From the IMG/VR virus record IMGVR_UViG_3300032287_003113, positions 62,001-126,000 of that record: a stretch of 64,000 nt of DNA. One strand, 5' to 3'. The notes below the pieces were generated by a model. It was not told where the DNA came from, made no database searches, and saw nothing but the letters and a program-made list of their open reading frames with translations. Shown piece by piece: positions 1-64,000 of the stretch (position 1 is its first letter; every line of letters begins with the position of its first letter). A program made the translations under genes and the position numbers.

Positions 1-643
1 ATTGATCTTCGTCACTGTTTGGTGTGCTTGTGATAATACATTTACCACCAGTGGCCAAGGTAGGAGTAATGGAAGTCCAAAAGTCTGCGGCAATGGTGGG
101 GCGAACAAACGCAAACTCGTCGCAGTATAGGAGTGATATACTCATGCCTCGTCCGGTGTTTTCTGTTGTGGTTTGACTTACTATGCGGCTACCATTTTCA
201 AAGTCTAAGCTACCTTTGTTGTAACTGGTTACACCGGCTCGGATATAATCCGGACAGTTTTCATAAGCATAACGGACACGTTGCATGATCTCTTGAGCAC
301 CTAGGTACTTGTGAGCAGCTACCAAGATGGTTGTATCTGGCACAAACATGGCATACCATAGCAAGTAGCCAGCGGCCGTGGTCGATTTGCCCGTTTGTCT
401 TGGCATTAGGCTTATACTGAATCTATAATGATGATAAGACTCAATCAATCGTTCTTGGTATTCAAAAGGATGATATTGTATGGCACCGCGGGTAGGGTGT
501 TGTATAAAGAAATAGTTCTTCATAAAGTAATCTGGGCCTGTTACAGGATCAGCACAGCGGGCTAACTCTAAGATCTGTTGCTCAGTGTAAGACATCCGTT
601 TGTACGGTGCCTTGATAATTGCAGTCTCTAACTCTTTACTCAT
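1..643 (-). CDS. gp17: Terminase large subunit, N-terminal ATPase part (runs off window start)
   Basis: Manual translation from ATG at 643: MSKELETAIIKAPY...HPFEYQERLI...MPRQTGKSTT (Walker A)...GRGMSISLLYCDEFAF (Walker B)...IITSTPN; T4-type TerL motifs. Not in the ORF track. Confidence 0.95.
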   Translation of the reverse strand, partial: MSKELETAIIKAPYKRMSYTEQQILELARCADPVTGPDYFMKNYFFIQHPTRGAIQYHPFEYQERLIESYHHYRFSISLMPRQTGKSTTAAGYLLWYAMFVPDTTILVAAHKYLGAQEIMQRVRYAYENCPDYIRAGVTSYNKGSLDFENGSRIVSQTTTENTGRGMSISLLYCDEFAFVRPTIAADFWTSITPTLATGGKCIITSTPNSDEDQ

Positions 644-656
644 ATAAGTATATTTA

Positions 657-1184
657 ATGTCAGATACATTGTTACTCAATCAAAATTACCAACCAATTAG
701 TGTGCTACCCCTTAGTGTTATCAATTGGCAACACGCAATCAAACTCATGTACCTGGGTCGTGTTCATGTGTTGGAAACCTATCCCAATTGGATAGTACAC
801 TCAGAACGCCTGGCTCTAAATGTGCCCAGTGTTTGTGTGACCCGAGACTACTTTCACTACAAACAGGCTGTTAAATTCAGCAGATATAATCTTTACATGC
901 GAGACTTATTCAAGTGTCAATATTGTGATGATGTGTTTGACTACGAAGATCTGACCATTGATCATGTGAAACCTCGTAGCCTGGGTGGCAAAACAGTCTG
1001 GGAAAATTGTGTTACCAGTTGTAAAACTTGTAATCATGCCAAAGGCAGTCATTTGCTATTGCCCAAGGTAAAACCGTACAAACCAGATTATTATAGTCTA
1101 GTTGGACAATGGAAGAAAATGCCGTTTACAGTTAAACAAGATTCGTGGAATCAATACTTGGGGTTAGATAAGCGAGTAGCTTAA
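657..1184 (+). CDS. HNH endonuclease (McrA-like)
   Basis: RDLFKCQYC...LTIDHVKPRSLGGKTVWENCVTSCKTCNHAKG. Confidence 0.9.
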   Translation: MSDTLLLNQNYQPISVLPLSVINWQHAIKLMYLGRVHVLETYPNWIVHSERLALNVPSVCVTRDYFHYKQAVKFSRYNLYMRDLFKCQYCDDVFDYEDLTIDHVKPRSLGGKTVWENCVTSCKTCNHAKGSHLLLPKVKPYKPDYYSLVGQWKKMPFTVKQDSWNQYLGLDKRVA

Positions 1185-1196
1185 AGGAAAATAAAA

Positions 1197-1754
1197 ATGA
1201 AAATAGCCATTACCGGACATACCCTGGGAATTGGAAAAGCCTTGGCAGAAGTATATCAACAACACGGACATGCTGTAGTTGGGTTTAGTCGATCCACAGG
1301 TCACGACATTTCGACTATTGATGGTCGCACACGTATTATTACAGAATCAGCCGATTGTGATTTATTTTTCAACAATGCTCATGCCGACTTTTCACAATGT
1401 GATTTATTATTTGAGTTATGGATGTCTTGGAAAAATCAAAAAAAATATATTGTAAACATTTCATCTGCTCACAGCGTAAAATGGGTATATTTTTTAAAAG
1501 ATCAGGTCAGTGATATCAAGTATTGTAGCGTTAAAAAAGCACTAGAGGAATCTGCAGAATTTTTGTGGAACCAATTGGATTGGCCCGCAGTATCAATCGT
1601 TTCTCCGTGTCGTACAGATACTCCCAGAGTAGCACATAGAGATTGGAGTAACAAAGTTGATCCGACGGAATTTGCTAACCTGGTATATACCACGTTGATT
1701 CAGAATAATTTTAGAGTGCAGAGATTAAGCCTGGCCAACAGACCCATCGATTAG
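1197..1754 (+). CDS. Short-chain dehydrogenase/reductase-like NAD(P)-binding protein
   Basis: ITGHTLGIG Rossmann motif, FFNNA, IVNISS, YCSVK (YxxxK); SD AAGGA upstream. Confidence 0.8.
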   Translation: MKIAITGHTLGIGKALAEVYQQHGHAVVGFSRSTGHDISTIDGRTRIITESADCDLFFNNAHADFSQCDLLFELWMSWKNQKKYIVNISSAHSVKWVYFLKDQVSDIKYCSVKKALEESAEFLWNQLDWPAVSIVSPCRTDTPRVAHRDWSNKVDPTEFANLVYTTLIQNNFRVQRLSLANRPID

Positions 1755-2146
1755 TTGTTGTTAGGGAAACTTCTGGGACGATACTCAGGATGTTTGGTTA
1801 GATATTCTTCTACCTTGTCACGCAGGCTACCTGTCATATAAGGCAAACTAAAATTAATCAAGAACCATAGATCAGTTCCAGGCATGACATGATATTCTTT
1901 TAATAGGTCATTGCGTTCTTTGGCGGTATAACTGATGTTACTGCCCACAGGACTCTGTATGCCTGCTTCGGCAGCTTGTGGTACTGTGTTATGACCGGTG
2001 TACATGCCAGCACCAGCTTCTAGCAAGCCTGTTATCCCAGCAAGACGTTTAATTTCTGCCAGATCGTTTGTATCCATGACCGCATCAGCGTCGCCTGATT
2101 CCCCAGGCAATACAAAGTCCGCTTGTGTTATGCGATACTGTTTCAT
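1751..2146 (-). CDS. Hypothetical protein (carries EIKRLAGI motif; possible head internal protein)
   Basis: Coupled ORF in the minus-strand head cluster; motif shared with the scaffold C-terminus. Confidence 0.6.
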   Translation of the reverse strand: MKQYRITQADFVLPGESGDADAVMDTNDLAEIKRLAGITGLLEAGAGMYTGHNTVPQAAEAGIQSPVGSNISYTAKERNDLLKEYHVMPGTDLWFLINFSLPYMTGSLRDKVEEYLTKHPEYRPRSFPNNN

Positions 2147-2490
2147 TTTAGTTTACGGATAGGCCCACGTGCTGTTACCGGGCTTTGATTGTTAACAATA
2201 TCTAATTCTTTTGATTCTTTGCCGGTGTTGTTTCTACTGGTGTAGCCCATGTTTTTGGCTGCACCTTGTATTATTTCACGCTCAGCGTCGGTATAAGCCA
2301 CTGTTACTAATTCTGGGCCAGTTGGGCCTTCGGTGTCTGTGTCACGATGTGGTTGTGCTGCCATGCTTAGACCAAATCTATAAGCGGCATACGGGTTGTT
2401 ATTGGTTTCTGGCCAACTGGCTAGATCAGGGATTGCGTTTATCGCAGCTTTGCGAAACTTACTTTCCTGGACAATTTCGACAATTTTCAT
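2143..2490 (-). CDS. Hypothetical protein, paralog of 2487..2861; putative internal head protein
   Basis: MKIVEIVQE N-terminus; AIPDL..W...NNNPYAAYRFG...QSPVTARGPIRK shared with neighbour. Confidence 0.7.
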   Translation of the reverse strand: MKIVEIVQESKFRKAAINAIPDLASWPETNNNPYAAYRFGLSMAAQPHRDTDTEGPTGPELVTVAYTDAEREIIQGAAKNMGYTSRNNTGKESKELDIVNNQSPVTARGPIRKLK

Positions 2491-2861
2491 TTTGGTTTAC
2501 GGATAGGACCTTGAGCTTTAACTGGACTCTTGATGTTAATCAAATCTGTTTCAAACGATCCATCACCGGATTGTTGTTCGGGTGTTATCCCTAGATAATT
2601 CTGTGCAGCACGGATTTTATCATTGTCGGCTTCGCTGTAACCAATGGTAGTGAATCTTCCGCCAATGGGTCCGTAGGGTTTCAATGGTAGGTCAGGTGCA
2701 CCAGCCAATGCAATACCATATCGATAGGCACCGTAGGCATTGTTGTTGTTGTCTAGTTCGTCCCAGGTTTTCAAATTTGGGATAGCACGTATGGCACTGG
2801 GACGCAGTTTTGCACGTCCTGTTTTTGCCTGAGCTTCTTGGATGATTTCTGTTATTTTCAT
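2487..2861 (-). CDS. Hypothetical protein, paralog of 2143..2490; putative internal head protein
   Basis: Start corrected to ATG 2861 (MKITEIIQE), 1 nt after the upstream stop; AIPNL..W...NNNNAYGAYRYG...KSPVKAQGPIRK. Confidence 0.7.
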   Translation of the reverse strand: MKITEIIQEAQAKTGRAKLRPSAIRAIPNLKTWDELDNNNNAYGAYRYGIALAGAPDLPLKPYGPIGGRFTTIGYSEADNDKIRAAQNYLGITPEQQSGDGSFETDLINIKSPVKAQGPIRKPK

Positions 2862-2862
2862 A

Positions 2863-3366
2863 TTACCAGGCCCTGCATGACCAATAACGTGCTTTGGTGC
2901 GTGGACCAGGATTGGCACAGTTGTGTCTAGCACGGAAGCTCTTTCGACGTTTTGGATTAGATTTTTTAATCTTCATGGTTTTGTCGCCAAAATTTACTTT
3001 GACTACTTTGCCAGTTTTGGGATTCTTTACGTACACCTTGGATTTTTTAACATCGCCCTTCATGGGACGACCCAACGGAACTTCACGGCCTTGATATTTG
3101 GCTTCAGGTACGTCATCTTCTTCTACTGCTTCTTCTTCTGAATGAAGATTGATGTGATCGTAGTGTGAGCTGTGATCTCTTGAGTAAGTTTCTAATAGAG
3201 AAACTACAGAATCTGTGCCGGCAATTACAATACCGTCTTCCACGATGGCAATGACTTCAGATTCAATCACTTCTGTTGGACTTAATTCAAGATCAAACAA
3301 ATCGCCCACAATTGGATTGTTGTGGGCGTGTTCTGCGTCAGAGACATAGTCTTTGAAGCTTTTCAT
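2863..3366 (-). CDS. Hypothetical protein, acidic N-half and very basic C-terminal domain; putative internal head protein
   Basis: MKSFKDYVSDAE N-terminus; C-terminal KVNFGD...RRKSFRARHNC...ARYWSCRAW. Confidence 0.7.
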   Translation of the reverse strand: MKSFKDYVSDAEHAHNNPIVGDLFDLELSPTEVIESEVIAIVEDGIVIAGTDSVVSLLETYSRDHSSHYDHINLHSEEEAVEEDDVPEAKYQGREVPLGRPMKGDVKKSKVYVKNPKTGKVVKVNFGDKTMKIKKSNPKRRKSFRARHNCANPGPRTKARYWSCRAW

Positions 3367-5207
3367 TAGTTGACTTTCTTAATACTCTCGTATTCAGCAG
3401 CTAATTGAGCTTCCAATGAAAGTGTTGCTTCGCTTACACGGTTACCTTTGTTGGTAAAAGGGTTTGCGGCCTTGTTGGCAGTGGCAGGATCTTGACTCTT
3501 TTCACGATTCATGTCGTCACCTTGTGTGGTGATTGTTTTGATACTGGCATACTTGGGACGAGGCTTGTTGACTGCTTCGGGAGCATCAGCAACATCAACC
3601 TTAGCTTCATCAATGTCTTTGGTTTTGATAGCATTGGTGCCAGGAATCTTGTCGCCAATTGCGACATCGTCGTCTGCTAGCCCCGCTGTGAATGCGTTGC
3701 CTTCGTTGGGTTCTTCAGTGATTTCATCTGTGTTGAAAATTTGACCAAATGCATTGAACTTGTCTTTGCCTGACTTCTCTGCAGCAGCATCTTGTTGTTT
3801 GATATATTCGCCACGACTGACTTCGCTTAGTCCAGCCAATTTGGCCAGTTCATCCAGTTCAGACGCTAGTGAATCTTCTTCGTAGTAGTTACGACCTTGA
3901 CCTTTTAACAATGCTGATTTGCCTGGGATTTGACTTGCTGGCAAGTTGCCTGGAATACCCATTGGTGTCTTAGGAGCATCTTTAACGTGTGCAAACGGAT
4001 CAGGGCGATCAAATTGGTCCATTTTACTGGGCACTTGTGCGGCTTCGTCAGCGACCATTTTGCCATGATAACCCTTGATCTCCATACAGTCACGTAACAA
4101 CTCACTGCAATGACCTGTTTCTTTAAACACTTTCATGTCGTTACTGAGTTCAGCCAACATTTCGTCAACTGTCTGATGTTTTTCTTTTAACAAGTTAGCA
4201 AAGTTTACACCTTCAGTAAGTCTATGTGCTAGATTGTCCATGCTTTCTGCCACTGATTTTTTGGAATCTTTTTTTGCAACTGTTTTTTCAGCATCTGGTT
4301 TCACACGACCGAATGGATCATGACCCATTTTGTTTTTGCTGGAGAATGGCAAACTGTCTTTGCTACTTTTCTCTCCGGTACTGTGTTTGCTTGGACGACC
4401 GCGGCCACGCTTCTCACCTGTGTCGGCTTTCTTGGCATGCTTGCGTGGACGACCACGCTTGCCTTTGTTTTCATCATCTTTGTCTTCGTCATCATCACTT
4501 TGATAACCAGGATAATCTTTTTTAGTATGACGGGTCACACCATCTTTGTGACTGACTTCGCCGCCTTTGTGTGTGGTTGCTTTTTCTTCAAAAAATCTTT
4601 CGTCTTGCAACAGTTTATCTACTTGGCTTGTGGAGATATTGAACTCGTCGGCCACTTGCTCAATGGCTTCTTCTGGTTCCATTTCATAACCTTTTTGCTG
4701 ATAAAAAGTATCATTTAGTTGTGCCAATCGAGCACGGATTTTTTTCACTAACTCAACTGTTGGTTTTACTTTGACTTCTTCCATCTTGGTATGTTCACAA
4801 CTACCTTCGGTCATGCCACATTCGTTGCATGTGCCTTCTCCAACGTGTTGCGGTAAACCTTTGTGCTTGGTAGCGGCAAAGTCCGTGGCATCTTTTTTGC
4901 CCATTGATTTGGCTACCTTGGCTACAGCTGGACTGGCGGCCTTAGAACCTTTTTGTGCGGCGTGAACCATGCCCATGAATTTTTGTTGAGCTTGGCTAAC
5001 TGCCTTCTCTTCAATTTTACTTTTGGCAAATTGTTCAGCTAGGCGTTGCTGTACTGAATCAACTCCAGCAAGGATACTACCTTGTGCTTCAACGCTTTCG
5101 CGGATTTCTTTTACAAGAGCAAAACGCTTTTCTTCTGCGGTTGGCTTGAGTGCTTCTAGTTTGCCTAGAATACTGTAGATGTTATCGTGTGAATGATTGT
5201 TGCTCAT
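3366..5207 (-). CDS. Large charged low-complexity protein with AT-hook-like motifs; putative core/internal head protein
   Basis: 613 aa, E/K-rich; KRGRPRK and RGRGRPSK; AVSQAQQKFMG module; ELAKLAGL motif. Confidence 0.65.
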   Translation of the reverse strand: MSNNHSHDNIYSILGKLEALKPTAEEKRFALVKEIRESVEAQGSILAGVDSVQQRLAEQFAKSKIEEKAVSQAQQKFMGMVHAAQKGSKAASPAVAKVAKSMGKKDATDFAATKHKGLPQHVGEGTCNECGMTEGSCEHTKMEEVKVKPTVELVKKIRARLAQLNDTFYQQKGYEMEPEEAIEQVADEFNISTSQVDKLLQDERFFEEKATTHKGGEVSHKDGVTRHTKKDYPGYQSDDDEDKDDENKGKRGRPRKHAKKADTGEKRGRGRPSKHSTGEKSSKDSLPFSSKNKMGHDPFGRVKPDAEKTVAKKDSKKSVAESMDNLAHRLTEGVNFANLLKEKHQTVDEMLAELSNDMKVFKETGHCSELLRDCMEIKGYHGKMVADEAAQVPSKMDQFDRPDPFAHVKDAPKTPMGIPGNLPASQIPGKSALLKGQGRNYYEEDSLASELDELAKLAGLSEVSRGEYIKQQDAAAEKSGKDKFNAFGQIFNTDEITEEPNEGNAFTAGLADDDVAIGDKIPGTNAIKTKDIDEAKVDVADAPEAVNKPRPKYASIKTITTQGDDMNREKSQDPATANKAANPFTNKGNRVSEATLSLEAQLAAEYESIKKVN

Positions 5208-5209
5208 GT

Positions 5210-5794
5210 TTACTTTCCTTTTGCCTTGTGTACTTTGTTTTGGTTTGTGCCAACTGGACTGGTGGTGCCAACATTTTCTGCTGTCATTACGCCAGTGGTT
5301 TTTTCAGTAGCGGCAAAATCAAATTTGCGACTTTCCAATTCTTTGATCAAACTACCAATACGAAGTTGTCCGGCTAACTCTTGACCGCCTTCGTCAGCTT
5401 TTAACTCTTCTTCATCCAGCAAAGCACCTTCATGATCTTTGCCACGTGCTTCTGCTTCGTCTGTGTTGACTGCGTCACCTAAGGTACGTACACAGATCCA
5501 GTCTGGATTCAATTGAGCACGTTCTTTGATTGTTTGGCGGATCTGCGGAACTGTGACAGGGTATGCAACTTTGATGTCAAATGTCCAACACTCGCAAGGA
5601 CCCCATTGTGGGAATTCACGGTGTTCTTGTATGGGCAAACTTTTAACAGCACTGACGCTTTCTAACTGATAAGTTTCCAGTGCATGTTTAATGCGGTCCA
5701 TTACTTCCCCTTTGGGGTTAATGGTAGCTAGTTTGATACGAAACTCGTATGGCTTGTTTAATTCGGCGATGTAAGTTTGGAATGGTTTCATCAT
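5210..5794 (-). CDS. Hypothetical protein with T4 capsid-targeting-like N-terminus
   Basis: MMKPFQTYIAE compared with T4 IPIII MKTYQEFIAE; own TATAAATA promoter and SD. Confidence 0.7.
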   Translation of the reverse strand: MMKPFQTYIAELNKPYEFRIKLATINPKGEVMDRIKHALETYQLESVSAVKSLPIQEHREFPQWGPCECWTFDIKVAYPVTVPQIRQTIKERAQLNPDWICVRTLGDAVNTDEAEARGKDHEGALLDEEELKADEGGQELAGQLRIGSLIKELESRKFDFAATEKTTGVMTAENVGTTSPVGTNQNKVHKAKGK

Positions 5795-5811
5795 TATAAT
5801 CCTATATTCAG

Positions 5812-5819
5812 TATTTATA
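5812..5819 (-). promoter_or_regulatory. T4-type late promoter TATAAATA
   Basis: Perfect consensus, followed by AGGA SD and ATG 5794. Confidence 0.8.
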
Positions 5820-6297
5820 CTTTTTTGTTTAATATTTGTTTTAGCAATTCGTTGCGATCCAGCACAACTCCTTGCCCGTCTATGGCTGCTTCCACTGGAT
5901 CTTTGGCATCTTTTTTGATCTGGTGATCCAGCTTGGCTTTGGCCAACTGTAACTGTACCATTTTTAACTTTTTATCTAGCTTGGCAGTTTTGGCTGTGAT
6001 AGCGTGTCCCAACATTACACCAGCTGTTTGTAAGATAACACCCGAAAAGCGTGGCTCTACATTCATGCCCAGATCTATCAGATCTTCAGCTTTGCTCTGT
6101 GCCAACTGTGCCAATTCATCCAGCTCGGTATCACCGGTGTCTAAATTGTGTACTGTGGGTAGTGCAGCATCAATCTTATCTATAGCAAGATTAACTTCGG
6201 TGATTATGTCGCGGTTTTCTTCAATTATCTGCTCGGCTTCTTCGGCAGTAGCATCCGTGGATGGTAGGTTAAACAGCTCTTCTAATTTTTTAGTCAT
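5815..6297 (-). CDS. Helical hypothetical protein, possibly terminase small subunit-like
   Basis: 160 aa, coiled-coil character, ends ..RNELLKQIL; size and context only, no diagnostic motif. Confidence 0.4.
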   Translation of the reverse strand: MTKKLEELFNLPSTDATAEEAEQIIEENRDIITEVNLAIDKIDAALPTVHNLDTGDTELDELAQLAQSKAEDLIDLGMNVEPRFSGVILQTAGVMLGHAITAKTAKLDKKLKMVQLQLAKAKLDHQIKKDAKDPVEAAIDGQGVVLDRNELLKQILNKKV

Positions 6298-6305
6298 AGC
6301 AATAT

Positions 6306-6740
6306 TTATTTGCTACGGCCTTGGTGGAAAATCATATCTTCGGTGACAACTCTAAAGGTCATTCCGTGTGCTCGAGCCCAAGCACGAGCAGCCTCCCATT
6401 TGGCCATGTTCAATATGGCACTGGCTTGATCACGTATGTTTTTGGCGCCTTCTAGCGTGGTTTCTTTTTTGGGTTTGACTTCGACCAATTCAGCACGTTG
6501 GGCACCGCCAGCATCTTGATAGGTAATCAAAAAGTCTGGAACATAAATGGTATTTTTACCTGTCAACGGATTGCGATAGTTGATATGTACTGCCTCGCTA
6601 GCCCAGTTGATTATGCTGGGATTGTTGTCACAGAATTGCATAAAAACAAATTCCCAGCTGCTTCTATATGTAGGCGTTTTATTGCCCACATACTTGGCAG
6701 GGTTCTGTATTTGAAATTTGCCTTGCGAGTATTTGCTCAT
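6306..6740 (-). CDS. gp4: Head completion nuclease (PD-(D/E)xK, TnsA-like fold)
   Basis: YRSSWEFVFMQFCDNNPSIINWASE...YVPDF...EVKP...NMAKWEAA...FRVVTE. Confidence 0.9.
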   Translation of the reverse strand: MSKYSQGKFQIQNPAKYVGNKTPTYRSSWEFVFMQFCDNNPSIINWASEAVHINYRNPLTGKNTIYVPDFLITYQDAGGAQRAELVEVKPKKETTLEGAKNIRDQASAILNMAKWEAARAWARAHGMTFRVVTEDMIFHQGRSK

Positions 6741-7120
6741 ATCAATACTGTGCGAGAAACCAGGGGATTAGTATTGTTTGTTCGTTTGACGCCAATGGTA
6801 CTGGTAGGTGCTCGATTGGCGTTTAAGAATGCAGCAAGATAGTTGTTGAGTTCACCAGCTGGTAATTTTTGAAACTCGCTCAGCACCATCATTGGATCCA
6901 AGTTTTGTGCTTGTGCTGTGTACAACACCACCGCAGCTAAATTTTTAGCTGAAGTTTTGTTCTGTGTGCGTTTTTCAAAGAAAGCTACAATAGCATCATC
7001 AGCTGGCCCTGACGTAAATTCTTTAGAATAGAAATTATTAAAATATTTTCTAGCGTCATTGACAGCAACCGAAGTGTCTGGTGGTGCTAAATTAGTTGCG
7101 GTAGAGATTTGATTATTCAA
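6737..7120 (-). CDS. Hypothetical protein (tail/baseplate operon)
   Basis: 127-aa ORF overlapping both neighbours by 4 nt. Confidence 0.6.
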   Translation of the reverse strand: MNNQISTATNLAPPDTSVAVNDARKYFNNFYSKEFTSGPADDAIVAFFEKRTQNKTSAKNLAAVVLYTAQAQNLDPMMVLSEFQKLPAGELNNYLAAFLNANRAPTSTIGVKRTNNTNPLVSRTVLI

Positions 7121-8595
7121 AATAGACCCCCATAGGAAGCTTCACTTAATGCCGCTGTACTAAAACTGGCACTAAATTCGTTAGCAATGTCTCTTGTTAA
7201 ATCACCAAATGCCGTTGAAATATCGCCGACTAAACTTCCAACTTGGTCCTTGATAAATCCTGATGCTTGATCAATCAATGGTTGTGTTAGCTCAGTTACA
7301 TAGGAACCAACCTGTTGCATAGCATAGGTGGCTGCCATGTTGGTCACTGTGGCCAGGGCCGCTTGAGGGTTTTGTATAGCTGACGCAATTAGATTAATAG
7401 TGGCTCCGCCATTGGGCCCAAGACCTGCGGCTAGTCCACCAATCAGTCCATTGGCCGCGGAGCTTACTACGCCGCCCACGATATTAGACGCTTGTGCTTG
7501 TATCTGTTGCTGTATTTGTGCGGCACTGGTAATGCCCTGTGTTAAACTGCCAAGACTTGGCACACTGAATCCACCGGCATTGACTCCGCCCACACCTGCA
7601 GAAATTGATGTGCCAGTACCAAACAATCTTCCAAACACACTGGGTTGTGCTGATGTTGTACCGGCACCAAAATTTATGGGTGCGGTTGCATCGGTGTATA
7701 GTGGACTAATGCCTGCCAGGTCGGTGATTTGATCTGGCGCACGGTTATATCCACCTTGGCCATTGTCTACCAGGTCTGTTCCGTCTCTTGGAGCAATAGG
7801 ACTTGGCATCTTGTCATAGTGCAAATCAATAAATCCGCCGGCGTTGTTGGCAGTGGTATAGCCTGTTAGATATTTTACTGTTTCATACTGTATGGTCATT
7901 TCGTGACTTAACAAACTGGTTTCGCCATTCACATGATCACCGTGTTTGAACGCAGTGATAGTGGGATTGACCAATTGGTATTCACTAAAATTCTTTTGAT
8001 ACAAGCTGTAAATTCTTATAGCTTGTATGTATTGATAGGCCTGTTGCCCATTTAGGTTGGTACCAACTGTGGGACGTCTTGGACTATAACCCCAATCAAA
8101 GCTGGGACGACTGGCATACTTGTGTGGAGTATTATAGGTGGCGTCAGCATAGTCGGGGTCACGAAAAAAGAAACTGTAGTAGTCATACCAGAAATTTCTT
8201 ACATTGTCGCTTTGGTCATCGTGGAATGATATTTGCACAGGATCATACTTGATGCTATTTTGCACAATGTTTTTACGATTGTAAGCATTGTGTGTTTTGG
8301 TGTCGATAGTAAACTTTGGTAGCGTGGCACTTTTGACCAACATGCCTAATTCTCTTGCTGGAGCATTGCCACTACCCATGCTTTTGTATTGCAAGGTTTG
8401 ATCGGAGATATTTGTAATCAATGGATTAAAATCAAATTCCACATAAAACAAAAATCCATATTTGGGACTTAGTCGGAAATTGTCGTCGGTGAATATTCTT
8501 GCCGCATGGCGGTAGTCATACATTTGCCCGCGAGGATTTGTAACTGTATTTGGGTAATTAACTTGAGACGATGATAAATGTTTATTAATGCTCAT
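7117..8595 (-). CDS. Tail-tube-fold protein (gp19/gp54-like) with Gly/Ala-rich C-terminal extension
   Basis: LVKSATLPKFTIDT...YNRK...KYDPVQISFHDD parallels the adjacent tube protein (VVDIKRP...YNSK...INFRDD). Confidence 0.65.
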   Translation of the reverse strand: MSINKHLSSSQVNYPNTVTNPRGQMYDYRHAARIFTDDNFRLSPKYGFLFYVEFDFNPLITNISDQTLQYKSMGSGNAPARELGMLVKSATLPKFTIDTKTHNAYNRKNIVQNSIKYDPVQISFHDDQSDNVRNFWYDYYSFFFRDPDYADATYNTPHKYASRPSFDWGYSPRRPTVGTNLNGQQAYQYIQAIRIYSLYQKNFSEYQLVNPTITAFKHGDHVNGETSLLSHEMTIQYETVKYLTGYTTANNAGGFIDLHYDKMPSPIAPRDGTDLVDNGQGGYNRAPDQITDLAGISPLYTDATAPINFGAGTTSAQPSVFGRLFGTGTSISAGVGGVNAGGFSVPSLGSLTQGITSAAQIQQQIQAQASNIVGGVVSSAANGLIGGLAAGLGPNGGATINLIASAIQNPQAALATVTNMAATYAMQQVGSYVTELTQPLIDQASGFIKDQVGSLVGDISTAFGDLTRDIANEFSASFSTAALSEASYGGLF

Positions 8596-8612
8596 ACTAA
8601 TATTTATCCAAT

Positions 8613-8641
8613 AAAAAACCCGAGGTTTTTAAGCTCGGGTT
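8613..8641 (-). terminator. Intrinsic terminator after tail tube gene
   Basis: AACCCGAG-loop-CTCGGGTT followed by a U-tract on the minus strand. Confidence 0.8.
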
Positions 8642-8660
8642 AGTTGATAAAATTTATCAA

Positions 8661-9272
8661 TTAGTTAACGCTGTCACCTCTTGGGAAAGTAACAGTAGTA
8701 CCAACACCGCCACCGATTGTTTGTACAGCATTGTCAAAGCGGATGTTGACTGCAATTTGCACAGGATCATTACTGTTATAAGCCATGTCGCCATAGTCAA
8801 CTGAACTTAGGAAACAACCTTCTAGGTCCCACTGCTCAAGAATCACCGGAGTTGTTTGACCATTGCCACCGTCTAGGATGTCGAATTCCATACGGAACTT
8901 GTAATCAACACCACTTGGTGCAGAGCTTTGTTCCATAAAGTCAAACTGCTTCTGGATCTGTTCACCAATAAGTTTACTGACTTGACCAGTTGCATCATCA
9001 CGGAAGTTGATTGTGGTTTCTTGCCACTCTGGCTTGCCTTGCAAGTATACTTTGCTGTTATAAACATCAATAGTAACAGGTGCAAATGTTACGTTTGGAC
9101 GCTTGATATCCACTACTTGCTTGGTTAGTTCTGTGGTTGGGTTAGTTACACCAAGATTATAAAAGCTCGCACGGAAGCGATACTTTAACTTGGGCATCAA
9201 AAGACCTTGGCTTGATGCACTTTGGTCATTTGATAGTGGAACTGTAAATTTGCTTAAACTTGCTACGGCCAT
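8661..9272 (-). CDS. gp19: Tail tube protein
   Basis: PKLKYRFR...GKPEWQETTINFRDD...EQWDLEGCF...YGDMAY...IRFDNA; directly downstream of the sheath. Confidence 0.85.
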   Translation of the reverse strand: MAVASLSKFTVPLSNDQSASSQGLLMPKLKYRFRASFYNLGVTNPTTELTKQVVDIKRPNVTFAPVTIDVYNSKVYLQGKPEWQETTINFRDDATGQVSKLIGEQIQKQFDFMEQSSAPSGVDYKFRMEFDILDGGNGQTTPVILEQWDLEGCFLSSVDYGDMAYNSNDPVQIAVNIRFDNAVQTIGGGVGTTVTFPRGDSVN

Positions 9273-9290
9273 GTTATTCTCCTATACTCT

Positions 9291-9297
9291 TATTTAT
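9291..9297 (-). promoter_or_regulatory. Late promoter (ATAAATA) for tail tube
   Basis: GATAAATA...AGGAGA...ATG. Confidence 0.7.
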
Positions 9298-9305
9298 CTA
9301 TATTC

Positions 9306-12300
9306 TTAAGTTGACGATGTACCTAGGCTTGCTAACGCACCTGGGTTATACAACGCGATAGGAATGTAAATAAACTCAACATCACGTGCTGGCTCAATCG
9401 CAACATCAACATACAGTTGGTTGTTAGCAATGGTGCTAGAAGTGTTATTACTGCTATCACATACCACCAAGAAATCGTAAATACCACGTTTGCTCAAAAT
9501 GTCGTTTAATGCACTTTCAATTTGAGTTGAGATTGACTTACGTGTGACTTGATCGTTTGGCTCAAACAAGTAACCATTGGATATGGATTTAAATATGGTT
9601 CTTAGATAGTTTTCTAAACGAACCACGTTTACACGATTACGTGCTGTACTTGTACCCGACTTGGTCTCTTGACCCCATACCACAATACCAACTCCTGGTA
9701 ACTGTGTGATTGGGTTGATGTTCATGGTATACAAACTGTCACGTAGACCTTGTCCAATTGAGTTGTGAGTCCATGCGCCTGTGTTGGCATCAACATAACC
9801 AACATCTTGAATGTTGCTTACTAGACCACGATGTGTTCCAGCTGGAGCAAACCAAGGATAGCTGACGTTGTCACTGTACAAGAATGTGCGTAACACTGAA
9901 TAACTTGCAGGAACTGCTACGGTGTTACCAGTCAAGTCGGTTGTTACACCGCTTGGATAGTAAACAGCCAGGTATGGACTTGCTGTTGCTAGACCATTAC
10001 CGTCTGTGTTGCTGTTCCAATTATTAATTGCTGTGCTTGTAGCAGCCAATGTCATTGGTGTGTCGCCAATAACAAAACCTGTGTCGCCACGATCTGAGTT
10101 CAATGTTACTAAATTGTCAATCAACTCTGGGTAACCAGGAGCTACCAACAAGTTAAATTGATACAGGTCTTCGCGAACTTCTAAATTGCTGTCAATAGCA
10201 CTAGACATAGCAGCAACAACAATGGCTCGTTGTGCAGCTGTACCAGCTTTCATTGATCCATCTGTGTTCAATCCACTGGAGCTAACCCATGCACCAGCTT
10301 CTGCTGGCAAACTGGTTGGTAAGCCAATACTGTTAGCACCAACATCTGGGAAACTTACATCATTGTAGTAGTTTGATCTGTACTGTTTGACATTGTAGCC
10401 TGAGCGACGTGTGTTAAACAATAGTGCGCCACGCGGATATAAGCGATAGTCTGGAGCATCTAGATCAAGATAGTTACTGGTTAACAAACTGGTGATTGCT
10501 GGCAAATCATCAACGATCGGATCTTTGGTGCCATCTGTGTCCCAACGTGCATCAGCAAACACAATACCATTGCTGGTTGTTTGATCTGATGTGTTAATAG
10601 CAGCCCAGGCTGTGCCTGTGTAGCGATATAGTTTAGGATAATTAATTAGATCACTAGTATCTAACCACAAATCGCCTGCTACCAATGCACTGGCATCGCT
10701 TTGTGTGAGTGGTTCTGTGGCAGTAACAATAACGCCGGCTGGATCTGTGTTGCCCAGGTTGTAACCACGACTGTCACTGCTTACGTTTTGATAGCCTTTC
10801 CAACCATTGTTGTTGATCATGATGTCAACATCAGCAGCACTACTGTAATACCAGTATGTGCCATTGGCTGGAGCAGCATATGGAGCTGAATCGGTTATTT
10901 CAAGTTGACTTTCATGTGTCAAATTATTGAACGCAGAAATTACAAAAGCGCCGGTCACGGTATTTTTTATATATCCAGACCCTTTTGTAGCTTCTCCATC
11001 TGCATCTGCTGCAAATCCAGCAGCAGTCAATGGAGTTCCACTAACATCTAACAGTATCAATTGACCACCAGTTTGGTGTGTGATTTTGATTGTGCCGTTG
11101 CTTTCAACACTGGCTGTCACATAAGGAATGTTGGCAGATAAAATGTCAGTCACAAATGAAGCAGTTGTTGTGCCCGACAAAGTAATTGTTGTTGCAGCAC
11201 CAACTTCTTCAACGCCAGGTGTGGTGTAGTCAATACTGAAGCTGTTACCTGCGGTAAATGTTGTAGGAGTTCCTGTAAAGGCAACCGATTCTCCGTTGGG
11301 TTCGTAGGCAGTACGAGCTCTGTGATTGTAAAATCTTAGACCGTTGCTGGTGGTATCATTTACACTATAAGTTACAATGGTTTGACCTTCGGCAATGTTT
11401 ACGCCACCGCCTATAGGATCAAGACCATAAACAGCATTGTCGGTGTTTAAAAACGCTGGCACATTTAATGCTTGGAAAGTACCTGTGGCTGAACTGTATT
11501 TTTTCATTATAGGATTTAGACCAGCGCCGGTAGATCCCAATTTCCACCAGATACTGCCGGTTGGACGTGGTTGGGAGTCTGTGGTAAACCAACCACCACT
11601 GGGAGTTTCAGCATAATCACCGTAGAACAAGTATGGTGCAAAATAAGTACCAGGAGTAATTCCCAGTATTGTGCTTACATTCATTGTGCCGCTAGCCACT
11701 GTGACTCTGCCGCTAGTAGCAGCACTTGTACAGAATAACACAAGTTTACCGCCAACTGCAGCCGCTTTAACACCTGTGATAGCCGCTGTATTGATATCGC
11801 TGGCCAAGGTGGTAGATGTTATACCTGTTGCAATAACGGTGCTTCCGTTAAGAACCAATGTTTGTCCGATTGTAACGCCCGGTTGAGCAATGGTGCCGGT
11901 TACAGCCGGTGTTGACAACTGCCAAGCAGTAGATCCTACTTGTACCCAGACATTTGATCCGGGTCCACCAGTTCCTGTAGCAACTGAATCGGTTCCAGTC
12001 TTTTTCCATAGACGCAATACATTAGGGTTTGTACCATCGGTGTCTACTGCTACAATGGCGTAGGTACCAATTGCACCAACAGATTGTTTGGGTTTTGGTA
12101 CATTGTAAGCAAAAGCATTGTCGTTTTCAACTTGAGTAGAATCTGTGATCACTAAAGGAGTAACGTGGTCAAAATCGACATCAGTGCGATTCAAACTGTA
12201 AATACCCCATTCTGTATTAACTGAGTCTAACCAGTATGTTCCATCAGCAGGTGTGTTGCTTGGACGCACACTGGTACCGACCAATTGATCCAGGTCAATG

Positions 12301-12632
12301 TCGGCACGAATAGCATATAACTGATTGCCTAGGCCCAAGGCACTATAAGCTGTCATTAATCCGTATTCGTTTAGTTCGCCAGCGTGTATTGGTGTACCCG
12401 CAGAACTTAGTCGGAATGTGGGTGTGCCCATTGCTGTCACCAAGTCACGCTGACTGGTAAAGCTCTGCAATTTGCCTGCATTGGCTGCAGATGTACCCGA
12501 TGCTATTGCACCGTTATAAGTCTTATCTTGTGCTGTTGCTAATACCACTAGTGGTACTGATCCAACTGCGTTAGATACGTATTGACTCTGATCGTTAATG
12601 GAAATTTGAATTCCTGGGGAAACTAGTGCCAT
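9306..12632 (-). CDS. gp18: Tail sheath protein (enlarged, 1108 aa)
   Basis: MALVSPGIQI N-terminus; C-terminal YPWFAPAG..RG, INPI, WGQET, RVNVVRL, LFEPND, VVCDSSNN, IEPARDVEFIYI. Confidence 0.95.
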   Translation of the reverse strand: MALVSPGIQISINDQSQYVSNAVGSVPLVVLATAQDKTYNGAIASGTSAANAGKLQSFTSQRDLVTAMGTPTFRLSSAGTPIHAGELNEYGLMTAYSALGLGNQLYAIRADIDLDQLVGTSVRPSNTPADGTYWLDSVNTEWGIYSLNRTDVDFDHVTPLVITDSTQVENDNAFAYNVPKPKQSVGAIGTYAIVAVDTDGTNPNVLRLWKKTGTDSVATGTGGPGSNVWVQVGSTAWQLSTPAVTGTIAQPGVTIGQTLVLNGSTVIATGITSTTLASDINTAAITGVKAAAVGGKLVLFCTSAATSGRVTVASGTMNVSTILGITPGTYFAPYLFYGDYAETPSGGWFTTDSQPRPTGSIWWKLGSTGAGLNPIMKKYSSATGTFQALNVPAFLNTDNAVYGLDPIGGGVNIAEGQTIVTYSVNDTTSNGLRFYNHRARTAYEPNGESVAFTGTPTTFTAGNSFSIDYTTPGVEEVGAATTITLSGTTTASFVTDILSANIPYVTASVESNGTIKITHQTGGQLILLDVSGTPLTAAGFAADADGEATKGSGYIKNTVTGAFVISAFNNLTHESQLEITDSAPYAAPANGTYWYYSSAADVDIMINNNGWKGYQNVSSDSRGYNLGNTDPAGVIVTATEPLTQSDASALVAGDLWLDTSDLINYPKLYRYTGTAWAAINTSDQTTSNGIVFADARWDTDGTKDPIVDDLPAITSLLTSNYLDLDAPDYRLYPRGALLFNTRRSGYNVKQYRSNYYNDVSFPDVGANSIGLPTSLPAEAGAWVSSSGLNTDGSMKAGTAAQRAIVVAAMSSAIDSNLEVREDLYQFNLLVAPGYPELIDNLVTLNSDRGDTGFVIGDTPMTLAATSTAINNWNSNTDGNGLATASPYLAVYYPSGVTTDLTGNTVAVPASYSVLRTFLYSDNVSYPWFAPAGTHRGLVSNIQDVGYVDANTGAWTHNSIGQGLRDSLYTMNINPITQLPGVGIVVWGQETKSGTSTARNRVNVVRLENYLRTIFKSISNGYLFEPNDQVTRKSISTQIESALNDILSKRGIYDFLVVCDSSNNTSSTIANNQLYVDVAIEPARDVEFIYIPIALYNPGALASLGTSST

Positions 12633-12663
12633 GGTTATAATCCTTTATATATCATGTTAAAGT

Positions 12664-12740
12664 TATTTATTACGAAGTGGCATTTTTTGGGCACAATGGT
12701 GCCCTTATTTAAGGTTTGTTAATGCGTTTGCGGTTAAATA
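12664..12740. promoter_or_regulatory. Divergent late promoters (sheath leftward, HNH rightward) with a central hairpin
   Basis: ATAAATA on - at 12664-12670; TAAATA on + at 12735-12740; GGGCAC-AATG-GTGCCC at 12689-12704. Confidence 0.65.
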
Positions 12741-12744
12741 CAGT

Positions 12745-13092
12745 ATGACCAGACCGTTATGCCCGACTTGTAATGCCAGACCCGTAGCTATCAATTGCTA
12801 TCGTGGCGAACACACCTACTATCGTCGGCAATGCGACGCTTGTTTACGTATAGGGAAAAAATTAAAACCCAAACCGCCAGCTTGGGCCCAGAGTGGTTAT
12901 AAGAAAAAAGAACGTTGCGAACTATGCAACTTCAAAGCCAAACATATAAAACAGTTGTTTGTGTATCATGTGGATGGCAATTTAAAAAATACCAACACGT
13001 TCAATTTGAAAACTGTGTGTGCCAATTGCACCATTGAATTAGCCGTTAGTCAGATGCCGTGGCGGCAGGCTCCGCTAGTACCAGATTTTTAA
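12745..13092 (+). CDS. Zn-finger/HNH-like protein
   Basis: Four CxxC pairs; HVDGNLKNTNTFNLKTVCANC. Confidence 0.7.
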   Translation: MTRPLCPTCNARPVAINCYRGEHTYYRRQCDACLRIGKKLKPKPPAWAQSGYKKKERCELCNFKAKHIKQLFVYHVDGNLKNTNTFNLKTVCANCTIELAVSQMPWRQAPLVPDF

Positions 13093-13687
13093 TGTTTGTG
13101 TACAACTCATCAATGGTGCCGTTGTTGTCAATTTCATAATCAAATCGAGTACCTACCCAGGCAGTTTCACTGATGTGAACACCTTGTGCCAGTAAGTATG
13201 CCACAGCACTTTGCACCTGTTGATTGGCTGCCACTGCTGAATCATACCAGTATGGCAATATACCGCGTTTGACCCAGACAATTTTACCGCCGGCGTTGCG
13301 TATGCTTTGTATTTCATTAGGGAATCGCACATCACTGATGACAGTATTGTCGCTACGACGGCTTAGACGTGCTTCTAGTGCAGCAATCCAGATATCATCA
13401 TGGAATGCTCGACGACATACCTCAGTACCCCAGTATTGCAACACCCAACGTGGGGTAAGATTTGGCATATTTAAACGCTTTGCCCACCAGGCATCCACCT
13501 GTTCTCTCCAGGCTCTAGCTTCTGGAGTACGACCTTCTAATAGCTCTCGGTCCCATCCAAACACAGCCGCCACAGCATCTTTGAGTGTGCCAGCAAAGCT
13601 GTCTCTACGATAGCCGTGAAACCCAACCAAATAGTCAGCAATGGTATCTTTACCGCTACCAATAAACCCACATACGCCGATGATCAT
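13046..13687 (-). CDS. gp1: Deoxynucleoside monophosphate kinase
   Basis: GFIGSGKDT P-loop, FAGTLKD, TPRWVLQYWGTE, ISDVRFPNE, HISE. Confidence 0.92.
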   Translation of the reverse strand: MIIGVCGFIGSGKDTIADYLVGFHGYRRDSFAGTLKDAVAAVFGWDRELLEGRTPEARAWREQVDAWWAKRLNMPNLTPRWVLQYWGTEVCRRAFHDDIWIAALEARLSRRSDNTVISDVRFPNEIQSIRNAGGKIVWVKRGILPYWYDSAVAANQQVQSAVAYLLAQGVHISETAWVGTRFDYEIDNNGTIDELYTNIKNLVLAEPAATASD

Positions 13688-13691
13688 AAAA

Positions 13692-13742
13692 AATGCTCCG
13701 TGTTATAGGAGCATTGTAACATGTTTCGTCGTAGTGTGTCAA
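13692..13742 (-). promoter_or_regulatory. Sigma70-type promoter overlapping a terminator/SD-sequestering hairpin
   Basis: TTGACA(13737-42)-18-TACAAT(13713-18) with TGn extension; hairpin AATGCTCC/GGAGCATT 13692-13715 plus U-tract. Confidence 0.75.
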
Positions 13743-13743
13743 G

Positions 13744-14700
13744 TTAGCCGGTTACCCAGGTTAGTGGCTGACTTCCATCTACGTAGGTTTTTAATTCTTC
13801 TTCTAGTTTTTCCATTTCGGCCAAGGCTTCTTGTTTGAGAGCATCGCCATTTAGACTTGCTCCACCTTGTGGTCCGGCAATTTGGCTGAACTTGCTACGT
13901 GCTTCTCCCAAAATACGCTTGCAGAAGCTATAGGCGTACTCTTGAATCCAAGGAAAAGCATAGGTGTCATTGAGAATCATTTGGTCTGGTTTGGTATTGT
14001 ACATCCAAAGCAGTACACTTTCTTGTTGATCTATTGGGGGATTAACACCCTGGAACGGCATTTTACGAACCACTGTTAATTTTTTAGTTGTGGGATTGAA
14101 TGTGTAATTCATAAAGCCACCAAACATCTTCATGGCCAATTTTTGATAGTCTACAAATAGCTCGTAATTTGTTAGTCCTCCCACACGACCTGCTACCAGC
14201 ATGTATGTGTTCAAGTATCCGGACGCAAACGGTTCAAATTGGCTAGCAGTTGTACCTGTCACGCTGCCGATACCACGACGATAAACAGCACGGACTGTTT
14301 GTACTTCTTTGGGTAAAATATATTCCTGCGTTTCAGGCATCAACTGTAAATGACAGTAACTTTCTTCTACGCTATTCTGTGCTTTTTGACGATACTTGAT
14401 CAAGGCCTGTGTAATGCCCATTTCATAGTGTTCTTTGTCTAGCTCAACATCAACAATGCCATCGCCTAGACGCATACGAACATAATCAGTGATTGCGGCT
14501 CGTAGACTGTTGGTGGTGCTGCCGTATTCCCAGTTAGGATCTGTGACGCCGCTTTGACTTACAGTGGCACTTCCTGGAAAAGCTATGTGTGCGCCGGACT
14601 GTGTACCTGTGTTGGCGTTGAACAGGCTGGCTGTATCTATGTTGTTCTTAGCGTCGTATCCAGCTTCAGCTGTTACGTTACCTGCAAATGGTGTGGCCAT
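13744..14700 (-). CDS. gp13: Neck protein
   Basis: DYVRMRLGDGIVDVELDKEH...WIQEYAYSFCKRILGEARSKF...GPQGGASLNG. Confidence 0.85.
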   Translation of the reverse strand: MATPFAGNVTAEAGYDAKNNIDTASLFNANTGTQSGAHIAFPGSATVSQSGVTDPNWEYGSTTNSLRAAITDYVRMRLGDGIVDVELDKEHYEMGITQALIKYRQKAQNSVEESYCHLQLMPETQEYILPKEVQTVRAVYRRGIGSVTGTTASQFEPFASGYLNTYMLVAGRVGGLTNYELFVDYQKLAMKMFGGFMNYTFNPTTKKLTVVRKMPFQGVNPPIDQQESVLLWMYNTKPDQMILNDTYAFPWIQEYAYSFCKRILGEARSKFSQIAGPQGGASLNGDALKQEALAEMEKLEEELKTYVDGSQPLTWVTG

Positions 14701-14719
14701 TGATTACTCCGTTATACAG

Positions 14720-14726
14720 TATTTAT
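14720..14726 (-). promoter_or_regulatory. Late promoter for gp13
   Basis: AATAAATA...GGAG...ATG. Confidence 0.7.
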
Positions 14727-15907
14727 TACTGTACACGAAGTAAGATGGTTTCTAGATTGATACGTCCGTTGAGCTTGGTTTCTGTGGCTTTGATATTGTC
14801 CAAGAACTTACGCAACTCCACTTTGGTAGCACGAGCAAACTCCTTGAGCTTTTCCTCGGGTTTACGTAGTGTTTTTGACGTAGATCTGTGTTCATCGTAG
14901 CCAATAATGCCGGTTCCTTTGACGTTTAAAGGTCCTTTTAAACTGTCAGCTATGTACTTGCCCAGCTTGCGTGTTTTGGTATTATAAACCCATAGCTCTT
15001 GTGCGCCAATGATGTCTGCGGGATTGACGCTGATCAGTCGCATGACCTTGTCTTCTCGGGCATACTTGAGCTTGCTGACTACTTTTTCTTTGCTTACCGA
15101 TTTAGGAGCACGTACCTTCTTGGTGGCTTTTTTAACTCCGCGATATTGAATAATGTCGTTTAGGATTTGATCAATAAAAGCAAATATACGTTTGAAGTCT
15201 GCGGTTTTATAATGGCTGTATCCTTCTTGTAGCTGTTCGTCGGCTCGTTCAAATGCCAGTTTAAGTTCATCGAACCTGGCTTGATATACTGCTTCGTACT
15301 TGCTTAACTGACTTTGAGGGACATTGTTGGCCACAAGATAATCATAAGGCTTGAACTGATACTTGGGATTTGCAATAAATTCATCATAGTGTCCTTCTAG
15401 TTCGCCGATGGTGTCGGCTGTTTTTTCGTTTAGTCTGTCCTGGATGGTAGGAACATGGGCTCGGGGTTTTTCTTCTACCACAACTTCAACAACTTCTTCT
15501 GCACTTTTACTGTTGATGCTTTCAAGTATGTTGGCATCAATGAACTCGATGTGTCGTTCCTGTAAAGGCATGCCTTGGCGATGTGCCATGATGAGTCCGC
15601 AAGTGGTCATGCTTACTGTACGGTCGCTGGCACGTTCGAATGCTCGGATTTCATCGGCATCGAAGTCCTTGACCACTTTCATCCAGGCAACCACGTGCTT
15701 TTTTAAATCCTTTTGAGTATAGAAATAATTGTAATAGGTCAAGCTCTTACGCATGAAGTGGTCAAATTCTTCGAACGACATGGCCTTGGCACGTTCAGTG
15801 TCCCACTTGGGTTCTTCGCCTATGTACTTTTCATCAAGTAATAAACTGTTTCTGGGTGTTGCTTTTTTAGTCTTGCTTGTTTTACCGTTGATTTTGATAT
15901 TTGCCAT
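14726..15907 (-). CDS. Hypothetical protein (393 aa, basic C-terminal domain)
   Basis: Long ORF with AAGGA SD, downstream of a sigma70-type promoter; no family recognised. Confidence 0.7.
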   Translation of the reverse strand: MANIKINGKTSKTKKATPRNSLLLDEKYIGEEPKWDTERAKAMSFEEFDHFMRKSLTYYNYFYTQKDLKKHVVAWMKVVKDFDADEIRAFERASDRTVSMTTCGLIMAHRQGMPLQERHIEFIDANILESINSKSAEEVVEVVVEEKPRAHVPTIQDRLNEKTADTIGELEGHYDEFIANPKYQFKPYDYLVANNVPQSQLSKYEAVYQARFDELKLAFERADEQLQEGYSHYKTADFKRIFAFIDQILNDIIQYRGVKKATKKVRAPKSVSKEKVVSKLKYAREDKVMRLISVNPADIIGAQELWVYNTKTRKLGKYIADSLKGPLNVKGTGIIGYDEHRSTSKTLRKPEEKLKEFARATKVELRKFLDNIKATETKLNGRINLETILLRVQ

Positions 15908-15916
15908 AGTGAATCC

Positions 15917-16168
15917 TTAGTTTAATAGTGTGGCTAAAACAATATACTGTTCCAGTGTTGTCAATGTTTCTAATAATTTATCATTAAGTTCTTTGTATTG
16001 TACAGTATTTTTTCCTACTTTGCGACAGTTAATTTCTTCTTTACTTATTTCACGCTGTATATCATGGCAATTCTTCCAGATCTTTTTCAAATCTGTGCTT
16101 TGATGTCCGGGCAATTTAACTATAGTGAAAAAAGCCTGGTCCAAACGATACTTGATGTCCGGGTCCAT
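15917..16168 (-). CDS. Small hypothetical protein (probably leaderless, MDPDIKY...)
   Basis: Start moved to ATG 16168 because the longer ORF begins inside the -10 box. Confidence 0.6.
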   Translation of the reverse strand: MDPDIKYRLDQAFFTIVKLPGHQSTDLKKIWKNCHDIQREISKEEINCRKVGKNTVQYKELNDKLLETLTTLEQYIVLATLLN

Positions 16169-16174
16169 AACAAC

Positions 16175-16203
16175 ATTATACATTAAAAGGATTTATGGGT
16201 CAA
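16175..16203 (-). promoter_or_regulatory. Sigma70-type early promoter
   Basis: TTGACC-17 nt-TATAAT. Confidence 0.8.
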
Positions 16204-16209
16204 GCCACG

Positions 16210-16216
16210 ATAAATA
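16210..16216 (+). promoter_or_regulatory. Late promoter for gp14-gp15-NUDIX
   Basis: GATAAATA...AGGA...ATG 16238. Confidence 0.7.
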
Positions 16217-16237
16217 CTACAATTAACAGGATTCTAT

Positions 16238-17608
16238 ATGCCACGTTTAAGCCTTTGGCAAGATGGTAAACACTCAAATGATTACAAGTTCATGGATAGA
16301 CGCATATCCGAAATGTTTACCATTGGTGGTACGGGTATCCTGGTCAACAAATACCTGGGCGTAAATACCCAGGGCACCAACAAAGCCACCAGCGCCGCAC
16401 AGGTGTCTGTGGGTTTCAATTTGAGTTTTTCCAATACTACCGGAATCAATGTGGACGATTTTGCATTTGGTCCCGGTATTCCCAGCGGAGCACAGGTAGC
16501 CAGCAAAACCGCAACCACAGTAACATTAAACACAGTGACCACATCTGCTGTGGCCAGCGGAACAACTGTTGGCTTTGGCCCGGATGCTACCAAACCCAGT
16601 TACGCTAACCAAAGTGAACAAAACATACAAGACTTGCTGTGGTTAGAAAATCGTGATCGCAAGTATGATCGTGACGTTTACAAAATGCGTGGCATCTATC
16701 AACGTGCCGACCAAGATTTTGATCTGAGCCAATTTGGCCTGTTCTTGCAAACTGGAACTATCTTTATGGTGTTCCATCTGCGTGACATGGTTGATCAAAT
16801 TGGTCGTAAGTTGATTGCTGGCGATGTGCTAGAATTACAACACCTAAAAGATTACGATGCATTAGACGGAGATTTGCCTGCCGCATTAAAACGTTATTAT
16901 GTAGTAGGTGACGCCAGTTTTGCATCAGAAGGTTTTAGCCCAACTTGGTGGCCACACTTATGGCGTGTTAAACTTAATCCACTGGTAGACAGTCAAGAAT
17001 ACAAAGATATCTTAGATAACATTGCAGCCAGTGATACTACCACTACACCAGTAGGACAAATTCTAAGTACCTACAACACGTTTTTGGATATCAATCAAAG
17101 TATTATCACTCAAGCCGAAATTGATGTGCCAAAAAGTGGTTACGATACCAGTCCAATTTATACTTTACCCACTACTGCTAGCGGCAGTGATCCAATTGGT
17201 GCTCCTATCACTGCGGACAATGCCAGTATTAACTCTGGCAACACCAGTCCTACTGCGGACTCTGGTGTGTCAAGTCCGTTACGCAAGGTGTCTGGTTACT
17301 TGACCGGTGATGGTGTTGCTCCAAATGGTTTGTCTACTGGTGCTGGTGTTGCTTTCCCGGCCAATCCAACCGAAGGAGAATATTTCTTGCGTTTGGATTA
17401 CTTGCCAAATCGTCTGTTCCGCTACAGTGGACGTCATTGGGCTCGAGTAGAAGATGCTGTGAGAACTACCCTGACTCCGGGCACAGATAATAAGACACAA
17501 CGTGGTAGTTATGTAAATAATACTAACACTTACACAGATGCTGATGGTGTGACGCACAACGAACGTCAACCATTGAGTCGTGTACTAACACCGAAAGCAG
17601 ATAATTAA
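16238..17608 (+). CDS. gp14: Neck/head-closure protein (gp14-like) with insertions
   Basis: DLSQFGLFL...GDVLEL core; position immediately before the gp15-like gene. Confidence 0.65.
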   Translation: MPRLSLWQDGKHSNDYKFMDRRISEMFTIGGTGILVNKYLGVNTQGTNKATSAAQVSVGFNLSFSNTTGINVDDFAFGPGIPSGAQVASKTATTVTLNTVTTSAVASGTTVGFGPDATKPSYANQSEQNIQDLLWLENRDRKYDRDVYKMRGIYQRADQDFDLSQFGLFLQTGTIFMVFHLRDMVDQIGRKLIAGDVLELQHLKDYDALDGDLPAALKRYYVVGDASFASEGFSPTWWPHLWRVKLNPLVDSQEYKDILDNIAASDTTTTPVGQILSTYNTFLDINQSIITQAEIDVPKSGYDTSPIYTLPTTASGSDPIGAPITADNASINSGNTSPTADSGVSSPLRKVSGYLTGDGVAPNGLSTGAGVAFPANPTEGEYFLRLDYLPNRLFRYSGRHWARVEDAVRTTLTPGTDNKTQRGSYVNNTNTYTDADGVTHNERQPLSRVLTPKADN

Positions 17609-18984
17609 TGCCAGTTCAATTTGCCTATGATGGACAAATACGCCGTTTTGTCATGCAGTTTGTACGCATGGTATCAAACTTCCAAGTAGAATTTGGAAAG
17701 AATGCCAGCGGTAATCGTACCTTGCAAACTGTTCCTGTGTACTATGGAGATATCAGTCGCCAGGCTGCAATGATTTTAAACAATGGTAGCGAAAATACAC
17801 TCAATGCTGTACCGGCTATGGCTTGTTACATTAGTGGATTAACATATGATCAAAGCAGATTACAAAATCCCTACTACGAAGGTGTGGTTAGAATCAGAGA
17901 ACGCACCTACAACGATGTGGATCAAGAGTACGAACAAAGTCAAGATGGTATCTATACTGTAGAACGACTGATGCCAGCTCCATATAAACTAACTATGAAG
18001 TTGGACATATGGACCAGCAACACAGAACAAAAGCATCAGATGATTGAACAAATGATGCCCTTGTTCAACCCCGGCCTAGAAATACAAAGCACAGACAACT
18101 ATGTAGACTGGTCTAGTCTAAGTGTTGTGCTGTTGACTGATGTGCAATACTCTAGTAGAACTGTGCCGCAAGGCGGAGAAGAAAATATTGATGTGGCTAC
18201 ACTCACATTTGAAATGCCTATATGGCTCAGTCTACCTGCCAAAGTCAAGAAGATGGGTGTTGTTGCACAAATCATTGCCAGTATCTACGACGCACAAGGT
18301 GACCTGAGTCCCGATGTAGTGTTTGCAACACAGGGTTTAATGAGTCAACAAAGATTTACTCCGATGAATTATGAATTGGTCTATGTGGGCAACACCCTGA
18401 CTTTGTATAAAAACAATGCTACCGAAGCTGAAGATGGTGTGGTTTATGGCACCAAGGTGCGTTGGGCCAACCTGGTTAATTTATACGGCAAACTGACCAA
18501 TGGTATCAGCGAAGTTAGATTGACTTTTGCTTATCCAGACGGTCCGCACGAAATTGCTGGTACTGTTGCGTTTAGTCCCACAGATGAAACACAGTTGTTG
18601 TTTACTCCATTTGAAGCCACATTGCCGGCCAATACCTTGGATGCTGTTGATGCCATCATTGATCCAAGAAACGTTACTGTAGACAGCAATATATTAAGTC
18701 CTGCTGCAGGTACAAGATACTTGATATTGAATTCCATTGGCGACATTGCCACTGAAAGTCCTGTTGCTTGGGCTGGTGCTCCAGGTACCAACTTGATCGC
18801 TCGAGCCAACGACATCATTGAATGGAATGGTTCATATTGGATAGTAGCTTTTGACAGTAGAGAGCCTGCTGTGCAGTATGTATCCAACCTAACTACCACT
18901 GTGCAATATCGCTGGACCGGATCAGAGTGGGTCAAGAGTTATGAAGGCCTATACGGATCGGGCGAGTGGAGTTTGGTACTGTAA
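17608..18984 (+). CDS. gp15: Tail terminator / sheath stabiliser with C-terminal extension
   Basis: YDGQIRRFV..F, VPVYYG, MPAPYKLTMKLDIW, QMIEQMMPLFNP, TLTFEMPIW. Confidence 0.85.
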   Translation: MPVQFAYDGQIRRFVMQFVRMVSNFQVEFGKNASGNRTLQTVPVYYGDISRQAAMILNNGSENTLNAVPAMACYISGLTYDQSRLQNPYYEGVVRIRERTYNDVDQEYEQSQDGIYTVERLMPAPYKLTMKLDIWTSNTEQKHQMIEQMMPLFNPGLEIQSTDNYVDWSSLSVVLLTDVQYSSRTVPQGGEENIDVATLTFEMPIWLSLPAKVKKMGVVAQIIASIYDAQGDLSPDVVFATQGLMSQQRFTPMNYELVYVGNTLTLYKNNATEAEDGVVYGTKVRWANLVNLYGKLTNGISEVRLTFAYPDGPHEIAGTVAFSPTDETQLLFTPFEATLPANTLDAVDAIIDPRNVTVDSNILSPAAGTRYLILNSIGDIATESPVAWAGAPGTNLIARANDIIEWNGSYWIVAFDSREPAVQYVSNLTTTVQYRWTGSEWVKSYEGLYGSGEWSLVL

Positions 18985-19412
18985 TGGCCGCACACACCGA
19001 GGGCGTTGGTGCATTAATTTACGCTCGATCATCTAATCGTTACTTGTTCTTGTTGAGAAACAAAAGCCGACATGCTGGATCCTGGGGAATTGTGGGTGGA
19101 AAAATTGAAACAGGTGAGACTGTCATACACGGGCTAGTTAGAGAAATACGTGAAGAAATTGGTGTTGACTATTCTGCTCGTAAATTTATTCCATTAGAAA
19201 CGTTTACCGCAGACAATCGTAAATTTGTTTATTATACATTTGTGGTCAGTGTAGAAGAAGAATTTGTGCCACGCTTGAATGATGAGCATCGTGGATATTG
19301 CTGGGTAGGATTAAATGATCATCCAATGCCGTTGCATCCAGGACTTTGGCGAAGTTTTAATTTTGACATTGTCAAAAAGAAAATTAAAACTTTAGAATCA
19401 ATCTTAAAATAA
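18984..19412 (+). CDS. NUDIX hydrolase
   Basis: GGKIETGETVIHGLVREIREEIG Nudix box; start at the TAATG overlap with the gp15 stop. Confidence 0.9.
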   Translation: MAAHTEGVGALIYARSSNRYLFLLRNKSRHAGSWGIVGGKIETGETVIHGLVREIREEIGVDYSARKFIPLETFTADNRKFVYYTFVVSVEEEFVPRLNDEHRGYCWVGLNDHPMPLHPGLWRSFNFDIVKKKIKTLESILK

Positions 19413-19413
19413 A

Positions 19414-20097
19414 TTAACCAATATCTGCTTCAAGCACAAAATCACGGAAACTGATTTGTCTAAAATTTAATTTATTAACAAGAGCACCCGAACAGTCTGC
19501 TGCAACCGACATCATAATACGTACAAATTCTACATCAGAATAAACATCCATCACAGTTGATAGTGTTTTTACATAAAAAGTATCTTCGGTTGCATTGGTA
19601 TAACCGTCATAGCCCATCAGATAAACTTTTTTGTGTCCGTCAAAGCAGGCCAGGTATGCAGCCAAGGCTCCAGCATCGTATGTTGGGTTTTGTGGGGTTA
19701 AATAAAACTTACCTGGGTATTGTACAATATATTGAGCATTGGTGTAAACGATATGATCGTCACAATAGCCAGACTCTGCAATGGTTTTAACTTTTTCTGC
19801 GTCAACTGCAACTAAAAAATCTGGAGTAAACTCTTGATATATCAAATTACAGGCATAACTTTGTAACTTGTCTCTGGCCAATATTCCGCCTCTGTGATTG
19901 GCAATATGTGCCAAATCAAAATCTTGACGACTGGGTCCATTACCTATTGCAATAGCCTGTGTTGTTGTAAACGAATTAAACACGCTGTTGGCAATATATT
20001 CTGTGCTGGGTTGCCATTCATTGTTGCCAAGTACTAGTTCGGTAACAATGGATTCGCCGGCATAGTTACTGCGATAAAGTTTTTTTATAATTTGCAT
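19414..20097 (-). CDS. Glycosyltransferase-like protein (DUF115/MptE or sialyltransferase-like fold)
   Basis: AIAIGNGPSR...YACN...PDFLVAVD...AG..A...GHKKVYLMGYD. Confidence 0.6.
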   Translation of the reverse strand: MQIIKKLYRSNYAGESIVTELVLGNNEWQPSTEYIANSVFNSFTTTQAIAIGNGPSRQDFDLAHIANHRGGILARDKLQSYACNLIYQEFTPDFLVAVDAEKVKTIAESGYCDDHIVYTNAQYIVQYPGKFYLTPQNPTYDAGALAAYLACFDGHKKVYLMGYDGYTNATEDTFYVKTLSTVMDVYSDVEFVRIMMSVAADCSGALVNKLNFRQISFRDFVLEADIG

Positions 20098-20099
20098 GA

Positions 20100-20789
20100 T
20101 TAATGTTTTCCAACTACTATTTCAATAGTTTTTATATCATTGGCATCAACAGAGTCCAGTGCCTTTCCTAAAATACATCCAGGCGCAAAAGAATCATTGT
20201 CAATCAACTGTGCTACGCCAGGCATATTGCTGGTTACCAATATATCGCCTTTGGCAACTGGTCCTTGTACACGACAAGGAACACGACCAGTCAATGCCAC
20301 TGACACCACTGTGTCGCCTTTCAATGTACCGTTCATTAGATATGCAGGATTTGTACTCACTACACCGGCTACAGCAGTACTGTGTGTTTGTTTGGAAATG
20401 GTAACTTCGTGTTCGCCACCAAATACAACCACTGTGGCAGGCTCATATGGAGCATCGGCTACATAATTTTCTGCTAGGTCGGCGTATTTGGACTGAGAAC
20501 TTACGCCATAAAAGGTGCCAAACCAAGCACTGGAACTGCCAATGTTTACTGCATTGTTGGATGTAGGCAACACGCTGGTTGACACATTAAGTATTGGTAC
20601 TGTAAGGTTGGCCGTGGCATGAATCTGTGGCGCACTTACTTTGGCACTCAATGTGACTGAATTTGCTGTTAGATCAAAACTGGCCACACCAGTGGATCTG
20701 ACCCATGCACCTTTGGTACTGTTATAGGTATAGATAACATTGTTTATTGTGGTTGTTTGATTGTTTGTTGGACTTGATGGAAATGCCAT
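20100..20789 (-). CDS. Short fibre/spike protein with C-terminal intramolecular-chaperone-like domain
   Basis: SKYADLAENY...TVVVFGG...VAGVVSTNPAYLMN...VALTGRVPCRVQGPVAKGD. Confidence 0.7.
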   Translation of the reverse strand: MAFPSSPTNNQTTTINNVIYTYNSTKGAWVRSTGVASFDLTANSVTLSAKVSAPQIHATANLTVPILNVSTSVLPTSNNAVNIGSSSAWFGTFYGVSSQSKYADLAENYVADAPYEPATVVVFGGEHEVTISKQTHSTAVAGVVSTNPAYLMNGTLKGDTVVSVALTGRVPCRVQGPVAKGDILVTSNMPGVAQLIDNDSFAPGCILGKALDSVDANDIKTIEIVVGKH

Positions 20790-20791
20790 GA

Positions 20792-22834
20792 TTAATATCT
20801 CCCTACTGCTATTTCGATAGTTGTTATATCATTGCCGTCATAGTCTTCAAGACTTTTTGCAATTATACAACCTGGTTCATATTTTGTTTTGTCTAAACGT
20901 TCTGCTACACCTGGAATATTGCTGGTAACCAGTCTATCGCCTTTGGCTACTGGTCCACGCACCTGACATGGTACACGGCCTGTGAGTGCCACTGGCAAGC
21001 CAGGTTTGGCAGCATTCATCAGGTATGCTGGATCGGTGCTTACTACTCCAGCTGTTCGCGGATCGTGGCTAACGTCTGTGGTTGTTATTTCTGCGGATCC
21101 ACCAAACACAACTACTGTGCCTGGAGCATATTCCGCATCAGCCACATAGTGTTCTGCTAGGTCAGCATACTTGGCTTGGACGCTGACACCGTACACGTTG
21201 TTCCACCAAGCTGTGGTGGATCCAAGATTGATGGCCAAATTAGATGATGGTACAACAAAACCAGATACTGTGATGTTAGCACAGGTCACTGCACCCAATG
21301 ATGTGGCGCCGGTTACTGTTATGCCTGAAGAAAATGTGTTGGCCTGTGATGCCACAAAACCGCTGGTGTCAACCCACTGGGAGCCAGTGCCATCATATAG
21401 GTATTGGAATACAGTATCACTGGCGCTGTCATACCAGGTGTCGCCAGAATATGGATTGGCTGGTGATGTGGTTCCTGTAAAGTTTGTGACTAATGGTCTA
21501 GTATTACGGAATGCTCCACTACCTACGTTGAGGTTTCCTGTGATTGCAGCTCCACCAGACACCTGCAATGCACCGGTAACGTTGCTGGTACTGGCTGTGG
21601 TATTGGATAGCACCAAGCTACCAAAAATCACATTGCCACGTGTGCCAGAGTTGACACCGCCCAAGGTTTCAGTGGCATCTGCCAAATATTCCAATGCTCC
21701 TGTGGAATTTTCCCATCCCAGGAACGCATGTTTGTCTGCACCTTTGTAGTAGTGGAATCGAACACCGATGTCACGACCATCATCCGACGACAATGCTGCC
21801 AAATTGGCAAATGTGTGTAATTCAATAACTGAGTCAGTGACCGACAAGTTGTTGGAACCAATGGTCACTGTGTTACCCAGCACAGTCAAGTTTCCTTGAA
21901 CTGTCAGCCCGCTTGCATTCCATCCACCAGCTTTGGTTGTTGCTGTACCGGCAAGATTTTCTACGTAAAATTCTAATTCACCGTTGCTGGCGCCTGCACT
22001 GGTTTCTGCCAGAATATAAGTGAATCCGTCAACTGATTTGACTCCACCCAATGAGCTCCAAGCATTACCTGCGCCATAACCTTCAAAACTGCTAATTTGC
22101 GTGTTATATCGTACATGTCCCAGTTGTGGACTGATACTGTTGAGACCACCGCCGGGCCGTTGAGCAGTATTACCTGTTGGCAATGGTACAAACTGTATAT
22201 CACTGTTTAATGTGGTAATGCCATTTAATACACCTGCACTATTACCGCCCAATGGGACTGTGGTGTTACCAAATCTCACGTCAGCTGTGGCCCAACTTGG
22301 TGCATATCCTGCGCCTTCTGAACGCAAGAATGTACCAATTGCACCTGCTGTAATGAAAGTGGTCACGTTGGTGTCTTGCTGAATCATCAACTGACCAGCA
22401 GATCCGCCTGTGATGTTTGTGGCACTGGTCGCTGTGGTGGCTGTACCAACAGTCAGTGCTGATCCAGAAACCCAAGTTGGTGAACTAGTACCACCCGAAA
22501 TAAGAAATTGTCCAGCTGTACCTGCTAGACTTAGGCCCAGTCCAGTTGCAGTACTGTAAGGGACGGCCCCTGCGGCAGCAGTTAATACACTACCAGTTCC
22601 GCCATAGGCCAATGCCACAGCATTACCTTGCCAGAATGATCCACTACTAAAAGTTTTGTTTAATACAGTTTGTGTAGCACCTGTGGTTAATACTGTGGCG
22701 CCGCCGCCTGCTGTAGTTCCGTCGTGTAAACGTAGGGTTTTGGCGTCAGTATCGTAGGTAATTTCACCGGCGGCACCAGTAAAAGCGTTGTTTTGTGTTG
22801 TAGTTCCTCGTCTAAACTGTACTTGGGTTGCCAT
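20792..22834 (-). CDS. Tail fibre-like protein: Mtd-N-like N-terminus and chaperone-like C-terminus
   Basis: QVQFRRGTT...GAAGEITYDTD..TLRLHDG..AGG; C-terminal AKYADLAEHY domain. Confidence 0.75.
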   Translation of the reverse strand: MATQVQFRRGTTTQNNAFTGAAGEITYDTDAKTLRLHDGTTAGGGATVLTTGATQTVLNKTFSSGSFWQGNAVALAYGGTGSVLTAAAGAVPYSTATGLGLSLAGTAGQFLISGGTSSPTWVSGSALTVGTATTATSATNITGGSAGQLMIQQDTNVTTFITAGAIGTFLRSEGAGYAPSWATADVRFGNTTVPLGGNSAGVLNGITTLNSDIQFVPLPTGNTAQRPGGGLNSISPQLGHVRYNTQISSFEGYGAGNAWSSLGGVKSVDGFTYILAETSAGASNGELEFYVENLAGTATTKAGGWNASGLTVQGNLTVLGNTVTIGSNNLSVTDSVIELHTFANLAALSSDDGRDIGVRFHYYKGADKHAFLGWENSTGALEYLADATETLGGVNSGTRGNVIFGSLVLSNTTASTSNVTGALQVSGGAAITGNLNVGSGAFRNTRPLVTNFTGTTSPANPYSGDTWYDSASDTVFQYLYDGTGSQWVDTSGFVASQANTFSSGITVTGATSLGAVTCANITVSGFVVPSSNLAINLGSTTAWWNNVYGVSVQAKYADLAEHYVADAEYAPGTVVVFGGSAEITTTDVSHDPRTAGVVSTDPAYLMNAAKPGLPVALTGRVPCQVRGPVAKGDRLVTSNIPGVAERLDKTKYEPGCIIAKSLEDYDGNDITTIEIAVGRY

Positions 22835-22852
22835 GTTCTTCCTCTGTTTCTA

Positions 22853-22859
22853 TATTTAT
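22853..22859 (-). promoter_or_regulatory. Late promoter
   Basis: CATAAATA...AGGA...ATG 22834. Confidence 0.65.
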
Positions 22860-22865
22860 GCTCGA

Positions 22866-25730
22866 TTACGCCTGTGCTTCCGACCAGAACAAGTTAACAT
22901 TGACTGACGCAGTATTTGTACTGCTTAGATTTTTTACAACCACTGCTAATACGTCTGGGCCGTCAGGGAAATTACTGTATCCGCCAATGGCAGAGTTTGT
23001 TAATTCTTTCAGCTGACTTAGGTCAATCTCAGAAAAACCATTAGGTTGTCCCAAAGTACTAAAGTTTTGTTCTCCGGGCGTGGCAGCTGTGCTGGTACTG
23101 GTGCTGATCTGAGCAAAACTTGGCTGACTTCCCAGTGCTGTACTATTAACTGCTGTCCAGGTCAATGAGCTGGCATCAATGTTTCCTGGATTTAAAATAC
23201 CGTATACCTGAACAGATTGATCAGCTTGCACCTGCAATTTTTGTAGCAACAACTGTGAACGGTTAATAAGATCTCTGTCTCCAAATGCACCTGCAATTGA
23301 GTTTGATACGCTGGGCGCCAAACGCAAGAAAAATGCTGTTTCACTTTGGCTGGCAAGAATGGTGTTGTTCAATGAGGTATAGTTAAAGTAGTATCCGCGA
23401 TCACTGTCATAACTACCGTCCATAATATAACTGGAGCCCCAGTGGTTAACAATTGGGGAACAGGTACAACTAATCAATGTAACCGCTGTGTAACCGTTAC
23501 CTATGGCATGACTGGCAGCTGTTCCGCCGGTGAAAGTTTTGTTAGATCCGCCCACAAACATCTGAAAGCTGGCACCACGAGTTAACCCAGTTAACGTATT
23601 AACGTTTTTTCCTGTATATGTCATAACTTCGTTATCTACCATTATGGTTCCCCCGGTGGCTGGAAAGCGGCTGGCATCGTATAAATCAATTGATGTAACA
23701 CTGGAATTCATTGCTGTGGCCAATCGATCTCTAGCACTTTCGTTGATGGCTTGATAACGTACTGTTGAGTTACCGGTACGCATGTATGCTTCATCATTGA
23801 TGTTGTTTTGTTTCATACGATGGGCAAGAATCATGTTGCCGTCAGGACCACGTAGCATAAAATCAATAAAGCCAGCACCGTACCAACTGAAACTGATTCC
23901 CAACATCTGCATTTTGTTTAGGTTAATATCATAACCACTAATACCGTTGCCATCTAAGGTATCAAAATTAAATTGACTTTGTGGTGTGCGGCGATCAATA
24001 ACTGCAGCTATCTTGACACTACTTGCATTGTTGACTCCGCGATATTCTGGATTGATAGTCATGGTATTGTCGTCGGTAATGCTGCCAACCATATAAGTCA
24101 TACCACGTATGACTATGCGATCGCCTGTTTTTAACTGTTGCGTAAAACGACAGTTGGTTCCAGCCACTGACTGACTGCCGGCGGTGACACTGACAAAACC
24201 CGACAACTGATAGGTGGCACTACGTTTGACCACTGCCAATTCAATACCGTCATATTCCCAAAACAATCCGTTTTGATCATCGAATGCACCAACACGGGTT
24301 GTAGCTCCGTGCCAATTTTTTACAGTCACACGTGGTAAGTTGGTAATTACCGCCGATGTACTACCCAAAGTCGTTGTAGCTGTAAGAGTGAACACGCTTT
24401 CACTAGTGACACCAACCACACCATAGGTACCGTTGTAACCCGAAGTGACCACACCAGATATTTCTATTGTGGCTCCGGCCTGTAAGCCGTGATCTGTTTC
24501 TGTGGTTACAGTGATTGTGCTTCCAGCTGAGGTTCCTGTTGCACTGATTTGATCCAAGTTAATAACTGGATTGAACAGCACCCCTGATGTCCACAAGATG
24601 CCTTTACCTGATTGGTAACGCATGTATTTTTTGGTTTGACGTGATACTGACGCACCATGGCTAGGCAAGAATGTGCCTACGTTAATACCGCCATCAAATG
24701 GTCTGTGTTGAATAAACGCATCACTGCGTGTGAAAGTTGTGGCTGATATGGCTGCGTTGGCCACAGCGCCGCCCACTCGTGCAGTAAATGTAAATGTGGT
24801 TGCAGTCGGAACTGTTTCAACAAAAAAGTTACCACCCATGAGAGTGTGGTTGCTGCCTGAACTACTGACTACGTTGACGATCGGTGCACCCGGAACCAGC
24901 CCGTGTGCTGCTGAGGTAGTCACTGTGATTGTGCTTGGACTTGATGCGTTGCTGACATATCCTGAAACTGGCATGGCTGATCCGGCATAAAAACCTCCGC
25001 GTCGCCCATATGTACTGCCTGTGAATATAGAAGCTCCTGCGGTGCCCACAAGGCCTTTGGCAAAATATGTAAATGATGTTGAACTAGGGACTGTGGCTAC
25101 CACAAACGCACCCTCGGCACGTGCAGCATTACTAACGTTGCCAAGACCGTGTGTTATCACTGGCTGTGCAACACTTAGTCCATGATCGGCACTACAAGTC
25201 ACTGTGATAATACTGGGGTTTCCGCCATCGGTGATGATAGCAGTGACAAACAAATCTAATCCAGGTTTTTCATATATACCCGGAATATTACGAATGTCGG
25301 TGTAGTTTTGCCACTTGGTTGGTTGCAGGCCGTATTCAAAGTCAGCATCAATCAAACTTTGTGGATTGGCCACACGTTGGCGTTCAATGGCATCAACACC
25401 GAAAGCATAAGGTCTAACCACATTACCAATCTGTTTTGGAGCATCAGAGTAGATAGCAATGGCATCCGAGCTCAACATGGCCGATGTGTCAGCACTGAAT
25501 GTCACTGTGCTTACTCCGTTCTGTTCTGAATAGAACGTGGTATTGTCATCAGGGTCGTAACTGATGGTTCCATTTTTGGTAGGATCTCCAATGGCGTAGA
25601 TATTGGTCTGTTGTGTTTTGTTGGCAATGATCAACAGCTGAGTTAGATCAACTTTGCCCGGAAACTTTAATGTTCCTGCCCCTGCTGTGTTGGGACTAAA
25701 AATATACTTTTCTATCAGTTGGCGTGCCAT
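22866..25730 (-). CDS. Large virion structural protein (fibre/baseplate-associated) with three internal beta repeats
   Basis: 954 aa; ITVT(C/T)...HGL repeat x3; S/T/G-rich. Confidence 0.65.
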   Translation of the reverse strand: MARQLIEKYIFSPNTAGAGTLKFPGKVDLTQLLIIANKTQQTNIYAIGDPTKNGTISYDPDDNTTFYSEQNGVSTVTFSADTSAMLSSDAIAIYSDAPKQIGNVVRPYAFGVDAIERQRVANPQSLIDADFEYGLQPTKWQNYTDIRNIPGIYEKPGLDLFVTAIITDGGNPSIITVTCSADHGLSVAQPVITHGLGNVSNAARAEGAFVVATVPSSTSFTYFAKGLVGTAGASIFTGSTYGRRGGFYAGSAMPVSGYVSNASSPSTITVTTSAAHGLVPGAPIVNVVSSSGSNHTLMGGNFFVETVPTATTFTFTARVGGAVANAAISATTFTRSDAFIQHRPFDGGINVGTFLPSHGASVSRQTKKYMRYQSGKGILWTSGVLFNPVINLDQISATGTSAGSTITVTTETDHGLQAGATIEISGVVTSGYNGTYGVVGVTSESVFTLTATTTLGSTSAVITNLPRVTVKNWHGATTRVGAFDDQNGLFWEYDGIELAVVKRSATYQLSGFVSVTAGSQSVAGTNCRFTQQLKTGDRIVIRGMTYMVGSITDDNTMTINPEYRGVNNASSVKIAAVIDRRTPQSQFNFDTLDGNGISGYDINLNKMQMLGISFSWYGAGFIDFMLRGPDGNMILAHRMKQNNINDEAYMRTGNSTVRYQAINESARDRLATAMNSSVTSIDLYDASRFPATGGTIMVDNEVMTYTGKNVNTLTGLTRGASFQMFVGGSNKTFTGGTAASHAIGNGYTAVTLISCTCSPIVNHWGSSYIMDGSYDSDRGYYFNYTSLNNTILASQSETAFFLRLAPSVSNSIAGAFGDRDLINRSQLLLQKLQVQADQSVQVYGILNPGNIDASSLTWTAVNSTALGSQPSFAQISTSTSTAATPGEQNFSTLGQPNGFSEIDLSQLKELTNSAIGGYSNFPDGPDVLAVVVKNLSSTNTASVNVNLFWSEAQA

Positions 25731-25738
25731 GTTTTTCC

Positions 25739-26458
25739 TTAAAATCCAAAAATAATTGAGTAACCCAAATAATCCGACTTGATTGATTGGTCTATGTTAT
25801 TTAACGAAATAATACCTGTGAAACTTAAAACACCCAGGTCGTAGATGTTGTTGGTTACATCCGCAACCGATCCTTCATCTTCTGTGATAGTCAACACCAA
25901 ATCAGTGACATAACCCAAATCGCTTTGACTTGACGCAAACACCGCAGATGCTACTACAGCATTTGAGTCAGCGTTGACCCAGTTGGTGCCGTCATAGGTC
26001 AACACCTGTTGTACTTGTGGACTGCTTAAATTTACATCAGATAGACTTTCTAAACTTCCTGTTTCTACTGTCTGCCATTGTACTCCAGAACCGGTGCTAA
26101 CCAGTAGTTGTCCATTGAGTCCAGCATTGCCGTTGTAATCTCTCAAGCGAGCACTGACTATCAAATTGCCGGTGGCTGTGACATTACTGGCCGTGACGGC
26201 CCCGCTGACAGTTAATGTATTTCCGGTGGGATTAAAAGTTAATCCTGCACTATTGACCAACACATTGGCTGTGCCCAGATACGCAACGCCGTTGACGGTG
26301 CTTCCGTTGACTGCAGAATTAATTCTAGTGATTGTGTTTGCTGAAGTTTTATACCAGAGTACACCGTCGGTGTAGTTGATTGTGACTTCACCGTACTCTA
26401 ATGTTGTCGGGACCTTGCCGGCCACCGAACTGCGTTTTAATAAAACTGTGTTTGGCAT
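25739..26458 (-). CDS. Fibre-associated structural protein
   Basis: MPNTVLLKRSS..GKVP..L.YGE..IN..DG N-terminal module; LSDV...QVLTYDGTNWVN. Confidence 0.65.
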   Translation of the reverse strand: MPNTVLLKRSSVAGKVPTTLEYGEVTINYTDGVLWYKTSANTITRINSAVNGSTVNGVAYLGTANVLVNSAGLTFNPTGNTLTVSGAVTASNVTATGNLIVSARLRDYNGNAGLNGQLLVSTGSGVQWQTVETGSLESLSDVNLSSPQVQQVLTYDGTNWVNADSNAVVASAVFASSQSDLGYVTDLVLTITEDEGSVADVTNNIYDLGVLSFTGIISLNNIDQSIKSDYLGYSIIFGF

Positions 26459-26487
26459 CTATTAACCTAAAAAGGCCCGTTATATAT

Positions 26488-26528
26488 GTTGGTAAAAACC
26501 AACTGCTAGAGGATAAAAATCCTCTAGC
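26488..26528 (-). other. Tandem hairpin pair, both with UUUU loops
   Basis: GTTGGT-AAAA-ACCAAC (26488-26503) and GCTAGAGGAT-AAAA-ATCCTCTAGC (26505-26528), written on +. Confidence 0.7.
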
Positions 26529-26535
26529 TCAAATT

Positions 26536-28605
26536 TTAATAAGTACCACCATCAATGGTAGCACTGGTACTCAATGCATCAGTAATTCCGTAACCGGTCA
26601 ATGTGGTTGGTATTGCTGTCAACGAAGCAAACGGCAGACTGATTGCTGTGTTGGCCAAAGTGGCCACACGGCCATATGCATCTGTTGTTATAACTGGTAT
26701 ATAGTTTGCACTACCAACTGTGGTTGCACCCGGTCCGGCGGCTGTTAGATTGATTGCTCCAGCGGAAATAGTCAGATTACCAGCACCACTACTGGTACTG
26801 ACTACACGATTGCTGCTGTCATATAAAGTCTGAGCATACAGGCTACTATTGATAGCTGTGTTACCACCAACTGTCAATACAGTGGCAGCTGTGTTGCTTA
26901 GAGTCAAACTACCAAATTGTACGTTACCTAAAGTTCCTGTGACGTTACTGCTGACTTCTGCTGCGTTGGCAAAGTACACCAAAGTTTCAGTGTTGTTTTC
27001 CCAACCTAAAAATGCATGTTTGTCTGCACCTTTGTAGTAATGGAAGCGTAAACCAATGTCTCTGCCGTCATCTGATATCAATGGTGCACCATTGGCAAAT
27101 GTATGTAGTCCAATGATTGAGTCAGTGACTGTCAAATTGTTGGAACCAATGGTAACTGTGTTACCTTGTATGGTCAAGTTTCCGCCAACTGTGACATCAC
27201 CTGATGTAATCAAACTAGATAATGTACCTACGCTTGTGATATTGGGTTGTGCAGCTGTGCTGAGGGTACCTGTTAATGTAGCCCCCGAGTTACCAATAGT
27301 ACCGGCTTGTACTGTACTGGCAATAATTGTTCCACTGCTGGTTACAGCACCAACAGCCAGTGACGTTAATGTACCAACTGCGGTAATACTAGTGTAAGAT
27401 CCAGATATTCGAGCACTCGGAACTGTGCCGCTGGACAAGTTACTTGCATTTAATGATGTGAGATATGTACCGGTACCAACCAGATTGGCACCAATGTTAC
27501 CAATTGTACCTGCATTAACTGTACTTGCAATTATGGTTCCACTACTTGTGACTGCTCCAACTGCCAAACTTGTTAGTGTACCAACCGAGGTAATGTTGGT
27601 TTGAGCTGCTGTACTTAATGTACCTGTTAAGGTAGCACCTGTGTTACCAATGGTAGCCGCACGTACTGTGGTGGAATCAATGGTTGTAATATATCCATTG
27701 GTTGTGCTAATACTAGCACCAGTAAAGGTTGAGTTTAAGTTACCAAATGCCGCAGCATATACGCTGTTGAATGTGCCCGAGGTAGAATATAAAGCGCCGG
27801 TGCTGGGATTATAAGAAAGTGTAGCAGCCGAAAAACTTCCAGTATTACCTGAAGTTTTATCTGACAGCATGGGATAAAATATGGCATTAGTGGTTGATGC
27901 TGTGACACTTTCGTATAGGCTTACGTTGGCTGTTGCAACTGTTCCACTACCCGATATAGTGATAGTACTGCCACTTACGCTGGTAGCAATACCATTCGAT
28001 CCATTGACAGTTAATGTGCCACCACCGGCCACACTTCCAGATCCAGTGTTACCTGCCAAACTGATTGTGGTGCTGACTGCATTGGTTGTTAAACTGGTAA
28101 CACGTCCTTTGGCATCAACCACAATAGTGGGAATACTTGTGGCACTACCGTAGTTGCCAGCAGTCACGCCGGTGTTTGTTAAACTGAATCCAACTGTGCC
28201 GACTGTGGCGTTGGCAGTGATTTCTGTTGTGTTTGCTGCATTGGTCACTGCCACTGTGTTGACAGCAATGTTACCAGCAGCTGTTATTAAACCTTTGCCG
28301 TTGACAGTGACAAAAGGAATCTGGCCGTTTGCGCCACCCCAAGTGCCTGTGTTTGAGTTTACTGTGGCTAAAGTTACTGCCAAATTACTATAGTTACCGC
28401 CAGCAGCAGGATTAGTACTTGTGCCTGTGGCATCACCGCTGAGCGTGATTTTGTCATTTTGTGTCAGGTCTACGATTGCACTACCGGTGGTGGTATATAA
28501 ACGCCCGTCTGTGCTGTTTATGCTTAACTCGCCCAGTGACAAGTTTGCTGTGAACGGCACCTTTCCCGCGGTACTAGCTCTTTTTAATAATATTGTATTT
28601 GGCAT
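26536..28605 (-). CDS. Tail fibre-like protein with internal repeats
   Basis: Same N-terminal module as 25739..26458; TLTGTLSTAAQ.NITSVGTL repeats; V.VDAKGRVT motifs; ends IDGGTY. Confidence 0.7.
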   Translation of the reverse strand: MPNTILLKRASTAGKVPFTANLSLGELSINSTDGRLYTTTGSAIVDLTQNDKITLSGDATGTSTNPAAGGNYSNLAVTLATVNSNTGTWGGANGQIPFVTVNGKGLITAAGNIAVNTVAVTNAANTTEITANATVGTVGFSLTNTGVTAGNYGSATSIPTIVVDAKGRVTSLTTNAVSTTISLAGNTGSGSVAGGGTLTVNGSNGIATSVSGSTITISGSGTVATANVSLYESVTASTTNAIFYPMLSDKTSGNTGSFSAATLSYNPSTGALYSTSGTFNSVYAAAFGNLNSTFTGASISTTNGYITTIDSTTVRAATIGNTGATLTGTLSTAAQTNITSVGTLTSLAVGAVTSSGTIIASTVNAGTIGNIGANLVGTGTYLTSLNASNLSSGTVPSARISGSYTSITAVGTLTSLAVGAVTSSGTIIASTVQAGTIGNSGATLTGTLSTAAQPNITSVGTLSSLITSGDVTVGGNLTIQGNTVTIGSNNLTVTDSIIGLHTFANGAPLISDDGRDIGLRFHYYKGADKHAFLGWENNTETLVYFANAAEVSSNVTGTLGNVQFGSLTLSNTAATVLTVGGNTAINSSLYAQTLYDSSNRVVSTSSGAGNLTISAGAINLTAAGPGATTVGSANYIPVITTDAYGRVATLANTAISLPFASLTAIPTTLTGYGITDALSTSATIDGGTY

Positions 28606-28620
28606 CTTCTAATCCTGTTT

Positions 28621-29511
28621 TTAAAAACTACCACCATCCATCACTTCTGACCCGTTGATTATCTTAACCCAGTCGGTCCATGCACTCGTACTGTATTTGC
28701 TACGGGTCCAAAAAACATTGGGACCGGTGGCATTGTCATACGGTCTGTAATTCTGTGTTATACTCACATTTCCTGTGTTTATAACTTCTAGTTGTCCAGT
28801 AAAATTCAGCGTGTTTAGCGGTGTATTGCTAGTTCCTGCCCAACTATCTCTATTTATCAAATATACGCCCATAACAGTCAGCGTGTTCCAGTCGTTCATG
28901 TCGTTGCCGCGATCTTGGAATATGTTTGTGGCTGAAATGTTGCCGCCGACGTACAAGTTTCCGGATATGCCGGCACCGCCGATGACCTGCAATGCGCCTG
29001 TTGAAGTGCTTGTGCTTGTACTTCCAGAGTTGGCTACTAAATTACCAAATGTACCTGATGCTTGACCTGCTGAGGTTCCTGTAATACTAAAACTAGCGCC
29101 AGCGGGGTTAGATAATATTAATGTGTTGGCATCGGGGCTGGAAATTGTTGCGCCACCAAGATAAATTGTTGTGCCACTTAACCAAAGATCTTTCCACCGC
29201 TGTGTCGGGCCACCCAGGTTATATGTGACATTTGCACCGGGTAACAATGATCCTGTGGTGACGTTTGCGTATCTGGTTACAGCAATATTTGAGTCTGTTG
29301 CTCCGCTGTTACTGGTAAATGCTGTTACAAAAGTGTTGCCCGACTCGTTCCAATACAAGGCCACATTACTGATTAAACCGTTGGCACGATTCATTAAGAA
29401 ACCAACGTCTATGTTGGCAGAAGTTGCTCCGCCGTTGAGAACTGTTATTGGGTCCGTCAACGATGTGATTGCGGTGTTAAATTGTCCTATTTTTGGTCGA
29501 GTTAATGCCAT
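28621..29511 (-). CDS. Fibre-like protein with knob-like C-terminus
   Basis: MALTRPK N-terminus; STSTGALQVIGGAGISGNLYVGG; DWNTL...GVY...LEV...QNY...FWTR...WTDW knob pattern. Confidence 0.65.
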   Translation of the reverse strand: MALTRPKIGQFNTAITSLTDPITVLNGGATSANIDVGFLMNRANGLISNVALYWNESGNTFVTAFTSNSGATDSNIAVTRYANVTTGSLLPGANVTYNLGGPTQRWKDLWLSGTTIYLGGATISSPDANTLILSNPAGASFSITGTSAGQASGTFGNLVANSGSTSTSTSTGALQVIGGAGISGNLYVGGNISATNIFQDRGNDMNDWNTLTVMGVYLINRDSWAGTSNTPLNTLNFTGQLEVINTGNVSITQNYRPYDNATGPNVFWTRSKYSTSAWTDWVKIINGSEVMDGGSF

Positions 29512-29536
29512 TCGTTAAAATCCGTGATATATTGTA

Positions 29537-29578
29537 TATTTATCGGAAAAAACAAAAGGGCCCAAAGGCCCTTTGTTT
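29537..29578 (-). terminator. Intrinsic terminator followed by a late promoter
   Basis: AAAGGGCC-loop-GGCCCTTT plus U-tract (29547-29578); ATAAATA at 29537-29543. Confidence 0.75.
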
Positions 29579-29597
29579 GTGGTTGTTTTAACAGTTG

Positions 29598-31907
29598 CTA
29601 GTTACGACCAACCACTATTTCTATAACCGCTTTGGTAGCACTTGGGAAATCACACAGGGCCTTGCCAATAACCTGTCCTATTTGTGGGTTGTCACTAGAT
29701 TTGGCATAGCCAAACCCGGCACTTACCATCAAGTCACCCTTGCGAACTGGGCCAATTACATTACAAGGAACACGTCCTTGTAAGGCTACAGGAACCACGT
29801 TTGTACCGGTTAAGCCGCCATTCATCAAGTGTGCTGGGTTTGTACTTACTACACCGGCCACTGCTCGTGTTTCTACATCGGCTTGGGTAACTTCTGCGGC
29901 TCCACCAAACATGACCACAGTACCGGGAGCATAGGCTTTGTCTGCTTGATAGTTTTCTGCCAAGTCAGCGTATTTGGCTTGAGTTGAAACACCGTAGAAT
30001 GTGCTCCACCAGCTACTTGGGCTACCTAAATTGTAGGTCAAGTTGGCTGTGGGCACAATACTGCCTGTAATGGTCATTTCGCCACCAATGTAGGCTTTGC
30101 CACCAATACCAACGCCACCTGCTACAATCAATGCTCCAGAAGTAGTACTTGAGCTTACTGTGCTGTTGGCCAACATCAATTGACCAGCATATACGTTACC
30201 TGCGGTTGAGCTAGCAAATGCAGCTGTGGTTCCGGGTTTAGTTGCCAATCCATCAAAGAAGCGGAATGATTTTGTTACGCTGTCACGCAACACACCAGCA
30301 TACTTGGTTGTACCACCAACATATTGTCCAACAATACCAATGTCTTGGCTATCGCCGTTGTTGGCATTGGCCAAGAAGCTGATTGGGTTTTCAATGACCA
30401 AGGTGCTTGTACTTGTTGTTGATCCTGATCCACCAATTGTGATGTTACCAACCAAGTTAAAATTACCACCCACATACAAATTACCTTGTAATCCCACGCC
30501 TCCGTTGACACGTAATGCACCTGTTGTGGTACTTGTGGCACTGGTAGCAATGTTGACTTCAACACCTGCAGGACGTCCAGGACGACTTGTACCAACAATG
30601 CGTACACGTTCGTTACCAGATGTAAATCCGTTGGTAGCAAACACTATGTCATTGGTTACACCATTTTCGCTGGTGGCAATGACCAAGGCGCCGTCGCCTG
30701 TGGTACCGGCTGGTGCACTCATGAACAGGTATCCGTCGTCGGCACCAGTGATACCAAACGCAGCGGTATTAAAGGTTTCAGACGTGATACCCATGTCCAT
30801 CCATCCTGAATCATTGTCACCGTTGGAAGCGTAGGCAATGATGTCAGTACTTGCACTGGCACCTGAATTAAAATTCTTGATGGCAACCTGTACAAAGTCG
30901 TCGGCGTTGCCGGTTAGTACTGTACTGGCATTGGTCAAGCCCGAATTGGGTTGATAAACTGTTACTCCTGAGTTGTGTGAGGCCGCTGTTGTGCCCGAAG
31001 TTCCGCGTGTGATGCCGGTGAACTGTGTACTGGTCTTTGCAGTATAGTACATGAGTTCGCTTTCAACGTACAGAGCACCATGTACCAAGAAGCCTGCTGT
31101 GCTGTTCACAGTAAGTACGGTCACCGATGAGTTGGCTGTGGTACTCAGTGTGGCCGTGGCATTGGCATCTGTGATCAAAGATTTGGCATTAGTGCCTTGA
31201 TAAATTGCACCTGTTTGTGCCATCAAGTTACCTGTGACCAACAAGCCGTCGTTGTTTTTAAAACGACCTTGTTCTGCTCCACTAGCAAACCCGCCAGCAG
31301 CAAAAACCACATCTCCATAAACACCATCTGCTGTGGCAAGAACTAGATTACCACCCGTGGGATTGGTATTGGCATATGTTGGAGCACTTAAAAATATGTA
31401 TCCATCACCGGCCTTGGTCACAGCATAGCTAGGGTCACTGAACAAACTGCTGGCAATACCCATGTCAATGTATCCACCGTCGTTGTCGCCGGTGTCAGCA
31501 TAGGCAATGAAGTCACCACTTGCACTGGTTCCGTTACTGCCATTTCTTATTGAAAATTGAGTAAAACCGTTGGTACTTTTGGCACCCAGGCCCAACACAT
31601 TGGTCAAATTACCTGATGTTTCAAAAGCATCGGCTGTGTTGTCTGGACTGACACTCAACTTTCCACGCAAACTGGTAAGCGTACTGGTCAATACGTGTTC
31701 TGTAGCACCATCGATATTGATTGATATATTACTACCAGTGCCAGTATCGTTGATGGTAATAGACGAATCATTTTTATTAATTGTACTAACAGCTAGGCCG
31801 CCAGTGATATTGACTGTGCCCGATGTGGTAATACTGCCTGTTGCAGCATCAATTGTGAGTGGTCCTACTGTGAGACCATTTTGTACTACGAAATTACTTT
31901 GTGCCAT
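29598..31907 (-). CDS. Tail fibre-like protein with duplicated domain and chaperone-like C-terminus
   Basis: N.S.G.SAS.D.IAYA..GDND.G..DMGI twice; C-terminal AKYADLAENY domain. Confidence 0.7.
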   Translation of the reverse strand: MAQSNFVVQNGLTVGPLTIDAATGSITTSGTVNITGGLAVSTINKNDSSITINDTGTGSNISINIDGATEHVLTSTLTSLRGKLSVSPDNTADAFETSGNLTNVLGLGAKSTNGFTQFSIRNGSNGTSASGDFIAYADTGDNDGGYIDMGIASSLFSDPSYAVTKAGDGYIFLSAPTYANTNPTGGNLVLATADGVYGDVVFAAGGFASGAEQGRFKNNDGLLVTGNLMAQTGAIYQGTNAKSLITDANATATLSTTANSSVTVLTVNSTAGFLVHGALYVESELMYYTAKTSTQFTGITRGTSGTTAASHNSGVTVYQPNSGLTNASTVLTGNADDFVQVAIKNFNSGASASTDIIAYASNGDNDSGWMDMGITSETFNTAAFGITGADDGYLFMSAPAGTTGDGALVIATSENGVTNDIVFATNGFTSGNERVRIVGTSRPGRPAGVEVNIATSATSTTTGALRVNGGVGLQGNLYVGGNFNLVGNITIGGSGSTTSTSTLVIENPISFLANANNGDSQDIGIVGQYVGGTTKYAGVLRDSVTKSFRFFDGLATKPGTTAAFASSTAGNVYAGQLMLANSTVSSSTTSGALIVAGGVGIGGKAYIGGEMTITGSIVPTANLTYNLGSPSSWWSTFYGVSTQAKYADLAENYQADKAYAPGTVVMFGGAAEVTQADVETRAVAGVVSTNPAHLMNGGLTGTNVVPVALQGRVPCNVIGPVRKGDLMVSAGFGYAKSSDNPQIGQVIGKALCDFPSATKAVIEIVVGRN

Positions 31908-31949
31908 TTTCTTTTTCCTTCGGTTCCATATTCCCCGATAAAGGTTGTA

Positions 31950-31976
31950 AGTTGACGTGGACCATCCACGTCAACT
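31950..31976. repeat. Perfect 12-bp inverted repeat directly after a stop codon
   Basis: AGTTGACGTGGA-CCA-TCCACGTCAACT. Confidence 0.8.
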
Positions 31977-31977
31977 G

Positions 31978-34020
31978 TTAAATCAATAAATAATCTTTCT
32001 TAATTCTCAATAAATTGCTTGCAGTGGTACTGGGTATAAAATTCAAAAACACATTGCCGCTGCTGATGTTTGCATCAAACACACCCAAGTTACCACTGGT
32101 TTGTATCACGCCGTGTGTGACTGCTGTGGCCGTTGTTCCGTCATGCAACACGGTCACTGTTTGAACTTGATACACATTGCCTTTTGTAACCTGTACTTGA
32201 TACACCGCTGAGCGGTATATGCTTTGAGAAAAACGATCCACTCCAGTGATCACGTTGGCAGTACTGGCTACAACGTTGGCACTGGCTTCGACCTGTGCAC
32301 CAGCTGTGTTCCAGTAAGTTGTTGTTGCTAATGCAGAAGTACCAGTGCCAATATAGATACCATCATTGTCGACAGATAATTGCATGAAACCATTGGTACT
32401 GGCAATCTGTGTCACAGTTGCAGTTGTGGTTAATCTACGTACATCAATCAAATCGCCAACAGACGGAGCTTCAGTAAATGTCAGTGTTGTACCTGATACT
32501 GAGTAGGCTGTGGTTGGTATTTGCAACACACCGTTGATGGCAACTATTGTGGCAGCTGTAGTACTACTTCCAGCTAGAGTAAACCCTACTGTACTGCCAT
32601 CGCCGTTGAATGTTTCGCTGGTGATAACTGTAAACTGTGTGGTCAATGCTATCCAGGATGAGGCGCCATAGTATTCTAAACCGTTGTTGGTTAAGTTGTA
32701 ACGGAACATACCAGTGACGTCTGTGCCGCCGGCACTACTTGGACGTTGAGCACTGGTACCAACCGGTAACAAGATAGAATCTGTGGTGTAGATCTGTAGT
32801 TTTGCGCCAGTGGCCACGTTGGCTTGAATGGCGCTGTTACCGATGATAACCGCATCATATGCAGAGCTTGGACGAGCCCAGATCAGGGTCTCGTCGTTTT
32901 TGCCTTTGACTTTGAAGTCTTGTCCGGCTGTTTTTGTGCTGTTGATAGTAACAGCGTTGCCTAAAAATACGTTGCCTGCAACACCCAGTCCGCCGGCGGT
33001 TCTAACAGCGCCGGTAGTTGCACTGGTACTGTTTGTGGTGTTGGCTGAAAAGAATTCACCAGCTTTGATAGTGCCGTAGGCCGTGCCAGTAAACAAGTTG
33101 GCAGATTCGGTACCAGCTCCAAAAAATTCTAAAAATTTGGTAGTGTTGTCACGGCCCAGGAACGCATGGCTGTCGACACCATCGTAGTAATGGAACTTGA
33201 TACCGATATCCTTGCCATCGTCCACAGTCCAAGGTGCCAAATTTGCTTGTGTGTGCAAATTAATTACCGCATCTATCACTGCCAAGTCTGCTGTACCAAT
33301 AGTAGTGCTTGCACCCAATACTGTCAAGTTGCCGGTGATCACAGCATTGCCAGCCAGATTGAAGCTGCCACCCACGTTCAAGTTGCCACTTATGCCTGTT
33401 CCGCCCACTACTGTCAGTGCGCCAATTGATGTGCTGGTACTTTCTGTGCCGCTGTGTGCTACTAGATTTCCGCCTACTTTGGTAATGCCGCCAATGTTGA
33501 CAGCTCCGCCAATGCCTGTGCCGCCTGTGACTACCAATGCACCGGTGGTTGTTGAGGTAGATGCTTTGTTGTCGCGTACAGTTGTGGTATTGGCTGTGAT
33601 GTTGCCAATGATCAAATTGGCAAATCCTGAATTATTAATAGATCCTGTAGTTGTGCCTGTTTCTGTGGTCATTACGCCTTCAAAAGCTGTTTCGCTTTCG
33701 CGCCAGACCCAGGCAGCGTTGACTGACCCATATGGAGCAAGACTGCTCAAGTTACGATTGATCAGCATGCCAATGTCGTATGTTGGCGAGCTGGTGTAGT
33801 TGTTGTTGAACACAACAATTGGATCGTTGATGTAGGTGTTGATCGAGTTTAACTGTGCAAAACTGTTGGCCACAGTCAGGTTACCAAGAATGGTAACGTT
33901 GGAATTCAGTGTCAAGTTAGCATTAAACTTGCTACCAACCAGGGTTCCATCTTTGAGTTTTTGGTACTCAATGGTATTATCTGTGACTTGATTATTTTTA
34001 ATTCTTGTTAAAATCGTCAT
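31978..34020 (-). CDS. Fibre/virion structural protein
   Basis: STTTGALVV.GG.GI repeats; LPVGTSAQRP...GMFRYN; FNGDGST...INGVLQ.P..AY...FTEAP. Confidence 0.7.
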   Translation of the reverse strand: MTILTRIKNNQVTDNTIEYQKLKDGTLVGSKFNANLTLNSNVTILGNLTVANSFAQLNSINTYINDPIVVFNNNYTSSPTYDIGMLINRNLSSLAPYGSVNAAWVWRESETAFEGVMTTETGTTTGSINNSGFANLIIGNITANTTTVRDNKASTSTTTGALVVTGGTGIGGAVNIGGITKVGGNLVAHSGTESTSTSIGALTVVGGTGISGNLNVGGSFNLAGNAVITGNLTVLGASTTIGTADLAVIDAVINLHTQANLAPWTVDDGKDIGIKFHYYDGVDSHAFLGRDNTTKFLEFFGAGTESANLFTGTAYGTIKAGEFFSANTTNSTSATTGAVRTAGGLGVAGNVFLGNAVTINSTKTAGQDFKVKGKNDETLIWARPSSAYDAVIIGNSAIQANVATGAKLQIYTTDSILLPVGTSAQRPSSAGGTDVTGMFRYNLTNNGLEYYGASSWIALTTQFTVITSETFNGDGSTVGFTLAGSSTTAATIVAINGVLQIPTTAYSVSGTTLTFTEAPSVGDLIDVRRLTTTATVTQIASTNGFMQLSVDNDGIYIGTGTSALATTTYWNTAGAQVEASANVVASTANVITGVDRFSQSIYRSAVYQVQVTKGNVYQVQTVTVLHDGTTATAVTHGVIQTSGNLGVFDANISSGNVFLNFIPSTTASNLLRIKKDYLLI

Positions 34021-34164
34021 GGCTCCGGTCCTTAATTATGGGCATTATTACTATTTATCGCGGCCGTGAGAAAATGGTCCTTGCCAGGTTATTTTTGCGG
34101 AGGACTTGGGAAATTAAATTGTGTCGTTAGCGATCGTCTGCTAAGAAGTTGATATAGTATTTAT
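34021..34164 (-). promoter_or_regulatory. Tandem late promoters enclosing a structured ~100-nt leader
   Basis: ATAAATA at 34158-64 and 34052-58; TTAGC/GCTAA hairpin; GTCCT complementary to two AGGAC copies. Confidence 0.6.
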
Positions 34165-34169
34165 TTGTT

Positions 34170-35900
34170 TTAAAAAACACCGCCGGTCAATGCCACTCTT
34201 TTCCAGGTATTTGTAGCAGTACACACATAGATGTAATTGGCGTCCCAGCATACCTGTCCTGCTGTGCCTGCGGAAGTTGATGTTTTTGTGGCTTGCGGTG
34301 CTTGCAATATTCCGCTGAGTGTGACATTGTTGGTCACAGTTAAATTGCCAGTGATAGTCAAGTCATCGTAGATTACATCGTTTACTGTAACAGCTGCACC
34401 TAAAAAACGCACATCAATGACATCGGTGGCTTCCGGTATTTCTGTAAAAGTAAGTTGATCCCCAGTTACTGTATATGCTGAAGTGGGTCGCTGTAAAGTA
34501 CCGTTGATACTTACAATTATACCAACTGTGCTGGATTCTTGATCCAGTGTAAATGTGGTGCTGACACCATCGCCGGTGATCTGCTGGTCAGTAACAGTAT
34601 TGGTTACTGGCACCCATACAGTACCATTATAATATTCAAGAGCTGGTGTGTCGGTGTTGTAACGAATCATTCCATTATCACCAGTGGGTCTGTTGCCAGA
34701 ATTACCAATTGGTAGCTGTAATGCTGTGTTAGAATTAAACACAAACACGTTAGAGTGTGTTACTGTACTATTAGCAAAACGAAGATTGCCAATGTTTGCT
34801 GTGGTTGCAACTAATGTGGTAAATGCTCCGGTACTAGGCACAGCATTGCCAATCGGAGTATTGTTGATGGCTGCAAAATTAGTCAAATCAGCCTGCAAGT
34901 TGCCTAGGTATAGGTTACCAGTAATGCTGGCTCCGCCCCAGACCTGTAGTGCGCCTGTGTTGGGACCTGTGGCTGGAGTGGTGTTGGCAAGAATTAATTC
35001 GCCAGTTTTTATTGTGCCGTAGGCACTACCACTGAATGTGTTGCCAGAAATTTCTGTTCCACGAGCATACCATTCTAGATAACCAGTATTATTGATGCGG
35101 ACCAGTGCAGCATGACTGTCTACGCTGTCATAATAGTGCATTTTGATGCCAATGTCTTTGCCGTCGTTCACAGTCCAGGGGGCTAGATTGGCCTGTGTGT
35201 GTAAATTTAAAATGCTGTCTGTGATAGTTAAATCGCTGTAACCATAGAATGTGGTGTTACCAATAATGTTTAAATTTGATGTGATAGTAACATTACCGCT
35301 ACTACTGTTAATATTGTTACCAACTATGGTGATGTTTCCCATTGTGATACCAGTAGGAAAGCTACTGATACCTTTGGCTCCCACATAACGGGCGCCTGCG
35401 ATGTATATTTTTTTGCCTGTTACAGCAGTTGGTACATTGGTATCGGGGAAATTTAAAATACCACTTTGATAGTCAAAGAACCAGGTGTCGTTGTTACCAG
35501 AACCATCGCTGAACAACTGTGTACCATAGGTTTGTGGTGCTGAGTTTCCAGCCGGTGCAGCATAAACCTGAACTTGGTATGTGGCGCCAAACTCTGAGCC
35601 AATCCAATCAACTTGATTTGTAAACCAAGTTCTATTGGTGCCACTGACTGAGGTATCCAATACACATTCAATAGTGCTCGATAAGGTGTCTTGATACAAT
35701 ACCAACACACTAGAATTGCTGGCAGGTTTGACAGTGGGAATACTAACTGACTGTTGCCAGATTGTGTCGCCGCGAGTTAGTATTGGGCTGGCATTGGCTT
35801 CGTTGGAGGGGCTTTTAAAGGCACTGGTATCTGTTTTGGCAACGCCAGCACCAATTTTCTTATAGAGATAGTCGACTTTTTGTGCGTCTGTGATAGCCAT
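34170..35900 (-). CDS. Fibre/virion structural protein, modular paralog of 31978..34020
   Basis: HTQANLAPWTV.DGKDIGIK.HYY module; LPIGN...RP...GMIRYN; C-terminal GQVCWDANYIYVC..TNTWKR. Confidence 0.7.
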   Translation of the reverse strand: MAITDAQKVDYLYKKIGAGVAKTDTSAFKSPSNEANASPILTRGDTIWQQSVSIPTVKPASNSSVLVLYQDTLSSTIECVLDTSVSGTNRTWFTNQVDWIGSEFGATYQVQVYAAPAGNSAPQTYGTQLFSDGSGNNDTWFFDYQSGILNFPDTNVPTAVTGKKIYIAGARYVGAKGISSFPTGITMGNITIVGNNINSSSGNVTITSNLNIIGNTTFYGYSDLTITDSILNLHTQANLAPWTVNDGKDIGIKMHYYDSVDSHAALVRINNTGYLEWYARGTEISGNTFSGSAYGTIKTGELILANTTPATGPNTGALQVWGGASITGNLYLGNLQADLTNFAAINNTPIGNAVPSTGAFTTLVATTANIGNLRFANSTVTHSNVFVFNSNTALQLPIGNSGNRPTGDNGMIRYNTDTPALEYYNGTVWVPVTNTVTDQQITGDGVSTTFTLDQESSTVGIIVSINGTLQRPTSAYTVTGDQLTFTEIPEATDVIDVRFLGAAVTVNDVIYDDLTITGNLTVTNNVTLSGILQAPQATKTSTSAGTAGQVCWDANYIYVCTATNTWKRVALTGGVF

Positions 35901-37882
35901 TAGTTAGTTGCCGCCTCTATTGTTAATGCTGTTAAACTTTGACCTGTGTTCAGTCTTACTCTGACATAAATTTCATTTGTTGCTGTGCTACTGGAACTTA
36001 CTGTACCAAAGGTTGCAGTTACACTTTTATTGGTTTGAGCACTATTTAATAGTGCCAGACCTCCTAGGGCACAACCGTTACTGCCATTGCCGCCAGTGCC
36101 GGCACCAGGTTGTCCAGATCCTGCATAGGCTGTTGCCATGCTGAGCCAGCCGTTCAGGGTTGAACTGGTATCTATCGCACTACCAGGAAGTGCTACCCAC
36201 AGGCCGGCCAGAAGGCCTGTGTATTTGATATCAAATTTACTTACCGCAGTACGTATAAATTTAAATGTGTAGTATTGGGCTCCGTGGCGTCCTGCACTGA
36301 GATTTGGTCCCACTGGCAAGTAGCCCGAAGAGTAATTGGTGATGTCGTGTTTTAGTGTAGCTGCCACCACTGTGGCACAATTGGCTGTAAGGATGCCAGT
36401 GGTGCTGTTGAATGCGGCAGCACCAGCAGAATATGTGGGCGTGTCTGTTGTGCCCGGATTTACAATACGCACGGGATTACCAGATCCAGAACCCACACTG
36501 GCCGCAATGAACATGCTGGTTTCTTCAATTTGAGTTGCTGTACCAGTTTTGTAAAGCACCGTGGCGCCGGGAGGAAAGTTTTGTGTTCCGGTGTTGTAAC
36601 TGTTGCTTATGCTGACAGTGGGCCCAAGAGCACTGGATCCAAATCCTGAAATGACATTGGCTGTTGTTGTCACAGACAAGGTACCACTGGCTACATATAG
36701 GTTGGCTACCAATGGGGTAGTTACTCCAGCACTGGCGTATGTGGTTGTTGTGGGAGCTGTCAGTGCTCCGCCAGCTGTTCCGGTGGCCATGTTGTCTGAT
36801 GTTGGGTACATGTCGCCGCTTAATCGATTTACACTATACGATAAGGTAAATCCTGCCGAGCTGGTCAGGTGCGGAACTGTACTACTATAACTGACTGTGT
36901 TGGAACTTAACGCAATACTGGTAGCACTAAAAGTTGGTGTTCCTGGATTGCTGTTATCAAAGTACCACCAACGTACATTGGTTGGAACTCCCTGACTGTG
37001 TGTTATGTAAACTTCATTCCATCCCGGAGCCACATTTGATCCTGTGGCATAGGCATTAAAACTTTCCCAGAAGCCACCGGATCCGCCTATTATAACAGAG
37101 TAGTCTTGATCGTTTCCTATGACCAGATGTCCGTGGGTGCCGTTTTGTGCTCCGAGAGCCATGGCACGACTGCCCATCAAGGTACTGTTTTTATAAACGC
37201 TGACTGTGCCCGATTCGCCTGGACCCACTGTGGTCACGTTGCTGGTTGTATAGGTTGCTGCACGTCTCACGTTGGCCACTGTTGAACCGGCTGCCACTGT
37301 TCTTGAGTTGCCGGTTAGGTCAATCTGCGTAAGATTGGCCATGCGGTACGTGCTTAGGGTACTGATTGTGATAGTACTAGAGCCAGGGAATGTGGGCGGG
37401 CTTGGGGGTACCAGTTTGCCCAATACAAAATTTAATTGTGCTATGCCGTCAGTCACTGTTGTGCTGGTAGTTAATGTTACAGCATTACTAATTAATGCTC
37501 CGGTGCTGTTGGCACCTAGCTCAATTGTATTACCAGTAAAGGTTGTGTTGCCGGAAATTTCATCCAGGGTGCCAAATCGTAGATTGCCTGCACCATCAGT
37601 TAAAATTACATTGTATGCTGCACCACCGGTGACCACAAGACTTGAAATTGATCCAAGACCAATCCGGCCTGTGTTGCTGGTAATTGTGTTGCCAAGGATG
37701 GTAAGATTTGCCAGGCGAACGTTGGCTGGAACATCCAGGCCATACTGTGGGCTAGCTGTGCCAACTCCCAGTCTGCGATTGGTAACATCAAGATATGCTA
37801 AATTTCCGTCAAAGGACAAATTGACACCCTGGCGTTCCAGGTTGTCTTTGAGCATTACTCCTGATATTTTACCTATTGCCAT
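35900..37882 (-). CDS. Virion structural protein (fibre-associated)
   Basis: MAIGKISG.ML..NL.R.G...LYLDV.N.R.G.GT.SP-type N-terminus; S/T/G-rich. Confidence 0.65.
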   Translation of the reverse strand: MAIGKISGVMLKDNLERQGVNLSFDGNLAYLDVTNRRLGVGTASPQYGLDVPANVRLANLTILGNTITSNTGRIGLGSISSLVVTGGAAYNVILTDGAGNLRFGTLDEISGNTTFTGNTIELGANSTGALISNAVTLTTSTTVTDGIAQLNFVLGKLVPPSPPTFPGSSTITISTLSTYRMANLTQIDLTGNSRTVAAGSTVANVRRAATYTTSNVTTVGPGESGTVSVYKNSTLMGSRAMALGAQNGTHGHLVIGNDQDYSVIIGGSGGFWESFNAYATGSNVAPGWNEVYITHSQGVPTNVRWWYFDNSNPGTPTFSATSIALSSNTVSYSSTVPHLTSSAGFTLSYSVNRLSGDMYPTSDNMATGTAGGALTAPTTTTYASAGVTTPLVANLYVASGTLSVTTTANVISGFGSSALGPTVSISNSYNTGTQNFPPGATVLYKTGTATQIEETSMFIAASVGSGSGNPVRIVNPGTTDTPTYSAGAAAFNSTTGILTANCATVVAATLKHDITNYSSGYLPVGPNLSAGRHGAQYYTFKFIRTAVSKFDIKYTGLLAGLWVALPGSAIDTSSTLNGWLSMATAYAGSGQPGAGTGGNGSNGCALGGLALLNSAQTNKSVTATFGTVSSSSTATNEIYVRVRLNTGQSLTALTIEAATN

Positions 37883-37892
37883 TTACGGGCTC

Positions 37893-38342
37893 CTAGGTAG
37901 CGTCAGTGCTGTTGAGATTGTATATTACCAATACTGTTTGTCCTGCGTCGCCAACGGCGCTTGGTTCAAGATACAACTGATCTGATGCCACACCCGAACT
38001 AAAATGATAGTGTTCAACGGGTCTTTGTTGTACACCGCTAATGAATACCAATATACTGGCTTCTTCTCCAGTGATGTAATCACGTGGTGCATTAGTCATG
38101 GTAAATTGATTTACAACACCGCCATCTATTGTGGTGAATGTATCTGTGGTAATTGGTACTTGACCAATTTTGGCAATTTGATTCCAGGCGTTGTTGTAAT
38201 AAAATTCAATTTTATTATTGGTCTGATTGAATCTAATTTGAGCGTTTACTGGACTATCTGGTCCTATGCTGGCGCTGCCAATTGGCAATTGCACAGCGTA
38301 GCTTCCGCCTTCTAGCTGAGTATTTTTAAGATAACGTCCCAT
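37893..38342 (-). CDS. Small structural protein
   Basis: Likely start MGRYLK at 38342, 1 nt after the upstream stop; shares LP.G...P...IRFN and VFISGVQQ.P modules with fibre genes. Confidence 0.6.
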   Translation of the reverse strand: MGRYLKNTQLEGGSYAVQLPIGSASIGPDSPVNAQIRFNQTNNKIEFYYNNAWNQIAKIGQVPITTDTFTTIDGGVVNQFTMTNAPRDYITGEEASILVFISGVQQRPVEHYHFSSGVASDQLYLEPSAVGDAGQTVLVIYNLNSTDAT

Positions 38343-38343
38343 G

Positions 38344-38658
38344 TTAGATACCCAATGTGCTGACAGTGGCCACAATCACATTGGCTGTGTTAGCACTGGC
38401 CTGTAACATGTCGCCTGTGCTTAAAACAATCTTTTCTAATTCAAGAATGTATGTATCACCGCTGGTAATAGCTTTGTTGCTGTAAACAACATTGTTGGGG
38501 CTAGCTGTTTGACCAGCTGGTACCAAATGTAAATTAAATGTGGTTGTGCCACCATTTCTGTTACAGAAATATGCAACCGATACAACGTTTCCGTCTGTAC
38601 CCGAAGCTACATAAATATTACCTACTGTTGTTCCTAGTGCTGTGCTTTGTATGGCCAT
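38344..38658 (-). CDS. Small beta-rich structural protein
   Basis: 104 aa; EKIVLSTGD.L.A motif; AGGA SD. Confidence 0.6.
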   Translation of the reverse strand: MAIQSTALGTTVGNIYVASGTDGNVVSVAYFCNRNGGTTTFNLHLVPAGQTASPNNVVYSNKAITSGDTYILELEKIVLSTGDMLQASANTANVIVATVSTLGI

Positions 38659-38668
38659 TTTTGTTATC

Positions 38669-39229
38669 CTACAATATGATTGAATAGACTAATGCTCTAC
38701 TCTTTGTGATTAATTCTTTTCTATTATTTGCTACACCAATCTTGTTGGTATACACACCCGATCCACCCATGGCTGCTGTGTTTGCACGTATTTCTACATT
38801 GGCGATTGTGTCAAATACAGTTTTACTGGTTATTTCCAAATTGCCACTGATTCTGGGCGCCGGGTCTTGGTACACATTGCCAATCGCCCCAATCGAACCG
38901 CTAGTGATATTGGCATAAGTTATGCCGTCGTTAGTTAATTGCCAGCTATCAACGTTTTCGTTGTATCTGATACCAACATCGTTTAACGATCCACGATCAA
39001 CTTCAATACCTGAAAATACCGATGTTACGCCAGCGCCGGTTTCGCCTTTGTTTAGAAGAATAGTGTTGTCAGTGATTTCTGTATCAGTTTTGGTAACTAC
39101 GCTGGTGTTTCCACCAACCACCATATTTCCTTGCACAAACAAAGTGTGTGTGCTCACTGTTACGTTGGCACCGTATGTATCTTTGTTGGTTATTTGGTAA
39201 TCACCTATGATGCGTTTGGTCAGACTCAT
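38669..39229 (-). CDS. Fibre-like structural protein
   Basis: V.GN.VVGG....ITDNTILLNKGE.G.GV...SGIEVDRG; late promoter at 39251-39257. Confidence 0.65.
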   Translation of the reverse strand: MSLTKRIIGDYQITNKDTYGANVTVSTHTLFVQGNMVVGGNTSVVTKTDTEITDNTILLNKGETGAGVTSVFSGIEVDRGSLNDVGIRYNENVDSWQLTNDGITYANITSGSIGAIGNVYQDPAPRISGNLEITSKTVFDTIANVEIRANTAAMGGSGVYTNKIGVANNRKELITKSRALVYSIIL

Positions 39230-39281
39230 TCTAGTATCCTGTTTATAGTGTATTTATGAGCGGTAAAACTTTGCCAAGTTC

Positions 39282-39311
39282 AAAAAAATAGCAGCCGAAG
39301 CTGCTATTTTT
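39282..39311 (-). terminator. Intrinsic terminator with cUUCGg tetraloop
   Basis: AAAAATAGCAGC-TTCG-GCTGCTATTTTTTT on -. Confidence 0.9.
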
Positions 39312-39326
39312 ATCAATCAAATTTGA

Positions 39327-39830
39327 TTAATGTGTAACTACGTTGGCAAATGTGCTTGTAGCCACTTGAGTCTGATGTCTGTAACGCATTTTGTTATTGG
39401 ACTGATCATACACATGTTTTGTAGTAATACGACTAGCATAAAAAGCTGTGTTACTTGTGGTGTAACCAGTAATTGTGCATGTGCTTGCTCCACTAGCTGG
39501 TGCGGCGTTTGCTGCATCTGCGCCAGCGGCCAATGTGCATACTGTAACACTAGCGTTGCTGTGTGTTGCGCCGTTTACTGCGCCTACAGCGTTGGCAACC
39601 AAAAATGACTTTGCGCCTTTTTGTGCAATGATGTAAGCATTGGAGTGTAGTACACCTGCTGCTGTACGGAATTGAACCTTGATAGTTTTAACACCTGTGG
39701 TAGTTACCCACTGTGGGATACCGCCAACAGCGCCAAAGTAATTTGAAGTTCCTACTGCACTACCAGTGATTCGTTGATCTGATAATGTACCATCTGCTTG
39801 CTTGTGAGCAATTTTTAATCCTCTTGCCAT
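39327..39830 (-). CDS. Hypothetical, probably abundant structural protein (own promoter and terminator)
   Basis: Monocistronic unit: ATAAATA 39901-07, AGGAGA SD, UUCG terminator. Confidence 0.65.
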   Translation of the reverse strand: MARGLKIAHKQADGTLSDQRITGSAVGTSNYFGAVGGIPQWVTTTGVKTIKVQFRTAAGVLHSNAYIIAQKGAKSFLVANAVGAVNGATHSNASVTVCTLAAGADAANAAPASGASTCTITGYTTSNTAFYASRITTKHVYDQSNNKMRYRHQTQVATSTFANVVTH

Positions 39831-39903
39831 TTTGTTTCTCCTGTTTTAGCGTTCTAGGCTACTCAAGGTAGGCTTACCTGAGAGTTTCATACGAACAAAG
39901 TAT

Positions 39904-40785
39904 TTATCTAATTTGGGTATAAACGTATTCAGCCCATAGCCGATGCCCTTCGGGGTCGGGATGGCAAGTACTGCCTTTGAGATTGTACGGACTGTCTCCA
40001 AGGAATCTCCAGCGTGTGCCCACACGATCCATGATATCTAAAAACTCAGACTTGCGTTCAGGGTTTTGTGCAATGTATTTTTTTGTCAACGGGTCAATGC
40101 TCATCTGCCCTATAAATGGTACAGGCTGTTGATAGTTATCAAAGTTAAAGTTATCTTGTATTACATCGCACCAAGTTTTTTTTAATAGTAAAGGACTGGA
40201 AACACCGGGCCAAAAATCTGTAAATGCTCGACCAACATGTGCCGATACCGCAGGTACGTTTTTAAAATACGTTTCTAAATTGAGCAACAAGTATTGTTCC
40301 ACTTGCCGCAAAAATTGTTCAATGGTGTCACTGGCTTTCCACATTTGTTGATATGGTTCTTCAACACGTATTCGGCGGGTGTACTCTGCTTCGCGGAGGT
40401 CTTCAGTTAGTGTTACCACCACATAGATTTTTTTATAATTGGCCTGTTGAATAAATGGTTGCAGGTCTTGTAGTTTTTCCAGCATCCAGTAGTTACTACA
40501 GCCTGGTCTAGCCAAATTGACCCAATCGGCATCTAGTAGACGGCTAAGATGTCTACCTGCTATCTGTTCCTGTCTACAAGGGTCGTTACTGGCTTTGTCC
40601 CAATCTATTGTGCCCAAATGATCGCCCCAGGTCCACGAATCCCCAACCATGATCAACAAAGTATCTCGTCCTTGTATATCTTCTTCGTACCACTGTCGAT
40701 AACTGTACACGTTGTTCTGACTCCAGTCTGTGTGCCTGTGATCGATACTTTCTTCAAAGGAGAGTGTGTGGTAAAATTTAAACAT
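39904..40785 (-). CDS. SGNH/GDSL-like hydrolase or acyltransferase
   Basis: VGDSWTWG, NLARPGCSN, CHPDPEGHRLWA. Confidence 0.7.
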   Translation of the reverse strand: MFKFYHTLSFEESIDHRHTDWSQNNVYSYRQWYEEDIQGRDTLLIMVGDSWTWGDHLGTIDWDKASNDPCRQEQIAGRHLSRLLDADWVNLARPGCSNYWMLEKLQDLQPFIQQANYKKIYVVVTLTEDLREAEYTRRIRVEEPYQQMWKASDTIEQFLRQVEQYLLLNLETYFKNVPAVSAHVGRAFTDFWPGVSSPLLLKKTWCDVIQDNFNFDNYQQPVPFIGQMSIDPLTKKYIAQNPERKSEFLDIMDRVGTRWRFLGDSPYNLKGSTCHPDPEGHRLWAEYVYTQIR

Positions 40786-41764
40786 TGTAAAGTGTTAATA
40801 TCCTAGTATCATAATTGATGGTGTTAATGCATTCTTGATTGTGTACAAATATTTCTTGATTGTGTTTGTATAACTGTGGCAAATCTTCTGCCATCAATCT
40901 TTGAAATTCGTCAGTTAATGCAGTAAATCGCCGTTGCGGGTCAGTTATGTTATCAAAACCATAGTCTACACCCACTGGCATCTTAAACCCCATTTCAACC
41001 AGTCTACTGATAGTGCCAGGATTACTAAATGGTAAAATGATATGCCCTTTGATCAACGGCTCAAATGTTTTTTCTGTAATGTGTATTAAGTCATCACGTA
41101 AAAAATTACTTTCACAATAGATGCTGACATAGCTGTCTAAATAAAACGCATTAGGCGCAGGCTGAAATGCTCCTACTATGTCACAACCTTCTACTGTAAT
41201 TCCACGACTACGATTACTTACATATCCATCATTGAAGTTTTTGACAAATTCATACAAATTGGTTCTGTAACTGAACTCACGTCCGGTCATGCTCAAAAAC
41301 TTTTTTGCTTTGGGCCGATCAAAATCCAATTGGGGTATTTGGTATGCTGCTGGGCCGCTGTGATGATGCAGGTATAACTTATTATACGGAACTGTTTCTG
41401 TATAATAACTGCGATATCGATTCCACATAAAATCCCAGGGCACAATGTCTACATCAGCCAGTTTTAATTTGGGACTTTGATTTACTGTGAGGTAAACACG
41501 ATGCGGATGATCAAAGTTACTGATAAACTCACAGAACTTGGTGTGTTCATAATCGCCAGTGTTGACCAAATCATAAAAAATAATTGTTCGACTTGATCTG
41601 GCACGAGTGGTATATGTAGCTAACCATTCTGCGTCATGTGTGTTGTAATGATTGACCAAGGGCCAAAATAAAACCTGCGGATCAAACGTGTTAGCGTCAA
41701 GCCCGAGCAATTCAAGATGGTATGGTAAGTCGTCGCCCTCAATCCCGCGGATATTTTTGATCAT
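40778..41764 (-). CDS. Glycosyltransferase-like protein (GT-B, GT10-like C-terminus)
   Basis: KKFLSM...R...SIYCESNF...ITEKTFEPL..GH...GFK. Confidence 0.55.
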   Translation of the reverse strand: MIKNIRGIEGDDLPYHLELLGLDANTFDPQVLFWPLVNHYNTHDAEWLATYTTRARSSRTIIFYDLVNTGDYEHTKFCEFISNFDHPHRVYLTVNQSPKLKLADVDIVPWDFMWNRYRSYYTETVPYNKLYLHHHSGPAAYQIPQLDFDRPKAKKFLSMTGREFSYRTNLYEFVKNFNDGYVSNRSRGITVEGCDIVGAFQPAPNAFYLDSYVSIYCESNFLRDDLIHITEKTFEPLIKGHIILPFSNPGTISRLVEMGFKMPVGVDYGFDNITDPQRRFTALTDEFQRLMAEDLPQLYKHNQEIFVHNQECINTINYDTRILTLYNV

Positions 41765-42452
41765 AGAATTCTAATAGAAGTTCAGCAATACGCCGGTGAC
41801 CCGCAATGTTGGGGTGAAACAGCTTGCCCGTAAAATATTCATTTTCTCTTATGTCAGGCAAATCATATTCTTTGCCAGTTAATGCTCGAGTAATAGTAGT
41901 TGGATAAATTAGATCTTTACGCAACATGTGTCCGTAGTTGTCAGTTACCAGTTGATCAAAGTAGCTGAAGAATACGCAATCTATTTCATTGTAAAAACAA
42001 AATTGTTGAAATTGAAAAACTGTTTGCACTCCTAAAAATTCATTGTACAGCCCTGACTCCACATACCGGTATGTTTGCTGTGCGTAGTCTTGCATGTGCA
42101 TTACGCAGTTGGGTGGTCTACCTGTAAAGTGTATGTTGCTGGTACTGTAAGGTGCCTCCGACGTTATGTTTATAAATTCGTTGTCTTGATTGTTATAACT
42201 CAAATACCTAGATGGTGCTGTGAGTCCAATCATAAAAATTAATTTGTAATTTTCAAAGTCTGGACGCTGTTTTATAAAATCAAATAGTTGTACTATGGTG
42301 TGTCCAATACTGCTAGCCGGTACGCCCATGTTTACATATTCTATACCAAGATGGTCGGCCACGTGTTTGACCCAGGGGTCTTCTCTAGGAATGTCTAGTT
42401 CGCTGCCAAATGTCCACGAGTCTCCAAAGGCCACCAATAACTGTTTCTTCAT
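41739..42452 (-). CDS. SGNH/GDSL-like hydrolase or acyltransferase
   Basis: Start corrected to MKKQLLVAFGDSWTFG (42452); NMGVPASS; FHPNIAGHRRIA. Confidence 0.7.
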   Translation of the reverse strand: MKKQLLVAFGDSWTFGSELDIPREDPWVKHVADHLGIEYVNMGVPASSIGHTIVQLFDFIKQRPDFENYKLIFMIGLTAPSRYLSYNNQDNEFINITSEAPYSTSNIHFTGRPPNCVMHMQDYAQQTYRYVESGLYNEFLGVQTVFQFQQFCFYNEIDCVFFSYFDQLVTDNYGHMLRKDLIYPTTITRALTGKEYDLPDIRENEYFTGKLFHPNIAGHRRIAELLLEFYDQKYPRD

Positions 42453-42484
42453 TATTATATTTACATGATAAAACCACAACCAAC

Positions 42485-42509
42485 AAAAAAGGCTCCGAAG
42501 AGCCTTTTT
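42485..42509 (-). terminator. Intrinsic terminator after MCP (cUUCGg loop)
   Basis: AAAAAGGCTC-TTCG-GAGCCTTTTTT on -. Confidence 0.9.
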
Positions 42510-42542
42510 GTTCCTTCCCATCCCTGGGGTGGATATTCCTTT

Positions 42543-43721
42543 TTACTGGAACGATAGGTTTGATACAGAGATCTCACCAACGTAGTCACCAGCATTACCT
42601 AGCGAAGACGCTGTGTTTGTCAACTCTACATAACCATAACGTGTCATAAATGATACGACTGGTTCGAATGTAGATGGATCTAGAACAACACCAGAACTCA
42701 TCAATGGGATATATGGGCAATAGAACGCAGCTGCATCAGCTTCGCTTGAACCCTTATAACCAACCAATACAGCCTGACTGTCGTTTGCATAACCGTCAAC
42801 ATATACCTTCATTGCACCGTTCAATGTACCAACAAACTTGGTGTTTGTAGGAGCTTCGAATGTACCTTCTGTTGTACGAGCAAATGCACTTGTTGTAGCA
42901 CTTTGTAGTACTGTCAAAGCAGCTGGACTTACAACTGCCCAGTTACCAGCACCACGACGTGTACGCTGAGCGATCTTGTTAGCAACACGGTTAACTAGAA
43001 CTGCCAAAGCGGCATGCTCATCACCAACGAATGTAGCTGTACCAGAAACGGCAGCTTGGTCATATGCTTCATCAGTAGCGGCAAGAGCACGTAGGGAACC
43101 AAGAATCTCTTGATCAATCTCTACAGTAATTTCTTGTGCTAGGGCAGCCATAATTTCTGCCTCAACATCCAAACCGTGCATAGACTGTGCGTCTTGTGCA
43201 GCTTCAAATGTCCAACGAGCACTTAACTTACGTGTTTTAGCTTCTACAACTTGTTTCAAAATCTGAACGTTAATACGGTTACCAGCAACACCTTCTAGTG
43301 TACTAGTTGTATTAGCCATACCAGTAGAGTTACTACCAGAGTATGCTGTTGCAATTTTGAATGGGCTCAATGCCTCATCACCAGCTGTTGTGCTTGTCTG
43401 ATATGCAGATGAATCTGTAACAGAATCAGCATAACGTACACGCAATGTGTGGATTTGAGCTACTGGACCTGTCATTGGCTGTACACCAACGATTTCGTTG
43501 GCGATAACTGTTGGCATTACACGACGGATAACTGGTAGAATTACACGGTTTAGTGTAGCTACGTTACCTGCTTGTGTAGAGCCAGCTGTTGCGTTCTCAG
43601 CCAACATTTTGCGTGTATTCTCAAGGATTACACCCATTGTAGTTCTTTTAGAACCATTTAGACCTTCTAACAGGGCTTCTTTTGTTTCGCCCCAACGGCC
43701 TTCTAATAATGCTTGTGTCAT
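42543..43721 (-). CDS. gp23: Major capsid protein
   Basis: GVQPMTGP, VEAKTRKL.A.WT.E.AQD...HGLD.E.E, EIDQEI, FYCPYIPL, P.TFEP...MTRYG. Confidence 0.97.
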   Translation of the reverse strand: MTQALLEGRWGETKEALLEGLNGSKRTTMGVILENTRKMLAENATAGSTQAGNVATLNRVILPVIRRVMPTVIANEIVGVQPMTGPVAQIHTLRVRYADSVTDSSAYQTSTTAGDEALSPFKIATAYSGSNSTGMANTTSTLEGVAGNRINVQILKQVVEAKTRKLSARWTFEAAQDAQSMHGLDVEAEIMAALAQEITVEIDQEILGSLRALAATDEAYDQAAVSGTATFVGDEHAALAVLVNRVANKIAQRTRRGAGNWAVVSPAALTVLQSATTSAFARTTEGTFEAPTNTKFVGTLNGAMKVYVDGYANDSQAVLVGYKGSSEADAAAFYCPYIPLMSSGVVLDPSTFEPVVSFMTRYGYVELTNTASSLGNAGDYVGEISVSNLSFQ

Positions 43722-43745
43722 AATATTCCTCTTTCCTTTTAGGGT

Positions 43746-44864
43746 TTAATTAAGCCCTGCTAAACGTTTCATTTCATAAACATTGGACATTACGTCTTTT
43801 GTTTCTGAAGCTTCAACGGCAGTTTTAGCAGTTTTATCACCAGTTACTACTTGACGACTCTCTGTCAAAACAGCAGCTTTTGGAGCGGCTTCTTTAACAG
43901 CAGAATTGTTTAGTACAGCTGGTAGATACTTTTCATATGCGGACTGTAGCTTATCAGTCTGCACACTCTCGAGTAGGTCACGCATGATTGCTGACTTCTC
44001 TTTGTTCAAAGGTTTCAACATTTCTGCAAGACGTTCTTTGCGTTCTGCTGATTCTTTGATAATACGAATTTCTGTTTCTTTTGATTCAACCAAAGCTTTC
44101 TTATCTTCAATTGCTGATACTGCTTCAGACAATTTCTGAGTTACCATGTCCACTGTGGATTGTAACTCGCGGATTTGTTTGTTCTCATTTAAGTGAGTAA
44201 CAGCAAATTCGCTTGCGAATGCTTCATATAGACGACGACCAAACATGTTCTCGCGAGCAACTTGGATGTCTTCTTTTAGTTGAGTCAGTTCTGACTCTAA
44301 CGAACTGGTTACGGCCTCTTTAACAGCCTCAGCAGATTGTTTTACAAATTTGGCTTGCAGTTCAGCTAATTTAGCTTTACCTTCAGCGACTAGACGAACT
44401 TTAGTTTCCACTACAGCTTTCTTGTCTGCTTCAAATTCTTTGATTTCTTCTGCCAATGCACGGATTGTAAACTGTTCAAGTTTGCTGATAGCATTCTCGT
44501 AAGTTTTACGATCTGCACGTAGTTCTTTGATTTCTTCAGCTAGTTTACTAACTAAGAAATTGTCAAACTTACTTGCACTTTCAACCATTTGCTTTTTAAA
44601 TGCAACACGGTCTTCGGCTAATTGTTGTTTTTCGTCTGCGAACTCTTGCAGTTCAGCAGTGAGAGACTCTGTTACCATTTTGTCTAGAGCTTCAACCATT
44701 ACTGCTTTGTCATGTTGATAACGTTGAGCAAATTCTTCGCGTAATTCTGCACGAACTTGTTCTTTGGCTTCAGTAATGCGTGATTCCCAAGCTTCAGCAA
44801 TAGCTGTCTTGGTCTCTTCATTAATGATTCCGTTATCCAACAATGGTTTGATAGCATCTAACAT
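43746..44864 (-). CDS. gp22: Prohead core scaffold protein
   Basis: Coiled-coil, E/K-rich; lies between protease and MCP. Confidence 0.8.
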   Translation of the reverse strand: MLDAIKPLLDNGIINEETKTAIAEAWESRITEAKEQVRAELREEFAQRYQHDKAVMVEALDKMVTESLTAELQEFADEKQQLAEDRVAFKKQMVESASKFDNFLVSKLAEEIKELRADRKTYENAISKLEQFTIRALAEEIKEFEADKKAVVETKVRLVAEGKAKLAELQAKFVKQSAEAVKEAVTSSLESELTQLKEDIQVARENMFGRRLYEAFASEFAVTHLNENKQIRELQSTVDMVTQKLSEAVSAIEDKKALVESKETEIRIIKESAERKERLAEMLKPLNKEKSAIMRDLLESVQTDKLQSAYEKYLPAVLNNSAVKEAAPKAAVLTESRQVVTGDKTAKTAVEASETKDVMSNVYEMKRLAGLN

Positions 44865-44876
44865 TGGATATTTCTC

Positions 44877-45509
44877 CTATAGTTTTAAATCTTTGATCAA
44901 GGCTGCAATGCCCTCTTTCAGGTACTTCTGTACTTTTTGATCTTGAGCGGCTTCACGTGCCGTTTCAAATACCTTAGCACCACCACGCATGTTCATCAAG
45001 CCTTCATAGATGGCTTTTGGATACGCATGAGGAGCACTAGGTTGTGCTACGATGTCTACGGTAATGATTTCAAAATCACTAACGTGTCCACTTCCTTCAT
45101 TGACATTACCTGATCCACGCGATGATACACCTAGCTTAACACCAGAGGTTATCATGGCTTCTACTAGTTGTCCCATTGGGGTTGGCAATACCTTTAATTT
45201 ACCACGTCCTGTTGGACCATCCATCCACATCTTTTCAATCATGTGGCTTACGCGGTCTAGGTTAATCTTTAAATCATCTGGATGATCTACTTCACCCAAC
45301 ACAGAATAACCTTCATTGATTTGTTTGTTGATGGTATTAACAGCTTTTTCTATTTCATGGACAGGGTATACTCGTTCATTGGCGTTCTTTACTCCGCCTT
45401 CGATGAATATACCCTCCATTTTTAGAGATTTCTTGCCATTCTCGTCGACGGACTCAACAATCAAGCCCGCCCGATCAAATGTAAGATTCTCTTTTAGGTA
45501 CAAAGCCAT
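44877..45509 (-). CDS. gp21: Prohead protease
   Basis: NANERVYP, LGEVDHP, INLDRVSH, TPMG, LGVSSRGSG, DIVAQPSAP.A. Confidence 0.95.
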   Translation of the reverse strand: MALYLKENLTFDRAGLIVESVDENGKKSLKMEGIFIEGGVKNANERVYPVHEIEKAVNTINKQINEGYSVLGEVDHPDDLKINLDRVSHMIEKMWMDGPTGRGKLKVLPTPMGQLVEAMITSGVKLGVSSRGSGNVNEGSGHVSDFEIITVDIVAQPSAPHAYPKAIYEGLMNMRGGAKVFETAREAAQDQKVQKYLKEGIAALIKDLKL

Positions 45510-45522
45510 TTGTAGTTCCTAA

Positions 45523-46473
45523 TTATTTACGAACTGGGCTCTTGTCGTTTGTAGGCACGCTACCATCGGTAGTTTGACCTTCGCCTGACTTGGCTGTTTC
45601 TTTGGTTTTAAAAGAGTTACCAGCTTTTCCACCTGGAACATTGATGTTACCAGATTTGATTTCTTGTGGCTTTTCGCTTGATGGAGCACTTGTTCCGTCT
45701 GGGTTGCTTTCGCCGCCCTTGGTCTTAACTGCTGTACCACCAAAGTCAGCACCAGGACCAGTTACAGACTTGGTGTTAACACTTGTCTTTTTACCAGATC
45801 CAGCAACTGCGTCGCCTTCGGCTGCATCACCAGCACCACCGTAGATATCACCAATGCGGTCTACATACTCACGCATTAATTCAGAAGTAGATAGTTTGCG
45901 TGAATTGTCACGTGATTCCTTGGCTTCTTCTTTTTTATCTTCTTTGTCTTCTTCGTCGTCGCAATCTTCTTCATCGGACTCTTCGGCTTCCATCATGCCC
46001 ATTTCGGCTATTTTTGGCTCTTCGGCACCCATGTCGTCCATTGCTGGCATTTCTGCAGACATTTCGTCTGAATCATTGTCGCCCATGATTTCGTCAAACT
46101 TAGCTAATAGCTCGTCTAACTTGGCATCAATGTTCATGATTTTGTCGTCTTCGGCTTCTTCGTCATGACCAACTTCGGCTGGCATGTCGCCTGTCATTTC
46201 ACCATCGTCTTCACCATCTGGGTCAAGACTAAATTCTTCTTCGCCTTCTTCATCAGCTTCGCCCACTGCTTCTTCGCCAGCTAGTTGATTTGTTAGTTCT
46301 TCAACTTGCTCACCAGCAACAGGTCCGCCCATGTTTTCTTCGACTTGCTCTTCGTCCATAATGGACTCATAGATGTCACGGCTTTTTTCTACTACGATTG
46401 TGTGAAATAATTCACGTGCTTTTTGATCTTCATCGTTAATGATGTATTCAATTAATTTTTCAAACTTGTTCAT
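45523..46473 (-). CDS. Highly acidic prohead core-like protein (gp67/68 position)
   Basis: D/E-rich, 316 aa, between portal and protease; late promoter 46504-46509 and AGGAG SD. Confidence 0.6.
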   Translation of the reverse strand: MNKFEKLIEYIINDEDQKARELFHTIVVEKSRDIYESIMDEEQVEENMGGPVAGEQVEELTNQLAGEEAVGEADEEGEEEFSLDPDGEDDGEMTGDMPAEVGHDEEAEDDKIMNIDAKLDELLAKFDEIMGDNDSDEMSAEMPAMDDMGAEEPKIAEMGMMEAEESDEEDCDDEEDKEDKKEEAKESRDNSRKLSTSELMREYVDRIGDIYGGAGDAAEGDAVAGSGKKTSVNTKSVTGPGADFGGTAVKTKGGESNPDGTSAPSSEKPQEIKSGNINVPGGKAGNSFKTKETAKSGEGQTTDGSVPTNDKSPVRK

Positions 46474-46568
46474 GAGAACTCCTTATATAAATGGCTTGTA
46501 TATTATTTACAAATATACGCAGTTTTTGGGGTTAAATGGGTAGTTTTTGAAGAATATTGACGGAATAA

Positions 46569-46802
46569 TTACATTCCGAGAGGGGCGCCACCAGGTTCTG
46601 CAGGTGGTTGATATTGTTTTGCTACTGCTTCCAGCTTTTTTTCATGCTCAAGTTTGCGTACATCGTGGGCTTGTCTTAGCTGGTTTAGGTGTGATAGAGT
46701 CAAGCGAGTTTTGCGGCTATCCGACATCGTAAGCGTACTTTGGTCTGCTTTTTCGTCGTGATAACCATGAGGTGCTGGGTCAAATAGTTCACTAATAATC
46801 AT
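46569..46802 (-). CDS. Small hypothetical head-cluster protein
   Basis: MIISELFD...DSRKTRLTL..LN.LR; TAAATA 5 nt upstream of ATG. Confidence 0.65.
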   Translation of the reverse strand: MIISELFDPAPHGYHDEKADQSTLTMSDSRKTRLTLSHLNQLRQAHDVRKLEHEKKLEAVAKQYQPPAEPGGAPLGM

Positions 46803-46825
46803 AATACTATTTAACCTTTTATTTG

Positions 46826-48520
46826 TTAAAGTGCTGGCTGTGCGCCGGCTGGACTAGGTGCGCCTGGAACTGCGCCACCTAAATCAGGACCGCCGGGTGC
46901 GGCACCCGGTGCCGTTTCAGGACCCAGTCCTTCTAGATCGTTTTGCAAACCGCCCGGACTGATGCCCACGCTACGTAGACCTGGAGCTTCGGGCTGTGCT
47001 AATTCGGCGTCGCCACGTTCTTCGGCCCATGCTGTTTCATTTTCACTGATTTCTTGTTCGGTCATGCCCAAATAACGCTTCATCAACCAACGCTTGCTTA
47101 GATACGGATACTGTTCTAGCTGTGTAAATGTGCCAATACGTGCAGCATCAATGTCGGCTTGACGATACTGTGCAAAGTTTTGTGGTTCATTGAAGCTTAA
47201 ATCAAACAAGCTACCGTCAATGTTAAATCCACGCCAACGCATAAACAGCTTGAACTCTGAGTCCAGCTTGTCAGCAATCATGCTTTGTAAACGCTGGCAA
47301 TATTGATTGAACCGCCATTCTTGGATCAGTGCTGTGCCCACACGTCCGTCTGTGTAGGCTGCTGTACCGTCTTCGGCTGTGGTAGGCAAATAACTGCTGG
47401 GAATACGCAGGCCACGGAACAGCTTGTTGGTAAAGAAGCGTAAGTCTGTGATTTCGCCTAGATTTTGGCCGCCGGGTAGGACGTCTACACTGGATCCACG
47501 ACCGTCTGCTGTGGTTGGAAAGAAGTAGTCTTCGTTTGTGCTCAAGGGATTGTATGTGGCATCCATCATGTTGGCACCACCACCCGATTGTGTGGGAATA
47601 CGACGCTGATGTATTTCGTTTTTGATACGTTCCACAAAGGCCATGGCCATGTGTGTGGGCATGTTACCTACGTCAATTTTGAATATTCTACGCTCTGGAG
47701 CACGCTGCACACGGTAGATAATGATCGAATCTTCTAGCAGTTCTTTTTGTTTAAACACTTTGAAAATGTTTTCTAGTACTGAGTTACCAAATGGCCAGTA
47801 TACGTCCAAGCCTTCAGTTAGGCTGATATGTACCACATGTTCAGCATTGAGAGCAGCTTCGTTTTGAGCATGACTGAAACGTGAGCCGCCGCCAAATGGA
47901 CTTTGCGGTTGTGTGTAACTACCCGATGGACCACCCACCTGCGGATGATTCATGTAGGTGTCTGTTGTTGCCACTGCTGTGACTGTTAAGTTTTGAAAGT
48001 TGGGGTTTAGGTCTTTGATCAAGTACTGTTCAGGTTTTTTGCCTTCGCCTTCGTTCACAATGACCTTGGTAACTTTTGACATTTCTGTCCAGTACAGCTT
48101 GAAGTTTTCTGGATCACGTATAAACACTTGGTCGCCATACTTGAATGTGTTGCGAACAATTTTAAAAACACGCTTGTTCAGTTCGTTTAGGCTGACCCAC
48201 TGTTGCAGTTGCTCTTTGATGATTTTTACTTCGTTGTCCGACGGAGTTTCTTTGTACTTGATGGTAAATGCTGTGTGATTTTCTTGATTTTTTTGAGTGC
48301 AAAACTCGGCCAGTATGTCTAGTGCGGCATTGACTTCTGAGTCCATGTCCATTTGTTCGTACTGATTGTAGCGTTCAACACGATTGGGTTGTCCGGTATA
48401 AACTTCAGGTAATTGACTTTGGTAATTACGGAATCCAGGATCTGGAGCACGTCCAGCACCCAAAGGGCTTACGTTGCTGGGTAAGTTACTAGTCTTAAAA
48501 TATTTTTTCCAACCGGCCAT
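46826..48520 (-). CDS. gp20: Portal protein
   Basis: LLEDSIIIYRVQRAPERRIFKIDVGNMP, EDYFFP, LPGGQNLGEITD, LRIPSSYL; TATAAATA at 48541-48548. Confidence 0.97.
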   Translation of the reverse strand: MAGWKKYFKTSNLPSNVSPLGAGRAPDPGFRNYQSQLPEVYTGQPNRVERYNQYEQMDMDSEVNAALDILAEFCTQKNQENHTAFTIKYKETPSDNEVKIIKEQLQQWVSLNELNKRVFKIVRNTFKYGDQVFIRDPENFKLYWTEMSKVTKVIVNEGEGKKPEQYLIKDLNPNFQNLTVTAVATTDTYMNHPQVGGPSGSYTQPQSPFGGGSRFSHAQNEAALNAEHVVHISLTEGLDVYWPFGNSVLENIFKVFKQKELLEDSIIIYRVQRAPERRIFKIDVGNMPTHMAMAFVERIKNEIHQRRIPTQSGGGANMMDATYNPLSTNEDYFFPTTADGRGSSVDVLPGGQNLGEITDLRFFTNKLFRGLRIPSSYLPTTAEDGTAAYTDGRVGTALIQEWRFNQYCQRLQSMIADKLDSEFKLFMRWRGFNIDGSLFDLSFNEPQNFAQYRQADIDAARIGTFTQLEQYPYLSKRWLMKRYLGMTEQEISENETAWAEERGDAELAQPEAPGLRSVGISPGGLQNDLEGLGPETAPGAAPGGPDLGGAVPGAPSPAGAQPAL

Positions 48521-48553
48521 ATATGTTCTCTCGTATGCTATATTTATAGCTGG

Positions 48554-50956
48554 TTACGCTGTAGCGTTGAAGATTTTTTCCGAAGTGTCTCTGTGGTCTT
48601 TCATAACCGAAATCATTTGATCCAATCGTTCAATCATTTCGTCCATTCCAGGTAAACGTCCATTTTTAAGTGGTGCAATCACTTCGCTGGCACCACCTTC
48701 GGCTACTTTTACGTTGACACCGCCTGTGGTAGCTGGTACAACTGCACCTTGTGCGGCTGCCACTTCAGCATGTATGTGTGGTCCCCAGACTTTTGCTTTC
48801 TCAGGATTGGCCGGTTTTATGCTTTCATCTAATACTTGGCTAAATCCGCCCATACTTTTTAATTTGGCCACTACCTCAGGATATTGTTTTAGATCGTTTA
48901 GCACCAGATCAAACGCACGACCGGAACCATGAGCAACACTATCGTCTATTCCTCGATCTTTGAAACCGCTAAAATGTTTGTAATTTCCACCCAGCATAGC
49001 ATGAACCTGTTGGGCCATTTGCATAATTGTTGCGTTGCCTTGTTGCTCTTCTCTGTCAAATCCTGATTTAATTTTGAGACCAGTGGCTGTTACTACCGGT
49101 TCGCTGCTGCTTTTTCCTTTGTTAAATCTCTCTCTGCGTTGATCAAATACCGATTTAGCTGGGCTTTGAAACGGTGCTGCTGGTGTACCAGCTGTAGGGC
49201 CACTGGGAGGAGGTGTTCCTGGTGTTAAACTTTTAATTGCTGCGTCTAGGTCTAATTTTTTTAATGCTTTTTCTATTGTGTCTACTCCGGCTGCAGTAAC
49301 TTGAGCAAATCTAGTAAGAGGCGTCAGCAAGGACTCGCCTAGTGCAGCTTTTAGTCGCTGAGTATCTTCTTCTAGTCCTTGCACAGCCTTGTCCAATGGC
49401 AACATATTGTCGGCCATTTTGTCAGCGTTTTTTCTAGCTTTTTCTGTGGCACCTTCTTGTCGCTTGAGTTGTTCTAACACTTCCTGATTTGCAAATGTAG
49501 CAATATCATTGTATTGACCGGTTAATCTAGCAGCTCGGTTAATAGCTTCAAATATGCCTGGATTTTCTCTTGCATATTTCAATGACTGCTCGCTGAGCTT
49601 GCCAGTTTCAATATTAACTTCTTCAACACTTTGATTCTGATTTCTTATCATTGCCACTTGTTGATCTATCTGCTCCCTTAACCTTGGGTTGTTAGCCAAC
49701 GCCAAATTGAATGCAGTATCAGTAGATGCTCCAGCTGAGTACACTTCCATGAAGCCTTTTTTGTACACATCGGGCATAGTGGCCAATATGCGTTGCATTT
49801 TTTCAACACCCACGGCGCCACCTTCTCTAGTAGCTTTAGCCAATACGTCTACTTCCATGGCCTGAGTTCGTGCCTTTTCCATGGCTTTTTTGGCATCTTG
49901 ACCTGTGATGTCTGAAATAATACGCAGTTCTTTACCATATTGCATGGTGATTTCTGCTATCTGGCGATCACTCAGTGCTCTGCGATCTCCAGCTGCATTT
50001 TGACGTGCCATAACCTGTGCAGCCAGTTCAGCCTGTTCTTCAGCACTATATCCTAGATTACGCAGTTGTATACCCAGTTGACTGTTACGCAACTCTCGGC
50101 TGATTCCGCCAATTCTCCTTGTGGCTTCTCCTAGCCCAAGACCCATATTGGTAAAATCTTCTCTGGCATTTTTTACCACTGTGGCCAGCTGGGCAATGTC
50201 CAATCCAGCTCTGGCAGCTTCTTGTCGCATTTCGGTCATGCCGCCGGCAAAAATTGCACCAGCACTGGTTATGTCTTTGAACCCGGCTTGCGTTTTCTTG
50301 AGTTCGTCGCCTAAAAACTCTACACCGTCCTTGACTTTTTCTGCACTCTTGCCAATTAAAAATTCGCCCAGCTTGCCAAGACCGGCTACCACCAATCCAA
50401 TTGCTCGACCCCACGGTCCCATCAATGCAATAATAAGTCCAGCTGTTTCGGCTACACCACCCAAGGCTTTACTAGCTGCTACACCAGCATCAATTGTTTT
50501 TAAACTGGCTTTGGTTGCTGCTTCAACACCAGATGCACCCGATTGCAAACTTTTTGCAAAATCCCGTGTGCCTTCGTAGATGGTCTGTGCTAGTGATCCA
50601 ATACCTGTACCTAAATTGGACAAGCCGGCACTGACGTTTTTTGTTATTGCTGTTTTCTTTAAATCTGCCTTGCTTGATTCAAGTTCATCTACACGTTCAG
50701 CATTACGAGATTTTTTTGCTTCTTTGATGGCACGATTTAACTCGTCCATTTCTCTGACCACGTTTTGAATAGGTTGTTTGGTACCATCTAAAAAATCACC
50801 AAAGCCTTTGAGTACTGGTTGCTGTCGTTTGAGATTGTCAGTAAATGCTTTGATGTGTTTTTGAAAGTCTTCAACATTTTTTGGATCAAAGGTGGCCTTG
50901 TTGCCAGTCAATTGCTCAATTTTTGCTAAAAACTCTTCTGCGGTCATGTTACTCAT
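48554..50956 (-). CDS. Tape-measure-like protein with C-terminal metallopeptidase-like domain
   Basis: Long Ala/Gly/Gln-rich helical body; HGSGRAFD...PHIHAE; VAEGGASEVIAPL tail; adjacent to gp26. Confidence 0.7.
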   Translation of the reverse strand: MSNMTAEEFLAKIEQLTGNKATFDPKNVEDFQKHIKAFTDNLKRQQPVLKGFGDFLDGTKQPIQNVVREMDELNRAIKEAKKSRNAERVDELESSKADLKKTAITKNVSAGLSNLGTGIGSLAQTIYEGTRDFAKSLQSGASGVEAATKASLKTIDAGVAASKALGGVAETAGLIIALMGPWGRAIGLVVAGLGKLGEFLIGKSAEKVKDGVEFLGDELKKTQAGFKDITSAGAIFAGGMTEMRQEAARAGLDIAQLATVVKNAREDFTNMGLGLGEATRRIGGISRELRNSQLGIQLRNLGYSAEEQAELAAQVMARQNAAGDRRALSDRQIAEITMQYGKELRIISDITGQDAKKAMEKARTQAMEVDVLAKATREGGAVGVEKMQRILATMPDVYKKGFMEVYSAGASTDTAFNLALANNPRLREQIDQQVAMIRNQNQSVEEVNIETGKLSEQSLKYARENPGIFEAINRAARLTGQYNDIATFANQEVLEQLKRQEGATEKARKNADKMADNMLPLDKAVQGLEEDTQRLKAALGESLLTPLTRFAQVTAAGVDTIEKALKKLDLDAAIKSLTPGTPPPSGPTAGTPAAPFQSPAKSVFDQRRERFNKGKSSSEPVVTATGLKIKSGFDREEQQGNATIMQMAQQVHAMLGGNYKHFSGFKDRGIDDSVAHGSGRAFDLVLNDLKQYPEVVAKLKSMGGFSQVLDESIKPANPEKAKVWGPHIHAEVAAAQGAVVPATTGGVNVKVAEGGASEVIAPLKNGRLPGMDEMIERLDQMISVMKDHRDTSEKIFNATA

Positions 50957-50984
50957 ATGCGTTTTTGTCCAGGTGGATTGTTAA

Positions 50985-51018
50985 CCTATAAATATATAGG
51001 TATATCAACTTATTTATT
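50985..51018. promoter_or_regulatory. Overlapping face-to-face late promoters for tape measure and gp26
   Basis: TATAAATA on + (50987-94) inside CCTATA-AATA-TATAGG; AATAAATA on - (51011-18). Confidence 0.75.
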
Positions 51019-51031
51019 GGAAAAATAAACC

Positions 51032-51883
51032 ATGGAAAATGCTATTCAAAACCCTTTAGTCAAGTACTTTAGACAGCCGTCAATCTACTTAAAATTGCCA
51101 TCAAACGGTCAATATTGGAAAGAAGGGGCAGTAAATTTACCAGTAACTGGGGAAATTCCTGTGTACCCAATGACTGCCAGGGACGAAGTTACTTTGCGTA
51201 CTCCTGATGCACTCATGAACGGAGCTGGCGTTGTTGACGTAATACACAGTTGTTGCCCCAATATCACAGATGCTTGGAGTATGCCCAGCGTGGATGTGGA
51301 TGCTGTGTTGATCGCTATCAGGATTGCCAGTTACGGTGCAGAAATGCCAGTTGATACCAGTTGCCCCAATTGCGGTGCAGAAAACACCCACAATGTCGAT
51401 TTGAGTGTGAGACTATCGGGAATCACTTGTCCAGACTACAACAAAAAAATCAGTTTACCCGATGAGTTGCATGTAAAATGCACGCCGCAGGCATATTTCA
51501 GTGTTAATAGAAAAAATACCATATCGTTTGAAGAACAACGGCTAGTACAGGCCCTAGAACAAACTGATGAAAACTCAGAACAACGCATGTCACAAATTGC
51601 CGACAGCATGACCCGATTGATACAGATCAGCATAGACACAGTAACAGACAGCACCGAGTACATTGAAATGCCCGACGGAACCCGTGTTACAGATAAAGAA
51701 TTTATCAAAGAGTTTTATAGCAATGCTAATGGCAGCGTTGTACGTAACGTACAAGAACAACTGGCTGAAATCAACAACCAAGGCGCCGTCAAGGATCAAT
51801 CAGCTGAGTGCAACGAGTGTAAAACTGAATATAAAATTCCTATCATGTTTGACTACGCAAATTTTTTCGCAATCGGCTCCTGA
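51032..51883 (+). CDS. gp26: Baseplate hub / tail assembly chaperone (gp26-like)
   Basis: LKLPS.G, PMTARDE, D.DA.LIAIRIASYG, CPNC...CNEC, ends ANFF. Confidence 0.8.
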   Translation: MENAIQNPLVKYFRQPSIYLKLPSNGQYWKEGAVNLPVTGEIPVYPMTARDEVTLRTPDALMNGAGVVDVIHSCCPNITDAWSMPSVDVDAVLIAIRIASYGAEMPVDTSCPNCGAENTHNVDLSVRLSGITCPDYNKKISLPDELHVKCTPQAYFSVNRKNTISFEEQRLVQALEQTDENSEQRMSQIADSMTRLIQISIDTVTDSTEYIEMPDGTRVTDKEFIKEFYSNANGSVVRNVQEQLAEINNQGAVKDQSAECNECKTEYKIPIMFDYANFFAIGS

Positions 51884-52098
51884 CATTAGACAATGACGCC
51901 GTCGTAAAACTGTTGGAATCTTACGATAAAGAGTCGAGAGCCGTTAAAAAAGAAGCGTTGCAAATGGCCTGGTACATGCGAGGTGGGTTGACCTATAACG
52001 ATGCTATGGCACTGAGCTCATCAGAACGAGAGATAATTGGTGAAATAATTAAAAAGAACATGGAAACTACAGAGAAATCGGGATTACCATTCTTCTAA
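51853..52098 (+). CDS. gp51-like/GT-like chaperone C-terminal domain, probably made as a frameshift fusion to gp26
   Basis: No SD-supported start (track uses TTG 51913); AWYMRGGLTYNDAMALSSSEREII resembles the small post-gp26 proteins. Confidence 0.65.
   Translation, partial: LRKFFRNRLLTLDNDAVVKLLESYDKESRAVKKEALQMAWYMRGGLTYNDAMALSSSEREIIGEIIKKNMETTEKSGLPFF
51859..51868 (+). other. Candidate -1 ribosomal frameshift slippery site
   Basis: A AAT TTT TTC in the gp26 frame; -1 frame open from 51853 to 52098. Confidence 0.7.
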
Positions 52099-52099
52099 C

Positions 52100-52567
52100 T
52101 GATTTAAGATTAGCTACGCTAATCTATTGATTTCGCTTTGCTCATCAATGTTTTTCTTCTTTGTTGCTTTTCCGTATTATCCAGATTAATTGGTCACAAT
52201 TCACCGTATGCACGGTGAACATGATTGAGCATTATCCGAGTAGCACAGTCATTTATTATAAAGAGATTGTATTTACATACGCAGAGGCGGTTGACCGGTA
52301 CCCCTTACTCTAGCTTCACATATCAACGGAACCCTAGTGACCCGATAATAAATCCAAGTCCTATAAGCTGGGGTTGTATCTTTTTCACATAGCCCCGACC
52401 ATTTTTTGCCTTAAGTTAGCATTAGCCTTGCACACCCGAGCAACATCTAGACTGGGTATCTCACCAGTCCGCAACGGGAGTCGAGCTGCCTCGACCAAAC
52501 AGAGTGCGAATTCCATAATAAGAATATAACTTTGTGTTTATTGCAGAATGACTTTGAGTCGAGTGTG
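52100..52567. ncRNA. Candidate large structured non-coding element (strand uncertain)
   Basis: Largest ORF-free gap in the window; at least 8 stems and a 9-bp long-range helix 52251-59/52345-53. Confidence 0.55.
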
Positions 52568-52996
52568 CTAAATCTTGTTGATAATATGTGAGCCATGTAC
52601 ACGGACCTGTATGTGTCCGTTATAATAATCTTCGGTTTCTAAAACTCTGCGAGCAAATTGTTCTCTCGCCTCGATGTAACTACATTCAGATTTACTTTTG
52701 CAGTAGTATAGTATTTCTCTACTGAAATTGTCAACACCCAATGCAACCACATCTTTTGTTAATTCTGGACTGGAACCATAGTATGTTTGCCAGTCTGAAT
52801 CAATTTTACCACGAATCTTCTTGCGTTTCTTTTTACCATTTTTTAGTTTGACCATTCGGTAAGTGGTCTTGCTAAATTTTGCAAGTTTTTTGCCAATATA
52901 CTTCCGGCCGGTTAGGTTATTTGTGATCAAATAAACAAAACCAACACAATCTTCGGGTAGCGTTTCTACTTGAGTATTTTCGTAAATCCATGACAT
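52568..52996 (-). CDS. GIY-YIG endonuclease, T4 EndoII (DenA)-like
   Basis: GFVYLITN..TGRKYIGKK...SDWQTYYGSS...F.REIL...E...YYNG. Confidence 0.8.
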   Translation of the reverse strand: MSWIYENTQVETLPEDCVGFVYLITNNLTGRKYIGKKLAKFSKTTYRMVKLKNGKKKRKKIRGKIDSDWQTYYGSSPELTKDVVALGVDNFSREILYYCKSKSECSYIEAREQFARRVLETEDYYNGHIQVRVHGSHIINKI

Positions 52997-53042
52997 GCAT
53001 AGTAGTTATGATCTTTGCCCTGCAACATATACTGGTCTTGAA

Positions 53043-54812
53043 TTAAACAATGTCTACGTCAGTGTTGTAGCTGGTGTACCCGTTTTCTTTGACCACGTGA
53101 AGCGTGTTGTTTACCCGCCCTGCCAATTCATCCTTGTGCGACACCAACCAAATACTCTTGTTAGCTTCGCGACTCATCTTTTTCAGGATAGCCAGACTGT
53201 TTTCTACGCCTGAGCTATCCATACCGCTGTCTACTAACTCGTCGATAAACAACAAGTTAATGGGTTGATATAGGCTTTCCCAAACATCGCGGAAGCTCCA
53301 GCTCAAGGATAAAATCAAGCGATTGCGTTCTCCGCGACTTAGATTGTCAAAGTCCAAATCTCTACCTAACTCTGTAATGGCTACAGTCAAATCATTGTTG
53401 AACTTGACTGTGTGTGGTAAGCCAATACGGTCCAGGTATTGTCCCAAGCGGGCATTTAAATAACTTAAATTCTGATCAATAATACGTTTACGAATAAATG
53501 AATCTTTGTTGGTCAGCAGTTTGAGCAGGAACTCTTGATGTTCTCTAATGTTATTGAGTTCGTTGATCACATCAAAACTGACTTCTTCTACGCCTTGTGT
53601 TTGCATTTCTGCTATTTGCTCAGCATACGGATCTTGTTCAACTGCCTTGATTTCCAACTGTTGAATCAAGTTATCAACGCTTGCTTGATGATGAATAGCA
53701 TCCGACTCTTTGTCATAAAACGTTTCGGGCCGTGGTCCTAGCTTGCCCAGCCCATCGTGAGCTGACTGTAATTCACCCAGAGTGGCAGCAAAGGCATCCG
53801 CTGCTTCCTTTGCTCCAGCCAAGTCTCTCTGCTTTTGTCCCAGTACTGATTGGTGCTTCTCGTCATGGAAATCCTGTCCACAGGTATGGCACGTATGATT
53901 TTCCAACGAAACAAGTTCTGCTGATATCTTGCCAATCGTTTTTTCCTCACGGGAAAGGTCCAGTTTTGTGCGACCAATCGCCGACGATAGTTCATTGATA
54001 TCCTTGCGAGTTTGATCCCATGTCTTGAACGCTTGGTGTGCCTGAATCTCGGCCTGGATGTCAATTCTCTGAAGCTCTTCAATTCCTGTCTGTAATTTCT
54101 GTATATCTTCTGCATGTTTATTCACCCATAGCGTTTGCCTACGCTTCAACGCTTCGATCTGTTCTTCAATACGCCGGTTGGCATCGCCCACAGCCTTGAT
54201 ACGAAACTCTTCTTGTGTGATGGCATCTTTGGTTGCTTTGCCAGCCTCCTTTAGTTTGTCTGCTTTTTCACTTAGCAATGTAATACCAAGTAATTGCTCA
54301 ATTATAGTACGCTGGTCATTGGCTTTGAGTGCCAAGAATGGTTCTGTGTAGGTGTTGAGAGCCACAATGTGCTTGAACATGTCGTGACTCATGCCCAGCA
54401 TACGTTCTATTTCTTGCTGTGTTTCTCGGCTGTCGCCTTGTGCATCATCTGTGATTTCTTGTTCGCTATCGCCAACAAAGAATTTCATAGTGTTAGGTTT
54501 ACGTCCACGTTCTATCCTGTAGCTGACACCTTCTTTTTCAAAATCAATTGTGACCATCATGTTTTTGGCATTGGTCTTGTTGATCAAGTTATCTTTTTTA
54601 ATGTTAGTAAGTGCGTTGCCGTACAAGGCATAGCTCAATGCATTGATAATAGTGGTTTTACCTGTACCGTTACGTGCACCGGAGTCGTCTCCGCCTAGGT
54701 CTAAATTTTCACCCAACACCAGAGTCAAGTCTTGTCGATCAAAATTAACTGCCTGTGTGGTATTGCCCACACTCATAAAGTTTTTAACAGTAAGGTCTTT
54801 TATTTTAAACAT
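53043..54812 (-). CDS. gp46: Recombination ATPase (Rad50/SbcC-like)
   Basis: KNFMSVGN, NGTGKTT, CHTC zinc hook, LSRGE signature, LLFIDELVDSGMD, VSH. Confidence 0.95.
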   Translation of the reverse strand: MFKIKDLTVKNFMSVGNTTQAVNFDRQDLTLVLGENLDLGGDDSGARNGTGKTTIINALSYALYGNALTNIKKDNLINKTNAKNMMVTIDFEKEGVSYRIERGRKPNTMKFFVGDSEQEITDDAQGDSRETQQEIERMLGMSHDMFKHIVALNTYTEPFLALKANDQRTIIEQLLGITLLSEKADKLKEAGKATKDAITQEEFRIKAVGDANRRIEEQIEALKRRQTLWVNKHAEDIQKLQTGIEELQRIDIQAEIQAHQAFKTWDQTRKDINELSSAIGRTKLDLSREEKTIGKISAELVSLENHTCHTCGQDFHDEKHQSVLGQKQRDLAGAKEAADAFAATLGELQSAHDGLGKLGPRPETFYDKESDAIHHQASVDNLIQQLEIKAVEQDPYAEQIAEMQTQGVEEVSFDVINELNNIREHQEFLLKLLTNKDSFIRKRIIDQNLSYLNARLGQYLDRIGLPHTVKFNNDLTVAITELGRDLDFDNLSRGERNRLILSLSWSFRDVWESLYQPINLLFIDELVDSGMDSSGVENSLAILKKMSREANKSIWLVSHKDELAGRVNNTLHVVKENGYTSYNTDVDIV

Positions 54813-54821
54813 AGGTTCTTA

Positions 54822-56111
54822 TTATATACTAAAATCTTGATCTAGCCAAGCAAAATGAGCTCGCCAATTGGTATTGCGTCTTTGGTCCAGGGTTGTCAGA
54901 TATGTTTTTAATTTATCGATTTGACTGACATTATTTTTAGATGCTAAACTTGTGGTAGCAATACCTTGCATGGCCTTACGCTGTGCTTGCTGTGTGGGAG
55001 TAGTATCGGGCATCAACTTCAATATCTGGTCAAAGTCGTTGGCAAACACAGCACCATCGAACAAATATGGATTATCAAATTCTCCGGACGTATTAAAACT
55101 GTGAATGATGGGTTCTGCTGCCCATTCCCGTTGGAACCATGTGGCTGTGGCTGTTTGTTTGGTATTCCAGTGATTGATACGTTCCAATAACTTGGGCAAC
55201 GATTTAATAGTCAAGGCTGATACAGCACTATTAATGCTTAAGGATATCCATGGCTGATTCAACAGCAATTCAAAGTTACGTTGCCATTGTGCTAGGTCGA
55301 GCCCATAGCGAACATATTCCTGCTCACTGTCCCAACAATCTAAACTGGCAGTGATTTGCAGTTTCCATATTTTGTTTGACAGCACCAATTTTCTAAATTG
55401 CTGTAAGTATCGTTCAAATCGTGGTGTGGGTATGTTTAGATTGGTTACTACACTAAAAATTAAATCGGGATTGGCATGAGTTTGCCAAAACTCAATGCTG
55501 TCGTCTAGTTCGGTCATTAAAAACGGCTCACCACCTAAAATATGATACCGTTTGATTGCTTTGTAACGATCGTTTTCGTTCAAGTATTGCCATAGACCTG
55601 CAACCATTTGATCATAGTGGTCATTGTGTTGTGCTTGTTTGATGTCAAACGTTCGAGTGTGAAATGAATCTCCAAACTTTCTATTTTCTTCTTCCCACAG
55701 GCTGCTATGATGCGGCCCACAGTATACGCATTTCATATTACAGGTATTTTTAAAATAAACTTCCAGTATGGTAGGAGTAACAGTTGTGGATGATTCATCT
55801 GTGTCAAGCTCGGGCGGCACCAACCACCCGTTATCTTGCTGTAGCGTACTTTGTCTATCACTTAAGCCACCTGCATCTTCTACGTTTTTGCAATATTCAC
55901 AACCAGCCCTGGGCCACGCACCTGCAAGCATGGTGTTTCTAGCTGAAATTTTTTCAGGCAAATTATGAAATGATGCAAAGTTGTCGGCTGGTATGGCATA
56001 TTTTTCTGTGCGGTGACAACTGGCACTAGTACCACTGTTAAAGTAGACGGTGCTCCATGCCCATTTTAATAAACAAGCAGATTCTGTGCGTATGGGAAAC
56101 ACTTTATTCAT
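54822..56111 (-). CDS. Radical SAM protein with extra N-terminal Cys cluster
   Basis: CNMKCVYC (CxxxCxxC), LGGEPF, TN; N-terminal C..KW...SCH...CEYC. Confidence 0.85.
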   Translation of the reverse strand: MNKVFPIRTESACLLKWAWSTVYFNSGTSASCHRTEKYAIPADNFASFHNLPEKISARNTMLAGAWPRAGCEYCKNVEDAGGLSDRQSTLQQDNGWLVPPELDTDESSTTVTPTILEVYFKNTCNMKCVYCGPHHSSLWEEENRKFGDSFHTRTFDIKQAQHNDHYDQMVAGLWQYLNENDRYKAIKRYHILGGEPFLMTELDDSIEFWQTHANPDLIFSVVTNLNIPTPRFERYLQQFRKLVLSNKIWKLQITASLDCWDSEQEYVRYGLDLAQWQRNFELLLNQPWISLSINSAVSALTIKSLPKLLERINHWNTKQTATATWFQREWAAEPIIHSFNTSGEFDNPYLFDGAVFANDFDQILKLMPDTTPTQQAQRKAMQGIATTSLASKNNVSQIDKLKTYLTTLDQRRNTNWRAHFAWLDQDFSI

Positions 56112-56472
56112 ATAATATATGATTCATGGGCAACTCTTCTTGTGGATTGTATCGTTTGCGTACATATTCTAATTCTTCTGGCAACGACTTGATATCAGTT
56201 ATCACAACGATAAAAAAATGTGGAATGTCGTGATGTTGCACATATTCCTGCAACGAGATCAAGATATCGTGCGGTTGATCGGCATAGGATTTTTTCAATG
56301 GCTGGTTAGCAACAAAGACCACACGCTCATTGTCAGCAAACACTTCCTTGTGCAATCGTCGCAAGGCAGTATATAGTTTACCCTTTGGCAAGTTATCAAA
56401 CTCAGTTAAGTCAATGAAATTGTCAATTTGATACTGAGTTTGCAGTCGATGTTTAATCCGTGCCAGGATCAT
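56104..56472 (-). CDS. Hypothetical protein
   Basis: 122 aa, overlaps gp47 and the radical SAM gene. Confidence 0.6.
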   Translation of the reverse strand: MILARIKHRLQTQYQIDNFIDLTEFDNLPKGKLYTALRRLHKEVFADNERVVFVANQPLKKSYADQPHDILISLQEYVQHHDIPHFFIVVITDIKSLPEELEYVRKRYNPQEELPMNHILYE

Positions 56473-57488
56473 AAGTTTCTATAAATGTCCAACAGGAGAT
56501 TTTTATTAAACTGTTCACTGTCAATGTTGCTCAACTGTCCGTACACAATCTGATCCACTGACTCAAATGCTATATTACCTTGTATTTCATATTCAGTCAA
56601 GTCTGTGACTTTGGCAGGGATCAGTGTAATCTCACGCAGTTTATACGTGTCAATAAAAGTTTCTTTGATAAAAGTGGCTTCTTCGTAGCTGATGTCAATA
56701 TCCAAGTTAACCCTAACATGCATGTTGGGTTTGAGCATGACTTCGGTGTGTTTGAGCACATCGCTCAGTTGAAACACACGATATATGGGCTGATCGGGCC
56801 AAGCATGATACACTGGCTCTTTGTCCCACTCTAGAATCATCATGCCACGATCATCGTCGCCGGCATCGGCATAGTTGTGCGGAAAGCAGTTGCCCAAATA
56901 GGTAATGTTGCCTTTGGTCTGTCGTTTGTGGAAGTGCCCAGAGAACACATGTTCAAAACCTTTTAAATCATTTTTAGGATCAACTTCACCATGATCCGGC
57001 ATGGCTACCATGGCATTCATCAAGTATCCGGGCAATTCAAAATGCCCAAACATGTACTTGCCTCGTAGTTTCTTTAGACGTTTGAAGTCATCGCCCACTA
57101 GCCACGGAGCAATAGTAACGTCGCCATGAGTAGTCCAGTCGTTACAGATATGTATTCTATTAAGGTGCTTTGCCCATTCCACACTCTGTACATCTCGCTT
57201 GTCGCGATAATACAGATCATGATTTCCAGGAATAAAGAAAGTTTGTTCGAAGTTTTCATTCAAGTGCTCCAGGGCACGTAGACTATAGCCCAAGGTTAGG
57301 ATATTGATTGACGCACGATTGTTGTGCCAGTCTCCAAGAAACATGCAAGTTTCGCATCCTTCTTCCCGTGCCTTGGCAGTGGCCCATTTAACAAAGTTCA
57401 AACAGTCCTCGTTGTGTAAGGTACTGTTTGATTTTAACCCAAAGTGTATGTCTGTAAAGACGGCGGCTCGTTTGAATAGATTAGTCAT
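56469..57488 (-). CDS. gp47: Recombination nuclease (Mre11/SbcD-like)
   Basis: TDIHFG, LGDW, PGNHD, GHFE, SGHFH metallophosphoesterase motifs. Confidence 0.95.
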   Translation of the reverse strand: MTNLFKRAAVFTDIHFGLKSNSTLHNEDCLNFVKWATAKAREEGCETCMFLGDWHNNRASINILTLGYSLRALEHLNENFEQTFFIPGNHDLYYRDKRDVQSVEWAKHLNRIHICNDWTTHGDVTIAPWLVGDDFKRLKKLRGKYMFGHFELPGYLMNAMVAMPDHGEVDPKNDLKGFEHVFSGHFHKRQTKGNITYLGNCFPHNYADAGDDDRGMMILEWDKEPVYHAWPDQPIYRVFQLSDVLKHTEVMLKPNMHVRVNLDIDISYEEATFIKETFIDTYKLREITLIPAKVTDLTEYEIQGNIAFESVDQIVYGQLSNIDSEQFNKNLLLDIYRNL

Positions 57489-57495
57489 AACATAC

Positions 57496-57524
57496 AGTAT
57501 AGACTAATATTTGGAAAAGATCAA
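57496..57524 (-). promoter_or_regulatory. Sigma70-type promoter for gp47
   Basis: TTGATC-17 nt-TATACT, 7 nt before ATG. Confidence 0.7.
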
Positions 57525-57536
57525 ACGTTAATTTGT

Positions 57537-58427
57537 TCAATCATCGTAACCGCCATCGCTACCACCACTTGTTGCAGAAATTTTCATTCCTTGGCGTGTG
57601 TAACTTGGAGTTAGGTTATTCATTTCAAGTATATCGTCTCGAAGATTCTGATTACGCTTTTCAATATTAAGCACTCTGGTAAATGAGTTTGTGATGGCAG
57701 CTGTATAATATGCAAACGGATTTTGACTTTTGGCTTCGTCGAACTGTAGGCCAATCTGTGATAGTTGTAGTAATGCTTGTGATCGCATTTCATCATTATA
57801 AGTGTACCCACGCCAGTTACTACGTGTGGCATAGCGTTCACACAGCTTGATAAACATGTGAGCCAGCTTGGGAGTCATTTTGCCGTGTTCACGATTGAAT
57901 GCGCCTTTGACTAGATCGCCCTTCCAGTGGCTTTTGCCCACGCACACAGGCTCACCAGCTTCGTCAACTTTGTAGTGTTGGAACGGGGGAAAATTGCATT
58001 TGACGTATTTGGTATTACCAATCAAGTCTAAATCATCGTCGTCGTACTCACTACGTGGCACAGCACCTTCTTCTTCCTCTAAGGCTTTGACAGCGGCCTT
58101 GCGACTTTTTACATCATCCACAGGAATATGATCCCAGGTCATGATACGAAAAACCACATCTGTATCTTTGACATCTTTGAGTTTGACTTCAAATTCGTCT
58201 AATTTGCGTTTGGTGCCATCTGCCATAGCTGCTTCTAACGCCAGTTTAGCTAGCCTTACACATCGCTCCTTGCGAGCCAACATTATGTTCTTTTTGTTTA
58301 TTTTGCTCACATCGGGCAGTATTAAATCGTAGGCGTGATATTCTGGATCTGTGAAAGTGCAGTAGGTTGTTTTGCTTTTGTGAATCTCTTTTAGAATGTC
58401 TTTGTTGTTAAGATAATTATGGCGCAC
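57537..58427 (-). CDS. gp55: Late-transcription sigma factor with a large insertion
   Basis: HNYLNNKD N-terminus; NWRGYTYNDEM...FDEAKSQNPFAYYT....NSF.R.L..EK; start set at GTG 58427 behind AAGGA. Confidence 0.88.
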   Translation of the reverse strand: MRHNYLNNKDILKEIHKSKTTYCTFTDPEYHAYDLILPDVSKINKKNIMLARKERCVRLAKLALEAAMADGTKRKLDEFEVKLKDVKDTDVVFRIMTWDHIPVDDVKSRKAAVKALEEEEGAVPRSEYDDDDLDLIGNTKYVKCNFPPFQHYKVDEAGEPVCVGKSHWKGDLVKGAFNREHGKMTPKLAHMFIKLCERYATRSNWRGYTYNDEMRSQALLQLSQIGLQFDEAKSQNPFAYYTAAITNSFTRVLNIEKRNQNLRDDILEMNNLTPSYTRQGMKISATSGGSDGGYDD

Positions 58428-58451
58428 CTGTATTTCCTTTAAAGTTAGCAC

Positions 58452-58480
58452 ATACTAACATATTTACTTGCCCAGGTCAA
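58452..58480 (-). promoter_or_regulatory. Sigma70-type promoter with nested late box upstream of gp55
   Basis: TTGACC-17 nt-TAGTAT; TAAATA at 58461-66 in the spacer. Confidence 0.65.
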
Positions 58481-58529
58481 CCTAATTTTGAAAAATACCG
58501 AAAACATTATCTACGCCGTTATTGATATC

Positions 58530-58537
58530 TATAAATA
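58530..58537 (+). promoter_or_regulatory. Late promoter TATAAATA for the baseplate operon
   Basis: Perfect consensus, AGGA SD, ATG 58559. Confidence 0.8.
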
Positions 58538-58558
58538 CTGTATAACCAGGAAGTCACG

Positions 58559-59569
58559 ATGCCAGTTTTATCCAACGCACAATTACAAGGAAGCCCTGCC
58601 AACGGCTCACAGTCACTTGGCGCCCAATTGGGACAAAGCATCAACAATGGATTGATGGGTGCTGTGGGGCTAGCACCCAACGGCATGAGCGGACGTCAAA
58701 ACACAGCCGACATGTTTAGATACAGCAGCAGAACCACCGGACCGGCTCCTAGATTTGTGTACCCAGCATTTCCCAGCGCCAGTGCAGACTGGCGTGTGCG
58801 TGTGAGTCTAGCACCAAACAGCAAGTATTTTTACAATGATCCACAGGGCAATGCCCTATTGAGTCCGTTGATAGAATCCGGTGGCGGATCAGACAACAGC
58901 ATCGGCGCAGCATTCGGGCAATTGACCGGGCTTGGCGGAACAAAACGAGTGGGTGTAGTATTCCCTTACACTCCCACCATGACTGTAGCACACACCGCTA
59001 GTTACACTCCACAAAAATTGACACACAGCAATTATGCTCAGTATTTTTATGACAACAGCGAAGTTAGTGCAATAACACTCAACGCAGATTTCACTGTGCA
59101 AAACATCAACGAAGGACAGTACCTGTTGGCTGCTATCTATTTCTTTAGAAGCTGTACCAAAATGTTTTTTGGAGCTGGTCCCAATGCCGGTAATCCGCCC
59201 CCGATCGTTTATCTAAACGGTTATGGTCAGTATTACATGCCCAATGTGCCTTGTGTGGTCACCAGCTTTAGTCACACCATGCCAGCTGATGTGGACTATG
59301 TGGACGTTCCTGAACCCAGCGTTACTCGTGGCAGCATGGGACTGAATCCTAGACTAAACAGCACTCGCTTGCCTACTACCAGTCAGATGAGTTTGAGTCT
59401 ACAACCGGTGTACAGTCGTTATGCACAAAGCCAAGGCTTTAGTCTAGAAGACTTTGCTCGTGGCGCTTTAATTAATCCAGTTAGAGGTAACAATCCTGCC
59501 ACTGCATTTGGCGCTACACAGCCAACAAAGCATGTCAACAACACCGTTAAAAATGGTGGCTTCCTATAA
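58559..59569 (+). CDS. Baseplate tube-initiator-like protein (gp48-like)
   Basis: FPYTP...PPPIVYL.GYG...NVPCVVTSF; precedes the gp53-like gene. Confidence 0.55.
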   Translation: MPVLSNAQLQGSPANGSQSLGAQLGQSINNGLMGAVGLAPNGMSGRQNTADMFRYSSRTTGPAPRFVYPAFPSASADWRVRVSLAPNSKYFYNDPQGNALLSPLIESGGGSDNSIGAAFGQLTGLGGTKRVGVVFPYTPTMTVAHTASYTPQKLTHSNYAQYFYDNSEVSAITLNADFTVQNINEGQYLLAAIYFFRSCTKMFFGAGPNAGNPPPIVYLNGYGQYYMPNVPCVVTSFSHTMPADVDYVDVPEPSVTRGSMGLNPRLNSTRLPTTSQMSLSLQPVYSRYAQSQGFSLEDFARGALINPVRGNNPATAFGATQPTKHVNNTVKNGGFL

Positions 59570-59871
59570 TGGCAACATATTCACGCACTAGTCCATATGC
59601 CGGAACACAGACCTGGGGCAAGTTCCTGGATGTGTGGCCGGGTAAAACTATCTCAGCCAACATGACAGATGCAGTATATCAAATCGACCAAATATATAAC
59701 CTACGTCCGGACCTGTTGGCCAATGACATGTACCAGGACAGTAGCTTATGGTGGGTGTTTGCTGTACGCAATCCTGATGTGTTAAAAGATCCCTTGCTGA
59801 GTTTTACAACAGGCACAATCATTTATGTTCCTACCAAGGCAGTTATTCAACAGCAACTACTAGGCATTTAA
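59569..59871 (+). CDS. gp53: Baseplate wedge protein (LysM-like)
   Basis: RPDLLANDMYQDSSLWWVF..RN....DP......G..IYVP. Confidence 0.8.
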   Translation: MATYSRTSPYAGTQTWGKFLDVWPGKTISANMTDAVYQIDQIYNLRPDLLANDMYQDSSLWWVFAVRNPDVLKDPLLSFTTGTIIYVPTKAVIQQQLLGI

Positions 59872-59873
59872 CA

Positions 59874-62072
59874 ATGGCTATCAAACGTCAAGCAGAAACT
59901 GCTGCAATCGTCAATCCCTTGCATCGATACGCATCCTACACCTACTCGTGGAGCCTATGGTTGTTGGATCCATCTGACTACAACTCACTTATGAATTCTC
60001 TAGGGCCAGAAGAAGCTATGACATGGAAACCTGCCAGTAGTCGAAGTTTTGTGCTGGCCCAAGACGGAGGCCTCTATCCCGGGGAGAAGTTTAGACAGCC
60101 CGGCACTAACGGGTTAAACTATCATATACAAAATGTGCAATTTGATACTGTGGTAGCGCCAAATAAAACCAGCAGAAGCAGCAACACGATCAAAGGATCA
60201 ATGACCATATTGGAACCATATGGTGTAACCTTGATCGACTCGCTGGTTGCAGCATCGTTTGATGGAACAAAATTTAATAACTACACCCAAAATCCCTACA
60301 TGTTGCAACTGGAATTTTTTGGTTATGACGACAACGGAGAGCAAATTCCCAAAGGTCGTTCAGACCTTGTCACTTATAACAAACGTTTTCCTATCAGCTT
60401 GTTGACCATGAAGATCGAAGTCACTACCCGCGGCGCAGAATACAAGATAGATTTTGTGCCCGGCGGCGCCATGGTGCACCAATCAACTTCGTACAGCACC
60501 ACACCCGAACAATTTGACATCACAGCCGACACCGTTGACGCATTCTTTAACGGCCCCGACGGTCTGGCAGAGCAGTGGCAAGCATATTCTAATCAACAAG
60601 TAAAGCAAAAACAGGCAGAATTGGCAGACGGTATCTTTTTTAAAATTGATCCACTGATAGGTGAATCTAAAATAGTAAATGAAAGCAAAGTTTCTTTGGC
60701 CAAGGCCAATCCCAAAGCCAAAAACATAGATTTAAAAAGTTCAACATTTAGTATTCCTCGCGGAACCCCGATACTAGACATCATTACCAAAGTAATGGCG
60801 CACAGCGATTTTTTAATACAAAAACAATTGGGCTTAGAAGAGACCATTTATGAAAATCCCGACCTGTTTGACACAACAAAAGTATTCAATGCATTTAAAA
60901 CCACAACAAAATTAGAATACGGTGGCATAGATCTTACCGGGCAACGTCAAGGCCCAGCTATTGACATAATTACAGGACGGTACCCTAAGATTGTAACTTA
61001 TAACATACATCAGTATTCGATATGGAATGCCAAGCACCCAAAGGCAAACCAATTGGCCAACAGCTATCCGTACACAAACAAATACTACAATTACATTTAC
61101 ACTGGCCTAAACACAGATATCATTGATCTTAAAATAAATTTTGACAGCACCTATTACACCGCAATTATGGCCTTTACCAATACCAAGGCTGCAGAAGACT
61201 CAACCAAAGATACTGACGTGGCTGTGGCAAATAATACAGCCGAAGGCAGAAACACCACAATCGCTTTGAATCCAACAATTTTTGCAAAACTGTTCCCGCA
61301 ACTGGCGTCAATAGCAACTGTTACACCTCTACAGTATAGATTTATTGTGGATGATGTTCGTGAAACATCATTAATGAATGTCAAAGATCGGCCTGCGGCA
61401 CAGGTAGCAGCCGACGTGTTAAAAAGTATATATACCGCACAAAATCAAGAAATGTTGGCATTGCAATTGACCATTGTTGGCGATCCTACCTTGATCAAAC
61501 AAGACGATTGGTTGTATGTGCCTGACCCTAGAGATAATTCTGATTTTTCAGACTGGGACGTATCAAATGCAGATTATGCTCAACGCTACGGTCACATTCC
61601 TATGGATCGTGGAGAAGTGGCTGTACGTGTGATTATAAATTCTCCTGTTGACATGGATCTTGATTACGAAGATGGCAATCAAGGTCTGGCCTATCCCCAA
61701 CCCAAATACAGTCAAAGTTTGTTCAGTGGTCAATATAAAATTTTAACAATTACCAATCGATTTGCCAATGGTAAATTTGAGCAGGTATTAAATTTGGTCA
61801 GAATCATGGGCGACGAAATCCCAACAGCATTTGAGCTGGCAAGAAACGGCGATGGTAGAAACCCAGTTGAATTGGGCTCAAGGATTGACAAAGAACTGTC
61901 ACAGACCAATCCCAATCTGCCAGCTGGCGACTACGATCCCGACAATGTCGGTGCTAACGAACTCTCTCCGGGAACCACACTGATATTAAATCCCAGTGGC
62001 ACTGGATCTAAAGTCTGGGAGATACAAGTCAACGGACTAGGCCCTAGAGACGACAAACAAAACACGGAATAA
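59874..62072 (+). CDS. Baseplate hub protein (gp27-like)
   Basis: Lies between gp53 and gp5; LTIVGDP...FSGQYKILTITNRFANGKFEQ.L.L C-terminus. Confidence 0.6.
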   Translation: MAIKRQAETAAIVNPLHRYASYTYSWSLWLLDPSDYNSLMNSLGPEEAMTWKPASSRSFVLAQDGGLYPGEKFRQPGTNGLNYHIQNVQFDTVVAPNKTSRSSNTIKGSMTILEPYGVTLIDSLVAASFDGTKFNNYTQNPYMLQLEFFGYDDNGEQIPKGRSDLVTYNKRFPISLLTMKIEVTTRGAEYKIDFVPGGAMVHQSTSYSTTPEQFDITADTVDAFFNGPDGLAEQWQAYSNQQVKQKQAELADGIFFKIDPLIGESKIVNESKVSLAKANPKAKNIDLKSSTFSIPRGTPILDIITKVMAHSDFLIQKQLGLEETIYENPDLFDTTKVFNAFKTTTKLEYGGIDLTGQRQGPAIDIITGRYPKIVTYNIHQYSIWNAKHPKANQLANSYPYTNKYYNYIYTGLNTDIIDLKINFDSTYYTAIMAFTNTKAAEDSTKDTDVAVANNTAEGRNTTIALNPTIFAKLFPQLASIATVTPLQYRFIVDDVRETSLMNVKDRPAAQVAADVLKSIYTAQNQEMLALQLTIVGDPTLIKQDDWLYVPDPRDNSDFSDWDVSNADYAQRYGHIPMDRGEVAVRVIINSPVDMDLDYEDGNQGLAYPQPKYSQSLFSGQYKILTITNRFANGKFEQVLNLVRIMGDEIPTAFELARNGDGRNPVELGSRIDKELSQTNPNLPAGDYDPDNVGANELSPGTTLILNPSGTGSKVWEIQVNGLGPRDDKQNTE

Positions 62073-62080
62073 CACAGCAC

Positions 62081-63484
62081 ATGGCCACAGATCAAATTAG
62101 AAAATCCGGCGACGACCCTACTGCGGTAGGTGATGCTAAATCCACACCTAAAAATCCAGGTCCATACGAAGCGGTAGTGGTGGCCCACGCCACCGGCGCC
62201 AGACTGGGACAGTTGCGTGTCAGAGTCATCTCCACAACAGGTAGAAAGCCCGCGGGATTTGAAGATAATGCTGTAACGGCCAATTACTGTAGCCCATTCT
62301 TTGGAACAACTTACGGAACTGATCAACAATCTGCTGTGCCCGACGGGGCATTTACTTCAGGACAAAGCTACGGTATGTGGATGGTACCACCGGACATTGG
62401 CAACAAAGTATTGGTAATGTGTACACCCAATGGCGACTGGTATTGGATTGGTTGTATCTACGATAGTAGCAGTCATCACATGGTTCCGGCAATTGGCCGT
62501 AACATCGGCGGCAAGGACCGTACCAGAGCACCAGGATCCCTGCCGGCATCAGGATCCAGTAACTTGCCAGTGGTAGAGTACAACACCAAATATGAAACCA
62601 CAGCATTTGATGCCGACGGTTTAGAAAACACACCACGCTACACACACGAATTTCAAGTTGCCAAACTAGTAATGCAAGGCCTGGACAGAGACCCTATACG
62701 TGGCGCTATCAGTTCCAGTAGTATGCGTGAAAGCCCCAGCAACGTGTACGGTATCAGTACACCTGGACGAAAAGTAAGCAAAACGGATCAAGTGCCGGGC
62801 TCACCCGACTTGGTATATGCCAGACAAGGTGGTCACACGTTTGTGATGGATGACGGTGACAAAGACGGAAAAGATCAGCTGATGAGATTGCGTACCACGG
62901 GCGGTCATCAGATCTTGATGAATGATTCAGAAAACGTTTTGTACATCGCCAGTGCCAGCGGACAACACTGGCTAGAATTCAGCAAAAATGGCCAGATAAA
63001 CGTTTACGGTGCAGCCGGCTTTAATCTACGCACACAAGGAGTATTGAACCTACACAGCGATGTCATGCTGAACATGAGTGCTCCAAACATCAAAATGACT
63101 GCCATGGGCAACGACAAAGTACCTCTGGGATCGATTAACATGGCCACATCGGGCAACTTCAGTGCCAGTGCTGTGGGCATGGCCAGTTTAAAATGCAATG
63201 GTATGCTGACTTTAAGTGCCGTTGGCAAAGCCAGTTTGACTGCTGGCGGCTGGTTAAGTTTGAGCAGCGTAGTAAAAACTAGTGTGTTTGGCGGCATGCT
63301 GATGTTAAACTCGGGCAAGCCTGGCGTACCAATGCCAGTTACTCCGCCCACAGTCACACCAAAACCAGATACAAAATTACAAGGCGGCGTATGGAACACT
63401 GGCGGGGTAATCATGACAGCCTGCACAGTAGCACCGGCACATGAGCCATGGACAGACGCCAACGGACAAAGGCCTAAGAAATAA
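62081..63484 (+). CDS. gp5: Baseplate central spike (gp5/VgrG-like OB fold plus beta-helix), no internal lysozyme
   Basis: RLGQLRVR...PPDIGNKVLV...YWIGC; GGH.F.MDDG...RT.GGHQI; ends PAHEPW. Confidence 0.8.
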   Translation: MATDQIRKSGDDPTAVGDAKSTPKNPGPYEAVVVAHATGARLGQLRVRVISTTGRKPAGFEDNAVTANYCSPFFGTTYGTDQQSAVPDGAFTSGQSYGMWMVPPDIGNKVLVMCTPNGDWYWIGCIYDSSSHHMVPAIGRNIGGKDRTRAPGSLPASGSSNLPVVEYNTKYETTAFDADGLENTPRYTHEFQVAKLVMQGLDRDPIRGAISSSSMRESPSNVYGISTPGRKVSKTDQVPGSPDLVYARQGGHTFVMDDGDKDGKDQLMRLRTTGGHQILMNDSENVLYIASASGQHWLEFSKNGQINVYGAAGFNLRTQGVLNLHSDVMLNMSAPNIKMTAMGNDKVPLGSINMATSGNFSASAVGMASLKCNGMLTLSAVGKASLTAGGWLSLSSVVKTSVFGGMLMLNSGKPGVPMPVTPPTVTPKPDTKLQGGVWNTGGVIMTACTVAPAHEPWTDANGQRPKK

Positions 63485-64000
63485 TGGACGCAGGAATAGT
63501 TCAAGCCACCCGCACACTACCACCCAACCCTTTGCCAGTCAGTTGGCTGGGTCGCTCCGACATGGTTGCAGCTTGTCCAGACTGGGCAGTTATAGCACAG
63601 TTATCTAATATTCAACAACAAAATCTTCTGGCACAAATAGCCTACGTGTCCAGTGCCTGGGATTATACAAAAATTGGCACCAACAACGAGCTGGGTAGAT
63701 ATCAATTTGATACCGACACGTTAGAAACTTACAGTTTATTAACCACAGGATCAAATGCCAGCTACGGCACAGATTGCGTAAATTATCAACATTGTTGGCG
63801 AGCACCGTTTAGTACCTATGCTGATTATTTGACAGAAGTTGCCAACATAAACGATTTTTTAACCAACACATCAGCACAAGAACTTTTGGCCTATCAACGT
63901 CTAGTAGATCTATACAGTGATTGTATCAAAATTGCCGCGATAAAAATCAACGACACCGCAGATGTGGTGGCAGGTATGCTGTATGTGGCCTGGGAGTTAG
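63484..64000 (+). CDS. Lysozyme-fold-like protein, partial (runs off window end)
   Basis: Manual translation from TAATG overlap: MDAGIVQ...QIAYVSSAWDY...LGRYQF...DFLTN..AQE...VAGML; open to the window edge. Confidence 0.55.
   Translation, partial: MDAGIVQATRTLPPNPLPVSWLGRSDMVAACPDWAVIAQLSNIQQQNLLAQIAYVSSAWDYTKIGTNNELGRYQFDTDTLETYSLLTTGSNASYGTDCVNYQHCWRAPFSTYADYLTEVANINDFLTNTSAQELLAYQRLVDLYSDCIKIAAIKINDTADVVAGMLYVAWEL

What the first reader, a model, noticed from the sequence alone, without database searches (positions are those of the whole stretch)
51850..52098. Lambda G/GT-style programmed -1 frameshift in a T4-like gp26 chaperone gene
Seen: gp26 ends GCA AAT TTT TTC GCA ATC GGC TCC TGA, which contains two overlapping in-frame X-XXY-YYZ heptamers (A AAT TTT and T TTT TTC). 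The -1 frame has a TGA at 51850-52, opens immediately before the slippery run, and stays open to 52098 (FRNRLLTLDNDAVVKLLESYDKES...AWYMRGGLTY...LPFF). That downstream ORF has no SD-supported start. Known: tail-assembly chaperone pairs beside tape-measure genes (lambda G/GT) use this arrangement, whereas T4-type gp26/gp51 are normally treated as separate genes. Inference: the phage makes a 283-aa protein and a ~355-aa fusion. The tape-measure-like gene is the adjacent divergent gene.
Basis: partly seen in the sequence, partly recalled or inferred. Interest (0 to 1): 0.85.

Follow-up and report, generated by a model that had tools for sequence, protein, structure and literature searches.

The report
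Frameshifted gp26-type tail chaperone gene
A giant T4-related phage almost certainly makes a short and a long version of its gp26-type tail-assembly chaperone by a programmed -1 ribosomal slip on T_TTT_TTC; this is real and widely conserved, but the principle was already published for T4-like phages in 2022.

Summary
The 283-aa ORF 51032..51883 belongs to the T4 gp26/gp51 family (Pfam PF12322). It ends with T_TTT_TTC (51862-51868), and an open -1 frame runs to 52098.

Evidence that this is a programmed -1 frameshift giving a ~355-aa fusion:
- In 102 of 103 related loci (89 distinct) the heptamer sits in the same register. The preceding codon varies but always ends in T.
- The -1 ORF of 70-82 codons is conserved from its first post-shift codon. 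It has no conserved start codon.
- A ~10-bp stem starts 6 nt after the heptamer and shows compensatory changes.
- About 20 metagenomic relatives encode the same two parts as one in-frame protein. At least one of these follows a short paralog in tandem.

T4 itself has the two-gene form. gp26 and gp51 both match PF12322, and the gp51 tail matches the -1 ORF of a cyanophage.

The neighbouring 800-aa gene is a tape measure only by synteny.

Two papers cite Vladimirov et al. (Virology 2022) for T4-like chaperone genes with poly-T slip sites or separate short and long genes. I could not read that paper. I therefore score this as a well-supported new member of a known kind. None of the jumbo-phage records I opened annotates it.

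The parts
51032..51883 (+). gp26-type (PF12322) chaperone gene, 0-frame product of 283 aa (the short form)
   Evidence: Pfam T4_baseplate E=1.1e-18, 68 bits against a cutoff of 24.5. PHROG 150 'baseplate hub' E=2e-22. 2842 homologs in the protein database. Two conserved Cys pairs and an invariant C-terminal FF.
51862..51868 (+). Slippery heptamer T_TTT_TTC, the proposed -1 shift site. P-site TTT re-pairs with TTT and A-site TTC re-pairs with TTT.
   Evidence: In register in 102 of 103 loci: 85 distinct TTTTTTC and 4 TTTTTTT. The preceding codon varies over 9 types and always ends in T. Baseline third-position T is 34% and TTC among Phe codons is 28%.
51859..51865 (+). It is probably incidental.
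   Evidence: Present only where the preceding codon is AAT (34 of 89 distinct sequences).
51850..51852 (+). TGA that closes the -1 frame three codons upstream of the shift site
   Evidence: In 63 of 89 relatives the -1 frame opens exactly 3 codons before the heptamer.
51868..52098 (+). -1 frame extension, 76 codons plus stop. It is the C-terminal domain of the ~355-aa long form.
   Evidence: Conserved from the first post-shift codon, with R-x-R-L-L and the W-Y-M-R-G-G motif. No conserved start codon. First codon is CGN with free wobble. The same domain is fused in frame in about 20 natural proteins.
51874..51884 (+). 5' arm of a candidate frameshift-stimulating stem (CGGCTCCTGAC), starting 5-6 nt after the heptamer
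   Evidence: The MFE fold pairs it with 51933-51943. Family-wide, 84.8% of cells are paired against 25-55% in slid controls, with 0 of 500 shuffles as good.
51933..51943 (+). 3' arm of the stem (GTCGAGAGCCG). It closes a ~48-nt loop. In this window there is one C.A mismatch and one G.U pair.
   Evidence: Compensatory pairs C-G 26 / U-A 26, Fisher p=2.5e-9 without correction for phylogeny. Stems with the same spacing but different sequence occur in Atu_ph07, Phosso, XacN1, Xoo-sp13 and PA5oct.
52107..52125 (+). Terminator-like hairpin 9 nt after the extension's stop codon
   Evidence: Consensus scan only, and the T tail is weak.
48554..50956 (-). Divergent 800-aa neighbour, a putative tape measure protein (inference only)
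   Evidence: The order portal / 720-832-aa protein / divergent gp26 is conserved in RaK2, 121Q, PA5oct and Phosso. RaK2's record calls its copy tape-measure-like. There is no significant family or pairwise match.

Best explanation
Gene 51032..51883 encodes a gp26/gp51-family tail (hub and tube) assembly chaperone.

Most ribosomes terminate at TGA 51881-83 and make the 283-aa short form. A minority slip back one base on T_TTT_TTC (51862-68), where both tRNA-Phe can re-pair. The slip is probably promoted by an RNA stem that begins 5-6 nt downstream (51874-84 paired with 51933-43). These ribosomes then read 76 further codons to 52098, giving a ~355-aa long form with an added helical C-terminal domain.

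By analogy with lambda G/GT and P2 E/E+E', the shared N-terminal body would coat the tape measure or hub. The rarer long form would add a second contact, for example to the tube or hub, in a fixed ratio.

Shown here: the slip site, the frame relation, the coding conservation of the extension, the covarying stem, and natural fusions or paralog pairs.

Inferred: that the slip actually occurs, its efficiency, and the binding partners.
For: - Family identity: PF12322 hit.
- Heptamer conservation: in register in 102 of 103 loci, with synonymous-site constraint.
- Range of isolates with the same architecture: RaK2, 121Q, PA5oct, GAP32, Serratia BF, XacN1, Xoo-sp13, RAS14, SCTP-2, RsoM2USA, Vibrio 2.275.O, Atu_ph07, Phosso, cyanophage S-WAM1 and Agrobacterium phage OLIVR5.
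- Extension: the -1 ORF is 70-82 codons in all, while the +1 frame is short. Homology starts at the first post-shift codon. The first ATG lies anywhere from -14 to +56, or is absent.
- Which frame is under selection: the first post-shift codon is CGC/CGG/CGA/CGT (Arg). The same bases read in the 0 frame give 16 different codons. R-x-R-L-L is retained in all 21 sequences whose 0-frame stop lies two codons after FF.
- Stem: covariation supports it, and analogous stems of different sequence occur in distant clades.
- Natural fusions: about 20 proteins of 319-351 aa, with junction F-R-x-K-L-I.
- Tandem paralogs: a short and a long gene in L105, and probably L106.
- Structure: the AF2 model of a natural fusion has pLDDT 95 and pTM 0.90, with a helix spanning the junction.
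- T4: gp26 and gp51 both match PF12322. The gp51 tail (200-244) aligns with the cyanophage -1 extension from the junction F onward, BLASTP E=1e-5.
- Literature: papers citing Vladimirov et al. 2022 describe the same idea.
Against: - No protein-level or ribosome-profiling evidence exists for any of these phages.
- In this window the stem has a C.A mismatch, and its fold energy is not unusual (z = -1.26).
- RNAalifold alone found no consensus structure.
- Several isolates (RAS14, SCTP-2, RsoM2USA, Serratia BF) show no significant stem.
- Possible start codons overlap or lie near the 0-frame stop, so some reinitiation cannot be excluded. These are TTG in 40 of 85 relatives, ATG in Atu_ph07, Phosso and the cyanophages, and CTG in this window.
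- FF is itself a conserved protein motif. It is present in T4 gp26 as the non-slippery TTC TTT, so part of the T-run is explained by coding.
- The fold matches no solved chaperone structure.
- The gene is not in the canonical tube / chaperone / tape measure order.
Confidence: 0.87

Rival explanations
1. The downstream ORF is a separate small protein. It would be made by independent initiation, or by termination-reinitiation at a start codon overlapping or near the gp26 stop (NTGA-type coupling), and not by frameshifting.
For: - GenBank records annotate small separate ORFs in 121Q, GAP32, Serratia BF, XacN1, SCTP-2, Phosso and Xoo-sp13.
- Atu_ph07 and Phosso have ATG overlapping the stop as ATGA.
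- 40 of 85 relatives have TTG at extension codon 5, overlapping TGA.
- Cyanophage ORFs are called from an ATG 5 codons after the slip site.
Against: - No start codon is conserved in position or type. Two sequences have none. This window has only CTG there, then TTG 15 codons in, with no Shine-Dalgarno motif.
- Codons upstream of any candidate start are under -1-frame purifying selection (CGN Arg, AGG/CGG Arg).
- The heptamer and its T-ending preceding codon would then have no explanation.
- Natural in-frame fusions show that the two parts work as one chain.
- The junction lies inside a predicted helix.
Confidence: 0.08
2. The long form arises by transcriptional slippage of RNA polymerase on the T6 run (loss of one U or gain of two) and not by ribosomal slippage.
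For: A homopolymeric T6-T7 run is present in every case. Slippage-prone runs are used this way in some bacterial and IS genes (review PMC5009743).
Against: - From my own knowledge, not tested here: a run of 6 is short for efficient polymerase slippage, and documented cases use about 8-9 or more.
- The run never expands beyond 7 across 89 sequences.
- It is always in X_XXY_YYZ register, although FF coding partly forces this.
- A covarying stem at the classical 5-7 nt spacing points to a ribosomal mechanism.
Confidence: 0.04
3. The open -1 frame and the T run are coincidental, and only the 283-aa protein is made.
For: FF is a conserved protein motif even in T4 gp26, which has no extension. The short paralog in L105 keeps T_TTT_TTC although its -1 frame closes after two codons.
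Against: The extension is conserved as protein across clades that share only 24-35% gp26 identity. The extension profile has 478 database relatives at E<=1e-3. It occurs fused in frame in nature.
Confidence: 0.01

Closest known systems
T4-like phage tail assembly chaperones gp26/gp51 (Vladimirov, Gautam & Davidson, Virology 2022; known to me only through citing papers PMC10885494 and PMC12846349)
   Same: Same protein family (PF12322). Same short-plus-long logic. Poly-T slip site at the end of the N-terminal gene in T4-like phages. T4 itself carries a short gene (26) and a longer fused paralog (51).
   Different: This window is from a ~357-kb jumbo phage, only 24-35% identical to isolates of the RaK2, PA5oct and Atu_ph07 groups. 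Its extension is of the W-Y-M-R-G-G type and has no Pfam model. The link to the gp51/cyanophage type is weak (hhalign prob 45%, E 2e-4). I could not read the 2022 paper, so I do not know whether jumbo phages or the downstream stem were covered.
Phage lambda G/GT tail assembly chaperone frameshift
   Same: A -1 slip on an X_XXY_YYZ heptamer a few codons before the stop of the upstream ORF. The extension ORF has no start of its own. The result is two products sharing an N-terminus. T4 was long listed as the exception to this arrangement (PMC5009743).
   Different: No sequence or fold similarity to known chaperone families. The protein is about twice as large and has two conserved Cys pairs that suggest zinc binding. 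The heptamer is U_UUU_UUC and not G_GGA_AAG. The gene diverges from the putative tape measure gene instead of preceding it.
Phage P2 E/E+E' (myovirus chaperone frameshift; from my own knowledge, not checked here)
   Same: A contractile-tailed phage with a -1 slip on a T6-type heptamer near the end of the chaperone gene.
   Different: P2 E is small and sits between the tube and tape measure genes. It is an unrelated family.
Cyanophage 'gp51-like' small ORFs after gp26 (precomputed Pfam PF28602.1)
   Same: Same position, same heptamer and -1 frame (S-WAM1). The tail is homologous to the T4 gp51 C-terminus.
   Different: These have an ATG 5 codons after the slip site and are routinely annotated as free 61-aa proteins. 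Sequence similarity to the window's extension was not detectable directly.

Membership tests
Pfam PF12322 T4_baseplate (T4 gp26/gp51 family) | HMM match above the gathering score over most of the model | tested here: met
   68.2 bits against a cutoff of 24.5, residues 34-280 on model 14-219. T4 gp26 scores 215.6 bits and gp51 177.5 bits against the same model.
Pfam PF12322 T4_baseplate (T4 gp26/gp51 family) | Two conserved Cys pairs and a C-terminal FF motif | tested here: met
   C111, C114, C260 and C263 are nearly invariant and F278 F279 are invariant in 23 diverse sequences. T4 gp26 ends ...CPECG...EFFELL.
Pfam PF12322 T4_baseplate (T4 gp26/gp51 family) | Shared fold with other gp26-type proteins | tested here: met
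   The AF2 model of a natural fusion relative (pLDDT 95) matches BFVD 'baseplate hub (assembly) proteins' at E down to 1e-16 and TM 0.66-0.80.
Programmed -1 frameshift tail-assembly-chaperone system (lambda G/GT type) | [quoted passage not shown] | tested here: met
   T_TTT_TTC/T in 102 of 103 loci.
Programmed -1 frameshift tail-assembly-chaperone system (lambda G/GT type) | Overlapping -1 ORF that is conserved as protein and lacks its own conserved start | tested here: met
Programmed -1 frameshift tail-assembly-chaperone system (lambda G/GT type) | Gene lies directly upstream of the tape measure gene, after the tube gene | tested here: not met
   In the window the gene diverges from the putative tape measure, and the sheath gene is ~40 kb away (9306..12632). 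The canonical order sheath / tube / gp26-like / small ORF / tape measure is seen only in Bacillus phage HSE3.
Programmed -1 frameshift tail-assembly-chaperone system (lambda G/GT type) | Sequence or fold homology to known chaperone families | tested here: not met
   No chaperone family in Pfam or PHROGs. No PDB sequence match. Best Foldseek PDB hit E=0.14, TM 0.12.
Programmed -1 frameshift tail-assembly-chaperone system (lambda G/GT type) | Both products are made at a fixed ratio, bind the tape measure and tube proteins, and are absent from virions | not testable with these tools
   Needs proteomics and biochemistry. T4 reviews list gp26 and gp51 as hub assembly chaperones (PMC3004832).
T4 gp51-type long form | C-terminal extension homologous to the gp51 tail (residues ~200-249) | tested here: inconclusive
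   Cyanophage extension against gp51: BLASTP E=1e-5. Jumbo-isolate extension profile against the cyanophage/gp51 profile: prob 45%, E 2e-4 at the Y..M.P.ER motif. Window-type profile against the cyanophage/gp51 profile: not significant.

The most novel reading that the evidence does not exclude
Two things may go beyond the published T4-like case.

1. The gp26/gp51 family has a fold unrelated to any solved chaperone. Its short/long, frameshift-based expression could then be either a very ancient feature or a convergent reinvention of the lambda G/GT logic. It spans jumbo phages, cyanophages and Agrobacterium phages, with repeated replacement of the frameshift by gene duplication (T4, L105).

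2. The shift may be driven by a conserved long-range stem closing a ~48-nt loop. Both arms of this stem also encode conserved residues of the extension (R-L-L-T and E-S-R/K-A). That would be an unusually clear natural example of RNA-structure and protein co-constraint in a frameshift stimulator.
Probability: 0.35. Interest if true: 0.55.

Novelty: new member of a known kind. Interest (0 to 1): 0.4.

Why it matters
- **Annotation.** It corrects a whole clade of jumbo phages used in phage-therapy and biocontrol research, including RaK2, K64-1, 121Q, PBECO4, PA5oct, GAP32, Atu_ph07 and XacN1. In the records I opened, the extension is either left blank or called as a truncated hypothetical ORF.
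- **The T4 question.** It adds independent comparative support for the view that T4's long-puzzling 'hub assembly' proteins gp26 and gp51 are the missing counterparts of lambda G and GT. T4 was listed as the exception to the conserved tail-chaperone frameshift in a 2016 review (PMC5009743).
- **A test system.** The covarying stem and the three interchangeable solutions (frameshift, tandem paralogs, divergent paralogs) offer a clean way to ask why phages need a fixed short:long chaperone ratio.

Tried and rejected
- Nucleotide search of the region against isolated phages found nothing. Protein-level searches were needed.
- Rfam and tRNA scans of the window found nothing.
- RNAalifold on 48 aligned sequences predicted no structure. 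The stem was found by eye and then tested with explicit pair counts.
- PDB sequence searches with the gp26 and extension profiles, and a Foldseek PDB search with a high-confidence model, gave no meaningful match. I therefore do not file the protein with lambda-type chaperone families.
- Attempts to show that the 800-aa neighbour is a tape measure all failed or gave only marginal scores: Pfam, PHROGs, PDB, and BLASTP against RaK2 ORF088, T4 gp29 and the Phosso neighbour.
- Direct profile comparison of the window-type extension with T4 gp51 or with cyanophage extensions was not significant.
- The Vladimirov 2022 paper is not held.
- Several literature searches for gp26 plus frameshift in RaK2-like phages returned nothing relevant.

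Full report
**1. The observation**

The + strand ORF 51032..51883 (283 aa) ends GCA AAT TTT TTC GCA ATC GGC TCC TGA. The -1 frame has TGA at 51850-52 and is then open for 81 codons, to the stop at 52096-98. The first ATG/GTG/TTG in that frame is TTG at 51913, and no Shine-Dalgarno-like purine run precedes it.

**2. What the gene is**

- The 283-aa protein matches Pfam PF12322 T4_baseplate (E=1e-18, above the curated cutoff) and PHROG 150 'baseplate hub'.
- The window is the structural region of a T4-superfamily jumbo phage. It carries a gp20-type portal (46826..48520), a gp23-type major head protein (42543..43721), a 1108-aa sheath (9306..12632), gp46- and gp47-like genes and a SegE-like endonuclease.
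- An identical gp26 gene lies on a 356,865-bp IMG/VR contig.

**3. Comparative test of the frameshift**

A tblastn search with the -1 ORF hit Atu_ph07, Phosso, Xoo-sp13 and RAS14. In each, the match begins inside the 3' end of the gp26 homolog, in its -1 frame.

I then collected 80 IMG/VR loci with a gp26 profile, 9 more with the single protein, and 15 isolate regions. Scripts gave these results:

- **Heptamer.** Of 103 loci with a complete 3' end, 102 (89 distinct) have T_TTT_TTC (85) or T_TTT_TTT (4) in register at an invariant FF.
- **Codon choice.** The codon before FF is AGT, AAT, CAT, GCT, ACT, CGT, GAT, GTT or TAT, and always ends in T. Third-position T is 34% in the rest of the gene and TTC is only 28% of Phe codons.
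- **Extension.** The -1 ORF is 70-82 codons everywhere (76 in 64 of the 85 complete distinct sequences). The +1 frame is short.
- **0-frame tail.** It is 1 to 11 codons long and variable.
- **Starts.** The first ATG/GTG/TTG in the -1 ORF lies anywhere from codon -14 to +47. Two sequences have none.
A_AAT_TTT is present only where the preceding codon happens to be AAT.

**4. Which frame is under selection just after the heptamer**

- The first post-shift codon is CGC (39), CGG (19), CGA (16) or CGT (10). That is Arg with a free wobble base. The same bases read in the 0 frame give 16 different codons for A, G, V, D, E and R.
- The third post-shift codon is AGG or CGG in 67 of 85 sequences.
- In the 21 sequences whose 0-frame stop falls only two codons after FF, R-x-R-L-L is still intact downstream of that stop.

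This argues against a start further downstream, including the TTG (CTG in this window) that overlaps the TGA.

**5. RNA element**

RNAalifold found nothing. By eye, however, GGCTCTTGAC, starting 6 nt after the heptamer, is the reverse complement of GTCAAGAGCC about 48 nt further on. Explicit pair counting on 48 sequences gave:

- 84.8% of cells paired, against 25-55% when the partner is slid by 1-3 columns.
- 0 of 500 shuffles as good.
- 8 of 10 pairs with double changes.

At one pair, C-G (26) alternates with U-A (26). Here a synonymous Leu CTC/CTT change is matched by an Arg/Lys AGA/AAA change (Fisher p=2.5e-9, not corrected for phylogeny).

Distant isolates have stems at the same 5-7 nt spacing but with different sequences:

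| Phage | Stem |
|---|---|
| Atu_ph07 | 10 bp |
| Phosso | 10 bp |
| XacN1, Xoo-sp13 | 11 bp |
| PA5oct | 11 bp |
| Vibrio phage 2.275.O | 8 bp |

RAS14, SCTP-2, RsoM2USA and Serratia BF have no significant stem.

In the window the stem is 51874-84 with 51933-43. It has one C.A mismatch, and its overall fold energy is unremarkable (z = -1.26). The stem is therefore supported family-wide and is merely plausible in this particular copy.

**6. Natural fusions and paralog pairs**

A profile of the extension found 478 relatives (E<=1e-3) among 1.84 billion representative proteins. Most are small ORFs of 40-100 aa. About 20 of the 150 hits listed are proteins of 319-351 aa in which the extension is the C-terminal 76 residues of a PF12322 protein.

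- Their junction reads D-x4-F-R-x-K-[LI]-[LI], with a single F. The one fusion gene whose DNA I read has no T run there (AGT TTC CGT in L105).
- On contig L105 the fused 346-aa gene follows directly after a 294-aa short paralog that ends ...TSFFND. L106 looks the same.
- AlphaFold2 on fusion P0146 with a 40-sequence alignment gave pLDDT 95 and pTM 0.90. A helix (266-275) runs through the junction, and the extension forms three further helices.

The two pieces are therefore one protein in some lineages, and both the short and the long form are kept.

**7. T4 itself**

- T4 gp26 (208 aa) ends EFFELL. Its FF is encoded TTC TTT, which is non-slippery, and gene 25 follows directly.
- T4 gp51, the divergent neighbour, also matches PF12322 (E=4e-52, residues 1-201 of 249). 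gp26 scores E=9e-64.
- The remaining gp51 tail (200-244) aligns from its junction F onward with the -1 extension of cyanophage S-WAM1 (BLASTP E=1e-5).
- S-WAM1 and Agrobacterium phage OLIVR5 both have T_TTT_TTC and a -1 ORF of 72-75 codons after gp26. OLIVR5's record calls that ORF 'baseplate hub assembly catalyst', which is the gp51 name.
- The jumbo-phage extensions are clearly related to one another (hhalign prob 94-96%). Their link to the cyanophage/gp51 type is weak (prob 45%, E 2e-4, same motif position).

**8. Comparison with what is known**

The arrangement works like lambda G/GT. A 2016 review states that G-T frameshifting is conserved in long-tailed phages 'except T4' (PMC5009743). 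T4 reviews list gp26 and gp51 as hub assembly chaperones of unknown mechanism (PMC3004832).

Two papers cite Vladimirov, Gautam & Davidson (Virology 2022) on this point:

- PMC10885494 cites it for T4-like phages that carry a short gene and a longer fusion gene instead of frameshifting.
- PMC12846349 cites it for poly-T slip sites in the 'TAC-N' genes of T4-like phages.

I could not obtain that paper. The concept is therefore already known.

Membership in the lambda-type chaperone families is not supported. There is no Pfam, PHROG or PDB sequence match and no Foldseek PDB match. BFVD matches are only gp26-type proteins. The gene order is also non-canonical here. Bacillus phage HSE3 does have sheath / tube / gp26-like / small ORF / tape measure.

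**9. The neighbouring gene**

The divergent 800-aa gene is syntenic with proteins of 720-832 aa in RaK2, 121Q, PA5oct and Phosso. These sit between the portal gene and gp26. PA5oct's copy is virion-associated by MS, and RaK2's is annotated as tape-measure-like.

I found no significant similarity to any tape measure family, to T4 gp29, or even to the RaK2 and Phosso proteins. Its identity as a tape measure is an inference.

**10. Verdict**

The rivals are separate initiation or reinitiation (about 0.08), transcriptional slippage (about 0.04) and coincidence (about 0.01).

It is a new, unannotated member of a kind already described for T4-like phages. What may be new:

- Its extent across jumbo phages.
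- The covarying downstream stem.
- The tandem short/long paralogs in metagenomic lineages.

Noticed in passing
L104 (T4 NC_000866 114500-123500): gene 26 at 1303..1929 (-), gene 51 at 1980..2729 (+): T4 gp26 and gp51 are paralogs; both match PF12322 strongly. The extra C-terminal ~48 residues of gp51 align with the -1 extension of a cyanophage gp26 gene. T4 thus encodes the short and long forms as two divergent genes.
   Followed up: yes
L105 820..1704 and 1704..2744; L106 3..95 and 97..1116 (Logan metagenome contigs): Tandem short (294 aa) and long (346 aa, in-frame fusion) PF12322 paralogs. The short one still carries T_TTT_TTC, but its -1 frame closes after two codons.
   Followed up: partly
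L103 (Bacillus phage vB_BceM-HSE3) 2474..3401: A gp26-like gene sits in the canonical chaperone slot (sheath, tube, gp26-like, 56-aa ORF, tape measure). FF is encoded TTC TTT with no -1 heptamer. The small ORF lies in the +1 frame, open from 3177 and overlapping the gp26 end, and resembles the extension only weakly (hhalign E 0.04). This could be a +1 shift or a separate start.
   Followed up: partly
L094 4350-4713 (RaK2); L096 4362-4584 (PA5oct); small ORFs in L095, L097, L098, L099, L102, L002, L003: Public records of RaK2 and PA5oct leave the extension region unannotated. Other jumbo-phage records call a truncated 'hypothetical protein' that starts inside the conserved extension. None of the records opened annotates a frameshift.
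   Followed up: yes
L107 3160-3363 (cyanophage S-WAM1) and proteins P0271-P0390: Thousands of cyanophage 61-aa ORFs after gp26 carry a precomputed Pfam domain, PF28602.1. That model is absent from the local Pfam copy, so I do not know its name. S-WAM1's record leaves the ORF unannotated.
   Followed up: partly
window 52099-52567 and 52568..52996 (-): A ~470-nt stretch with no convincing ORF lies between the extension's stop and a SegE-type GIY-YIG homing endonuclease gene. No Rfam family or tRNA was found there. A terminator-like hairpin lies at 52107-52125.
   Followed up: partly
window 48554..50956 (-), C-terminal ~140 residues: The putative tape measure ends with an H-x6-D ... H-x-H pattern (AHGSGRAFD ... 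HIH). This is reminiscent of LAS-type zinc peptidases and might be a tail-associated lysin domain. No Pfam or PHROG match supports it.
   Followed up: no
window 54822..56111 (-): A 429-aa ORF lies between the gp46-like (53043..54812) and gp47-like Metallophos (56469..57488) genes. It contains a C-x3-C-x2-C motif (CNMKCVYCG) that suggests a radical-SAM-type iron-sulfur site. It has no Pfam hit at E<=1e-5.
   Followed up: no
window 20792..22834 (-): A 680-aa protein begins with an Mtd_N domain (major tropism determinant N-terminal domain, E=3e-13). It is presumably a fibre or receptor-binding protein. I did not check for a diversity-generating retroelement.
   Followed up: no
window 9306..12632 (-): The tail sheath homolog is unusually long (1108 aa). 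Only its last ~100 residues match the sheath C-terminal domain.
   Followed up: no

What the first reader, a model, noticed from the sequence alone, without database searches (positions are those of the whole stretch)
52100..52996. ~470-nt densely structured non-coding element directly downstream of a GIY-YIG nuclease
Seen: this is the only large ORF-free gap in an otherwise tightly packed window. Stems occur at 52107-25 (8 bp), 52126-49, 52200-19 (8 bp), 52284-305, 52370-96, 52450-69 and 52480-95. CCCG/CGGG (52435/52475) and TGCAC/GTGCG close a multibranch domain, a 9-bp helix 52251-59/52345-53 closes a second domain, and the minus strand has a GUAU-GUAA-AUAC GNRA hairpin. Short direct repeats flank two hairpins (ATTATCC x2, GCAAC x2). 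It begins right at the nuclease stop, so it would be co-transcribed on the minus strand. G-U pairs are split between strands, so orientation is unresolved. Inference: a large phage ncRNA, possibly a nuclease-associated RNA or ribozyme, or a structured DNA element such as an origin. I do not recognise it as a known family.
Basis: partly seen in the sequence, partly recalled or inferred. Interest (0 to 1): 0.85.

Follow-up and report, generated by a model that had tools for sequence, protein, structure and literature searches.

The report
Large structured phage RNA beside nuclease
The gap holds a gene for a folded non-coding RNA of about 400 bases, conserved in hundreds of uncultured freshwater giant-phage genomes and related to RNAs that carry a little-studied Rfam motif; its function is unknown.

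Summary
Window 52105-52515 is a conserved, ORF-free, heavily base-paired element.

The functional strand is minus, the sense of the GIY-YIG gene. Three things point there: G-U 392 against A-C 78, GNRA and GNA loops, and a purine internal loop.

The fold has a branched 5' domain and three hairpins. It has an H-type pseudoknot in a nearly invariant core and a second loop pseudoknot. Two direct repeats flank a hairpin, and two terminal hairpins close it.

Relatives fall into two types that share the 3' ~220 nt. In the other type the 5' 141 nt is Rfam RF01718 (Polynucleobacter-1), a motif of unknown function. In 2010 it was already noted downstream of this same GIY-YIG gene family. The window's type has no Rfam match.

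The RNA always sits 10-55 nt behind a co-oriented gene. That gene is usually the GIY-YIG nuclease, sometimes a PDDEXK nuclease, and sometimes something else.

The two 7-mers in the repeats are identical to each other in 122 of 123 sequences, yet the family has 11 variants. This is unexplained.

Verdict: a new variant, and a large extension, of a known but uncharacterised RNA.

The parts
52105..52515 (-). Whole structured non-coding RNA (type 1), read 52515 -> 52105
   Evidence: nhmmer and blastn homologs and alignments A1/A2. Curated model: 87 pairs, 93.9% canonical, 57 with a compensatory change, 0/500 shuffles as high. No conserved ORF.
52430..52507 (-). 5' branched domain. P1 is 52504-07/52430-33, P2 is 52492-98/52479-85, P3 is 52475-78/52435-38, P3a is 52464-70/52449-55. 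This domain is specific to type 1.
   Evidence: Compensatory pairs: P1 3, P2 6, P3 2, P3a 4. It has no counterpart in type-2 RNAs, which carry RF01718 here instead.
52406..52422 (-). P4 hairpin
   Evidence: 5 bp, 3 with compensatory changes.
52366..52400 (-). P5 hairpin with an A-rich loop (GAAAAAGAU)
   Evidence: 10 bp, 5 compensatory, 82 G-U cells against 4 A-C.
52335..52363 (-). P6 hairpin. Its loop (52347-52353) pairs with 52251-52257 to form pseudoknot 2.
   Evidence: 10 bp with 135 G-U cells, so it is possible only on the minus strand. The loop/strand pairing covaries, for example AUUUAUU/AAUAAAU against AUCUAU/AUAGAU.
52283..52327 (-). Nearly invariant core forming H-type pseudoknot 1. 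Stem S2 is 52323-27 with 52290-94; stem S1 is 52301-05 with 52283-87.
   Evidence: Across 140 unique sequences, S2 variants are GTTGA/TCAAC 51, GTTGT/ACAAC 36, GTCGT/ACGAC 9, GTCAT/ATGAC 9 and GTCAG/CTGAC 6. S1 variants are GAGG/CCTC, TAGG/CCTA and CAGG/CCTG; in type 1 S1 has a G-U that exists only on the minus strand.
52262..52311 (-). P8 long-range helix (52308-11 with 52262-65). It encloses S1 and the P9 hairpin (stem 52277-80/52269-72, GNRA loop 52273-76).
   Evidence: P8 pair 52311:52262 is A-U 22 / U-A 18. P9 loops are GUAA, GAAA or GCAA on the minus strand.
52229..52252 (-). Direct repeat R2. The 7-mer GGAUAAU in RNA sense is plus-strand ATTATCC at 52231-37.
52199..52220 (-). P10 hairpin between the repeats
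   Evidence: Invariant in type 1 and fully compensated in type 2 (UUCACCG/CGGUGAA against CUUUGCCC/GGGCAAAG). In A4 helix 1, 6 of 9 pairs change on both sides.
52174..52197 (-). Direct repeat R1. The 7-mer is plus-strand ATTATCC at 52176-82.
   Evidence: R1 and R2 7-mers are identical in 122 of 123 parsed unique sequences, with 11 variants in the family.
52150..52173 (-). A-rich linker of variable length (a T-run on the plus strand)
   Evidence: Alignments A1 and A2.
52126..52149 (-). P11 hairpin with a conserved UGA/GAAA purine internal loop and an inner 2-bp stem. On the plus strand it is followed by a T-run, so it is probably also a terminator for the convergent genes.
   Evidence: All 8 pairs compensatory.
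52107..52125 (-). P12 hairpin with a GNA triloop, followed by UUUAAA. It is the likely 3' end of the RNA and is terminator-like on both strands.
   Evidence: All 7 pairs change on both sides in A4. Flagged as terminator-like on the plus strand.
52568..52996 (-). 142-aa GIY-YIG nuclease gene (SegE-type domain only), directly upstream of the RNA in RNA sense
   Evidence: Pfam PF19835, E 1.8e-32. It is 74-94% identical in at least 594 IMG/VR stretches and 35% identical to P-SSM2 PSSM2_218.
51913..52098 (+). Convergent 61-aa ORF that ends 8 nt before P12 (context only)
   Evidence: No Pfam match.

Best explanation
**Shown.** Window 52105-52515 encodes, on the minus strand, a structured non-coding RNA of about 410 nt. 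From 5' to 3' it has:
- a branched domain (P1-P3a);
- three hairpins (P4-P6);
- a nearly invariant core folded as an H-type pseudoknot;
- a second pseudoknot between the P6 loop and a downstream strand;
- a GNRA hairpin;
- two direct repeats flanking a hairpin;
- an A-rich linker and two terminal hairpins.

It belongs to a family carried by uncultured phages with T4-like genes, some on contigs of 220-357 kb. The family has two types that share the 3' ~220 nt. The other type carries the Rfam Polynucleobacter-1 motif as its 5' domain; the window carries a different, undescribed 5' domain.

**Inferred.** The RNA is made by read-through from the co-oriented upstream gene, because only 10-55 nt separate that gene's stop codon from the first helix. 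Transcription probably ends at P12.

It probably acts as a stable trans-acting RNA. The pseudoknot core would bind a conserved partner. The two always-identical 7-mers would engage two copies, or two sites, of one partner whose specificity changes from phage to phage.

The small nucleases next to it (GIY-YIG, or PDDEXK in its place) are most simply mobile neighbours that exploit or mark a recombination boundary at a conserved RNA gene. T4 SegB does this in the tRNA cluster. They are less likely to be partners of the RNA.
For: **Conservation without coding.** Homologs are 72-91% identical and no ORF is shared. Indels are not multiples of three.

**Structure.**
- 87 pairs are 93.9% canonical, and 57 have compensatory changes. 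Shuffles give a mean of 35.6 and a maximum of 43; slid controls give 35-46% paired.
- For the shared 3' module on 51 sequences of both types: 96.8% paired, 21 of 24 pairs change on both sides, covariation score 0.678 against 0.186, and 0/500 shuffles reach it.
- Pseudoknot stems show 5-6 Watson-Crick variants each.

**Strand.**
- G-U 392 against A-C 78 in minus sense.
- GNRA, GNA and UGA/GAAA motifs appear only in minus sense.
- RF01718 hits of 64-115 bits lie on the nuclease-sense strand in type-2 homologs.

**Shared module.** A covariance model built from type 1 alone finds full-length matches in every type-2 locus tested (E 1e-7 to 1e-22). It finds none in Melnitz, phiN3 or the P-SSM2 stretch.

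**Context.**
- GIY-YIG lies 220-350 nt from the core in most of the 94 of 120 loci that carry it; in about nine an ORF is inserted and the distance is about 1.1 kb.
- PDDEXK_15 takes its place in 6 loci.
- Unrelated upstream genes occur in L110, L124, L155 and L163.
- RNA type switches at least 9 times on the GIY-YIG tree, at least 5 of them forced by well-supported branches.

**Literature.** Polynucleobacter-1 is described as lying downstream of genes homologous to PSSM2_218, which is 35% identical to this GIY-YIG.
Against: - There is no expression data, so the transcript ends, processing and stability are all inferred.
- The single-sequence folding energy is not exceptional.
- Some helices carry plus-favouring wobbles, for example in a few S2 variants.
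- No partner for the 7-mers was found within +/-4 kb of 129 loci or in the 64-kb window.
- A nuclease is present at almost every syntenic locus, which is more than expected for a purely selfish, sporadic gene.
- The trans-acting role is a guess; a cis role in the 3' UTR is not excluded.
Confidence: 0.7

Rival explanations
1. The RNA is a functional partner of the adjacent small nuclease. It would be a targeting, scaffolding, inhibiting (antitoxin-like) or expression-controlling RNA for domain-only nucleases that lack a DNA-binding domain of their own.
For: - The RNA is co-oriented and directly 3' of a nuclease gene in about 100 of 120 loci.
- Two unrelated nuclease folds, GIY-YIG and PDDEXK_15, occupy the same slot.
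- The GIY-YIG is only 142 aa, essentially the catalytic domain.
- Nuclease and RNA are both more conserved than the flanking gp46-like and baseplate genes.
- The two identical but family-variable 7-mers look like a specificity element.
Against: - Full-length RNAs follow non-nuclease genes in L110, L124, L155 and L163. In at least 10 loci an unrelated 275-356 aa ORF sits between the nuclease and the RNA.
- GIY-YIG homologs in cultured phages (Melnitz, phiN3, P-SSM2) have no such RNA.
- RNA type and nuclease clade assort independently.
- The 7-mers vary at only four positions, far less than true guides.
Confidence: 0.12
2. It is only a cis-acting 3' untranslated region: a bidirectional terminator and insulator between convergent transcription units, plus structures that stabilise the upstream mRNA.
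For: - It always lies at the 3' end of a co-oriented gene and faces convergent genes.
- P11 and P12 look like terminators on both strands, with a T-run on the plus strand.
Against: - About 250 nt of pseudoknotted, nearly invariant sequence and two concerted 7-mers go far beyond what termination or 3' protection needs.
- The upstream gene varies, so there is no gene-specific regulation to conserve.
Confidence: 0.1
3. It works as DNA: a replication origin, a packaging site, or a site-specific recombination or homing target in which the two identical 7-mers are crossover cores.
For: - Identity between two direct 7-mers is what recombination cores require.
- The locus is a boundary of genetic exchange.
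- Nucleases sit beside it.
Against: - The G-U against A-C asymmetry (392:78), GNRA/GNA loops and the purine internal loop are single-strand, strand-specific RNA features.
- Pseudoknots covary.
- There is no GC-skew turn.
- No recombinase gene was found next to it in the ORFs scanned against Pfam.
- The segment between the 7-mers is only about 55 bp.
Confidence: 0.05
4. It is a decayed protein-coding remnant, for example the lost C-terminal DNA-binding domain of a longer Seg-type endonuclease.
For: Typical Seg proteins are about 200-250 aa, and this one is 142 aa (my own knowledge of T4 Seg proteins).
Against: - Homologs of the 142-aa protein are full length at 125-145 aa in hundreds of phages.
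- All three minus frames are full of stops.
- No ORF is shared among homologs.
- Changes are compensatory in stems rather than codon-periodic.
Confidence: 0.01

Closest known systems
Polynucleobacter-1 RNA motif (Rfam RF01718; Weinberg et al. 2010, PMC2864571)
   Same: - It belongs to the same family of phage RNAs. In type-2 homologs RF01718 is the 5' 141 nt of an RNA whose 3' ~220 nt (pseudoknot core, R2-P10-R1, P11, P12) is homologous to the window's element.
- It has the same position, directly downstream of the PSSM2_218-like GIY-YIG gene family.
- It has the same strand, and its function is equally unknown.
   Different: - The window's RNA has no RF01718 match at all, at E up to 10 with lax filters. 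A different branched domain (P1-P3a, then P4-P6) stands in its place.
- The Rfam model and the 2010 description cover only 141 nt. The description was based on 16 examples and noted that none had been detected in a sequenced purified phage.
- The pseudoknots, the repeats and the total size of 410-550 nt are not part of the described motif.
T4 SegB, a GIY-YIG homing endonuclease gene inside the tRNA gene cluster (PMC2330249)
   Same: A small free-standing GIY-YIG gene sits beside conserved structured-RNA genes of a T4-like phage. The region behaves as a unit of preferential inheritance and recombination.
   Different: - Cleavage and homing are not shown here.
- The nuclease is nearly fixed rather than sporadic.
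- It lacks a separate DNA-binding domain.
- The neighbour is one large RNA, not tRNAs.
HEARO / omega RNA with IscB, and TnpB guide RNAs
   Same: A large structured RNA is encoded next to a small nuclease gene in mobile DNA.
   Different: - There is no Rfam match.
- The nucleases here are GIY-YIG or PDDEXK, not RuvC/HNH.
- The RNA lies 3' of the gene and has no hypervariable guide segment.
- The RNA also occurs without a nuclease.
Large ornate RNAs of unknown function found in phages and prophages (GOLLD, ROOL)
   Same: Size of 400 nt or more, multiple pseudoknots, a phage setting, a freshwater metagenome origin and an unknown role.
   Different: There is no sequence or structure match to their Rfam models. 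It is not next to tRNAs. Multimer formation is not tested.

Membership tests
Rfam RF01718 Polynucleobacter-1 | Match to the covariance model at or above the gathering score (37 bits) | tested here: not met
   There is no hit in the window at gathering score or at E up to 10 on 1.3 kb and 0.5 kb stretches. Type-2 homologs score 64-115 bits.
Rfam RF01718 Polynucleobacter-1 | Location downstream of a gene of the GOS11034 / PSSM2_218-like family, in the same sense | tested here: met
   The window's GIY-YIG is 35% identical to PSSM2_218, E 4e-18. The description is in the paper's supplement.
Rfam RF01718 Polynucleobacter-1 | Occurrence in fresh water/estuary samples and Burkholderiales | not testable with these tools
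   Only IMG/VR contig names are returned, without habitat. The genome contigs pattern hits were chance matches.
Larger unnamed RNA family (types 1 and 2) defined here | Core AGGCGGTYRNCCKGTACC (plus strand) folding as a two-stem pseudoknot | tested here: met
   Window 52283-52327. Stems covary across 140 sequences.
Larger unnamed RNA family (types 1 and 2) defined here | 3' module R2-P10-R1, A-rich linker, P11 and P12 | tested here: met
   Covariance model R1 scores the window at 159.8 bits and finds type-2 loci at E 1e-7 to 1e-22.
Group I intron | Rfam RF00028 match and flanking exons of one interrupted gene | tested here: not met
   There is no hit at E up to 10. The flanks are separate convergent genes.
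tmRNA / tRNA-like | tRNA-like domain and tag reading frame | tested here: not met
   ARAGORN finds nothing in the window, and there is no Rfam hit.
Hammerhead ribozyme (P11 loop UGA...GAAA resembles its domain 2) | Conserved CUGA turn and a three-helix junction | tested here: not met
   The positions 5' of UGA form a covarying continuous helix. There is no Rfam hit.
Free-standing GIY-YIG homing endonuclease (Seg type), for the neighbouring gene | GIY-YIG catalytic domain | tested here: met
   PF19835, E 1.8e-32, residues 3-129.
Free-standing GIY-YIG homing endonuclease (Seg type), for the neighbouring gene | Sporadic presence among close relatives, and replacement or mosaicism at the site | tested here: inconclusive
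   It is present in 94 of 120 loci. It is replaced by PDDEXK in 6. The adjacent RNA type switches at least 9 times on its tree. No empty syntenic site was seen.
Free-standing GIY-YIG homing endonuclease (Seg type), for the neighbouring gene | Site-specific cleavage of the allele that lacks the gene | not testable with these tools
   This needs an enzyme assay.
Replication origin | GC-skew turn, iterons or an AT-rich unwinding element beside an initiator | tested here: not met
   Cumulative skew runs on without a turn. The only repeats are the two RNA-sense 7-mer units.

The most novel reading that the evidence does not exclude
The RNA is a programmable or specificity-giving partner of a protein, most excitingly of the domain-only nucleases encoded just upstream. 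The two always-identical, lineage-variable 7-mers would be the element that sets which nucleic acid or protein is engaged. That would be an RNA-nuclease system of a new kind in giant freshwater phages, or the pseudoknot core would be a new ribozyme.
Probability: 0.12. Interest if true: 0.9.

Novelty: new variant of a known kind. Interest (0 to 1): 0.62.

Why it matters
Structured non-coding RNAs above 400 nt with several pseudoknots are rare. Those understood so far (rRNA, RNase P, self-splicing introns, tmRNA, nuclease guide RNAs) do sophisticated chemistry or recognition.

This analysis makes three points:
- A 141-nt Rfam motif left uncharacterised since 2010 is only one alternative 5' domain of a much larger phage RNA.
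- A second type, the one in this window, exists.
- The RNA sits at a recombination boundary beside interchangeable nucleases.

It also exposes a concrete puzzle that can be tested: two 7-mers kept identical within each molecule while drifting between phages. The RNA occurs in hundreds of uncultured freshwater phage contigs, some over 300 kb, so its role is likely to matter for an abundant virus group.

Tried and rejected
- **Rfam on the window**, at gathering score and at E up to 10: only noise.
- **tRNA/tmRNA scan:** none.
- **GenBank phage DNA search** with the region: no match.
- **Decayed coding region:** rejected by stops in all frames and full-length 125-145 aa homologs.
- **Plus-strand RNA:** this was my first reading, from a few G-U pairs in a plus-strand RNAalifold run. 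I rejected it after fair counting on curated helices, loop motifs and the strand of the RF01718 hits.
- **RNAalifold's pairing of GGTTG with TAGTG:** replaced by the covarying pseudoknot stem GTTGA/TCAAC.
- **Hammerhead and k-turn readings of P11:** the UGA/GAAA loop is there, but the rest of either motif is not.
- **CsrA-type GGA sites for the repeats:** rejected because more than half of the sequences have AGA.
- **Partner for the 7-mers:** not found inside the RNA, in the 64-kb window or within +/-4 kb of 129 loci.
- **Bacterial genomes:** all sampled pattern hits were chance matches in unrelated genomes.
- **Literature searches** for a described nuclease-linked phage RNA of this kind found only the 2010 motif paper.
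Full report
**Setting**

The window comes from a phage with T4-like genes. A 589-aa SbcC/gp46-type ATPase (53043-54812, minus) is about 50% identical to that of Pseudomonas jumbo phage PA5oct. A T4 baseplate protein lies at 51032-51883. Near-identical IMG/VR contigs are 220 and 357 kb long. The gap 52099-52567 lies between a plus-strand 61-aa ORF and a minus-strand 142-aa ORF that is a SegE-type GIY-YIG domain.

The gap's folding energy on its own is not unusual (z -1.8 and -1.1). All three minus frames are full of stops. The decisive evidence comes from relatives.

- The GIY-YIG protein retrieved at least 594 IMG/VR stretches at 73-94% identity.
- In about 45 of the 80 loci kept, blastn found the gap sequence at 72-91% identity right behind that gene, with no shared ORF.
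- The nuclease and the gap are better conserved than the flanking gp46-like (54-90%) and baseplate (35-69%) proteins.

A curated model on 42 minus-sense sequences (A2) has 87 pairs. They are 93.9% canonical, and 57 have a change on both sides. None of 500 column shuffles reaches this (mean 35.6, maximum 43). Sliding the partners drops pairing to 35-46%.

**Strand**

A first plus-strand RNAalifold run suggested plus. This was an artefact of predicting on that strand. On curated helices the minus sense has 392 G-U cells against 78 A-C. P6, with 135 G-U cells, cannot form on the plus strand.

Only the minus strand carries known RNA motifs:
- P9 has GUAA, GAAA or GCAA tetraloops.
- P12 has a GNA triloop.
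- P11 has a UGA/GAAA purine internal loop.
- Single-stranded runs are A-rich.

The Rfam hits described below are also on this strand. The RNA is therefore co-oriented with the nuclease gene and begins a few tens of bases after its stop codon.

**Anatomy (RNA sense, window coordinates)**

| Element | Coordinates |
|---|---|
| P1 | 52504-07 / 52430-33; closes a domain holding P2, P3 and P3a |
| P2 | 52492-98 / 52479-85 |
| P3 | 52475-78 / 52435-38 |
| P3a | 52464-70 / 52449-55 |
| P4 | 52418-22 / 52406-10 |
| P5 | 52387-400 / 52366-77 |
| P6 | 52354-63 / 52335-45 |
| Pseudoknot 1, stem S2 | 52323-27 with 52290-94 |
| Pseudoknot 1, stem S1 | 52301-05 with 52283-87 |
| P8 | 52308-11 with 52262-65 |
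| P9 | 52277-80 / 52269-72 |
| Pseudoknot 2 | P6 loop 52347-53 with 52251-57 |
| Repeat R2 | 52229-52 |
| P10 | 52199-220 |
| Repeat R1 | 52174-97 |
| A-rich linker | 52150-73 |
| P11 | 52126-49 |
| P12 | 52107-25 |

Pseudoknot 1 sits in a stretch of about 60 nt that is almost invariant. Its stems are proven by variants across 140 unique family members. S2 has GTTGA/TCAAC 51, GTTGT/ACAAC 36, GTCGT/ACGAC 9, GTCAT/ATGAC 9 and GTCAG/CTGAC 6. S1 has GAGG/CCTC, TAGG/CCTA and CAGG/CCTG.

**Family and the link to a known motif**

Profile searches showed that many loci match only the 3' half of the RNA. Aligning them revealed a second type. It has the same core, repeats and terminal hairpins. Its P10 is fully compensated (CUUUGCCC/GGGCAAAG instead of UUCACCG/CGGUGAA), and its 5' part is entirely different.

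The core pattern occurs in more than 120 further IMG/VR stretches. Of 140 unique sequences, 74 are type 2, 51 are type 1 (the window's type) and the rest are divergent.

Rfam finds RF01718 (Polynucleobacter-1 RNA) as the first 141 nt of every type-2 RNA tested. Scores are 64-115 bits against a gathering score of 37. The hits lie on the nuclease-sense strand, 10-55 nt after the upstream stop codon. The window's RNA has no such match even at E up to 10.

A covariance model built from type-1 3' modules alone recovers full-length matches in all type-2 loci tested (E 1e-7 to 1e-22). It recovers none in Melnitz, phiN3 or the P-SSM2 region. On that 51-sequence alignment, 96.8% of cells pair, 21 of 24 pairs change on both sides, and the covariation score is 0.678 against 0.186 in shuffles.

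The only paper in the library that mentions the motif is Weinberg et al. 2010. It lists the motif with 16 examples from Burkholderiales and fresh water/estuary. Its supplement says:
- the 3' half is not always detected;
- most examples lie downstream of genes of family GOS11034, with possible homology to PSSM2_218 of cyanophage P-SSM2;
- none was found in a sequenced purified phage.

PSSM2_218, annotated 'NAD synthetase', is 35% identical to the window's GIY-YIG (E 4e-18). The gene-RNA association was therefore seen in 2010. The described motif, however, is only one alternative 5' domain of an RNA of 410-550 nt.

**Relation to the nuclease**

- In 94 of 120 pattern loci a GIY-YIG gene lies near the core, in most 220-350 nt away and running the opposite way to the plus-strand pattern, that is co-oriented with the RNA.
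- In about nine of these, and in several loci of the first set, an unrelated ORF of 275-356 aa without a Pfam match sits between nuclease and RNA, so the distance is about 1.1 kb.
- In six loci a 168-176 aa PDDEXK_15 nuclease takes the place of the GIY-YIG.
- Full or near-full RNAs also follow quite different genes in L110, L124, L155 and L163.
- Cultured phages with GIY-YIG homologs lack the RNA.
- On a tree of 106 GIY-YIG proteins the adjacent RNA type changes at least 9 times, at least 5 of them forced by well-supported branches. The junction between nuclease and RNA is thus a frequent recombination point.

I read this as an autonomous RNA gene that is always placed at the 3' end of a co-oriented gene, so probably made by read-through. 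Mobile nucleases are its usual but not obligatory neighbours. This resembles T4 segB in the tRNA cluster and the finding that nuclease genes mark exchange boundaries between phages (PMC10055350, listed). A true RNA-nuclease partnership is not excluded; I give it about 0.12.

**An unexplained feature**

Each repeat contains a 7-mer, RGAYRAN in RNA sense (GGAUAAU in the window). In 122 of 123 parsed unique sequences the two 7-mers of one RNA are identical. The family nevertheless has 11 variants, 8 of them within type 1 and 7 within type 2.

No column inside the RNA covaries with them. The complement is not enriched in the window. No positionally conserved complement lies within +/-4 kb of 129 loci. 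Independent drift would have produced many unequal pairs. Some partner that reads both sites, or a copying process, must enforce the identity. I could not identify it.

**What it is not**

It is not a tRNA or tmRNA, not a group I intron or any other Rfam family, and not a hammerhead despite the P11 loop. It is not a coding remnant. It shows no sign of being an origin.

**Verdict**

The interpretation as a large phage non-coding RNA is supported, and the strand is resolved. The element is a new variant, and a substantial enlargement, of a known but uncharacterised RNA family. Its function remains open.

Noticed in passing
L120:3893-4423, L131:3963-4484, L134:2614-3126, L149:9348-9854, L187:9985-10506, L087:5439-5954: A 168-176 aa PDDEXK_15 (PF24608) nuclease replaces the GIY-YIG gene at the same position directly upstream of the RNA. 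This is a swap between unrelated nuclease folds. Five of the six were scanned against Pfam; L187 is assigned by its close sequence similarity to the others.
   Followed up: partly
L009:4365-5435, L037:4428-5255, L004:4440-5453: In a subset of loci an ORF of 275-356 aa with no Pfam match is inserted between the GIY-YIG gene and the RNA.
   Followed up: partly
L163:3911-4304 and 5169-5240: A viral contig that also carries a Polynucleobacter-1-type RNA (8395-8551) encodes a permuted/alpha-type tmRNA (RF04321 92.5 bits, RF01849 65.1 bits) and a tRNA.
   Followed up: no
L001 about 4640-4710 and L012 (RNA between R2 and the pseudoknot core): Four or five tandem units of the type CTATAAT-N3-4 are inserted inside the RNA in two loci. 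They look like stacked -10 boxes or protein-binding repeats.
   Followed up: no
window 52568-52996 and GenBank records such as NC_006883 PSSM2_218, KR052482 PHIN3_314: Homologs of this GIY-YIG nuclease are widely annotated as 'NAD synthetase' in cyanophage and rhizobiophage records. This looks like a propagated misannotation.
   Followed up: partly
window 54822-56111 (minus): A 429-aa ORF next to the gp46-like gene has only a weak, sub-threshold radical SAM match (E 2e-5, 25 bits against a cut-off of 29.5). An SbcD/gp47-type gene would be expected beside gp46.
   Followed up: no
L026:about 4640-4690; L015, L066, L070, L179 (P3 domain): There are lineage-specific insertions within the RNA. L026 has about 41 nt just 5' of the P9 hairpin. 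Four loci have an extra hairpin of about 20 nt between P3a and the 3' strand of P3. The fold tolerates expansion at these points.
   Followed up: no
window 52176-52192 (R1): In RNA sense the R1 7-mer and the four bases before it form a self-complementary octamer (AUCUAGAU, or AUCUGGAU with G-U). It could let two RNAs pair with each other. R2 lacks this.
   Followed up: no
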